Made by a program: the position numbers and the translations under genes. Positions 1 to 32,000 of a stretch of 32,000 bases of DNA are shown here, in pieces. Every line of letters starts with the position of its first letter. Position 1 is the first letter of the stretch. The stretch lies in the NCBI GenBank assembly GCA_963692945.1, contig OY843585.1, forward strand, positions 60,001 to 92,000, given 5' to 3'. Under the pieces are notes generated by a model, which worked only from the letters and a program-made list of their open reading frames with translations, made no database searches and was not told where the DNA came from. Source of the DNA: Bdellovibrionales bacterium. Lineage in GTDB: Bacteria > Bdellovibrionota > Bdellovibrionia > Bdellovibrionales > UBA1609.

Positions 1-1874
1 GCATTAGCCATAAAAAGAGCCAAAGTCACCCCTGTAATAAGTGCTCCTGCCAAAGTTCCACCAAGAGTGCTAGGACCTAAAAGAAACCCTATAACAACAG
101 GAGATACAATAGCTATTAAACCTGGCAAAATCATTTCTCTTAAAGCAGCCTTTGTAGATATTTCCACACACCTTGTTGTATCAGGTTCCGCATGTCCTTC
201 CAATAAACCTTTAATTTCCCTAAATTGTCTTCTGATCTCTTCAACCATTTTACTAGCAGCCCTACCTACAGAAGTCATAGTTAAACTTCCACAAAATAAA
301 ACAACCATTGCTCCTAAAAATAGACCTGTTACAACTTTAGGATCAGTAATATCCATAGACAATTCTTGTCCTGAACCTAAAACAACAGATTGTTTAAAAG
401 CCACAAAAAGAGCAAGAGCCGTTAAAGCAGCAGAACCAATAGCAAAACCTTTACCTATAGCGGCTGTTGTATTTCCTAGAGCATCTAAACTGTCTGTAAT
501 TTTTCTCACTTCAGGGCCTAAACCACTCATTTCTGTAATACCACCCGCATTATCTGCTACAGGACCATAAGCGTCTATTGTCATCGTTACACCAACTGTT
601 GCCAACATACCTACAGCCGCAATCGCGATACCGTATAGACCACAAAATAAATAAGAAGTCATAATAATAACAGAAATTAAAAAGAGAGGAATCGTACAAG
701 ATTCTAAACCAAGAGCCACCCCAGAAATAATATTTGTTGCTGGGCCCGTTTTAGAAGCTTCTGCAACTCTATAAACAGGTTTCCCTGCTGTATAATATTC
801 TGTCACTTTACCAATAAGAATCCCTCCAATCTGACCAAGGAAAACAACTAAACACAATTTGTACCCACCATCACAAATTAAAATAATACTTAATCCAAAA
901 ACTAAAAATAAAAAGCCTGAGGTTAATTCCGCTCCTGTCAAAGCAAGAGATGGTTTTAGTTTTTTAAACAAATTCATTCCAAAAATACCAACAAGAGAAG
1001 AAAGCAAGCCTACACTTGCTAACCAAATGGGAAGAACCATTAAGAATTTTTGAGAGGTGTTTGGAAAAGTGGAAAGTAAATCTGCTTGATTCATGGTTGC
1101 TGCAATTGTAATGGAAGCAACCATTGCTCCTACATAAGATTCAAAAATATCAGCACCCATACCTGCAACATCTCCCACATTATCTCCTACATTATCGGCA
1201 ATGACACCAGGGTTCCTAGGGTCATCTTCTGGAATACCAGCTTCTATTTTACCGACAAGATCAGATCCAACATCGGCTGCCTTTGTGAAAATTCCACCAC
1301 CAATTCGTGCAAAAAGAGCAATGGAAGAAGCACCCACAGAAAATCCTGAAATCACAGAAAGAATATTAGAATTTTTAAGAAACTCTCCTATGGACATATC
1401 CCCTAAAGTGCATGTCATTAAAATATACAAGCCTCCTAATCCCAACAAACCAAAACTAGCCACAGACAATCCCATGACAGCCCCACCATTAAAGGCAATG
1501 AGAAGAGCTTTACCTATACCTGATTCTTTAGCCGCTTGAGCCGTTCTTACATTTCCTCTTGTGGCTGCTTTCATACCTATAAAACCTGCAAAAGCAGAAC
1601 AACAAGCTCCAAAAATAAAAGCTAAACTTGTGTGCCATGTAAATCCAAAATACAAAAGAACAGCGACAACTAAAATAAAAATTCCTAAACGACTGTATTC
1701 GGCTTTTAAAAAAGCCATTGAGCCTTGATGAATGCTCTCTGCAATTTTTTGCATCTTCTCAGAACCAGAAGACTGTTTTTTTATATGAACATAAAGACCA
1801 TAAGCCACTAACAAACCAGCCAAACCAGCCATAGCAACAATAGCTACATTTTGATTATAAAGTATTTCAAACAT
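1..1874 (-). CDS. hppA: Membrane-bound pyrophosphate-energised cation pump (M-PPase); 3' end lies beyond the window edge
   Basis: Absent from the ORF track because the frame stays open to position 1. Reverse-strand translation from ATG (1874-1872) reads [21 protein letters not shown]... It contains the family signatures [44 protein letters not shown] and [21 protein letters not shown]. The + strand ORFs at 67-570, 859-1053, 1086-1349 and 1201-1539 are antisense shadows of it. Confidence 0.9.
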
Positions 1875-2222
1875 AGGGTTACCTCTTTCTAATTATCTTA
1901 ATTTAAATTTTTAACAAGATTTTTTTTAACTTGTCTATCTAAAAGAAACAATCTCCTCTTTTGAACAAAAAGTTATAGAAAAAGAACTCCTCAAAATCTA
2001 TAAAAACATCTTTCTTGTTTAGCCACAAAAGCGAAATTTAATAAAAATTATTCCAGTTTTTACGCAATAAGTTAAACATCTAAAACTCCATAAAAAACTA
2101 GAAAAAACCAACCTTTTAGATAATTTTTCTAAATGAGAACTTGATTCCTCCCCACTCTATAGTCCGTTTTAGTATTTCTCTTCTTTTTCTTTTTGTCACT
2201 AGAAGGTAAGATTGTATTCATT

Positions 2223-2606
2223 ATGAGTTACGATTTTTACCGTATTTTACACCTTATATTCCTCTTCTTTTTCTTTTTGTCCTTAGGAGGACTTTGGTTA
2301 TTTTATAATCTAGATACAACTGGAAACAAAAAACTCAAGAAAATTTTGATGGGAATACATGGTTTAAGCCTCTTTGTTATTTTTGTGGCTGGGTTTGGCC
2401 TCATCGCAAAATTAAAAATCCCATCTCCATGGCCTTTTTGGATTTATATCAAGATGCTTATTTGGCTATTTTTAGGTTTATCCCCTATTTTTCTTAAACG
2501 AGATTGGTCTAAAATATTATCTAAAAAATGGAGCCCATTGATTTCTCTGGGTCTCTTTTTTGTCCTCATTATAGTGGCTGTTACAGCGGTTCGCCTGAAA
2601 TACTAA
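2223..2606 (+). CDS. Small polytopic membrane protein (about 4 TM helices), function unknown
   Basis: ORF 2193-2606. I prefer the ATG at 2223 because of a GAAGG about 13 nt upstream. The product has hydrophobic helices (ILHLIFLFFFFLSLGGLWLF, LSLFVIFVAGFGLIA, MLIWLFLGLSPIF, LISLGLFFVLIIVAV). Confidence 0.55.
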   Translation: MSYDFYRILHLIFLFFFFLSLGGLWLFYNLDTTGNKKLKKILMGIHGLSLFVIFVAGFGLIAKLKIPSPWPFWIYIKMLIWLFLGLSPIFLKRDWSKILSKKWSPLISLGLFFVLIIVAVTAVRLKY

Positions 2607-3007
2607 GGAATTTGAACTGTCTTATTGGAATAAAAAACCTTTATGGGTTTTTGCTCCTTACAGCTCCAAAGATATTTCTCTAAATTATTTTTAACTTGGT
2701 TTACAATTTTTTCACAAAAAACCAACCAATTTGCTTGAGCTATGACATCATCTTGCCCTTGCCGAGAATAGATTGCGATATACTTACTTTTTTCTCCTTG
2801 AGAAACTTTATGAATCCTAAGAGTTCTAAAGTGAATACCTGTCGCTCTTTTTTGCTGACAAATCATGAATTTCTCAGTGAGTAATTCTAAACTGAAACTT
2901 TCTAAAGAGAGAAAAAAAATCAAAAATGGGAATATAAAATTCCTAACATTTTTTAACCTTTGGTTTGGTAAATTTTCTCTGCTTTTTAAAGATTTTCTAG
3001 AACTCAT
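2603..3007 (-). CDS. Hypothetical protein
   Basis: 134-aa ORF with no motif I recognise. Its stop overlaps the stop of the convergent 2223-2606 gene. An internal start (MICQQKR, 2866) is possible. Confidence 0.3.
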   Translation of the reverse strand: MSSRKSLKSRENLPNQRLKNVRNFIFPFLIFFLSLESFSLELLTEKFMICQQKRATGIHFRTLRIHKVSQGEKSKYIAIYSRQGQDDVIAQANWLVFCEKIVNQVKNNLEKYLWSCKEQKPIKVFYSNKTVQIP

Positions 3008-3048
3008 ACAATGAATTTAAAAAAGTCTGGATTAAAAAACAAATGTTT

Positions 3049-3318
3049 TTATCTAGAAAACAAAGATTTTTTCTTAGGCTTAGTCACTTTTTTCTTTTCT
3101 TTAGAAGGAACCGATTGAAGCAACTTAACATTTGAATAATCAATAAACCCTTCTCTTTTTAATAGACCTTCTTTTTTATCAAACAAAGTTTGAATATGAA
3201 TATCTTTCACTCTGATTTTTCTTTTGATGGGATTCACCTCTAAAACAGAACCTTTTCGTCCCTTATCCTTGCCCGTAATAACTTTAACCTCATCCCCTAA
3301 TTTAATTTTTAATTTCAT
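3049..3318 (-). CDS. KOW-domain protein resembling ribosomal protein L24, with a lysine-rich C-terminal tail
   Basis: Internal ATG at 3318 is preceded by a strong AGGAG (8-nt spacing). MKLKIKLGDEVKVITGKDKGRKGSVLEV...IDYSNVKLL matches the L24 pattern (KIKxGDxVxVIxGKDKGKxGxVL...SNV). The start overlaps the rpmB 3' end by 17 nt. Confidence 0.6.
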   Translation of the reverse strand: MKLKIKLGDEVKVITGKDKGRKGSVLEVNPIKRKIRVKDIHIQTLFDKKEGLLKREGFIDYSNVKLLQSVPSKEKKKVTKPKKKSLFSR

Positions 3319-3631
3319 AATTTTTCTCCTGTGACTTGGCTGGCTTGGCCTTACGCTTCGTTTTTTTAAGAATACGTTTTTGCACAAATAAAGCCTTAGA
3401 TGAGAGGTTTTTTCTAGGTTGTTTCATAACAAAATCATCAAAATTCCCTTGTTTATCAATATTTTTGATAGTACTTACTGCCACTTTAAGCCTTACAAAC
3501 TCATTGAGTTGATGACTAAAGAATCTTTTAGATTGAACATTTGGTAAAGCCCTTGATTTTGTTTTAATATTGGAATGGCTCACCAAATTTTTAACGACTG
3601 GGGATTTACCTGTTAACTCACATCTTGCCAC
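3302..3631 (-). CDS. rpmB: 50S ribosomal protein L28 with a basic C-terminal extension
   Basis: GTG start at 3631 with GGAG 5 nt upstream. N-terminus MARCELTGKSPVVKNLVSHSNIKTKSRALPNVQ matches the L28 signature (MxxxCxxxGKxxxxGxxVSHSNxKTKR). Confidence 0.85.
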   Translation of the reverse strand: MARCELTGKSPVVKNLVSHSNIKTKSRALPNVQSKRFFSHQLNEFVRLKVAVSTIKNIDKQGNFDDFVMKQPRKNLSSKALFVQKRILKKTKRKAKPAKSQEKNYEIKN

Positions 3632-3724
3632 TTAAACTCCTTACTTTGAAATAAGTTTAGTACCAGTTTCTTAGGTTTTTGGCAAATAAATAGTTAAAAT
3701 TATAATCCTTTAAAGAGGAAAAAC

Positions 3725-3753
3725 TTGACTTTAATAGCGTTTGCCCATAAAAA
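3725..3753 (+). promoter_or_regulatory. Possible sigma70-type promoter for the S18-like gene
   Basis: TTGACT (3725-3730), a 17-nt spacer, then TAAAAA (3748-3753), about 50 nt upstream of the ATG at 3804. Such matches arise easily in AT-rich DNA. Confidence 0.3.
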
Positions 3754-3803
3754 ATCATACATAAACTAATGGGGCAACCCTCAAATCAAAAGCAGGCAAA
3801 GTT

Positions 3804-4076
3804 ATGAAGAATTTTTTATCCAATAAAAAAAAGTTTTCTAAAGAAGATGACATTTGTTTTGATTACAAGAACCCCATATCTCTTTGTGATTTTATAGAAG
3901 GGGGGAAAATCTCTCCTGCACGAGTAACCAGTTTAAGACATTGTGAGCAAATGCAACTTCGTAATGCTATAAAAAAAGCTCGTAATCTTGGACTTGTTCC
4001 CACTAGTCACCAAGCTCATGATGAATTTGGAAGAAGATCAGAACTTATTTCTCCTAGACCTTTTAGTTACAAATAA
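3804..4076 (+). CDS. rpsR: 30S ribosomal protein S18-like protein (divergent, stand-alone)
   Basis: DYKNPISLCDFIEGGKISPARVTSL...QLRNAIKKARNLGLVP matches the S18 core (IDYKDxxxLxxFIxExGKIxPxRxTG...AIKRARxLALLPY). It is not next to rpsF, ssb or rplI. Confidence 0.7.
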   Translation: MKNFLSNKKKFSKEDDICFDYKNPISLCDFIEGGKISPARVTSLRHCEQMQLRNAIKKARNLGLVPTSHQAHDEFGRRSELISPRPFSYK

Positions 4077-4083
4077 ATTATTT

Positions 4084-4278
4084 TCAAAATAAAGATAATA
4101 GTGCAAGATTAAACCAACAAGGTTTTTTATTCACATAAGCAACCTCACCTATCAAGTTGAGATGCTTATTTCTCAAATGACTCACTTTAAATTTAGAGCC
4201 ATGATTTTTAACTTCCCAATGACTAGGGTTTAAACCAAAGTCTTTTAGTTGATTTAATAAAACAGAATGTTTTTTCAT
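4084..4278 (-). CDS. Small hypothetical protein
   Basis: ORF 4084-4332. The likely start is MKKHSVLL at 4278. No recognisable motif. Confidence 0.3.
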   Translation of the reverse strand: MKKHSVLLNQLKDFGLNPSHWEVKNHGSKFKVSHLRNKHLNLIGEVAYVNKKPCWFNLALLSLF

Positions 4279-4405
4279 AAAATTCTCCTTTTTTTGTTTA
4301 TACAAATAATCATGCAAAACAAAAGGCACCAACCACTCTCTAAACAGGTTGTAATTTGAATATTTTGACGAAGAATATAAATATCTCTTGGATTTCGGAC
4401 AAAAG

Positions 4406-5017
4406 TTAGTGGTATTTTGAGCAAGACTCAGAAAGTATAGAAAACTTCTTCAATCTTGCTAAAGATATTTTGTTAGAACTTGGTAAATTAGAAAGTGTGG
4501 TTTGTTCAAAAGCTTGAAGTGTTTCTCTACCATACAACAAGATGACTGTCTTTTTGATAGAACAAAACAGGGACATATCTGATGGGCTAAACCAATTGAA
4601 TTTATCCACTTCTCCACTTAGAACTTTTTCTCTCCAAGCCAATTGAGTCATAGTATTTATGCCATTAAACAAATGAACTTTTACTTCCTTTATTTGTGAT
4701 AGATTCACCAAACACTTTGTTGATACAAGTTTAAAGTTTTTTAAAAGACGATTTAAATAAGCAAAATATTCATAGCATGCTCCGGGAGAAACTGTTTCTC
4801 TACAAATTTTCAATAACCTCACCATAAGTGGAAGCCCATAAACTTTATCCTTAGGATCTTTTAAAATAATCCCAGTTTGAATAGATTTAAAATGTTCTAT
4901 TTGTGTATCACAGAATTTATGAGGAGGATCATTTAATAAAATAAAAGCAATCCCTCCACATATAGCAATAAAAGCCACTAAACCTTTTGGTAATGTTTTT
5001 ATTAAATCATCTAACAT
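4406..5017 (-). CDS. Hypothetical N-terminally membrane-anchored, Cys-containing protein
   Basis: 203-aa ORF with one N-terminal TM helix (GLVAFIAICGGIAFILL). It starts 17 nt downstream of the preceding gene on the same strand. Confidence 0.5.
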   Translation of the reverse strand: MLDDLIKTLPKGLVAFIAICGGIAFILLNDPPHKFCDTQIEHFKSIQTGIILKDPKDKVYGLPLMVRLLKICRETVSPGACYEYFAYLNRLLKNFKLVSTKCLVNLSQIKEVKVHLFNGINTMTQLAWREKVLSGEVDKFNWFSPSDMSLFCSIKKTVILLYGRETLQAFEQTTLSNLPSSNKISLARLKKFSILSESCSKYH

Positions 5018-5034
5018 AAAAAATTAAATAGCCC

Positions 5035-5544
5035 TTACAATCTTTGCCCACAGTTTTTATAGTGAGGATTGATAGGGTTGTTCGGCTTATTACCAGATTG
5101 AAACCAAGTGCTTTTGTCTTGAGAGCAATAAAAAATCTTTCCAACTTTATCTTTTTTTAAATCATAAACCTGTGCTAATTCAAAAAAAGAATTAAAAAAC
5201 TTTTTAATAACTCTTTGGTTATTTACACCTTGAGATTGTAAAACGGCTAAATTTTCTTCTATAGATTGCAATAGCTTATAGGAATGTAATCTTTGATGTA
5301 AATGGGGAATAGATGAGACTTGAGTGTAAAGATCCTTGATAATTTGTTTTGTTATTACAGATTCTTTTTGTAGAGATTGTGAATCCCATCCTTCTTGTAT
5401 CACTTTATGAAAGTCTTTTGCTTTAGAAACTAAATCCACAAAATTCTGCTTTAACTGAGGTTTTAATTGAAAAGATTTTTTCGGAATGCTGGAAAAAGCA
5501 TTACAGGAGAAAAAAAGAAACCACACACCAACCAAGACTTTCAT
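5035..5544 (-). CDS. Hypothetical secreted protein
   Basis: 169-aa ORF with a signal-peptide-like N-terminus, MKVLVGVWFLFFSCNAFS. Confidence 0.5.
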   Translation of the reverse strand: MKVLVGVWFLFFSCNAFSSIPKKSFQLKPQLKQNFVDLVSKAKDFHKVIQEGWDSQSLQKESVITKQIIKDLYTQVSSIPHLHQRLHSYKLLQSIEENLAVLQSQGVNNQRVIKKFFNSFFELAQVYDLKKDKVGKIFYCSQDKSTWFQSGNKPNNPINPHYKNCGQRL

Positions 5545-5598
5545 AAATTAAATTTATAAACAGAAATTTTTTAAGTCAATATAAAGTTCTTTTGCTTT

Positions 5599-6924
5599 TT
5601 AAAATTCATAAATACCTGTCAATTTGATACTTGTGTAGGGGCTGGCTTCTTTGAATAAATCTTCTGTGCTTGGACTAGAAATAAAAACTCCCAATACAAG
5701 GTTTAATTCAAACTCCTTGTTAATTTTTTTTGAAAAACTTACATCTATTTCTCTACCTAAAAGCGTTCCAGCCTCTAAAATCTCTTTATCTTCAATAGAA
5801 CTATCTGTAGGTCTTAAAGCAAATCCCTGAGGAGCAAAACGAATATTTCCAGAATTTGTAGAACTCATATTATGGAAAATCAATTTAAAATCAAACAAAT
5901 TGGCAAAAGAAGCTTCATAACCTACATAAAAATAGGTTAAATTCCCCCAGAAAAATAAATTCAAAAGACCTGCATTTTTATAACGATCATAAAACCAAGG
6001 ATTATAATTTTCTGTATCACTATGGTAACCCACAAAAAACCGACTCCCACTCCATTCCAATTGAGAGTAAGCCAACTCTGTATGATACATATTTTGGTCA
6101 GACTTAAACTTAAACCCACTTCCATGGGCTATACCAATCAATTTATAATCTAAATTCAGATTTGTAAGGTTTCCATCTATAGCAATTCCATAACGAGTTG
6201 TTTTTTGAGATGTTGTTTGAGATGTTGTTTGAGAAAGGGAATCCCACAGGTAAACAAGATGCAAGTTCACATGATTTAAAAATTCAGAAACCGAATAAAT
6301 ATCTAAAAAGATTCCCGCTCCATATTTTAAACTGGTTTGTTTTGTAGCACCTATATATGGATTGGGCATATAAGCTCCAAAAGCATCTAGATTGATTAAA
6401 CGGCTACTGTAGTTTATAAATAATCCATCAAAAACATAGGGATAGGGTTCTTCAAAATTAGAAGACATAATTTGATGAAAACTTGTCTCGTAAGGCACTC
6501 GCCCCATACGAAGACTTAACTCCTTAGTGAAAAACCACTTTCCAAACCCATAAAGCTTTATAAAATCTGCTGGATTTTTAGAATCTTCACCAAAAAAAGT
6601 ATAAGACAAAAGCCAAAAGTGTGTCTCAAAAATTTCACTTGGACGAAGAGATCCTTTCAAACGAAAACTTTGATCACTTGAAAATGTTCTCTGATCGGAG
6701 TCTTGAACTTGCCTACTTAAAGTACGCAACCTTAAATAACTCTCAAAATCAATCTGTCCAAAAGACATTAAGGGAATAAAAGATAAAAAGGCTAAGAGTA
6801 TCTTATTAAAGGTTGTGATTTTGTTTGTAATCCTTTTCTTTAGTAGAGTCATTTTATTATAAGCCTTTTTCTCTATAGTCTTTTTCTCTGTAGTTTTTTT
6901 TAGATAAGGCTGTTTCATTTGCAA
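5599..6924 (-). CDS. Putative outer-membrane beta-barrel protein
   Basis: C-terminal ...LTGIYEF has the terminal aromatic typical of OMPs, and the sequence is rich in alternating aromatic/polar beta-strand patterns. The probable true start is M25 (ATG at 6852), giving the signal peptide MTLLKKRITNKITTFNKILLAFLSFIPLMSFGQ. Confidence 0.6.
   Translation of the reverse strand: MQMKQPYLKKTTEKKTIEKKAYNKMTLLKKRITNKITTFNKILLAFLSFIPLMSFGQIDFESYLRLRTLSRQVQDSDQRTFSSDQSFRLKGSLRPSEIFETHFWLLSYTFFGEDSKNPADFIKLYGFGKWFFTKELSLRMGRVPYETSFHQIMSSNFEEPYPYVFDGLFINYSSRLINLDAFGAYMPNPYIGATKQTSLKYGAGIFLDIYSVSEFLNHVNLHLVYLWDSLSQTTSQTTSQKTTRYGIAIDGNLTNLNLDYKLIGIAHGSGFKFKSDQNMYHTELAYSQLEWSGSRFFVGYHSDTENYNPWFYDRYKNAGLLNLFFWGNLTYFYVGYEASFANLFDFKLIFHNMSSTNSGNIRFAPQGFALRPTDSSIEDKEILEAGTLLGREIDVSFSKKINKEFELNLVLGVFISSPSTEDLFKEASPYTSIKLTGIYEF
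6196..6234 (-). repeat. In-frame 12-bp tandem repeat inside the OMP gene (encodes SQTT-SQTT-SQKTT)
   Basis: tgttgtttgaga occurs twice (6211-6222, 6223-6234), plus an imperfect 15-nt copy at 6196-6210. Confidence 0.8.
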
Positions 6925-7010
6925 GCTTTTCCTTTAGCATTTTATCTATTTATCCACAGATTTACTATAAAAGCAAAAATTTACTTTGCAGTATATCTTT
7001 ATCTTTTGTT

Positions 7011-7039
7011 ATATTTCTTTTTTATCAGGGTGTAGTGCA
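7011..7039 (+). repeat. Degenerate duplicate of the tRNA-Pro leader plus the first 14 nt of the tRNA
   Basis: TTTATCAGGGTGTAGTGCA (7021-7039) versus TTTATCGGGGTGTAGCGCA (7101-7119): 17/19 identical and exactly 80 bp apart. The upstream T-rich context is also similar. Confidence 0.6.
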
Positions 7040-7105
7040 AAAAATTTCTATTTCTCAATTTTCTATTTCTCAAATCCACTCATTTTGATATATTACTTTC
7101 TTTAT

Positions 7106-7182
<77 letters not shown>

Positions 7183-7203
7183 TTTTACAAAACTCTAAGT
7201 AAT

Positions 7204-10200
7204 TTATTTTTTTATAAGCCCCATGGAGCAAACAATCCTTGGCTTTTCATTCATCTTCATAGTTTCTTTCTTATTTAAAAGGATTCCATTTTTATTCCTT
7301 TCTAAAGAAACCTTTAGAATTTCATTATCTGATATTTTTTGTCTAAACATTCTTTTTAAAGTATTTTCAGCATCATTAGTTAAGGGGTAATTATACACAT
7401 CATCCATGAGTTGCTCAGTAGCATCTCTTGTTCCTTCTGGTAAATTTTCTAAAACTTTAAAAAGTTTTGCCCTCGGATTTCGACTGGTTCCAAAATTGCC
7501 TTTCATACCAGTCTTTTCATTTGATTTTTGAATGATAGATAAACCTTTCTCAACTATCTCATAATGACTTTCTGTTCTTTTTAAAGACTCTGTTTCAGGT
7601 TCGCATTTTGCCGTTTCTAAAATTTTCATTTGATCTTCTGCAAGACTTTCCCCTTTGTCATTAAGCTGCAACAAGAAGTTATTCACATGAGATTTAGCAA
7701 ACAATAAAACACTTTCAGACTGATTACTCTCTTTAATGGATTTTGATGAATGAACCATGTTAGGCATATTTTTTATTTTTTCTTCTAACGAAGCATCTTT
7801 TTTAATCCCTTTATTCCATATTTCAAGAGCAAAAGAAGATAAATCAATATCTTCTAAGATTTCTTTTTCTAACACTTGAGATTTTTCGCTATATAAATCT
7901 GTCAAGATTTGCTTTTCATTTTCAAAAAATTTCTCATCTGTACCTATAACTTCTGCATTTTCTCTTAAACGATTTTGTATACGATGTTTTAAGTTTATCA
8001 ACTTATCTAAGCCTTCATTAGGCATAAAAGAATAGCAAAATATTTTATCTGCAAGCTGTCCGATCCTATCAACCCTTCCAACTCTTTGAATGAGTTTAAT
8101 AATAGCCCAAGGAAGATCATAATTGATAATAATATTACAATCTTGAAGATTTTGCCCTTCGCTTAAGACATCTGTAGTTATTAAAATATCAATTTCTGGT
8201 TCATTAAGAGAGGACTTGTTACTTTTAGGACTAAACCTTTTAATAGTAGGCTGTATATTATCCATTCCCCCTGTTATTAATTCTAATTTTTTTAACCCTC
8301 TTTTATTCAACTGACTTTCTAAATACTGGGCTGTTTCCCTAGATTGAGTAAATACAATCACCTTCTTATTTTCTTTTTTTAAAAGTGTTTCCAATTTTTT
8401 TAACTTTAAATCAGCCTCAGGATTCCACTCTTCTGAATTTCTTAACAAAGAAATAAATTGCTCTGTATCTTTTTCTAAATCTTCTAGTAATTTATCATTG
8501 AAATAAGTAGAGGATATCCAGCGAATACTTCCACTATTTTTTTCTTTATATTTTTTATAAGATTCCTTTGCTTTTTGATAAAAAGAATCAAAGTCCGTAA
8601 GAAAATAAGCCTTATCTTCATCTTCTTCTAAAAAACCCGTTATGCCACCTTCTGAATCATTAAAAGCATCAGCGACAATATCACTACTTTTATCCCTTAC
8701 TATTAAATCTTCTTGATTTTTAATAGCATAAATAAAAATACAATTCCTTAAAATATGCCTTTGAATAGATTGCAAAAAAGAATAACCACTGCTTTCTAAT
8801 CTTTTAAATAAGTTAATTCTACAAAAACCTTTTGGATGAGCACGAGATTGCTCTAAATCTTGAAATAATTTATTTTCTTCTTTTGATAAATCAGGAAGAT
8901 TTTCCTTCTTATAACTAAATAAATCGTAACGAGCCAGATTAAGATTATTAATTATATCCACAACTTCTTGAGAAAAAAGTTTTTGATATTGCTCATCAAT
9001 ATCATATTTTACAGTTTTAGCCACTCTATCAGGAAAAAATCTTTTATCTCCACTAGATGTTTCTATATAACACCTGCCTTCTGCATTTTCTCTTCCGTAA
9101 TTTTCTTTGATAAAACTTCTTGTTCTTCTAACTAAGAATTGAGCCATAAGTTGTTGCCAGTCCTCTGAGTAATTAGACTTTTCAAAAGCCCTTAATGTTG
9201 AAGTTAAACCTTCAAAGTTTTCCACTTCTTTTAAAAATCGATTAGGCCTAACTCCTAAATTAGCATCAGGGTCAACAAAAAGACCTAATTGACTAGATAA
9301 ATCCTTATAGGTTTTATTATAAGGAGTGGCTGATAATAAAATGCACTTGCTATCATTCTGACTGATATAGTCTCTAATCACTTGATATCTCTTACCTTGA
9401 GGATTTCTTAAATTATGACTCTCATCTATAATAACAATATGATGTCTTTTTAATTCAGGAAGCTTTTTTTGAACTTGACTAATAGGGATAACTTTTCCAC
9501 TCAATACCCATTCCTGCCTATGTTCTTCCCACATTGTTTCAAGATTTTTAGGACACAAAATAAGAGTTTGCCAACCATTTTCTTCTTCAAGAATTTTGGC
9601 TACAGCTATAGCCATTAAAGTTTTTCCTAAACCCACAACATCCCCAATTAACACACCATTTTTATGGACAACATGATGAGTTGCTATACGAACAGCTGCA
9701 GATTGGAACTCAAACAAAGTATCTTTTAATTCTTTTGGTATAAAAAAATCAGTTAATCCTTTTCTAGCATCTTCTGAAAGATGATAAGCCATTTTCATAT
9801 AAATATGATAAGGTTTTATTAAAGACTCTCTTGCCCAACTCTCTTCAATAAGTTTTATAATTTCTTCTGAAATATCAAGACTAAACTGGTCATTCCATTT
9901 ACCTTCAAACCACTTACTTAAGCTATCACAGGATTGCTGGTCTAACACATCTATATTAAGTTCTCCTTGTCTTTCTAAGCCTGCAAGAGTTAAATTGCTA
10001 CTTCCCACAAAGCCAATCTTTCCCGCATAATCTTTTTCATTGAAGGTCAAATAAAGTTTGGCGTGTAGGGGATGACGGGTAAAGCATTTTATAATAACTT
10101 TTTTTTCTTTCAATTGTCTTACTAAATTTCTTAATCCTTTTTCGTCTTCATTTGAGGGATAACCTGTCATAAGCTGGTTTCTAAAATTTTTAATAGTATC

Positions 10201-10479
10201 TGCCTTTAATTTCCGAGCCTTACTATTATCAGCCTTAAAAAGCACTTCGCCTTCTTTTCTCAATTCTTGTTTAAAATGGTAACCTTGACCATACATACCT
10301 AAAAGAAGACGACATTGATGCTCTTCTCCCCCTTTGTATTTATTGATAGAAGAAGCTATTTTTTTCCAACCTCTGAGATTAAAATAAGCAGCAGAAATAT
10401 CAGACCTATAAGACTTTTCTAAGGCCTCACTAAGACCAGATAAGAAAATTATTTCTTGATTGTCATAAATTGTTGGCAT
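7204..10479 (-). CDS. Fusion protein: N-terminal single-HKD PLD-family nuclease + SNF2-like SF2 helicase/translocase + uncharacterised C-terminal region of about 270 aa
   Basis: HKD motif HAKLYL...GFVGSSNLT (H139/K141; nt 10057-10065). SF2 motifs: I GLGKT (aa 283-287, nt 9619-9633), II DESH (aa 352-355, nt 9415-9426), III LLSATP (aa 381-386). C-lobe: VIVFTQS, TTDVLSEGQNLQ, and motif VI QRVGRVDRIGQ (aa 798-808). The start lies 3 nt after the upstream stop. Confidence 0.88.
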   Translation of the reverse strand: MPTIYDNQEIIFLSGLSEALEKSYRSDISAAYFNLRGWKKIASSINKYKGGEEHQCRLLLGMYGQGYHFKQELRKEGEVLFKADNSKARKLKADTIKNFRNQLMTGYPSNEDEKGLRNLVRQLKEKKVIIKCFTRHPLHAKLYLTFNEKDYAGKIGFVGSSNLTLAGLERQGELNIDVLDQQSCDSLSKWFEGKWNDQFSLDISEEIIKLIEESWARESLIKPYHIYMKMAYHLSEDARKGLTDFFIPKELKDTLFEFQSAAVRIATHHVVHKNGVLIGDVVGLGKTLMAIAVAKILEEENGWQTLILCPKNLETMWEEHRQEWVLSGKVIPISQVQKKLPELKRHHIVIIDESHNLRNPQGKRYQVIRDYISQNDSKCILLSATPYNKTYKDLSSQLGLFVDPDANLGVRPNRFLKEVENFEGLTSTLRAFEKSNYSEDWQQLMAQFLVRRTRSFIKENYGRENAEGRCYIETSSGDKRFFPDRVAKTVKYDIDEQYQKLFSQEVVDIINNLNLARYDLFSYKKENLPDLSKEENKLFQDLEQSRAHPKGFCRINLFKRLESSGYSFLQSIQRHILRNCIFIYAIKNQEDLIVRDKSSDIVADAFNDSEGGITGFLEEDEDKAYFLTDFDSFYQKAKESYKKYKEKNSGSIRWISSTYFNDKLLEDLEKDTEQFISLLRNSEEWNPEADLKLKKLETLLKKENKKVIVFTQSRETAQYLESQLNKRGLKKLELITGGMDNIQPTIKRFSPKSNKSSLNEPEIDILITTDVLSEGQNLQDCNIIINYDLPWAIIKLIQRVGRVDRIGQLADKIFCYSFMPNEGLDKLINLKHRIQNRLRENAEVIGTDEKFFENEKQILTDLYSEKSQVLEKEILEDIDLSSFALEIWNKGIKKDASLEEKIKNMPNMVHSSKSIKESNQSESVLLFAKSHVNNFLLQLNDKGESLAEDQMKILETAKCEPETESLKRTESHYEIVEKGLSIIQKSNEKTGMKGNFGTSRNPRAKLFKVLENLPEGTRDATEQLMDDVYNYPLTNDAENTLKRMFRQKISDNEILKVSLERNKNGILLNKKETMKMNEKPRIVCSMGLIKK

Positions 10480-10482
10480 TTT

Positions 10483-13400
10483 TTAAGAAGCCTTAAGACA
10501 AGAATGACCTTCTTTAAAAAATTCAAGAGAAAGTTTTTTTAAGGTTTGAAGTCTTTCTTGATTTTTGCCTGTTTTAAAGGTGCCTAGAATGTATTCATAT
10601 TCATCAATAGTTAAGCCATAAACAGAAGCTACTATAGCATCTATTTCTGCTTGAATTTTATAGCGTGTTTGTTGATTCTTTACACCACCTCGTTTAATTC
10701 CTATTTCATCGGCTAAATCATTAAATTCTTTTCCAATGCAAGTAAGCTCTGCTGATTTTTTGACAAGTTCCTTAAAGCAAGAATCCTTTTCTGTAAGCCT
10801 CGGAATATGCAAATCACGAAGATGCTTTAAATTCACATTTAAATATATTTTTTGAGAAATAAAATAGTTTAATAAAAAACTATTTAAAAAAGCCTGAAGA
10901 AAAAGCATATATTGATTATTTTTAGAGGTTTCTTTGGATTTAATATAAACTCCATGTAAGCTATTTGTGATAAAATAATTTTTAGGAATAATAGATGAGA
11001 TTAACTTCACAGATCCTGTCGACACTATAGTTCGTATGACAATTCGATGATCTTTATAAAATTGATTTTTAAATGCTTTCCCTGTTCCTGTTCTTACTTT
11101 ATTAGAATTTTTACTAATATAACGATCAACACAGGATAAATTTTTATTAAATTCATATTGATAGATAGCTGCTCCTTTATAAAGAGGCAAACTATCAGAT
11201 GACTGTTTATTCTTGAATAAAGCGGAATCATTTGTTTCATCAAATTCTCTATAAAAATCAGCCATCCATGAATTCTCTAATTTTTCTTCGAGTTTTGGAA
11301 ATTTACTAACTTTCTTAAGCATCTCTTTTTCTTTTGGATGTTTAAACTCTATAATAGAGCAATCACGAGGTGAAAATTTCTGTATTTCCTCAAAGGATTG
11401 CTCAATTGTATTTTCATTAGGAAAATTATTAATAATACCTAAATTCTCTGCTCGAAACTGGCAAGAAAATTTCTCTTGATTTTGCGGTTTGTCTTTTTTT
11501 AAGTTTAGTAATAAAAATTGAACAGTAGAACCCACACCTTCAAATATAATTCTTTCCTTTCCTTTATTAACAAAAGTAATTAGTGCTTTTATTTTACTCT
11601 CTTCAAGAACATGCCTCCTGATTCCAAAAGAGCCTTCATCGCAACAAAACCCTCGTGGCAAAACTATTCCTAAAAAACCATTTTTATTTAAAAGATTAAA
11701 ACATCTTTCTATAAACAATCTATAATTTTCTATATCAGAAGAAGATTTTCTTTCTGAACCATCTACATTAGTTATATTATCAGACTGATAAGAGTAAACC
11801 TTTGAAAAATAATCTCTTTGCAATCGATAAGTAGATTTAATCCTTAGATAATCTTTTTTTATCTTATTATTTTTTAATAGTTTTTCTTTATTTTTTTTAA
11901 GAGTATTCTTAGGTGTTCTTTTTATGCTAAAAGAGTCATCATACTTACAAAAAAATTCTTTATCTTCTATTTTAACTTTTTCCCAAGGAGGATTTGTTAT
12001 AATAATATCAAAGCCTCCTTTATCTATAATTTCATTAAAAGAAAAATCCCAGTGAAATGGTCTTAAAGAATCAAAACCTTCTTTAAGATGCCTTTTTTGT
12101 TTCTCCATGGATGTTTTTTTACCTTTAACATCTATATTTTTTTCATACTTTAACCCTTCATCGTCACACTTATCAGATAAAACTTGATTAAGATTAGAGT
12201 TATTTTCTTCAAGGAATTTTGACACCTTTTGTTTTAATTCCTTTAATTTTTCAAATGATAAGGATTTATTTTTATATTGATTAACAAGCTTGTTGTATTT
12301 TTCTTTTATTTGAGAATAAGACTCTCCAAACAGGGAAAATTGCTCATTAGTATTTTTTTCTTTTAAAAAACCTATAAGAGAATTTCCATGCATTATATTA
12401 AAATCCATATTAGGTAAAGGTTCAAGCTCCGTTGAATCTAAAGCAGAACTCACAAGAGAAAGAAAGAGCCTCAATTTACAAACTTCTGTAGCCTCTTTCA
12501 TAATATCTACACCATAAAGATTTTTAAGGATGATGTTTTTCTTTATTCCATATAAAATACTTTTGTGTCTATTATTAAAATTTTCTAGCCAAGCTTTTAA
12601 CTCCCTATCTGAACTAGTTTCTATCTTACCAATAATAGGACTATAAACATCTATTAGATTTTTCAAAGCAGAAACAAGGAAAGCTCCAGAACCAACAGCA
12701 GGGTCTAAAATCGTCAAAGTATTTAAAATGCTATCTTTATCCGTAAGTAAAATTTTACACATTTTATCATCTAATTTTTCAAATAATTCTCCAATGTTAC
12801 TAAATTTATGCCCTCTTTTAGCTAATTTATCCAAGATACAGTTGTGAATAGATCTTTGGTTCAAGAAACCTGTAATTTCATCCCTAGTATAATAAGCTCC
12901 AAGACTTTTTTGCTGAATTTCATTTATATATTTTTCAAAGATATAGCCTAAAACATCAGGACTGATTTCATTATCCTTTCCTTTATTATCTTGAAGATGC
13001 CATTCATAATTTTGAAAAATTTTAAATGTTTCTTCAAAGGCTTTATCTTTTATTTTTATATTTCTATATTTCTCTTCAATCTCATGAGGAATAAAAAGCC
13101 CTCCATTTAAATACTTGATTTTTCCAAGAAGATTTTTTGCTTTCTCGCTTCTTTCAATAGTTTTTTTTGCAAAACCCTCAAAGAAAAGTGTATTTAAAAA
13201 TTCTGAATGGTATCGGTCTTTTCCTTTAACCTTGCTTTCCTGCAGTTTAGTTTCAAGATAGCTACGATTATTATCACAAAAATCCTTTTTCTGTAAAAAC
13301 CAAATAAACATCAAACGATTTAGTATAATAGAAGAATACCATTTTTTATCCTCTTCACTTTTGATTCCTGAAATATATTTTTGGAAACTAAAATGGTTAT

Positions 13401-13872
13401 TTTTAAAATCTTCATAAAACTTTTTTGTGACTTTTTCAGTATCAAAAGCTTTATCTAAGTTGTTTGCTATTTCAGAAATTTTTGGTACATCTTCTATTCC
13501 AAAGTGAATGCTTGCTAATTTACTGATAAAAGCATCACCACTTTGCTCCTTAAAATAATTATGAGTTCTAAGATCTCCTTCTTTTGAAAGATAAGAGAGG
13601 TAAAAACTTTTATCATTTGAAAATAACAACAAATGTTTATGATACTTTTGTTTTATCTTGTTATGAATCTTTTTTCTTCTTTCACCTGCAACATATTCAA
13701 ATTTTAATACGGGTACACCACTAATTTCTGCAACATGTGTGTAAGGTATATTTGAATTTTCTAATTTAATTGAACTAGACTGGACTTGTGGATTATTCCA
13801 ACCTAAGCTCTCAACAAATAATTTTTGAAATTCAAAATTTTTCAAATGATTTCTAATACTTGCGATATCCAT
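10483..13872 (-). CDS. Large gamma-class N6-adenine DNA methyltransferase (Eco57I/MmeI/PglX-like) with a C-terminal target-recognition region of about 500 aa
   Basis: Conserved blocks: ILNRLMFIWFLQKK, YLNGGLF, ISPDVLGYIFEKYIN, GAYYT. AdoMet motif I is LDPAVGSGAFL (aa 389-399, nt 12676-12708). Also NLYGVDI and HGNSLIG. Catalytic motif IV is NPPW (aa 627-630, nt 11983-11994). I could not recognise any nuclease motif. Confidence 0.88.
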   Translation of the reverse strand: MDIASIRNHLKNFEFQKLFVESLGWNNPQVQSSSIKLENSNIPYTHVAEISGVPVLKFEYVAGERRKKIHNKIKQKYHKHLLLFSNDKSFYLSYLSKEGDLRTHNYFKEQSGDAFISKLASIHFGIEDVPKISEIANNLDKAFDTEKVTKKFYEDFKNNHFSFQKYISGIKSEEDKKWYSSIILNRLMFIWFLQKKDFCDNNRSYLETKLQESKVKGKDRYHSEFLNTLFFEGFAKKTIERSEKAKNLLGKIKYLNGGLFIPHEIEEKYRNIKIKDKAFEETFKIFQNYEWHLQDNKGKDNEISPDVLGYIFEKYINEIQQKSLGAYYTRDEITGFLNQRSIHNCILDKLAKRGHKFSNIGELFEKLDDKMCKILLTDKDSILNTLTILDPAVGSGAFLVSALKNLIDVYSPIIGKIETSSDRELKAWLENFNNRHKSILYGIKKNIILKNLYGVDIMKEATEVCKLRLFLSLVSSALDSTELEPLPNMDFNIMHGNSLIGFLKEKNTNEQFSLFGESYSQIKEKYNKLVNQYKNKSLSFEKLKELKQKVSKFLEENNSNLNQVLSDKCDDEGLKYEKNIDVKGKKTSMEKQKRHLKEGFDSLRPFHWDFSFNEIIDKGGFDIIITNPPWEKVKIEDKEFFCKYDDSFSIKRTPKNTLKKNKEKLLKNNKIKKDYLRIKSTYRLQRDYFSKVYSYQSDNITNVDGSERKSSSDIENYRLFIERCFNLLNKNGFLGIVLPRGFCCDEGSFGIRRHVLEESKIKALITFVNKGKERIIFEGVGSTVQFLLLNLKKDKPQNQEKFSCQFRAENLGIINNFPNENTIEQSFEEIQKFSPRDCSIIEFKHPKEKEMLKKVSKFPKLEEKLENSWMADFYREFDETNDSALFKNKQSSDSLPLYKGAAIYQYEFNKNLSCVDRYISKNSNKVRTGTGKAFKNQFYKDHRIVIRTIVSTGSVKLISSIIPKNYFITNSLHGVYIKSKETSKNNQYMLFLQAFLNSFLLNYFISQKIYLNVNLKHLRDLHIPRLTEKDSCFKELVKKSAELTCIGKEFNDLADEIGIKRGGVKNQQTRYKIQAEIDAIVASVYGLTIDEYEYILGTFKTGKNQERLQTLKKLSLEFFKEGHSCLKAS

Positions 13873-14033
13873 GGATGATATATCGGCAAGCCTAAATTTT
13901 ATTTTAAGAAAATCTATACCACAATAGAAAATCTAGACCTTAAATAAGAACAGGTTCCTCTTCACCCATTGATTACAAACTTTCTAGTTCCTCGTAAATC
14001 TCATGAAGGCCATCTAAAAAACTTAGAGACAAA

Positions 14034-14060
14034 TCAAATCCTGCCACCCCGACCATTTTA
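14034..14060 (+). repeat. Distal copy of the 27-bp tRNA-Pro 3'-end direct repeat (att-like)
   Basis: Identical to 7161-7187. Not part of a full tRNA, because upstream sequence does not fold as one. Confidence 0.9.
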
Positions 14061-14079
14061 AAACGGAAAAATAAATATT

Positions 14080-15048
14080 TTATTTGTTTTGAGATTGGTT
14101 TGGCATAACTACAGGTTGCGGTTGAAAAAATTTCATAAAAGCTCTACCTGTATGGTTTTCAATAATTTTTGTTACGAAGGTAGAGGTAAAAGTATGATTT
14201 ATCGTGTGGAAGATAGATAAAAATAAATCCTGCTCTTTTTGATTTTCTTCAAGATATTGAATTTTTAAACCTTGTTTTTCTAATTGATCTCTAGATATTT
14301 TTCGACCATGAGTTTTGAAAGTGTTATTATCTGATAACCATTCTGCTATTGATTTTGCCTTTTCTTTTTCATTTTTAAGCATATATTTTTCTAACCAGCT
14401 CTCTACTAATTCCTGCGATAGTTTTATAACCTTATCACTTTGAATAAGAAGATCGGGACCATACTGACTTAACATAGGAAGCCAAGAATTTAATTTAGAA
14501 GAATCCTTACATTCTTTTTGAGCCAGATCAAATTGATCCAATATAGATTGGGCAGAAACCCATCTACCACCTGTTGGAGTAGGTAAGACAAGTTGAGGAT
14601 CAGTAGGACCTAAAAAAGAATGCTTTCCAAGAACTATTACATCCCCTGCACAAGAAATCATAGTGCCAGCAGACATAGCCATTGAAGGCACAATAACACG
14701 AATATTTTTAAATTTTGATCTTAAATAACTCACAAAAGCTTCAGTAGATTCTATGGAACCACCTGGTGTATGGAGAATTAAATCTAGATCAGAACCTGAA
14801 AGACCATGAATAACCTCCATAAGACCTTGTAAGTCCTCATCTGTGATGCTTGACAAGTTTGGGGGAACATTAGGCTTTACGATCCAACAAGAAGAATACA
14901 GAATAATATTTCTTTTTGTATATTCAAAACATTTTTTTAAATATTTACGACGAATAAAATCAATAGGAGATACTTTTGCATTTAATGCCTCAGATCCAGG
15001 TAAACATTGCTCGTTTAATTCTTTAAGTGTTTCACTCCAAGTTGGCAT
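14080..15048 (-). CDS. SDH-family ClpP/crotonase-fold serine protease (S49-like)
   Basis: LILHTPGGSIESTEAFVSYLRSKFKNIRVIVPSMAMSAGTMISCAGDVIVLGKHSFLGPTDPQ matches the SDH-type serine proteinase pattern (HTPGG ... catalytic Ser in MSAG, S126). Confidence 0.8.
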   Translation of the reverse strand: MPTWSETLKELNEQCLPGSEALNAKVSPIDFIRRKYLKKCFEYTKRNIILYSSCWIVKPNVPPNLSSITDEDLQGLMEVIHGLSGSDLDLILHTPGGSIESTEAFVSYLRSKFKNIRVIVPSMAMSAGTMISCAGDVIVLGKHSFLGPTDPQLVLPTPTGGRWVSAQSILDQFDLAQKECKDSSKLNSWLPMLSQYGPDLLIQSDKVIKLSQELVESWLEKYMLKNEKEKAKSIAEWLSDNNTFKTHGRKISRDQLEKQGLKIQYLEENQKEQDLFLSIFHTINHTFTSTFVTKIIENHTGRAFMKFFQPQPVVMPNQSQNK

Positions 15049-15067
15049 TGATATGTATCTTAATATT

Positions 15068-15277
15068 TTAAAGAAAGGTTTTTAGATTGAGTGTGTTAGA
15101 ATTATAACTGTTATAACTGTTATAACTGTTATCTTTAATATCTTGATGAGTTTTTACAACTTTATTAGCTTCTTGATAATATTGATAAACTTCCATTAAT
15201 TCTTTAATCCCCGGCTTTTTAAGATATTCTTGTAGCTCTGTAGCTCTTTTTGGCCTATCTTTAAGTGTTTTTTTCAT
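15068..15277 (-). CDS. Small hypothetical protein (69 aa) with an NSY-repeat tail, upstream partner of the SDH protease
   Basis: AGGA lies 6 nt upstream of the ATG at 15277. The gene ends 19 nt before the protease start. The N-terminal half is charged and helical. No known motif. Confidence 0.45.
   Translation of the reverse strand: MKKTLKDRPKRATELQEYLKKPGIKELMEVYQYYQEANKVVKTHQDIKDNSYNSYNSYNSNTLNLKTFL
15102..15132 (-). repeat. In-frame 9-bp tandem repeat (ttataactg x3.4) encoding (SYN)n
   Basis: ttataactg occurs at 15102-15110, 15111-15119 and 15120-15128, followed by a partial ttat. Confidence 0.85.
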
Positions 15278-15486
15278 GTTAGATCCTTATCTTTATTTTA
15301 CTATAATTTCCCTAAAATCTAAAGCCCAGAACAAAGAAAAGCAAGGTCAAAAGTGGGTTTTTATGAGGCTTTTTTAAGATAAACAAGTTTTACCTATTCT
15401 GGAAAACTAAATGATACCCCCAAACGATAAGCCCTAGCTTCATTATTGTTATTTTATACGTTTTGTCTAAAGAATTGTTAAAAAGA

Positions 15487-15547
15487 GGCAGACGACATGC
15501 AGACGACATTGGTCTCAAAGTCATTGATTTTAAAGGGTTTTTGAGAG
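15487..15547 (+). repeat. 61-bp direct repeat, copy 1 (contains two tandem 11-mers, gcagacgacat)
   Basis: ggcagacgacatgcagacgacattggtctcaaagtcattgattttaaagggtttttgagag matches copy 2 at 60/61 positions. Confidence 0.9.
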
Positions 15548-15574
15548 ATCTGAAGACAGAATGAGCTGAATATA

Positions 15575-15635
15575 GGTAGACGACATGCAGACGACATTGG
15601 TCTCAAAGTCATTGATTTTAAAGGGTTTTTGAGAG
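15575..15635 (+). repeat. 61-bp direct repeat, copy 2
   Basis: ggtagacgacatgcagacgacattggtctcaaagtcattgattttaaagggtttttgagag, separated from copy 1 by a 27-bp spacer. Confidence 0.9.
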
Positions 15636-15690
15636 GTTAATTAATTAACACTTTAAAAAATTATTACTTTTACCTAAATAATTAAAATTA

Positions 15691-16851
15691 CTAGCTTTTT
15701 TCCAAACTTTTAACAATATCTTTTAACTCCTGAATAAATTTCCAAAAAGGCAAAATAATAACTCCCTTCTCTTTTTCTATATGCTTTCTTTTAAGATGAA
15801 CTTGGTAAAAAACTGGAATATTTATTCGTTCTTTAAAATAATAAATGTGTGGAGAAATATTTTCCTCTCCTAACTTACCTTCTACAGCAAAAAGTGGTTT
15901 TTTATTTTTAACGACAACAAAATCAACTTCTCTTTTATTTGTATCTCTTAAAAACCTTAATTCCATTTTATAACCCTGACTGTCTTCTAAAAAATGACAG
16001 AATTTTAAAAGATGACTTGCAAGCATATTTTCAAAACGAAGACCTTTATTTTCAATAACACTCCAATCCCATAGATAAAGCTTTTGTTCTTTTTTTACAG
16101 CACGAATTTTAGGAGCTCCATAAGGAGAGATTCTAAATGAATAGTAAAGGTTATCTAAAATCTCAATCCAATTTGCCGCTGTAGCATGATGAACACCAAG
16201 ATCGTCTGCTATACTTTTAATAGAAAGAGGTGATCCTATTCTTCTAGGAAGATCATTTGCTAAAAGCTCTATTAAACTCAGTTCTTTTATATTGTTCAGC
16301 TCTCTTATATCGTCATTGATAACTCTAAAAACCCGCTCTCGTTGCCAAAGCCTTAAGTTTTTCTCTCTTCCTTCTAAAAGAACTTCAGGGAAACCTCCAA
16401 AATGAAGTAATTGCTCTGTTGTTTCTTTATTAAAACTAGGCATTTCATCTAAAGAAAAGGGATGGAGTCTTACATAGCGATAACGTCCCAAAAGAGAATC
16501 CCCTCCTTTACGATAATAATCAAGCCGAGCCGAGCCTGTTATTAAAAATTTATATTTATATCTTTTTGTATCATAAAGACCTTTTATAAGAGATCGCCAC
16601 TTTTTAAATTTATGAATCTCATCTAAACATAGTATTTTTTTATCTATAGGAAATTCTCCATTTTGAATTTTAAACCGAGAAGAAGGGTCATCCCAATTTA
16701 AATAAGAAGAACTTCTTATTGATTTAGGAGTTAGAAACTGTGTACAAAGAGTTGTCTTACCAACCTGTCTAGGACCTCCTACAAAAACCATTTTATTTTT
16801 TAAAAACTCTTCAATAGTATTAAATAGATACCGATTTTTAAATTTCTTCAT
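15691..16851 (-). CDS. AAA-family ATPase with a C-terminal DUF4143-type PD-(D/E)xK nuclease-like domain
   Basis: Walker A GGPRQVGKTTL; Walker B-like ILCLDEIHKF; LITGSARLD and SLLGRYRYVRLHPFSL are typical of the AAA_14 family. The C-terminal REVDFVVV...LFAVEGK gives a D...ExK arrangement. Confidence 0.8.
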   Translation of the reverse strand: MKKFKNRYLFNTIEEFLKNKMVFVGGPRQVGKTTLCTQFLTPKSIRSSSYLNWDDPSSRFKIQNGEFPIDKKILCLDEIHKFKKWRSLIKGLYDTKRYKYKFLITGSARLDYYRKGGDSLLGRYRYVRLHPFSLDEMPSFNKETTEQLLHFGGFPEVLLEGREKNLRLWQRERVFRVINDDIRELNNIKELSLIELLANDLPRRIGSPLSIKSIADDLGVHHATAANWIEILDNLYYSFRISPYGAPKIRAVKKEQKLYLWDWSVIENKGLRFENMLASHLLKFCHFLEDSQGYKMELRFLRDTNKREVDFVVVKNKKPLFAVEGKLGEENISPHIYYFKERINIPVFYQVHLKRKHIEKEKGVIILPFWKFIQELKDIVKSLEKS

Positions 16852-16866
16852 AACTTCATCTTATAT

Positions 16867-16929
16867 CGTGAGTAAATGATAGTCAAGTATCAAATACTCA
16901 CGAGTAAATGATAGTTAGGTATCAAATAC
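16867..16929. repeat. Tandem 28-bp repeat (period 32) with an embedded 8-bp inverted repeat, immediately upstream of the ATPase gene
   Basis: gagtaaatgatagtcaagtatcaaatac (16870-16897) versus gagtaaatgatagttaggtatcaaatac (16902-16929): 26/28 identical. CGTGAGTA (16867-16874) and TACTCACG (16895-16902) form an inverted repeat. Confidence 0.8.
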
Positions 16930-16960
16930 ACCGACACCTATGGGCTTTAGGATAGCCAGT

Positions 16961-17017
16961 TTTTCTGAACCCTACTCCAGAAAAGACATGACTTTTCTGG
17001 AATACACTACAGAAAAG
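16961..17017. promoter_or_regulatory. Array of four alternating CAGAAAAG / CTTTTCTG half-sites (operator or alternative-hairpin leader)
   Basis: TTTTCTG 16961-16967; CAGAAAAG 16978-16985; CTTTTCTG 16992-16999; CAGAAAAG 17010-17017. The central pair is a perfect 9-bp palindrome, CCAGAAAAG-N6-CTTTTCTGG (16977-17000). The array lies between the divergent genes at 16851 (-) and 17040 (+). Confidence 0.5.
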
Positions 17018-17039
17018 TCTTTGATTTCAAATTAAGTAG

Positions 17040-17252
17040 ATGTATTATCATCCTATGACTCGTGAGGATTTAAAAAAAATTAATGATGAGATTGCTCAAA
17101 TAGAATATTTATTATCTTTTTTAGATTCAAGAAATTCATTTGAAAATAAACAAATAAAAAATCTAATAGGACGTGCTTTTGAAATACGGGAAATATTACA
17201 GGCTTATTATTTAAAAGCCCGAAAAAAAAAGATAGGATTACAAATTCTCTAA
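17040..17252 (+). CDS. Small hypothetical helical protein (70 aa)
   Basis: ORF only; no motif recognised. It starts 23 nt downstream of the half-site array. Confidence 0.35.
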   Translation: MYYHPMTREDLKKINDEIAQIEYLLSFLDSRNSFENKQIKNLIGRAFEIREILQAYYLKARKKKIGLQIL

Positions 17253-17558
17253 AAAAACTTAAAAGAATATACCTTTCTTTGTTCTTCGTATTTAGTTCCC
17301 GATTTTTATTTTCAAAAACATTAGTTAAAATATTAATTATGCAACATCTTGACTAAAATCATCTTCATCTATATCGCTCAGTACTGGAATATTTTGGAAA
17401 ATGATGATTATTAGAAAATAGTCCTGATCAAGACAAAAATACTTGAATGAGATATTTTAATAAACTTAAGATATATAGAAACAGATAAAGAAGAAAGTGA
17501 GTTTAACTAGGATTCAACTCTTTAATAAAGTTTTCTAATAAATTACCTAGGAGTTTTT

Positions 17559-18461
17559 ATGCCAATACCTTTCCAACAAATTATGCTTCCTCTTCTTAAA
17601 GAATTAAAAAATGGGGAAGAAAAATCAACAGCTGATATTAGAACAAAACTGCAAAATCATTTCAAGTTATCAGAAGAAGAAGCCAAAAAATTACTTCCTA
17701 GTGGTGGTAATCGATCCATATTTTCTAATCGTGTCAACTGGGCTAAAACCTACCTAAAAAAAGCAGGCCTCATTGATTATCCTCAACGAAGTTATGCTCG
17801 TATTACTAAAACAGGCAAAGAAGTATTAAATGAAAATCTTTCAGAAATAACTTTTGATTATTTAAAAAAGTTTCCTGAGTTTTTAGAATTTCTGAATCTA
17901 AATTCAAAAAAAGAGCAACAAGAAGAATTGAGTTCTAATGAAACACCTTTAGAGCAATTAGATATGGCTTATACAATGTTAAAAGATGAACTTAAAAAAG
18001 AACTTTTAGAAAATGTAAGGAAGAGTTCTTATTTTTTCTTTGAACAGATCATTGTCGATTTACTTATAAATCTTGGTTATGGTGGTTCTAAAAAGGAAGC
18101 TGGAAAAGCCTTTAAAACAACTAAGGATGAAGGAATTGATGGAGTTATAAAGGAAGATAAACTTGGTCTTGATTTGATTTACACTCAAGCTAAGAAATGG
18201 GAAGCTTGTATAGGAAGACCAGAAATTCAAAAATTTGCTGGTGCATTACAAGGTAAAAAAGCTAAAAAAGGTATCTTTGTTACCACTTCTTATTTCTCTA
18301 ACGATGCAATTGAATATGTTAAAACCATAGACTCTAAAATTATTTTGATTGATGGTGATTCTCTAGTTGAATATATGATTGATACAAATACGGGAGTAAA
18401 CACAACTTCAAAATATGAAGTTAAAAAAATAGATGAAGATTATTTTAGCGACAATATCTAA
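17559..18461 (+). CDS. mrr: Mrr-family type IV (modification-dependent) restriction endonuclease
   Basis: Strong RBS (TAGGAG, 17548-17553). N-terminal winged-helix-like region (Mrr_N style: SNRVNWAKTYLKKAGLI). Catalytic core KDEGIDGVIKEDKLGLDLIYTQAKKW matches the Mrr_cat D...(Q/E)xK signature. Confidence 0.85.
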   Translation: MPIPFQQIMLPLLKELKNGEEKSTADIRTKLQNHFKLSEEEAKKLLPSGGNRSIFSNRVNWAKTYLKKAGLIDYPQRSYARITKTGKEVLNENLSEITFDYLKKFPEFLEFLNLNSKKEQQEELSSNETPLEQLDMAYTMLKDELKKELLENVRKSSYFFFEQIIVDLLINLGYGGSKKEAGKAFKTTKDEGIDGVIKEDKLGLDLIYTQAKKWEACIGRPEIQKFAGALQGKKAKKGIFVTTSYFSNDAIEYVKTIDSKIILIDGDSLVEYMIDTNTGVNTTSKYEVKKIDEDYFSDNI

Positions 18462-18764
18462 AGTTCTAATTCAGTTTCCTATTATTTTTTTTGAAAAAAT
18501 AACAATTAACAGATTTTGATTCTGTCATTCATAGATTCCAACTGCTTTAGCTTTAAAAAATTGAAAATTAAATTATTTTAAAAACCTATTTTAATGCCTT
18601 TAAAAAAAAATAAGAACAAAATAAAAATGAAAAAATTACAATTTAAAATGACATTTTCTTAAAAATTATTACTTACAATTATCACTTAAAACGAGTATTT
18701 ACTTACAATTAAAATTTAAAACCCTGTTTAAACCTATTTAATTACTTAAAAACAATAAAATTTA

Positions 18765-19154
18765 ATGAAAAACCCTTTAGAAATCAAGGCTTTAAATAAG
18801 CAAAAACTTGACACTTTGCCAATAATTTCCTACTCTTACAAAATGATTTTTAAAGAAATGGACAAAAAAGACACCTTTATTTTCAATGGTTTTCTCCCTA
18901 ATAGTAGCTTGCAAGAAAAGTGCAAAGCTTTTTATCACATGGTTGAGGAACGATCTCCTAATTCATCGGCTAAAGAAGCTTCTATCACAAAAATAGGAAA
19001 CAACTATGAAGCGAAATTAAAAATAATCTCAGGATCTTGTAACCTTGAAATTTCTTCTAAAGAAACCAAACCCTCTCAAACTATAGAAGAGCTTCACAAA
19101 AAATTCTTAAATCAAATTGTAGATTGGAATAAACACAGAGATCTCTTTTTTTAA
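18765..19154 (+). CDS. Hypothetical protein; weak resemblance to the HPF/RaiA (S30AE) ribosome-associated fold
   Basis: The pattern ...YEAKLKIISGSCNLEISSKE....IEELHKKFLNQIVDWNKHR loosely resembles the HPF C-terminal beta-strand/helix and KxKxK tail. Not secure. Confidence 0.4.
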   Translation: MKNPLEIKALNKQKLDTLPIISYSYKMIFKEMDKKDTFIFNGFLPNSSLQEKCKAFYHMVEERSPNSSAKEASITKIGNNYEAKLKIISGSCNLEISSKETKPSQTIEELHKKFLNQIVDWNKHRDLFF

Positions 19155-19169
19155 AAAATCTATAATCTT

Positions 19170-19907
19170 GTGACACAACAAAAACAACAGACACAACAAG
19201 CACAAAAAAAAGAAAACCCTTTTTACAATATATTATTTAATATTATCTTACCCGTTTTGATTCTTAATAAGGGTAAGGATTTTTTTCCTGCTGAAGACGC
19301 TGCCGTTTACTCTCTCTTATTGGCTTTAGCCTTCCCTTTTATTTACGGATGTAAAGATTATATAGTATCAAAAAAAATCAATATCATATCCCTCATCGGT
19401 GTTATTGGAGTTGCTTTAACAGGTGGCTTAGCCCTACTCCAATTAAAAGGTATTTATTTTGCCATCAAAGAAGCCATCATTCCTCTATTTATTGCAATTG
19501 TTGTTTTAGGTTCCATCCCTTATAAAAAACCACTTATTTCTTTATTCCTTTTCCAATCTTCTCTCTTTAAAAAAGATCTCATCTATGAAAAATTAAAAGA
19601 ACACAATAAAGAAAAAGAATTTCAAATGCTAATGAATAAAACAACGATATGGTTGGCTGGCTCTTTTCTTCTCAGTGCTTTATTAAATTTTATTATAGGC
19701 CTTATTGTATTTAAAAATATTAACCCTGATTTAAAAGAAGCCGTTCAAAGACAAATCCTTAATGAACAAATCGCTGATATGACTTGGATGGGATATGTAT
19801 TTATAGCATTTCCTCTAAGTTTTATAACTATTTTTATTCTATGGTATATCTTAAAACATTTAAAACAAATGACAGGTTTAGATTTTAAAGAATCCATTCA
19901 ACAATAA
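19170..19907 (+). CDS. Polytopic inner-membrane protein (YciB/VC0807-like septation-protein-type topology), function unknown
   Basis: GTG start 15 nt after the preceding ORF. Gln-rich N-terminus followed by about 6 hydrophobic helices. Confidence 0.55.
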   Translation: MTQQKQQTQQAQKKENPFYNILFNIILPVLILNKGKDFFPAEDAAVYSLLLALAFPFIYGCKDYIVSKKINIISLIGVIGVALTGGLALLQLKGIYFAIKEAIIPLFIAIVVLGSIPYKKPLISLFLFQSSLFKKDLIYEKLKEHNKEKEFQMLMNKTTIWLAGSFLLSALLNFIIGLIVFKNINPDLKEAVQRQILNEQIADMTWMGYVFIAFPLSFITIFILWYILKHLKQMTGLDFKESIQQ

Positions 19908-19946
19908 AAATCTAACTCTATCGTTTAAAATAAATCAATAGACCTT

Positions 19947-20348
19947 TTATAAAATCCCTTGAAACTCTTTGATGGAGTATTTCCTTTCTTGTTCACGCCT
20001 ATCCTTTCTTTCTTGAATGTATTTCTGTTTTGCTTCTGAACTCCTTTTTGCATATCTCTTTTTTTGCTGCTCCCACTTTTTTTCTAATTTTTGTTTTTCA
20101 ATCTCTTTCTTTTTAGATCTTCTCTGCTCTAAAAGAACACGAAGTCTTTTTTCTCTGATTTGATTCTTTTTATCTTTATAGGAGTGATAATGTTTTTTAT
20201 ACTTTTCAAAATCTCGTTTCTTTTGCTTTTCATATTTAACCTGTTGCTCTTGATGATCTAAAAAACTTTCGTGTCTTTCCAAAGGAGTTAAAGCAAAACC
20301 TGTTACAGTCACAAAAAAGAAAAGAAAACTATAAAAAATATTTAACAT
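19947..20348 (-). CDS. Secreted or anchored, highly charged K/E/R-rich coiled-coil protein
   Basis: N-terminal hydrophobic segment MLNIFYSFLFFFVTVTGFA, followed by about 100 aa of K/E/R/Q-rich sequence. Confidence 0.5.
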   Translation of the reverse strand: MLNIFYSFLFFFVTVTGFALTPLERHESFLDHQEQQVKYEKQKKRDFEKYKKHYHSYKDKKNQIREKRLRVLLEQRRSKKKEIEKQKLEKKWEQQKKRYAKRSSEAKQKYIQERKDRREQERKYSIKEFQGIL

Positions 20349-20540
20349 AAATTCAATTTATCATCTTTTATCTTTTACAAAAAGTCCTATCAAGACTATA
20401 GAAAGATGAAGTCACACAATTTTTTGAGTTGAAATAGTAAACGAGCGACTTTTTTGGCTTCTTAGACATCCTTTAGTCACTCACCTCATCCTTTTATTAG
20501 CACCTTGACCCTTTTCTCATTTTCATGATAGGAAAACATA

Positions 20541-21542
20541 ATGGAAATAAGTCTCCTTTCTGATTTAACTTTCTTTGCTCTTAAAGCTTTTATTTTTGTT
20601 TTGGCTTTCATTCTATCTATTGTAATTCCCGTCCTTGTTATAAAAAAAATTAAGCCAGAAGATAATAAAAAGAAACGATTAAAAATAGAAAACCTAAAAG
20701 ACAAGTACCAAAAAAATATTTTTACACTTAATGCTAAAACTCTAGATAAAAAAAAATTAAAGAAATATCTTAAATCCTTAAAACAAGAAAATAAAAAACA
20801 GACCGATAAAAACTTTAGTTTTGTCCTCTCTTTCATAGGTGATAAAATGGCTTCACAAGTAGAAAACTTAAGAGAAGAGATCACCCTCATCTTAAATGTA
20901 GCCTCTCCAAAAGATGAAGTTATTCTTCTTTTAGAAAGCCCTGGTGGCTCGGTGGCTCATTATGGTTTAGGGGCCAGCCAACTCCAACGGTTAAGAGATA
21001 ATAATATTCCTCTCACTATTTGTGTAGATAAAGTGGCAGGAAGTGGTGGTTACCTCATGGCTTGTGTAGCTCATCAAATTATTTCGGCACCTTTTGCTTT
21101 TATTGGTTCTATAGGAGTTATCTTTGGTCTTCCAAATCTTTATGATTTTTTAAAAAAACATGACATTAACTATGAAGAAATCACAGCTGGAAAACACAAA
21201 CGAACTCTTACACCTTTTGGTCAAATCACTGATGAAAAAAGAGATCGGTTAAAACAACAATTAGAATTAATACACAACCAATTCAAAGATTTTGTTTTGA
21301 AACACAGAAACAACATTGATTTAGAAAAAGTAGCGACAGGAGAAGCATGGCTAGCCGAAGAAGCTTTTAAAAGAGGTTTAGTGGATAAAATTCAATGTAG
21401 TGACGATTACATTATGGAACGACTTAAAGTAAATAATGTTTATAAAATCAGCCTTTCTTCCAAAAAATCATTTTTAGATAAACTGTCTAAAAAGATGGAT
21501 ACAGACACATCTTTTACAGAAAAATTTTTCCAATTTTTTTAA
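20541..21542 (+). CDS. sohB: S49-family inner-membrane peptidase SohB
   Basis: N-terminal TM segment, a basic linker, then LLLESPGGSVAHYGLGASQLQRLRDNNIPLTICVDKVAGSGGYLMACVAHQIISAPFAFIGSIGV, typical of SohB/SppA 36K. Confidence 0.85.
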   Translation: MEISLLSDLTFFALKAFIFVLAFILSIVIPVLVIKKIKPEDNKKKRLKIENLKDKYQKNIFTLNAKTLDKKKLKKYLKSLKQENKKQTDKNFSFVLSFIGDKMASQVENLREEITLILNVASPKDEVILLLESPGGSVAHYGLGASQLQRLRDNNIPLTICVDKVAGSGGYLMACVAHQIISAPFAFIGSIGVIFGLPNLYDFLKKHDINYEEITAGKHKRTLTPFGQITDEKRDRLKQQLELIHNQFKDFVLKHRNNIDLEKVATGEAWLAEEAFKRGLVDKIQCSDDYIMERLKVNNVYKISLSSKKSFLDKLSKKMDTDTSFTEKFFQFF

Positions 21543-21562
21543 GATAATACCTAGACACGAGT

Positions 21563-22042
21563 CTATTTGAAACAAAAGCTAAGCACTTCGTACTCTTTTT
21601 CTCCACTTGGAGTTTGAAGTATAAAAGTATCTCCTTTTTTTAGACCTATCATTTTTTTAGCGAGAGGCGAGGCAATGGAAAGACGACCCTTTTTAGCATC
21701 TGATTCAGCTTCCCCTACAATGGAATAAAGAACTTTCTTATCATCATCTAAATTCTTAAGGCTAACACGAGCTCCAAAAGTGATTGTATTGGATTTGATA
21801 CTAGACACATCAACAACTTGAGCACTGGCTAACTTCTCTGTTAAATCGGATATACGACTTTCTAAAAAACCCTGTTGCTCTTTAGCCGCATCATAATCTG
21901 CGTTTTCACTCAAATCACCATGAGCCCGAGCTTCTTTAATCGCTTGGATAACCTTAGGACGCTCCTCTTGTATTAAACAATTTAAAAGCTCTTCTAAATC
22001 TTTTTTTCCTTGAGCCGTCATAGGCTTTCTATCTGGAGGCAT
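21563..22042 (-). CDS. greA: Transcription elongation factor GreA
   Basis: MTAQGKKDLEELL...AHGDLSENADYDAAKEQQGFLESRISDL... plus the C-terminal FKBP-like domain pattern. The start could be M8 (22021). Confidence 0.9.
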   Translation of the reverse strand: MPPDRKPMTAQGKKDLEELLNCLIQEERPKVIQAIKEARAHGDLSENADYDAAKEQQGFLESRISDLTEKLASAQVVDVSSIKSNTITFGARVSLKNLDDDKKVLYSIVGEAESDAKKGRLSIASPLAKKMIGLKKGDTFILQTPSGEKEYEVLSFCFK

Positions 22043-22180
22043 AGTTACTCCTGTTTTTTCAATTTTAAGAGGAATTTAAATATCATAAAATAGAAAAGCC
22101 ATCAAGGAAAAATGAGACCTATGCCCTATTTTCTCAATAAAAAGATTGTAAATCTATGAATTAAAAAAATAGGATAGATT

Positions 22181-23527
22181 ATGGAGATCCTTTCTCAAAA
22201 AAAATCCATTAGAGAATATCTAAACTTTTCTAAAGAAATTCCAGCAAATACACTCAGACATCTATCCAGTGCTGATGCGGCAAGCCTTTTACTTAATCTT
22301 GACAAAACAAAATCAGATGCTCTTTTTCAAGCACTGCTTAAAGCAAATTTAGCTGTATCCACATTATCCGAAATGAAAGAACCTCATCTGAAAAAGTTCT
22401 TAAGAAATTTAACAAAAGATCACTTAATCGCTTTATTCTCAGAAGGACCTATAGATGACCTTATTTATATTATTTCTTTTGTTCCTAAAAAAGAACAACT
22501 CCTCAAAGAAATACCTCTCAAACAAAGTGCCAGACTTAAAAAACTTATGGCTTATCCTAAAAACTCATCAGGAAGAATTATGCAAGATGATTACTTTTCC
22601 ACCCCTTTAGATTTTACAGTGGAACAAACTATTGAATCTTTAAGAGAGTATTCTAGATATAAATTCATTCATTATATCTATTGTGTAGATCAAAATAAAA
22701 CTCTATTGGGAGTTTTATCTATTCGCCAATTGGCCATAGCAGCCCCAAGCACAAAAATAGAAGATATTACAAATCAAAATGTTGTGGCTATTAGCCCTAA
22801 AACCTCTACAAAAGAAGCGGCGGAAATTGTAAGTCATCACAATTATATAGCCATCCCTGTTGTAGATAATAAAAAGAAAATATTAGGTCTTGTCACTGTA
22901 GATGATATTTTAGATATTATATCCGAGCAAGCCACAGCTAAAATTTATGCTATGGCTGGACTGCCTGAAGATGATCATATTTATACAAACCCTTTTACAA
23001 CAATCCGAAACAGACTACCTTGGCTTGTTATCAATTTGTTTTTCGCTGTTTTAGCTAGCTCTATTATCAGTTTATTTGAACAAACTATGAGTCGATTGAT
23101 TATTTTAGCAACTTTAAAAAACATTGTAGCTGGTATTGGTGGAAATACAGCCATTCAAACTCTAACAGTTACAACAAGAGGACTAGATACAGGAGATTTT
23201 CATTTCACCACTATTACAAAAGCACTTTTAAAAGAACTCTTTGTAGGTCTTGTTATGGGGCTTTTTATAGGTATAGGAGCAGCAGTCATAACTTATTTTT
23301 GGAAAGGCTCCTTACTTGTATCCATCGTAATCTTTATTGCCATGATGGTTAACTCTCTTGTGGCCGTTTTAGCTGGATTTTTAATTCCTATTTTTATGAG
23401 AAAAATAAAGAAAGACCCTGCAGTAAGTAGTGGTGTTTTAGTAACTATCATCACAGATATCTTCGGATTTTTTATCTTTTTAAGTACAGCTTCTTTAGGT
23501 TTAAAACTTATCGGTGAAAATCTATAG
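22181..23527 (+). CDS. mgtE: Magnesium transporter MgtE
   Basis: N-domain, tandem CBS pair (GVLSIRQLA..., IPVVDNKKKILGLVTVDDILD) and a 5-TM C-terminal domain with GGNTAIQTLTVTTRGL. Confidence 0.9.
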   Translation: MEILSQKKSIREYLNFSKEIPANTLRHLSSADAASLLLNLDKTKSDALFQALLKANLAVSTLSEMKEPHLKKFLRNLTKDHLIALFSEGPIDDLIYIISFVPKKEQLLKEIPLKQSARLKKLMAYPKNSSGRIMQDDYFSTPLDFTVEQTIESLREYSRYKFIHYIYCVDQNKTLLGVLSIRQLAIAAPSTKIEDITNQNVVAISPKTSTKEAAEIVSHHNYIAIPVVDNKKKILGLVTVDDILDIISEQATAKIYAMAGLPEDDHIYTNPFTTIRNRLPWLVINLFFAVLASSIISLFEQTMSRLIILATLKNIVAGIGGNTAIQTLTVTTRGLDTGDFHFTTITKALLKELFVGLVMGLFIGIGAAVITYFWKGSLLVSIVIFIAMMVNSLVAVLAGFLIPIFMRKIKKDPAVSSGVLVTIITDIFGFFIFLSTASLGLKLIGENL

Positions 23528-23551
23528 AAAAAATAAGAATTTTACTATAAA

Positions 23552-24544
23552 TTGTTAGAAAAAAAGCCGATAATATTTTCAATGATTATTGATAAACTTA
23601 TAGAAATCACCTCTAAAAATTCTTCTTTTATTATTTCTACCCATAAATATTGTGATGGAGATGGTTTAGGCGGAGGGCTTGCTCTCTATTATGGACTTAA
23701 AAAATTAGACAAGAAAGTTGATTTTATAGTTTTAGAAGACCCTCATAAAAAATATCAATTTTTAGATGAAAACAATATCATTCAAACTTTTGACAAAAAT
23801 AATTTTTCCTATGATGACAACACCATTCTTTTAGTTGTAGATACAAATGATCCTCAGCTTATAGAACCTCTTTACTCCAAAGCAAAAGAACAAAATATAA
23901 AAACTTATTTTATTGATCATCACCCTGTTATCCATGATAAAAAGGAAGATACTTTTTTAATTGACTCTAAAGCCTCTAGCCTAGCCGAGATCATTTATTT
24001 CTTTTTAGAAAAAATGTCTATTCCTTTAAATGAAAAAATAGCCACAGCTCTTTTCACAAGCATTGTCTTTGACACAAATCAATTTAGAACGACAAAAAAT
24101 CCTTCTGTTCCTTTTGCTATTTCTGCAAAAATCACTCCTTATATAAAAGATATAAATGTAGTGTATGACAATCTATTTAAAAATTTAACCATAGATAAAT
24201 TAAACTTCTTTACAAAAGTTAAAAATATAGAATATCACTCCAACAATAAAGTGGCTTTTTTATACATTACAAGCAAAGAATTAGAAGAAGCTCATGTAGA
24301 AATCAATCAAGCTTTTGATTTAATGGATACAGTCAGAGATATTTCTTCCATTCGTTCAACATCTTTAGTTGTAGAAAACAAAGACGGTTCTTTCAAAATC
24401 AGTTTGAGGTCTCGAGATAAAGATTTACTGCCACTTGTTAAAAAGTTTAATGGTGGAGGACATCGTCACTCAGCAGGAGCTTATGTTAACGATAAGAAAT
24501 TACCAGAAATCAAAGATACAATTCTTTCTTACTTAAAAAATTAG
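23552..24544 (+). CDS. nrnA: DHH/DHHA1 phosphoesterase (NrnA-like oligoribonuclease/pAp phosphatase)
   Basis: Motifs HKYCDGDGLGGGLAL, VVDTND, FIDHHP and GGGHRHSAGA. The track start is a TTG; the ATG at 23582 (MIIDKL) is an equally plausible start. Confidence 0.75.
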   Translation: MLEKKPIIFSMIIDKLIEITSKNSSFIISTHKYCDGDGLGGGLALYYGLKKLDKKVDFIVLEDPHKKYQFLDENNIIQTFDKNNFSYDDNTILLVVDTNDPQLIEPLYSKAKEQNIKTYFIDHHPVIHDKKEDTFLIDSKASSLAEIIYFFLEKMSIPLNEKIATALFTSIVFDTNQFRTTKNPSVPFAISAKITPYIKDINVVYDNLFKNLTIDKLNFFTKVKNIEYHSNNKVAFLYITSKELEEAHVEINQAFDLMDTVRDISSIRSTSLVVENKDGSFKISLRSRDKDLLPLVKKFNGGGHRHSAGAYVNDKKLPEIKDTILSYLKN

Positions 24545-25929
24545 CTCTTTGGAAAAGTGCAAATAAAAGTACTGCCTTCTTTTTCCTCACTTATAATTTT
24601 TATTTTTCCACCATGCTTTTCCATCAATTGTTTAACTATAGACAAGCCAATACCAGCACCCTTAGTTTTTTTACGAGAGGGGTCAACTCTATAAAATCTT
24701 TCAAACAATCTCCCCCTATGCCGTGCGGATATACCTTCTCCGTGATCTTTTACTGTCAATACAACTTCATCTTCATTTTCTGACCAAATCACTTCAATCA
24801 AGCAGGATTGAGGAACATACCTTACAGCATTATCCAACAAATTGTATAAAACTTGTTTCAAAAAATGACGGTCAGCCATTACTTTTTGTGCCGAAAAATC
24901 CAATTTAATTTTATGATTTTTAATATGCAAATCTTTAACAATGGATTGAGTGATCTCTTCTGTAGATAATTCTTCTTTCTTTAAACTAATAGAAGATTCC
25001 ATTTGAGACAATTCTAAAAAGTGATTTAAAAGTGACACCAATCTATCTACATTCCGACTAATGATTTTTAAAAACTTTTCAATTTGATCCTTTTGACTGA
25101 TTTCTAATTGAGAAAGAAGAGTTTGCACATAACCTTGAATCGCCGTTAAAGGAGTTCGCAATTCATGAGATACATTAGATATAAAATCAACCTGCACTTT
25201 TTCTGTCTTTGTGATATTAGTTACATCGTAAAATAAACCCACAGCTCCTCCAACCTTACTATTCTCTTCCTCTAAAGGTGCAATAGTGATTTCATAAACT
25301 GTTTCTTCATTCGTATTAGAAGCATAAAAAGATAAGGTTTTCTTGATGATCCTACGATTATCTAAACACTCCCGATACATACTCAAAATATCTGGGTTTC
25401 TAATAACTTCGCTTAGAAAAAGATTTTTAGCTTTAGTTTTTTTATTAGGAGCAAATAACATAATAGCTTGATTATTGAAAAACAAAATTTTCTTATCTTT
25501 ATCAATAGCTAAAATAGCTCCTGTCACAGCAGAAATAACAGCTTCTAATTCTGAAGATTCTTGATTGATGATTTGTTTTTGCCATATTAAATGATCACTA
25601 ATTTGATTTAAATGTTTATTGGCATCATAAAATTCTCCCGGCTCCTTCAAAAAAGAATCTTCACTTTTATCAAAAGAGCCTTGTCCTTTTGATATAATTT
25701 TTATTTTTTGAATAACTCTAGTTAAAGGGTGAAATAAACGAATAAATAAAGTAATAAAAATTATAAAGGAAATAAAAAAACCATAAAAGAAAATGAAAAG
25801 AAAATCTGTAAATGGTCTATCAACAAATAGAATATATATAATATAGGATACAACTAAACTAATAAGAGTAGAATAAATTAAACTCTTAAAAAGCCATTGT
25901 ATTAATTTAGGGAGAGGGTATCTATTCAT
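24541..25929 (-). CDS. phoR: Phosphate-regulon sensor histidine kinase
   Basis: Two N-terminal TM helices, a PAS-like segment, H-box SHELRTPLTAIQGY, and N/G boxes (LLDNAVRY, DHGEGI, GAGIGLSIVK). It is the last gene of the pst-pho operon. Confidence 0.8.
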   Translation of the reverse strand: MNRYPLPKLIQWLFKSLIYSTLISLVVSYIIYILFVDRPFTDFLFIFFYGFFISFIIFITLFIRLFHPLTRVIQKIKIISKGQGSFDKSEDSFLKEPGEFYDANKHLNQISDHLIWQKQIINQESSELEAVISAVTGAILAIDKDKKILFFNNQAIMLFAPNKKTKAKNLFLSEVIRNPDILSMYRECLDNRRIIKKTLSFYASNTNEETVYEITIAPLEEENSKVGGAVGLFYDVTNITKTEKVQVDFISNVSHELRTPLTAIQGYVQTLLSQLEISQKDQIEKFLKIISRNVDRLVSLLNHFLELSQMESSISLKKEELSTEEITQSIVKDLHIKNHKIKLDFSAQKVMADRHFLKQVLYNLLDNAVRYVPQSCLIEVIWSENEDEVVLTVKDHGEGISARHRGRLFERFYRVDPSRKKTKGAGIGLSIVKQLMEKHGGKIKIISEEKEGSTFICTFPKS

Positions 25930-25934
25930 AAATT

Positions 25935-26645
25935 TTAATTGTAAGACACTCTATAACCAACACCGCGGACTGTTTTTATTTTATCTCCATACTCTTCCCC
26001 AAGTTTTTTACGTAAACTAGAAAGGTGTGTATCAATAGTTCGCCCAGTTACAACAACATCTTGTCCTTGAATAAAATTAACAATCTGTCTTCTAGATAAA
26101 ACTTTTCCACGATTAGATAAAAGAATTTCTAATATTTTAAATTCTGAATAAGTTAAATTTACTTTTTCATCTTTAATTGTAGCTTCATGAGAAACTTGAT
26201 CTAAAACAAGATCTCCAAATTTAAAGGTATGGCTATTGTCTTTTTCAGTTTTATTCAGTTTAAGAAAATCTCTTCTTTGTAAAAGATTTTTAACACGAGC
26301 TTTTAGTACATCAAAATCAAAAGGTTTTACCATATAATCATCTGCACCCGTTTCTAAACCTAAAACAATGTTTGAAGGGTCTGACTTAGCCGTCACCATT
26401 AAAACAGGAGTTTCATATTGAATATGAGAGGGTTTTCTCATCCAAGAAATAAGATCTAAACCACTAATCTCTGGTATCATCCAATCCATAATAATAAGAT
26501 CATAGGTGTTTTTCAAAAGTTTATCATAAGCTAAGCGACCATCTTTAGCCATATCAATTTCAATATTATCTTTGGAAATAGAAAAAGAGATTAAATCTCT
26601 AATATCTTTTTCATCTTCTACAATTAAAATGTTTTTCTTATCCAT
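25935..26645 (-). CDS. phoB: OmpR-family response regulator, PhoB-like
   Basis: Receiver domain (ILIVEDE, DLIIMDWMIPEISG, KP) and a winged-helix output (LTYSEFKILEIL..., TIDTHLSSLRKKL, IKTVRGVGYRV). Confidence 0.85.
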   Translation of the reverse strand: MDKKNILIVEDEKDIRDLISFSISKDNIEIDMAKDGRLAYDKLLKNTYDLIIMDWMIPEISGLDLISWMRKPSHIQYETPVLMVTAKSDPSNIVLGLETGADDYMVKPFDFDVLKARVKNLLQRRDFLKLNKTEKDNSHTFKFGDLVLDQVSHEATIKDEKVNLTYSEFKILEILLSNRGKVLSRRQIVNFIQGQDVVVTGRTIDTHLSSLRKKLGEEYGDKIKTVRGVGYRVSYN

Positions 26646-26663
26646 TATTAGAGATTGCCTCCA

Positions 26664-27335
26664 TTACACTTTTTGATGTTTTATATCTAAACCTGTTTGT
26701 ATAAAAACCACCTCTTCTGCAATGTTAGTTGCTTGATCTCCTATACGCTCTAGTTTTTCTGATATGCTAACAAGTTGAATGCAAGTATCAATTAATTCTG
26801 TATTTTTTAAAATACATTCTCTAAGTTTTATACAAATACCTTCTTTCAATTCGTCCGCTCTATCATCTTGTAAAATCACATCTCTCGCTAATTTTTCATC
26901 TTCATTTATAAAAGAATCCAAACAACTTAACACCATTGAATAAATATGATTAAACATTTCTTCTAAAGACTTTAAAGAGTCTTCTAGCAAAGGGTCTTCT
27001 TTTAAGTCTTTACCTTTTTTAGCAATACTCAAAGAAAGATCTCCCATTCTCTCTAAAGATGTATTTGCACTAATGATTGAAAGTATCATCCTCAAATCTT
27101 TAGCTAAGGGAGCCTGCCTTGCTAAAGCTCGGAAACAATATTTACCCAGTTGAACTTGAAGACTATCAATTTCTATTTCACGTTTTCGCACCAAAGAATA
27201 AAGTTCGTTTTTATCAACACTTCTTCTAAAAGTTATTTTTTTAGCTTCTTGGAGCATTTGCTCTACACAACCCCCCATAGAAGCAATGAGAGATTTTAAC
27301 TGAATAAGCCTTTCATCTAAAAATTGAACTGGCAT
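26664..27335 (-). CDS. phoU: Phosphate signalling complex protein PhoU
   Basis: Two PhoU repeats with the conserved LERMGDLSLSIA and LERIGDQATNIAE helices. Confidence 0.9.
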   Translation of the reverse strand: MPVQFLDERLIQLKSLIASMGGCVEQMLQEAKKITFRRSVDKNELYSLVRKREIEIDSLQVQLGKYCFRALARQAPLAKDLRMILSIISANTSLERMGDLSLSIAKKGKDLKEDPLLEDSLKSLEEMFNHIYSMVLSCLDSFINEDEKLARDVILQDDRADELKEGICIKLRECILKNTELIDTCIQLVSISEKLERIGDQATNIAEEVVFIQTGLDIKHQKV

Positions 27336-27336
27336 C

Positions 27337-28095
27337 TTAAAACCTTCCTGTAATGTAATTCTCTGTACGAATATCCTCTGGATTCGTAAAAAATAAAGAT
27401 GTTTTATTATACTCTATTAGCTCTCCTTTAAGCAAGAAGGCTGTTTTATCAGAAACTTTAGCCGCTTGTTGCATATTATGAGTGATTATAACCACTGTAA
27501 CTTGTTTTTTTAATCTTTGTATCAATTCTTCAATCCAAATAGTAGAGATAGGATCTAAAGCTGAAGTTGGTTCATCCATTAAAATAACAGAAGGATCCAC
27601 AGCTAAAGCTCTGGCAATACAAAGCCTTTGTTGCTGCCCCCCTGAAAGACTCGTTCCTGATTTTTTTAACCCATCTTTAACTTCATTCCATAAAGCTGCA
27701 TTTTTTAAAGCCAATTCAACTTTCTCATCTAAAAGACTTCTTTTACGAATACCAGAAAATTTTAAACCAATAGCCACATTATCATAAATACTCATACCAG
27801 GAAAAGGATTTGGCTTTTGAAAAACCATACCTATATTTCTCCGTATGGCAACAGGATCTACATTGGAATGGTAAATATTTTTTCCATAAAGATAGACTTG
27901 CCCCTCTAACCGAGCTCCTTTAACTTCTTCATGAAGACGATTTAGACATCTTATAAAAGTAGATTTTCCACAACCAGATGGTCCTATAATAGCAACAACT
28001 CTGTGTTTTTCTATAGTAAGATTGACATCACTCAAGACGTGAACATCATCAAACCAAGCGTTTAACTTTTTAACATCTATAAGAGTTTCTCTCAA
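27337..28095 (-). CDS. pstB: Phosphate ABC transporter ATP-binding protein
   Basis: Walker [10 protein letters not shown], signature [14 protein letters not shown], Walker [12 protein letters not shown], and the PstB-typical [17 protein letters not shown] tail. TTG start. Confidence 0.95.
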
Positions 28096-28097
28096 AA

Positions 28098-28973
28098 CTA
28101 AGACCCTCCACTTAATCCAGAATCATTGTAAGAACTTACAATAAATATAATCAATCTTGTAGAAAAATTAATTAAAAAAATAAAAGATATCAATAAAAGA
28201 GCACCTCCCCAAGCCATAGATTCTAAATTAGCAAATCCACTTTTTGAAAATTCATAAATTTGAACAGGTAAAGAAGCTGTCGGTTCACTTAAAGTTTTAG
28301 AAAAATATTGATTGCCTAAAGCGGTAAATAACAAAGGAGCTGTTTCACCTGAAATACGAGCAATAGCTAACATAATACCACTTAAAAGCATGGTTAAAGT
28401 GCCTGGAATTAAAATTTTCATTATCATTTTCCAACGAGGCAATCCTAAAGCTAAGCCAGCCTCTCTAATGTGATTAGGTATCATTTTAAGAATCTCTTCC
28501 GAACTGCGAGCAACAACTGGAATTAAGATAATCATAAGAGATAAAGCTCCTGCATAAGCTGAAAACCCAAAGAAAATGACTATAAAACTATAAATAAAAA
28601 TACCAATAACAATAGAAGGTGTACTTATAGATAAATCAATAATAAATCTTAAGCCTTTAGAAATAAAACTAGAACGATATTCACTTAAACAAATTCCAAG
28701 AACAGTTCCCCAAGGCACTCCTATTAAGCAAGCAAGGCTTACCATAATTACACTTCCAACAATTCCATTAGCTAAACCTCCATCCATTCCCCCAGGCCCT
28801 CCAGGAAGATGAGTGAGAAGATTCCAATCAATAGCAGCTGCACCTTTTTTTAAGATATAAAAAACAATGTAAAAAAAAGGTATCACTGATATAAAGCTAA
28901 AAATTAAAATCAAAGATAGCATGATTTTATTCACTGTTTTTCTATAAATATAATAGACTGGAGCCACTCTCAT
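28098..28973 (-). CDS. pstA: Phosphate ABC transporter permease PstA
   Basis: 6-TM permease with the EAA-type loop [20 protein letters not shown]. Positioned between pstC and pstB. Confidence 0.9.
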
Positions 28974-28978
28974 AATTT

Positions 28979-29932
28979 TTACCTTTCAAATTTTCTTTTC
29001 ATTTTCCAAACTAAAAAAATAGACAAAGAATTAAATAATAAAGACACTACAAATAAAGTAAATCCAACAGCCGTCAAAGCAGAAAGTTGTAACTCTGTAT
29101 CGGCCTCAGCATATTGAGTCGCCAAGATACTTGCCATTGTTTGAGAAGGGGCAAAAAGAGAAGCATCTATATCTGGTTTATTACCTATCACCATAGTGAC
29201 TGCCATTGTTTCTCCAAAAGCTCTACCGAAACCTAAAACAATAGCAGCTGCAACACCTGATACACTACTTCTTAAAATAGCCACTTTAAACATCTCCCAA
29301 CGTGTTGTCCCTAAACTCAAAACAGCTTCTTTATTTGATAAAGGTATAGAACGAAAAACCTCCTTACAAATAGAGGCAATAGTAGGCATTATCATAATGG
29401 CCAAAATGATTCCTGCACACATCATACCTATCCCATAAAAATCCCCTGAAAATAAAATAGTATTTCCAAAATATTTTGATAAAACAGGTTGGACATGACT
29501 CCTTAGAAATGGAGCTAAAATAAAAACTCCCCAAAGACCATAAATAATAGAAGGAATCGCTGCTAACATTTCTACAATAAAACCAAGAATTCGTGATAGC
29601 CACTTAGGAGCCAATTCTGTTAGGAAAAAAGCCAACCCAATACTCAAAGGAACGGCTAAAAAAAGAGCCAGTAAAGAACTCACAACCGTTCCATAAATTA
29701 AAGATAAAACACCAAAATCTTGTTTCCAGCTATCCCAATTCGGATTGACAAAAAAAGACCAACCAAAATGACTAAAGGCCGGCCAAGACTTTATACAAAT
29801 AACAATGATCATCATAAAAAATAAAAGTATAAAAAAGAAACCAAGCATTTTAATAATAAAAGAAAAAAGACGATCCCCAAAATGAACATCTGATTTTAAA
29901 AATAAATTTAACTTATAAAATAAAGATTTCAT
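28979..29932 (-). CDS. pstC: Phosphate ABC transporter permease PstC
   Basis: 6-TM permease with the loop EAVLSLGTTRWEMFKVAIL. It overlaps the pstS stop by 4 nt. Confidence 0.9.
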   Translation of the reverse strand: MKSLFYKLNLFLKSDVHFGDRLFSFIIKMLGFFFILLFFMMIIVICIKSWPAFSHFGWSFFVNPNWDSWKQDFGVLSLIYGTVVSSLLALFLAVPLSIGLAFFLTELAPKWLSRILGFIVEMLAAIPSIIYGLWGVFILAPFLRSHVQPVLSKYFGNTILFSGDFYGIGMMCAGIILAIMIMPTIASICKEVFRSIPLSNKEAVLSLGTTRWEMFKVAILRSSVSGVAAAIVLGFGRAFGETMAVTMVIGNKPDIDASLFAPSQTMASILATQYAEADTELQLSALTAVGFTLFVVSLLFNSLSIFLVWKMKRKFER

Positions 29933-30957
29933 TTGTATTCAATGGTAGATAATCTTTTTAGAGCAGAAGTAACAACTCTATCAGGCAAAGGAATAAAGTA
30001 TAAACTCTCCGAATATTTTTGCCCAGAACTTAACAGCCATTTTAAAAAACCTACAATGACCTGTCCTTTTTCTTTAGGCATTTTTTGAGATATAACAATG
30101 TAAGTAAAACCAGCTAAGGGATAAGATTTTTTAGCTTCAGAATAAATTAAAGAGCTTGTAAAAGATTTTGTTTTTTTCAAAGTGTAATCTGCGGCTAATT
30201 TAACAGATTTTGTATTAGGAGCAATAAATTCTCCAGCTTTATTTTTAATTTTAGCAGCTGGTAACTTTTGAGACAAAACATAACTTAAAGACAGATAAGT
30301 GATAGAGCCTTGGATCTTATTCACTAAACCCATAACTCCTTCATTTCCTTTTCCACCAATACCCACTGGCCAATTCACAGATTTACCTCGCCCTACTTTA
30401 CTCAGAAAATCTTTAGAAGTTTTAGACAAAAACTCTGTAAAAAAAGAAGTCGTTCCACTGCCATCGGCACGATAGACAACAACTATAGGTTCTTTAGGAA
30501 GGTGGATTGTGGGATTCATTTTTTTAATTTTAGAGTCATCCCATCTTGTAATTTGGCCCATAAAAATCTGAGATAAAGTTTCCCCATCTAAATTTAGAAC
30601 TTTTTTTCCTATATTTAAATTATAAGTGACAGCCACTGAACCCAAAGCAGTAGGAATATGAACAATTTTTTTATTTGCTTTCTTTAATTCTTTGTCAGAA
30701 ATAGGTACATCCGTTCCTCCAAAATCTAAAGTTCCTTTTAAAAACTGACGGACACCACCTCCACTACCTATAGATTGGTAATTGATAGCCACTGAAGGTT
30801 TAATTTTACGGTATTCATACAACCACTTAGAATAAAGAATATAAGGAAAAGAGGCACCAGCACCATTGACTAAAAGAATTTTTTGTTTGTTGTTAGTACA
30901 AGAAAGAAAAGTCATCAAAAAAAATAAAATAGATAAAAATTTCAAATAACTCTTCAT
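29929..30957 (-). CDS. pstS: Phosphate-binding lipoprotein PstS
   Basis: Lipobox (MTFLSC), GAGASFP, SIGSGGG, GTDVP and ADGSGTT phosphate-binding motifs. RBS GGAAGG upstream. Confidence 0.9.
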   Translation of the reverse strand: MKSYLKFLSILFFLMTFLSCTNNKQKILLVNGAGASFPYILYSKWLYEYRKIKPSVAINYQSIGSGGGVRQFLKGTLDFGGTDVPISDKELKKANKKIVHIPTALGSVAVTYNLNIGKKVLNLDGETLSQIFMGQITRWDDSKIKKMNPTIHLPKEPIVVVYRADGSGTTSFFTEFLSKTSKDFLSKVGRGKSVNWPVGIGGKGNEGVMGLVNKIQGSITYLSLSYVLSQKLPAAKIKNKAGEFIAPNTKSVKLAADYTLKKTKSFTSSLIYSEAKKSYPLAGFTYIVISQKMPKEKGQVIVGFLKWLLSSGQKYSESLYFIPLPDRVVTSALKRLSTIEYK

Positions 30958-31104
30958 AAAAAAACCCTTCCTTCTAAAAAATTCATCTATTCTTTTTTAA
31001 GCCACTAATAAAGCTTTTAAACTAAACAGATAAGAAAAAAAACCTTTAATTTTGTGTTAAGAGAAAAAACCTTTTAGATTCACAAATTCTAAGGACATAA
31101 GCTT

Positions 31105-31461
31105 CTATTTCTCCTTAGAAAGAGGGTATTTAATAGCATTCTTTTTTAATTTATCCCCCAGACAAGTCGTTAAATCCAGCTTATAAAGTTGAGCAAACCT
31201 CAAAATAAAACATAAAACATCCGCTAATTCTTCTCCAACCTTGATTCTTATCTCCTTATTCTTAACCATCTCTAAACTCTCTTTTTCAGGATAAAAACGA
31301 AAGATTTCCAAAAGCTCGCTAGCCTCAGTGACAATACCAATCGCTAAATCCTTAGGATTATGAGGCTCATCCCAATCTCTTTCCGTACAAAAAACCCTCA
31401 CCTCTTCTTTTAAGTCCTCAATTTTGGCACTATGGTCTTTTAAAAGTTCTTTTTTCATCAT
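31105..31461 (-). CDS. MazG-like all-alpha nucleoside-triphosphate pyrophosphohydrolase
   Basis: FCTERDWDEPHNPKDLAIGIVTEASELLEIFRF...EELADVLCFILRFA contains the EExxE/D metal-binding helices of the MazG/DCTPP1-like family. AAGGGGG lies upstream of the tandem ATGs at 31461/31458. Confidence 0.75.
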   Translation of the reverse strand: MMKKELLKDHSAKIEDLKEEVRVFCTERDWDEPHNPKDLAIGIVTEASELLEIFRFYPEKESLEMVKNKEIRIKVGEELADVLCFILRFAQLYKLDLTTCLGDKLKKNAIKYPLSKEK

Positions 31462-32000
31462 AAACCCCCTTAAATAAACTAAACAAGTTTGGTAACCGTA
31501 TATAAAAATCATAACGATAAAGTTGCCTTAAAAAAACCTCTGACTTCAAATCTTTTAAGGGTTCAATGTAAAAAACCCCTACAAAAGCAGCTCTCTCGTC
31601 TTTTGGCACAATCCATCCTTTTAACAATTCTTCTTTGGTGTACAAACATCCTGATTGCAAATTTTTTACACCTTTATCTTTTTTACAACTTTTGATATCT
31701 ACTACGCTGGAAATAGGGCTTTTATGAGCATTTAAAAAAATATACCAATATTTTTGAGTAGATTTATTTAAAAAATCTTCTTCCTCTTTTTCTAAATTCA
31801 AAAACAAGTCTCCCCCATAAAACTTCTTCTTGTTTTGCAAATCCACAATAAGAGATTTGTAATAAATATGGTGACCTATTGTAGTGAATTTAAAAGACTT
31901 ATCCTCCCATTTAAAAACTTGGAGAGAATCCATATAAACTGAAGAAAGAATAACATCTACCTTGTATTTTCTTAAATACTCATTAAAAACTCTCTCTTTA
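31430..32000 (-). CDS. Hypothetical protein; reading frame is open to the right window edge, so the 5' end may lie outside
   Basis: The track ORF starts at M (31933), but the same frame continues without a stop through 32000 (...KERVFNEYLRKYKVDVILSSVY-MDSLQ...). Its 3' end overlaps the MazG-like start by about 30 nt. Confidence 0.45.
   Translation of the reverse strand, partial: KERVFNEYLRKYKVDVILSSVYMDSLQVFKWEDKSFKFTTIGHHIYYKSLIVDLQNKKKFYGGDLFLNLEKEEEDFLNKSTQKYWYIFLNAHKSPISSVVDIKSCKKDKGVKNLQSGCLYTKEELLKGWIVPKDERAAFVGVFYIEPLKDLKSEVFLRQLYRYDFYIRLPNLFSLFKGVYDEKRTFKRP

What the first reader, a model, noticed from the sequence alone, without database searches (positions are those of the whole stretch)
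7161..14060. Recombinase-less cassette bounded by 27-bp tRNA-Pro direct repeats and symmetric 8-bp inverted repeats
Seen in sequence: the last 22 nt of tRNA-Pro plus 5 downstream nt (tcaaatcctgccaccccgaccatttta, 7161-7187) recur perfectly at 14034-14060. Exactly 5 nt inside each copy sits one arm of an 8-bp inverted repeat: CTCTAAGT at 7193-7200 and ACTTAGAG at 14021-14028. The enclosed 6.85 kb holds only the MTase and PLD-SNF2 genes, with 16 nt of spare DNA at the tRNA side and 161 nt at the far side. Established knowledge: a duplicated tRNA 3' end is the hallmark of tyrosine-recombinase integration (attL/attR). Element-side core-type recombinase binding sites are inverted relative to each other. 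att-bounded elements lacking their own recombination module (CIMEs) can be mobilised in trans by a related ICE or IME. Inference: this is a minimal, cis-mobilisable defence cassette. It would let a restriction-like system hitch-hike on an integrase encoded elsewhere.
Basis: partly seen in the sequence, partly recalled or inferred. Interest (0 to 1): 0.75.

Follow-up and report, generated by a model that had tools for sequence, protein, structure and literature searches.

The report
Integrase-less defence segment at tRNA-Pro
A two-gene restriction-like defence module sits between an intact tRNA-Pro gene and a perfect 27-base copy of that gene's end, which is the usual scar of site-specific integration; it has no recombinase of its own, is only part of a larger 11.7-kb defence island, and shows no sign of being able to move today.

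Summary
There is an intact tRNA-Pro(UGG), an exact 27-bp repeat at 7161-7187 and 14034-14060, and an 8-bp inverted repeat 5 nt inside each copy. The only two genes enclosed are an Eco57I/MmeI-type methyltransferase and a PLD-nuclease/SNF2 ATPase. No recombinase was detected in the ORFs of 80 aa or more, plus two small island ORFs, across the 32-kb window.

- **The cassette is not the whole insertion.** A syntenic relative lacks window 7187-18842 (11.7 kb) entirely. The repeat-bounded segment is the tRNA-proximal 59% of a larger defence island at a variable hotspot.
- **The repeat splits a recurrent gene set.** The genes just outside the far repeat (a small ORF and an SDH/ClpP-like protease) lie next to, or inside, homologous methyltransferase/PLD-SNF2 modules in two other genomes.
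- **The inverted arms are not canonical core sites.** They would be 37 bp apart in a reconstituted attP and have no chromosomal partner half-sites. Their statistical support is post hoc (p about 0.002 to 0.05).
- **No second example exists.** About 95 homologous modules were inspected and none repeats the tRNA-fragment architecture. No matching attP was found in viral contigs.

The best reading is an att scar around an integrase-less segment, structurally a cis-mobilisable element (CIME). Mobility is untested. This is a new member of a known kind and of modest interest.

The parts
7106..7182 (+). Intact tRNA-Pro(UGG) gene with encoded CCA; the integration target
   Evidence: ARAGORN; Rfam RF00005 at 68.9 bits. 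It is conserved next to the same outer-membrane-protein-like gene in relatives L133, L134 and L137.
7161..7187 (+). attL-like copy of the 27-bp direct repeat (T-loop base 2 through the tRNA 3' end, plus TTTTA)
   Evidence: Exact match to 14034-14060; 0 of 100 shuffles gave two copies.
7193..7200 (+). Left arm of the 8-bp inverted repeat (CTCTAAGT), 5 nt inside the repeat; function unproven
   Evidence: Same-offset p is about 0.001-0.002 and any-offset p about 0.03-0.05.
7204..10479 (-). 1091-aa fusion of a PLD (HKD/NgoFVII-type) nuclease and an SNF2 ATPase; the likely effector of the restriction-like system
   Evidence: Pfam PLDc_2, RE_NgoFVII, SNF2-rel_dom and Helicase_C. PADLOC 'HKD+Snf2' at 1e-48 and DrmD. 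NCBIfam DISARM_DrmD at 136 bits, below the 610-bit cut-off.
10483..13872 (-). 1129-aa Eco57I/MmeI-type N6-adenine DNA methyltransferase (PglX/DrmMI-like); the self-marking partner
   Evidence: Pfam Eco57I and MmeI_Mtase. PADLOC REase_MTase_IIG at 3.5e-94. A methyltransferase homologue was detected next to the PLD-SNF2 gene in 68 of 80 metagenome loci.
13873..14033 (-). 161-nt non-coding leader upstream of the methyltransferase; contains the right inverted-repeat arm
   Evidence: No promoter-like site at or above the scan threshold lies inside it, and no terminator was found.
14021..14028 (+). Right arm of the 8-bp inverted repeat (ACTTAGAG), 5 nt inside the repeat
14034..14060 (+). attR-like orphan copy of the tRNA-Pro 3' end (no 5' tRNA part)
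   Evidence: Among 140 occurrences of the 22-mer examined, this is the only one that is not part of a complete tRNA.
14080..15048 (-). SDH-family ClpP-fold serine protease; its stop codon lies 19 nt outside attR. A recurrent neighbour of the methyltransferase/PLD-SNF2 module elsewhere
   Evidence: Pfam SDH_protease; NCBIfam Clp_like_SDH. Homologues are adjacent to the module in L218 and nested in it in L219.
15068..15277 (-). 69-aa ORF that always precedes the SDH protease
   Evidence: tblastn matches to the 67-aa and 72-aa ORFs upstream of the protease in L218 and L219.
15691..16851 (-). AAA_14/DUF4143 ATPase (PADLOC defence candidate PDC-S01)
17559..18461 (+). Mrr-type type IV (modification-dependent) restriction endonuclease
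   Evidence: Pfam Mrr_N and Mrr_cat; PADLOC mREase_IV at 1e-84.
7187..18842 (.). The whole variable island (11.66 kb), replaced by about 0.4 kb in the syntenic relative L133; no att-like sequence at its right end
   Evidence: blastn synteny: window 1-7186 matches L133 16728-9853, and window 18843-28381 matches L133 9429-1. No third copy of the repeat at up to 3 mismatches.

Best explanation
**Origin of the repeat.** The 27-bp repeat is a genuine attL/attR-type scar. It was left by site-specific integration of foreign DNA into the 3' end of tRNA-Pro(UGG), most probably by a tyrosine recombinase. The incoming DNA carried its own copy of the tRNA end, which now completes the gene. The displaced original end became the orphan copy at 14034-14060.

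**What lies between the repeats.** The segment holds a two-gene ATP-dependent, restriction-modification-like defence module. By inference from its domains:
- the Eco57I/MmeI-type N6-adenine methyltransferase marks host DNA;
- the PLD-nuclease/SNF2 fusion translocates on and cuts unmarked DNA.

**Status today.** The segment has no recombinase. Structurally it is a CIME, meaning an integrase-less, att-flanked element that is typically a decayed or accreted island. It is one layer of an 11.7-kb defence island that also holds a small ORF with an SDH protease, an AAA_14/DUF4143 ATPase and an Mrr endonuclease. That island occupies a variable hotspot between tRNA-Pro and the conserved SppA/GreA block.

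**Shown versus inferred.** Shown: the repeat, the gene content, the lack of a recombinase, the island's absence from a relative, and the recurrent linkage with the protease pair. Inferred: the recombinase type, the order of insertion events, and the defence mechanism. Nothing indicates current mobility.
For: - **Repeat and tRNA.** Exact 27-mer with 0 expected by chance and an intact tRNA. The repeat starts in the T-loop and runs past the tRNA end, the form known for tRNA-integrating elements (own knowledge, after Williams 2002).
- **Uniqueness of the orphan copy.** It is the only non-tRNA occurrence among 140 copies of the 22-mer examined.
- **No recombinase.** None was detected among the window ORFs scanned.
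- **Presence/absence.** Relative L133 has the tRNA and both flanks but lacks 7187-18842.
- **Hotspot.** Relatives L134 and L137 carry unrelated cargo immediately after the same tRNA: ankyrin-repeat genes, or a reverse transcriptase with a TaqI restriction-modification system.
- **Cargo moves between locations.** It is a widespread two-gene module found at unrelated loci, on plasmids and on viral contigs.
- **Parallel case.** In L200 a homologous module is bounded by a 33-bp repeat with an integrase fragment outside it.
Against: - No cognate integrase or matching attP was found anywhere. The rest of the source genome could not be retrieved.
- No relative shows the intermediate state with the tRNA followed directly by 14061+.
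- The island's right end has no att remnant, so the history of the outer part is unexplained.
- The protease pair outside attR travels with the module in L218 and L219. This fits one multi-gene block better than two independent insertions.
- GC content (27-32%) is the same as the flanks, so composition gives no sign of foreign origin.
Confidence: 0.6

Rival explanations
1. One reading: an active, minimal cis-mobilisable defence cassette. An integrase encoded elsewhere in the genome or on an incoming element recognises the two 27-bp sites, helped by the 8-bp inverted arms. It excises the 6.9-kb segment as a circle and re-integrates it at tRNA-Pro sites.
For: - The two repeat copies are identical (27 of 27).
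- The arms are symmetric, with same-offset p of about 0.001-0.002.
- The packing is very tight, with both genes intact.
- CIMEs mobilised by accretion with an integrative element are documented (PMC5704250).
- Two other modules of this family are repeat-bounded without an internal integrase (L135 and L200).
- One weak echo exists: the 12-mer AAAACTCTAAGT lies upstream of the L135 methyltransferase.
Against: - The arms would be 37 bp apart in attP and have no chromosomal partner half-sites, so they are not canonical core sites (read).
- The attR inner flank matches the tRNA T-stem side at 1 of 9 positions.
- Only 16 nt are available for a P' arm.
- No second instance of the att-plus-arm architecture was found in viral contigs or in the fetched loci.
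- The L135 echo is not significant after correction for 24 tests.
- The closest homologous modules (L132, L135, L136, L218, L219) sit at other loci with no tRNA or att-like sequence.
- The protease pair outside attR is part of the same recurrent neighbourhood.
- 27 identical bases say little about how recent the event was.
Confidence: 0.2
2. The 27-mer is internal to a single multi-gene island rather than an element boundary. On this view the small-ORF/protease/methyltransferase/PLD-SNF2 set, plus the ATPase and Mrr genes, arrived or was assembled as one block. It could have been accreted in a donor and transferred by homologous recombination at the tRNA-Pro/SppA flanks. The orphan tRNA end would then be an inherited relic with no present role.
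For: - L133 lacks the whole 11.7 kb at once.
- The four genes are linked in L218 and L219, with similar nucleotide divergence from the window: protease 74-75%, PLD-SNF2 about 70%, methyltransferase 67-77% across its aligned blocks.
- All four are on one strand and no terminator was predicted between the protease and the methyltransferase.
- Composition is uniform across the island.
Against: - L218 and L219 were chosen because they share contigs with module homologues, so the linkage estimate is biased. Only about 3 of 49 close modules have the protease.
- Gene order differs in all three genomes.
- No att-like sequence lies between these genes in L218 or L219.
- This model still needs an earlier site-specific integration to create the orphan copy.
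Confidence: 0.17
3. The repeat is a chance match, an assembly artefact, or a transposon target-site duplication with terminal inverted repeats.
For: The inverted arms near the repeats superficially resemble terminal inverted repeats next to a target duplication.
Against: - 27 exact bases have zero expectation by chance.
- The arms do not abut the repeat, and the 5-nt spacers differ (CAAAA against the reverse complement TTTGT).
- Target duplications of 27 bp are not a feature of known transposase families (own knowledge).
- No transposase is present.
- The locus lies in a 1.56-Mb contig.
Confidence: 0.03

Closest known systems
CIMEs (cis-mobilisable elements), e.g. those related to ICESt1/ICESt3 of Streptococcus thermophilus
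   Same: Flanked by attL and attR direct repeats at the end of a target gene, with no integration or transfer genes. Often found in tandem with other island material at the same site, and can carry restriction-modification cargo. The definition is from PMC5704250; the S. thermophilus examples are from my own knowledge.
   Different: For known CIMEs a cognate integrative element with matching att sites is known, and accretion or mobilisation has been shown. Here no cognate integrase or attP was found and nothing about mobility is tested. The host is an AT-rich, small-genome Oligoflexia/Bdellovibrionota-like lineage rather than a Firmicute.
tRNA-integrated genomic/defence islands made by tyrosine (P4/lambda-type) integrases
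   Same: Insertion exactly at the tRNA 3' end, a direct repeat that rebuilds the tRNA, defence-gene cargo, absence from a related genome, and a variable hotspot.
   Different: No integrase gene lies next to the tRNA or anywhere in the 32 kb. There is no compositional contrast. The outer part of the island has no detectable right-end repeat.
Recombinase-less elements that use host recombinases (IMEX elements at dif; pdif modules of Acinetobacter plasmids)
   Same: Small cargo modules bounded by recombination sites, encoding no recombinase and depending on an enzyme supplied in trans.
   Different: Those sites are dif-like: two 11-bp XerC/XerD arms around a 6-bp spacer. The 27-mer here is a tRNA end with no such internal symmetry (read; comparison from own knowledge).
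DISARM class 1 (DrmD SNF2, DrmC PLD, DrmMI methyltransferase) and Hma (SNF2-nuclease HmaA, methylase, ATPase)
   Same: The cargo pairs an Eco57I-type N6-adenine methyltransferase with an SNF2 ATPase carrying a nuclease domain. DrmD, DrmMI and HmaA profiles hit it. As in the hma operon (PMC11232893), other genes are inserted inside the operon in some genomes.
   Different: DrmA and DrmB are absent. Scores are far below family cut-offs (136 against 610 bits). PLD and SNF2 are fused in one protein. HmaA has a C-terminal PD-(D/E)xK domain, not an N-terminal PLD. Public records call the protein only 'helicase-related protein'.

Membership tests
CIME (cis-mobilisable element) | Flanked by attL and attR direct repeats at a target gene | tested here: met
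   Exact 27-bp repeat, one copy completing tRNA-Pro.
CIME (cis-mobilisable element) | Lacks integration/excision and transfer genes | tested here: met
   Only two ORFs, a methyltransferase and a PLD-SNF2 protein, with 180 nt of non-coding DNA. No recombinase or relaxase domains.
CIME (cis-mobilisable element) | att sites match those of a cognate integrative element (ICE/IME) whose integrase can act on them | tested here: inconclusive
   No matching attP or arm pattern in viral contigs. None among the loci carrying the 22-mer. The source genome outside the window was not retrievable.
CIME (cis-mobilisable element) | Excision or transfer after accretion with an integrative element | not testable with these tools
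   Needs read-level or experimental data.
tRNA-integrated genomic island (tyrosine-integrase type) | Insertion at the tRNA 3' end with a repeat that reconstitutes the tRNA | tested here: met
tRNA-integrated genomic island (tyrosine-integrase type) | Integrase gene within the island, usually next to an att site | tested here: not met
   No Phage_integrase or recombinase hit among the window ORFs scanned.
tRNA-integrated genomic island (tyrosine-integrase type) | Absent from related genomes with conserved flanks | tested here: met
   L133 lacks 7187-18842. This holds for the whole 11.7-kb island, not for the cassette alone.
tRNA-integrated genomic island (tyrosine-integrase type) | Core-type sites as an inverted pair around a 6-8 bp overlap | tested here: not met
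   The proposed arms would be 37 bp apart in attP. Positions 7148-7155 and 14066-14073 match an arm at only 1 and 2 of 8 positions (read).
DISARM class 1 | DrmA helicase and DrmB (DUF1998) present alongside DrmD, DrmC and DrmMI | tested here: not met
   The module has two genes only. The PLD-SNF2 protein scores 136 bits against the 610-bit cut-off for DISARM_DrmD.
Methyltransferase + PLD-SNF2 two-gene module (unnamed, widespread) | Adjacent Eco57I-type methyltransferase and PLD-SNF2 genes | tested here: met
   Seen in 68 of 80 metagenome loci, 9 of 10 viral loci, and plasmids such as Synechocystis pSYSX.
IMEX / pdif module | Bounding sites are dif-like (XerC arm, 6-bp spacer, XerD arm) | tested here: not met
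   The 27-mer is a tRNA T-loop-to-CCA segment with no internal dyad symmetry.

The most novel reading that the evidence does not exclude
The tRNA-Pro end acts as a collecting site where integrase-less defence cassettes are inserted and shuffled by a recombinase encoded elsewhere. Each cassette would carry a minimal attachment site (the 27-mer plus 8-bp inverted arms). This would be an integron-like defence-cassette system in a small-genome Bdellovibrionota-like lineage. The repeat-bounded, integrase-less homologous modules in L135 (56 bp) and L200 (33 bp) would be further cases of the same habit at other target genes.
Probability: 0.12. Interest if true: 0.6.

Novelty: new member of a known kind. 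Interest (0 to 1): 0.3.

Why it matters
If the segment were shown to excise, it would be a very small example of a defence system that moves between genomes using a borrowed integrase. It would also come from a poorly studied lineage.

As the evidence stands, it illustrates something already known. Defence genes pile up next to tRNA genes, integration scars can outlast the recombinase that made them, and defence modules are reshuffled among such islands.

A practical lesson follows for genome scans. A repeat-bounded segment should be compared with syntenic relatives, and with the gene neighbourhoods of its homologues, before it is called an autonomous cassette. Here both comparisons changed the picture.

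Tried and rejected
1. **Retrieving the source genome.** Exact-protein look-ups for window proteins and their 100% identical database entries all failed. The rest of the genome could not be searched for integrases or further 27-mer copies.
2. **Genome-collection scan with the upstream outer-membrane-like protein.** No relatives were found.
3. **Genome-collection scan with the 22-nt tRNA end.** All were complete tRNAs, so the scan was uninformative for att use.
4. **Viral-contig scans.** The 27-mer, an attR-type pattern and an attL-type pattern all returned zero hits. The 22-mer returned only phage or host tRNAs.
5. **Is CTCTAAGT a conserved cassette-end or promoter motif?** One 12-mer echo lies upstream of the L135 methyltransferase. 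It is not significant after multiple testing. The L218 occurrence lies in a probable coding start. Rejected as robust evidence.
6. **A decayed third att copy at the island's right end.** None was found at up to 3 mismatches in 16 or 27 nt. The region is almost pure A+T.
7. **Transposon reading (terminal inverted repeats plus target duplication).** Rejected because the arms do not abut the repeat and there is no transposase.
8. **Rfam scan of the window.** Only the tRNA was found.
9. **Promoter and terminator scans at both junctions.** Nothing above the shuffled background.
10. **Retrieving Williams 2002.** The paper on tRNA sublocation classes is not held, so statements drawn from it are marked as own knowledge.

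Full report
**1.

ARAGORN and Rfam find one tRNA in the window, tRNA-Pro(UGG) at 7106-7182 on the + strand. The 27-mer TCAAATCCTGCCACCCCGACCATTTTA occurs exactly at 7161-7187 and 14034-14060. No further copy appears at up to 3 mismatches, and no shuffle of the window gave two copies.

Read against the tRNA, the repeat starts at the second base of the T-loop. It covers the 3' T-stem, the 3' acceptor strand, ACCA and five downstream bases. The 8-mers CTCTAAGT (7193-7200) and ACTTAGAG (14021-14028) each lie exactly 5 nt inside a repeat copy.

I simulated how often such an inverted repeat arises. An 8-bp inverted repeat somewhere in two 40-nt flanks occurs in 3-5% of trials. One at the same offset occurs in 0.1-0.2%. 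Because the pattern was chosen after looking, the true significance lies between these figures.

The enclosed DNA holds two ORFs, at 7204-10479 and 10483-13872, both on the - strand. They leave 16 nt and 161 nt of spare DNA.

**2. The cargo**

The 1129-aa protein carries Eco57I and MmeI-type methyltransferase domains and matches type IIG, DrmMI and PglX profiles. The 1091-aa protein is an N-terminal PLD (HKD, NgoFVII-like) nuclease domain fused to an SNF2 ATPase. Its best profile is PADLOC 'HKD+Snf2', followed by DrmD.

The pair is not DISARM. DrmA and DrmB are missing and the scores are far below the family cut-offs.

The pair is a widespread, unnamed two-gene module:
- A methyltransferase homologue was detected next to the PLD-SNF2 gene in 68 of 80 metagenome loci and 9 of 10 full-length viral-contig loci.
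- It occurs on plasmids such as Synechocystis pSYSX, where it is annotated only as 'helicase-related protein' and 'DNA methyltransferase'.

By inference from the domains, it works like an ATP-dependent restriction-modification system. The methyltransferase marks self DNA, and the SNF2 motor with its PLD nuclease attacks unmarked DNA.

**3. No recombinase**

None was detected in 34 of the 37 window ORFs of 80 aa or more, or in the two small island ORFs scanned. The three unscanned ORFs are nested inside larger annotated ORFs on the opposite strand. The cassette's 180 nt of non-coding DNA cannot hide a pseudogene.

**4. Comparison with relatives changes the picture**

The closest homologues carry names such as Oligoflexia and Bdellovibrionales. 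The source is a 1.56-Mb contig of about 30% GC. The source contig itself could not be fetched.

A homologue search with the gene upstream of the tRNA led to three related loci.

- **L133** is syntenic on both sides. Window 1-7186 aligns with L133 16728-9853, and window 18843-28381 aligns with L133 9429-1. Between these blocks L133 has about 0.4 kb where the window has 11.66 kb. The unit that is present or absent is therefore 7187-18842, and the repeat-bounded cassette is only its tRNA-proximal 59%.
- **L134** carries ankyrin-repeat genes directly after the same tRNA.
- **L137** carries a reverse transcriptase and a TaqI restriction-modification system there.
- Neither L134 nor L137 has an integrase or a tRNA fragment within reach.

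The site is thus a variable hotspot that collects defence genes. The outer part of the window's island holds a small ORF, an SDH/ClpP-like protease, an AAA_14/DUF4143 ATPase and an Mrr endonuclease. Its right end shows no att remnant.

**5. The repeat lies inside a recurrent gene neighbourhood**

A homologue search with the protease gave 17 relatives at 67-73% identity. Two of them share contigs with PLD-SNF2 homologues. The gene orders are:
- L218: small ORF, protease, M78 peptidase, methyltransferase, two small genes, PLD-SNF2.
- L219: methyltransferase, small ORF, protease, PLD-SNF2, with the protease stop 11 nt before the PLD-SNF2 start.
- Window, on the coding strand: small ORF, protease, 27-mer, methyltransferase, PLD-SNF2.

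Nucleotide identity to the window is 74-75% for the protease and about 70% for PLD-SNF2.

The linkage is a minority state, seen in about 3 of 49 close modules, and I picked these two loci because of the shared contigs. Even so, three adjacent occurrences in three different gene orders are not chance. The slot between methyltransferase and PLD-SNF2 also varies elsewhere: 65-aa plus 217-aa genes in L135, 76-aa plus 230-aa genes in L218, and VapBC in pSYSX.

This weakens the idea that the 27-mer delimits a self-contained unit.

**6. Does the architecture recur?**

I inspected about 95 homologous modules:

| Set | Loci |
|---|---|
| Close relatives | L132, L135, L136, L218, L219 |
| Metagenome loci | 80 |
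| Full-length viral-contig loci | 10 |

None is flanked by a tRNA fragment. tRNAs are rare nearby, at 4 of 83 loci plus 2 of 10 viral loci.

Two modules are bounded by other long direct repeats:
- L135 has a 56-nt repeat that duplicates the 5' end of a DUF3326 gene. A Transposase_31 gene lies inside, but no integrase.
- L200 has a 33-nt repeat, with an integrase fragment lying outside it.

L132 sits among conjugation genes and an integrase fragment. Such modules therefore do ride on integrative elements, and integrase-less, repeat-bounded copies are not unique. None of them shares this att site or these arms.

**7. The arms**

In a reconstituted attP the arms would flank 37 bp (5 + 27 + 5). 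Tyrosine-recombinase core sites flank a 6-8 bp overlap (established knowledge). The chromosomal positions where partner half-sites would lie read gagggtcg (7148-7155) and gaaaaata (14066-14073). These match an arm at only 1 and 2 of 8 positions. The attR inner flank matches the tRNA's 5' T-stem side at 1 of 9 positions.

The only echo elsewhere is the 12-mer AAAACTCTAAGT upstream of the L135 methyltransferase. It does not survive correction for the 24 comparisons made. Pattern scans of viral contigs for the attR-type and attL-type arrangements found nothing.

The arms may be accessory sites, a regulatory element or coincidence. They are not shown to be recombinase sites.

**8. Verdict**

[quoted passage not shown] Whether it can still be moved is untested, and the comparative evidence gives no positive sign of it.

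| Reading | Probability |
|---|---|
| Scar / CIME-like segment within a larger defence island | about 0.6 |
| Active trans-mobilised cassette | about 0.2 |
| 27-mer is an inherited relic inside one multi-gene block | about 0.17 |
| Chance, artefact or transposon | about 0.03 |

This is a new member of a known kind, and its interest is modest.

Noticed in passing
window 15481-15547 and 15569-15635: A 67-nt direct repeat (96-98% identical, 88-nt spacing) in the intergenic region between the 69-aa ORF and the AAA_14/DUF4143 ATPase. No copy was found elsewhere in the window or in any fetched locus.
   Followed up: partly
L135 3050-3105 and 13299-13354: A 10.2-kb island is bounded by a 56-nt direct repeat (98% identical) that duplicates the 5' end of a DUF3326 gene. 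It holds a Transposase_31/Rpn-like gene, a 250-aa ORF, the methyltransferase, 65-aa and 217-aa ORFs, and PLD-SNF2. No tyrosine or serine recombinase domain was found.
   Followed up: partly
L200 9801-9833 and 17361-17393: A distant homologous module (PLD-SNF2, methyltransferase and a 153-aa DprA-like fragment) is bounded by an exact 33-nt direct repeat. A 183-aa Phage_integrase fragment lies outside it at 7149-7700, and an NgoBV restriction-modification pair lies beyond the right copy.
   Followed up: partly
L135 9148-9999; L218 16222-17095; L219 9775-10945; L300 9487-10120: The gap between the methyltransferase and PLD-SNF2 genes is a variable slot. It holds different two-gene inserts in different genomes: 65-aa plus 217-aa, 76-aa plus 230-aa, small ORF plus SDH protease, or VapBC. 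It is empty in the window and in L132.
   Followed up: partly
L204 4548-5406: A tRNA-Pro is followed by a second tRNA-like gene that seems split by about 650 nt carrying a 149-aa ORF (4821-5270). This looks like an intron or insertion in the anticodon region.
   Followed up: no
window 7106-7182 versus L133 9857-9933: The tRNA-Pro acceptor stem differs by a compensatory pair, T:A in the window against C:G in L133. This is why L133's tRNA end differs from the 22-mer at one base.
   Followed up: no
L137 8580-9503; L134 2989-4379: In relatives the same tRNA-Pro is followed by quite different cargo. L137 has an RVT_1 reverse transcriptase convergent on the tRNA, plus a TaqI restriction-modification system. 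L134 has ankyrin-repeat proteins.
   Followed up: partly
L219 9250-9775: The 525-nt spacer between the methyltransferase and the small ORF looks much more G+C-rich than its AT-rich surroundings (judged by eye from the sequence). Its nature is unknown.
   Followed up: no
L135 5344-5356 versus window 7189-7200: The 12-mer AAAACTCTAAGT, which contains the window's left arm, occurs about 95 nt upstream of the L135 methyltransferase start. The local-alignment p is about 0.01 before correcting for 24 tests.
   Followed up: yes

Follow-up and report, generated by a model that had tools for sequence, protein, structure and literature searches.

Two very large genes lie next to each other on the minus strand of the window, the 32,000 nucleotides of a Bdellovibrionales bacterium (GCA_963692945.1 OY843585.1:60001-92000) which were analysed as a whole. 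The upstream gene (10483-13872) encodes an Eco57I/MmeI-like gamma-class N6-adenine DNA methyltransferase (MTase) of 1129 aa, the downstream one (7204-10479) a PLD(HKD)-SWI2/SNF2 protein (PLD-SNF2) of 1091 aa, and the MTase stop codon is separated from the PLD-SNF2 ATG by 3 nt (TAA AAA ATG). A non-coding, AT-rich leader of 161 nt (13873..14033, minus strand), the presumed promoter region, lies 5' of the MTase gene within the islet. Both genes, and no others, are enclosed by a perfect 27-nt direct repeat, TCAAATCCTGCCACCCCGACCATTTTA, with copies at 7161-7187 and 14034-14060; over 30 nt (7161..7190, attL-like, and 14034..14063, attR-like) the copies match at 29 positions. Chance expectation for the repeat was 0 (no matches in 100 shuffles). 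The ORFs, their spacing and the repeat-bounded islet with the pair as only cargo were as reported in a preliminary description of this DNA, which had missed the tRNA identity of the left repeat copy. The tRNA-Pro(UGG) gene that served as integration site (7106..7182, plus strand; ARAGORN; Rfam tRNA, 68.9 bits) contributes its last 22 nt (3') as the start of the left copy, and the right copy duplicates this 3' end, which marks the islet as an element integrated at a tRNA. No integrase was present in the islet, only 21 nt lying between the tRNA and the PLD-SNF2 stop codon. A type IV Mrr gene is located 3.5 kb from the pair, within the window.

The PLD-SNF2 protein is the predicted motor and nuclease (restriction) subunit, as judged from Pfam, an AlphaFold model (pTM 0.71) and Foldseek. 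Its N-terminal PLD nuclease domain (aa ~1-215; 9835..10479, minus strand) was matched by PLDc_2 (aa 90-195; 1.2e-08) and RE_NgoFVII (aa 116-197; 4.8e-07), both above their cut-offs, and contains one HxK(x)4D...GSxN motif per chain with the catalytic His and Lys intact. The SWI2/SNF2 ATPase core (aa ~240-830; 7990..9762, minus strand) was recognized by SNF2-rel_dom (1.3e-15; 57.7 bits, cut-off 24.9) and Helicase_C (4.7e-20). All motifs named in the preliminary description were found, namely H139/K141, GSSN (159-162), GLGKT (283-287), DESH (352-355), SAT (383-385) and QRVGRVDRIGQ (798-808); their residues were invariant in 36 homologues, except H355 and S383, which were at least 90% conserved. 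The model also contains the two larger segments noted before, an insertion of ~300 aa which splits the RecA lobes of the SNF2 core, and a C-terminal region of ~270 aa. Best Foldseek matches were CSB, SRCAP, RapA, Chd1 (~1e-15) and ISWI, in a range from 1e-15 to 1e-12, and on this structural comparison the motor is a true SWI2/SNF2 fold. SWI2/SNF2 ATPases are characterized by seven helicase motifs and by an SNF2-type fold whose lobes are parted by an insertion, and the window protein agrees with this class. The C-terminal region (aa ~831-1091; 7207..7989, minus strand) is conserved across the family and gave no sequence-family match; RapA models align to the protein over 1031-1187 columns, a figure which leaves the covered residues unspecified. 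Neither Pfam nor Foldseek detected an SRA/DUF3427-like reader domain in PLD-SNF2.

For the MTase, the predicted modification and specificity subunit (10483..13872, minus strand), Pfam likewise confirmed the families anticipated earlier, Eco57I (7.9e-18) and MmeI_Mtase (2e-08), and PADLOC assigned it to REase_MTase_IIG. The motifs GAYYT (G325-T329), LDPAVGSGAFL (389-399) and NPPW (627-630) were present as described and invariant in 36 homologues. Three regions may be distinguished on the minus strand. A family-specific N-terminal region (aa 1-372; 12757..13872) is modelled by AlphaFold as an alpha/beta domain (aa 1-121) plus a helical part assigned to DUF7814 (7.5e-09); it is the best-conserved part of the MTase between distant pairs by tblastn. 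The catalytic core (aa 373-660; 11893..12756) comprises motif I (389-399), a coiled-coil insertion and NPPW. The hypervariable C-terminal region (aa 661-1129, ~470 aa; 10486..11892), which makes up most of the 499 aa beyond NPPW, was undetectable by tblastn in most distant loci, and shares homology with the portion of Alw26I-family and type IIG enzymes that bears the TRD; it is predicted to be the target-recognition domain. As previously noted, the MTase appears to contain no nuclease motif: no conserved D...(D/E)xK was found in the N-terminal alignment of 36 homologues, the best candidate Asp position being Asn in the window protein, and Foldseek gave no significant structural match for the N-terminal domain. 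In a profile search against the PDB the core was the sole part of the MTase to align, with MmeI and BrxX as matches.

The pair is a widespread, conserved stand-alone unit. An MTase gene adjoined PLD-SNF2 in 81 of the 90 loci which were found by way of the PLD-SNF2 protein; since eight of the nine MTase-less loci have 1.1 kb or less of downstream sequence, the pairing holds in 81 of 82 informative loci, and reciprocal look-ups from the MTase found PLD-SNF2 adjacent in both cases (2/2). Paired loci span Oligoflexia, cyanobacteria, Planctomycetes, Armatimonadota, Actinobacteria and Desulfuromonadia. The MTase gene is downstream of PLD-SNF2 on the same strand in 78 loci, often with a gap of 0-40 nt; the order is inverted in the clade of the window and in L085, and the genes are convergent in L044 and L058. 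The pair itself, and not a fixed operon layout, is thus what selection acts on. Clustering of neighbouring ORFs in the 90 loci yielded no other large recurrent gene; DrmA/DrmB, PglZ/BrxC and DUF499 were not recurrent, in agreement with the absence of DISARM and BREX core genes stated in the preliminary description, and the window copy is thus not what is left of a DISARM, BREX or BR (BREX-related) system. DUF499 and DUF3780 were also absent from the Pfam lists of nine annotated neighbourhoods. The sole recurrent third gene is DprA-like; it occurred in 22 of 46 informative distant loci and is absent from the window islet. Given its frequency, the two-gene form may be incomplete or may work differently. 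The neighbourhood survey proposed earlier also placed the pair among defence genes: loci were surrounded by toxin-antitoxin, Abi, Mrr and ubiquitin-like defence genes, with Fic/RhuM genes, a type III CRISPR neighbourhood and Bil-like genes as further context. In a close relative, L178, the MTase gene is truncated and inverted and lies beside a transposase.

Co-variation with PLD-SNF2 differed strongly between the regions of the MTase, with r=0.72 for the N-terminus (372 aa), r=0.51 for the core and r=0.12 for the C-terminus, which is thus decoupled from the motor. Between loci whose partners share 70-99% identity, MTase C-termini were only 28% identical; a divergent C-terminus beside similar partners is, at the level of sequence comparison, the signature of TRD exchange, i.e., of a swappable specificity domain. 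The suggestion that the ~500 aa past NPPW serve in target recognition is strengthened by this pattern, and aa 1-372 are predicted to be the coupling module to PLD-SNF2.

A homologous pair is present on plasmid pSYSX of Synechocystis sp. PCC 6803, where the MTase is slr6050 (M.Ssp6803IV) and the PLD-SNF2 gene is annotated as "helicase-related protein". The latter is 41.8% identical to the window protein over its full length; slr6050 shares 36% with the window MTase in the N-terminus (E 1e-63) and 26% in the core (E 5e-38), whereas its C-terminal specificity region is unrelated. The pSYSX genes are on the same strand, within a defence island, and belong to the same family as the window pair, but PLD-SNF2 comes first and a VapC toxin-antitoxin pair is embedded between them. 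In published work slr6050 was treated as an orphan methylase and the partner gene was not mentioned; the motif GAm6AGGC was putatively ascribed to it, by elimination and with REBASE, and its knockout never segregates (PMC6105098). This non-segregation is the result predicted by a live restriction partner, and it matches the toxicity upon MTase loss which the preliminary description had anticipated (PMC6105098). It could also have another origin, for instance polar effects, the VapC toxin between the two genes, or maintenance of the plasmid. An asymmetric m6A motif and an indispensable MTase would be carried over to the window pair by analogy with this homologue.

We consider it fairly probable that the islet is a complete, minimal two-subunit ATP-dependent restriction-modification system, in which the MTase probably marks host DNA and PLD-SNF2 probably destroys unmarked DNA. 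Domain content, intact invariant active sites, obligate pairing, the co-variation pattern and defence-island location are observed; complex formation, translocation, dimer-dependent cleavage and an anti-phage function are what we infer from them. The variable C-terminal domain of the MTase would recognize a short asymmetric site and the enzyme would methylate one adenine (m6A), whereby self DNA is marked; the conserved N-terminal ~370 aa would hold the PLD-SNF2 partner. At an unmethylated site the SNF2 motor would be engaged, hydrolyse ATP and translocate along double-stranded DNA. PLD nucleases use two HKD motifs per active site, and single-HKD nucleases function as dimers; with one HKD per polypeptide, two PLD-SNF2 subunits are therefore proposed to be required for cleavage, which could form a standing dimer or meet when two translocating complexes converge, as happens in type ISP and type III enzymes. 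Such a meeting, if true, would solve the self/non-self problem which arises from single-strand methylation of an asymmetric site. The one indirect hint at this mode of action, with cleavage at two inversely oriented unmethylated sites and a need for ATP, is the asymmetric GAm6AGGC motif ascribed to slr6050 (PMC6105098).

Among known systems, type ISP enzymes (LlaGI, LlaBIII) unite equivalent functional parts, with a gamma-class N6A MTase and a TRD besides the nuclease and the SF2 dsDNA translocase. They methylate one strand of an asymmetric site and cleave upon collision of two converging motors, the model proposed here for the pair. In type ISP enzymes, however, a single polypeptide contains everything, the nuclease being of the Mrr-like PD-(D/E)xK kind and the motor type I-like, whereas the pair is split over two proteins, with a single HKD nuclease and a SWI2/SNF2 motor. 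PLD restriction nucleases (BfiI, NgoAVII/NgoFVII) share with the window protein a single HKD motif with intact His and Lys. In NgoAVII/CglI the PLD nuclease is coupled to an SF2 ATPase and requires a nucleoside triphosphate (ATP). NgoAVII/CglI, BfiI and SauUSI recognize DNA by means of B3-like or SRA-like domains of the nuclease or helicase protein; they either have no cognate MTase or a separate one of the m5C type, and their ATPase lies outside SWI2/SNF2. For SauUSI, a PLD nuclease joined to an SF2 ATPase, ATP or dATP is required (PMC3141236). Type III enzymes (EcoP15I, Mod2Res1) are encoded by two genes, Mod providing specificity and methylation and Res the SF2 ATPase and nuclease; they have asymmetric hemimethylated sites and require two inversely oriented ones (PMC4490356). 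Their Mod is beta-class and their Res PD-(D/E)xK, with an ATPase that is a switch for 1D diffusion and not an SNF2 translocase. The N-terminal HKD, the SWI2/SNF2 fold by Foldseek and the gamma-class motif order of the MTase do not fit type III, which bears out the earlier statement that the motor is not a type III Res; the ResIII match in Pfam represents generic lobe 1 only.

Class 1 DISARM (DrmMI, DrmD, DrmA, DrmB, DrmC) also has a large N6A MTase, an SNF2 helicase and a PLD nuclease, the latter two being fused in the window protein. PADLOC matches to DrmMI (6.6e-23) and DrmD (1.8e-34) were partial, NF038317 (DrmD) scored 136 bits against a cut-off of 610, i.e., not at family level, and DrmA (YprA helicase) and DrmB (DUF1998) were absent from the islet, not recurrent in the 90 loci and missing from the neighbourhoods annotated with Pfam. 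The PglZ phosphatase and BrxC ATPase of BREX were absent from the islet and the surveyed loci; the PglX NCBIfam model scored 57.6 bits against 500. PbeABCD was likewise discarded, since NF042964 ("phospholipase D-like anti-phage protein") gave 123.7 bits against a cut-off of 1100, and CxC ABC ATPase/DndE-like partners were absent (context in PMC10853773). A closer relative is the Type-2 BREX-related (BR), or Hma, system, a four-gene relative with HKD-SNF2, DUF499 and DUF3780 reported in 2026, in which an N-terminal HKD endoDNase is fused to a RapA-like Swi2/Snf2 helicase and joined by an N6-adenine MTase, and for which an RM-like logic was proposed (Rakesh & Krishnan, NAR 2026; PMC12839542). 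RapA is also among the best structural matches of the window protein. BR systems are defined by the DUF499 AAA+ ATPase, and 98% of Type-2 have a stand-alone DUF3780 (PMC12839542); both were absent from the islet and not recurrent in the 90 loci, where no partner of this kind with ~1000 aa or ~200 aa recurred, the HmaA model matched with 2.8e-24 only, and the window MTase differs in being a ~1100-aa Eco57I/MmeI-like protein with an N-terminal module of its own. By itself, the MTase would be classed as type IIG by PADLOC. The architecture is only partly novel: fusions of HKD with SWI2/SNF2 were mentioned in the context of R-M in 2006-2012 (PMC3417536, PMC6546367). This type of system had been noticed computationally before. 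The pair would be a variant of ATP-dependent restriction-modification.

Different functions for the pair deserve consideration. In a BREX- or DISARM-like exclusion, self DNA would be marked by methylation and PLD-SNF2 would block replication, remodel invader DNA or trigger abortive infection, with no site-directed cleavage. The nearest profiles include DrmD (1.8e-34), BrxHII, HmaA and DpdE, the MTase motifs are common to PglX and DrmMI, the genes found embedded (Fic, TA, ATPase) recall BREX-like accessory or backup effectors, and the frequent DprA-like gene suggests added sensing steps. To our knowledge, cleavage has not been shown as the mechanism of BREX, DISARM or Dpd, whose SNF2 proteins thus count against the restriction reading. 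Nevertheless, exclusion appears rather unlikely to us: the HKD catalytic residues are invariant, the nearest nucleases to the PLD domain are NgoFVII and BfiI, both restriction enzymes, defining BREX, DISARM and BR proteins occurred in 0 of 90 loci, and the knockout of slr6050 behaves as lethal, which fits an attack on self DNA lacking the modification. The restriction-like reading of the preliminary description is supported for this predicted system, all those of its proposed checks that were carried out having favoured it. We give still less credence to a modification-dependent type IV (SauUSI-like) role for PLD-SNF2, with the MTase as an unrelated or regulatory orphan travelling along; this seems highly improbable. 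SauUSI is indeed an ATP-dependent PLD nuclease plus SF2 helicase (PMC3141236), and the Mrr gene is near, but SauUSI-type enzymes have no cognate MTase, whereas here it is present in 81 of 82 informative loci and co-varies; no reader domain was detected, and an indispensable MTase (slr6050) is the opposite of the type IV prediction.

The MTase could also be a self-contained type IIG/IIL enzyme (MmeI/Eco57I-like) with its own N-terminal nuclease, PLD-SNF2 being separate or an accessory booster. Like MmeI, Eco57I and BpuSI, it has the gamma-class N6A core, the Eco57I/MmeI motif order and then a TRD; it matches PADLOC type IIG models strongly (PDLC03628, 3.5e-94, aa 4-368; PDLC03613, aa 381-1104), the modelled alpha-beta-beta-beta-alpha-beta order of its N-terminus recalls a restriction-endonuclease fold, and Foldseek gave a weak match (E=0.15) to 9y1l, a protein with a putative REase domain. 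Pipelines would label it a single-gene type IIG enzyme, which is probably wrong. Members of that type have an active PD-(D/E)xK nuclease in the same polypeptide, but the acidic/lysine triad is unconserved among the 36 homologues, with Asn at the candidate Asp in the window, no structural match reached significance, and the PDB profile search recovered the core only. The 81/82 adjacency and the N-terminus/motor correlation (r=0.72) favour one machine, and so the single-gene alternative is judged unlikely. It is very unlikely that the window copy is a non-functional leftover, decayed from a larger genomic island or from a larger system such as Type-2 BREX-related/Hma or class 1 DISARM. The islet has no integrase, Type-2 BR uses an HKD-SNF2 helicase with an N6-MTase (PMC12839542), and the damaged MTase gene in L178 would fit such a history. 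Yet HmaA and DrmD models score far under family level, the two-gene unit recurs without DUF499, DUF3780 and DrmA/B in 90 loci of many phyla, and neither ORF of the window is truncated or has lost any invariant residue.

The two genes lie on the minus strand, 3 nt apart (TAA-AAA-ATG, from the stop codon of the first to the start codon of the second). The upstream gene (10483–13872) encodes an N6-adenine methylase of 1129 aa with Pfam matches to Eco57I (7.9e-18) and MmeI_Mtase (2e-08). The downstream gene (7204–10479) encodes a protein of 1091 aa, termed PLD-SNF2 here, in which the Pfam domains PLDc_2 (1.2e-08), RE_NgoFVII (4.8e-07), SNF2-rel_dom (1.3e-15) and Helicase_C (4.7e-20) were recognized. 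Positions and sizes of both ORFs were thus as reported in the preliminary description, the HMM check agreed with its domain calls, and each motif which it had quoted was found at the residue given. In alignments of 36 homologues for each protein, residues H139, K141, G159–N162, G283–T287, D352–S354, A384, T385, Q798, R799, R802 and R805 of PLD-SNF2 were invariant, with H355 and S383 retained in at least 90%; the invariant residues of the methylase were D390, P391, G394, S395 and N627–W630. A promoter scan of this DNA of 30% GC yielded 36 promoter-like sites versus 34.7 in shuffled sequences, i.e., no excess, and a terminator scan found none.

Judged from its sequence, the module is intact; it belongs to a large and phylogenetically broad family, whose function is predicted. 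Relatives of PLD-SNF2 number in the thousands. The closest are found in metagenome-assembled genomes of Oligoflexia/Bdellovibrionales, a group which harbors proteins of 60–73% identity, and on circular contigs of 1.6–1.8 Mb; full-length relatives of about 46% identity are present in Armatimonadota, NC10, Nitrospinota, Planctomycetota, Eremiobacterota and others, and full-length matches down to about 35% identity were obtained from a library of 50%-identity representatives. Hundreds of full-length copies were obtained from metagenomes, and among plasmids a tblastn search detected relatives of full length in Anabaena cylindrica, Nostoc punctiforme, Pelobacter propionicus, Picosynechococcus, Rhodococcus, Microbacterium and Synechocystis sp. 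PCC 6803.

For a survey of gene neighborhoods, 80 metagenomic loci and 10 loci from the viral collection IMG/VR, all with a full-length PLD-SNF2 gene, were queried with the window methylase cut into three pieces. The N-terminal piece adjoined the PLD-SNF2 gene in 81 of the 90 loci: downstream and co-oriented in 78, convergent in two and upstream, as in the window, in one. In eight of the nine loci without this piece, the sequence stops at most 1.1 kb past the PLD-SNF2 gene; the only true exception is L038, where toxin-antitoxin genes and a transporter follow. Neighborhoods annotated with Pfam gave the same picture, and reverse look-ups from methylase homologues of Microcystis and a gammaproteobacterium revealed a PLD-SNF2 gene just upstream in both cases. 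When all non-overlapping neighboring ORFs of the surveyed loci were clustered, no other large recurrent family emerged, and neither DrmA/DrmB nor PglZ/BrxC nor the DUF499 ATPase travelled with the pair. The notion of a conserved, stand-alone unit of two genes is therefore borne out. Distant PLD-SNF2 proteins of only 26–29% identity (L014, L106) also adjoin Eco57I-like methylases, accompanied by one or two further small genes; thus, the association predates the family to which the window proteins belong.

Ten full-length copies of the pair (L096–L105) are located on contigs which are classed as viral by IMG/VR, and the pair may also be carried by prophages or phage-like elements. In a close relative (L178, 4701–7932) PLD-SNF2 is full length, and the methylase is a fragment of 631 aa on the opposite strand, beside a Transposase_31 gene; the copy may be in decay or have been rearranged.

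The regions of the methylase are conserved to very different degrees. Between distant pairs the first ~370 residues are 36–45% identical (E values of 1e-60 to 1e-100), which is above the catalytic core with ~33%, and the last ~470 residues are mostly undetectable. For 54 complete pairs, pairwise identities of PLD-SNF2 were compared with those of each methylase region; the correlation was r = 0.72 for the N-terminus, r = 0.51 for the core and r = 0.12 for the C-terminus. Even where the PLD-SNF2 proteins were 70–99% identical, the methylase C-termini averaged just 28% identity. The pattern is consistent with an exchangeable target-recognition domain (TRD) on a conserved module which would coevolve with its partner, and a hypervariable domain of this kind might provide new recognition sequences. 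In Alw26I-family and type IIG enzymes, the part which bears the TRD is homologous to the C-terminal half of the methylase; sequence and profile searches of the PDB matched the methylase core only (BsaXI, BrxX, MmeI). In L100 (13145–14335), a protein of 396 aa joins a copy of the N-terminal alpha/beta domain, including its LGW...HEHLLV motif, to sigma-70 regions 2 and 4; this domain is thus a mobile module which occurs also outside of methylases.

By its AlphaFold model (pTM 0.71), PLD-SNF2 is a genuine SWI2/SNF2 enzyme: Foldseek matched the model with CSB, SRCAP, Chd1, ISWI and a Rad54-like SNF2 protein of Sulfolobus (E values of 1e-15 to 1e-12), and the alignment to RapA spans about 1000 or more columns. 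Searches of the PDB by sequence or profile recovered the generic SNF2 core only. The PLD domain, which contains one HKD motif, is nearest to the restriction nucleases NgoFVII and BfiI.

An architecture of HKD and SNF2 domains has precedents in the literature. The best PADLOC model for the window protein is C3a139 (1.1e-48), listed by Shah et al. (PMC6546367) as "HKD+Snf2" beside type III CRISPR loci; C3a139 labels a cluster in a survey of genes neighboring type III CRISPR-Cas and does not name a defense system. The Type-2 BREX-related systems of Rakesh and Krishnan 2026 (PMC12839542) combine an HKD-Swi2/Snf2 helicase with an N6-methyltransferase, and the RapA-type helicases of BREX-related systems resemble PLD-SNF2 in layout. 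In those systems, however, a DUF499 ATPase together with DUF3780 forms the core; both are missing from the window pair, and the assignment to Type-2 BR/Hma was rejected for this reason. DrmA/DrmB and PglZ/BrxC do not accompany the pair in the surveyed loci, and a DISARM remnant and a BREX system were discarded as explanations.

A stand-alone type IIG enzyme is what the methylase alone would suggest, since PADLOC type IIG profiles match it with 3.5e-94. Automated annotation therefore probably reports a single-gene type IIG system and overlooks the partner; current pipelines do mislabel the pair, the methylase as "type IIG" and PLD-SNF2 as "helicase-related protein". At least one defining feature of type IIG enzymes is absent from the pair, as is the case for DISARM, BREX, PbeA and type III; a stand-alone type IIG enzyme, PbeA and a type IV SauUSI-like enzyme were rejected as explanations for the pair. 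The module is best described as a variant of ATP-dependent restriction-modification and not as a categorically new system.

The pairing, the invariant residues and the co-variation support the proposal in the preliminary description of a restriction-like system of methylase and PLD-SNF2, with the function being predicted from these data. That the pair is a methylation-based, restriction-like defense module appears very probable; that it operates as a two-subunit, ATP-dependent restriction-modification system is the favored, although less secure, reading. The methylase, with its TRD, would recognize a short asymmetric site and methylate one strand, its N-terminal module would recruit PLD-SNF2, and an unmethylated site would license ATP-driven translocation. 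In BfiI-type enzymes a PLD active site cannot be formed with a single HKD motif. With one HKD per chain, two PLD-SNF2 subunits should therefore be required for cleavage. The second HKD could be supplied by the collision of converging complexes, in the fashion of type ISP enzymes, which would result in a two-site, orientation-dependent rule sparing hemimethylated asymmetric sites after replication. Assembly of the nuclease by collision is a tentative suggestion. Equally tentative is a distinct, hitherto unrecognized class of ATP-dependent restriction enzyme, in which an SNF2 motor of the chromatin-remodeller type is steered by a separate methylase-TRD subunit through its dedicated N-terminal module and two half-site HKDs are joined transiently by converging motors.

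A homologue with experimental data exists on plasmid pSYSX of Synechocystis sp. PCC 6803. Next after the PLD-SNF2 gene (43696–47151; WP_011153866.1; 41.8% identity to the window protein) come a VapC toxin-antitoxin pair and slr6050 (47827–51129), annotated as "DNA methyltransferase" of 1100 aa, whose identity to the window methylase is 36% in the N-terminus (1e-63) and 26% in the core (5e-38). In 2018, Hagemann et al. (PMC6105098) named slr6050 M.Ssp6803IV and assigned to it, provisionally, the asymmetric motif GAm6AGGC by elimination and with REBASE; full segregation of the knockout was never reached, and the gene was called essential. They regarded it as an orphan methylase and did not mention the helicase neighbor. 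Given the gene pairing, failure of the knockout to segregate would be expected of a methylase with a live restriction partner; by analogy, and indirectly, this agrees with the earlier expectation that loss of the methylase should be toxic, although other causes are possible. If the restriction reading is true, the apparent essentiality of slr6050 would be explained, and a barrier to transformation of this strain should be expected at GAAGGC sites. Beside the pair, at 51619–54240 (L176, 16924–19545), is a Bil-type ubiquitin-like cluster of multiubiquitin, E2/UBC, ThiF-type E1 and DUF6527, followed by XRE/ImmA.

The module is of interest for its abundance and its misannotation, for a simple design of two proteins in which an SNF2 motor is combined with a half-site nuclease, and for its tractable representative in Synechocystis. 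If the restriction reading is correct, a very common gene pair would form a separate branch of ATP-dependent restriction; as a simple two-protein system it lends itself to studies on the coupling of a SWI2/SNF2 motor to sequence recognition and to a half-site PLD nuclease. Bacterial restriction-modification systems have been proposed as the source of eukaryotic SNF2 remodellers and TDP1 (PMC3417536), a proposal on which the pair also has a bearing. Should the pair represent a distinct class, it would be a living example of this ancestry and, among prokaryotic SNF2 nuclease-translocases, the first to be biochemically tractable.

In the window, the 3' end of tRNA-Pro(UGG) (7106–7182) recurs at the right boundary of the segment carrying the pair, which is therefore a tRNA-integrated element; the repeat-bounded islet postulated earlier is real. 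The left repeat consists of the last 22 nt of the tRNA and 5 more; the right copy (14034–14063) is perfect over 27 nt and matches in 29 of 30 nt overall, with none expected by chance. The 6.9 kb between the copies contain the pair as sole genes and no integrase; PLD-SNF2 ends 21 nt from the tRNA, and the G+C content of 0.27–0.29 is slightly below that of the flanks (0.30–0.33). A search for another degenerate copy of the tRNA end, as an older island boundary, found none. Just past the right repeat are genes for a ClpP-like SDH serine protease (14080–15048), an AAA_14/DUF4143 ATPase (15691–16851; PADLOC candidate PDC-S01, 2e-46) and the type IV restriction enzyme Mrr (17559–18461; 1e-84), and then the housekeeping genes SppA, GreA, MgtE and the pst-phoU-phoBR cluster. 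The tRNA-Pro site may have accumulated defense genes more than once. A methyl-directed Mrr and an m6A methylase coexist in this region. Between the protease and ATPase genes, a 67-nt element without a match in Rfam, which has an internal GCAGACGACAT duplication, is present in two copies (15481–15547 and 15569–15635; 96% identical, 88 nt apart).

The sole additional recurrent gene encodes a protein of ~200 aa with a weak DprA-like match (PF02481, 3e-05, under the gathering score). It was present in 22 of 46 distant loci with enough sequence, and was missing in the window and its Oligoflexia relatives. It overlaps the methylase stop codon or is located 0.5–4 kb beyond, separated then by Fic/RhuM, PIN toxin-antitoxin, AlbA_2, Macro or transposase genes; at L065 (16595–17218), L096 (9784–10425), L020 (16626–17228) and 19 other loci it follows directly after the methylase, often with its start codon overlapping the methylase stop codon. 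In its clade, the protein may belong to the system as a third component.

Unrelated genes are repeatedly inserted between or just after the core pair (L007, 3819–4496; L177, 7346–7999; L181, 3670–5238; L176, 12487–13120; L024, 16693–17703) and resemble the embedded defense genes of other multi-gene systems. They include a probable membrane protein of ~220 aa in close Oligoflexia relatives, an AAA_21/AAA_15 ATPase, VapC toxin-antitoxin, RhuM-Fic and Fic-HTH. A separate, conserved array of four genes, SNF2, DUF4391, N6_N4 methyltransferase and type III Res, was found in IMG/VR (L136, L138, L166; in L166 at 9995–19120); its SNF2 helicase is a more distant relative, in which no PLD domain was detected, and its Res contains an endonuclease domain.
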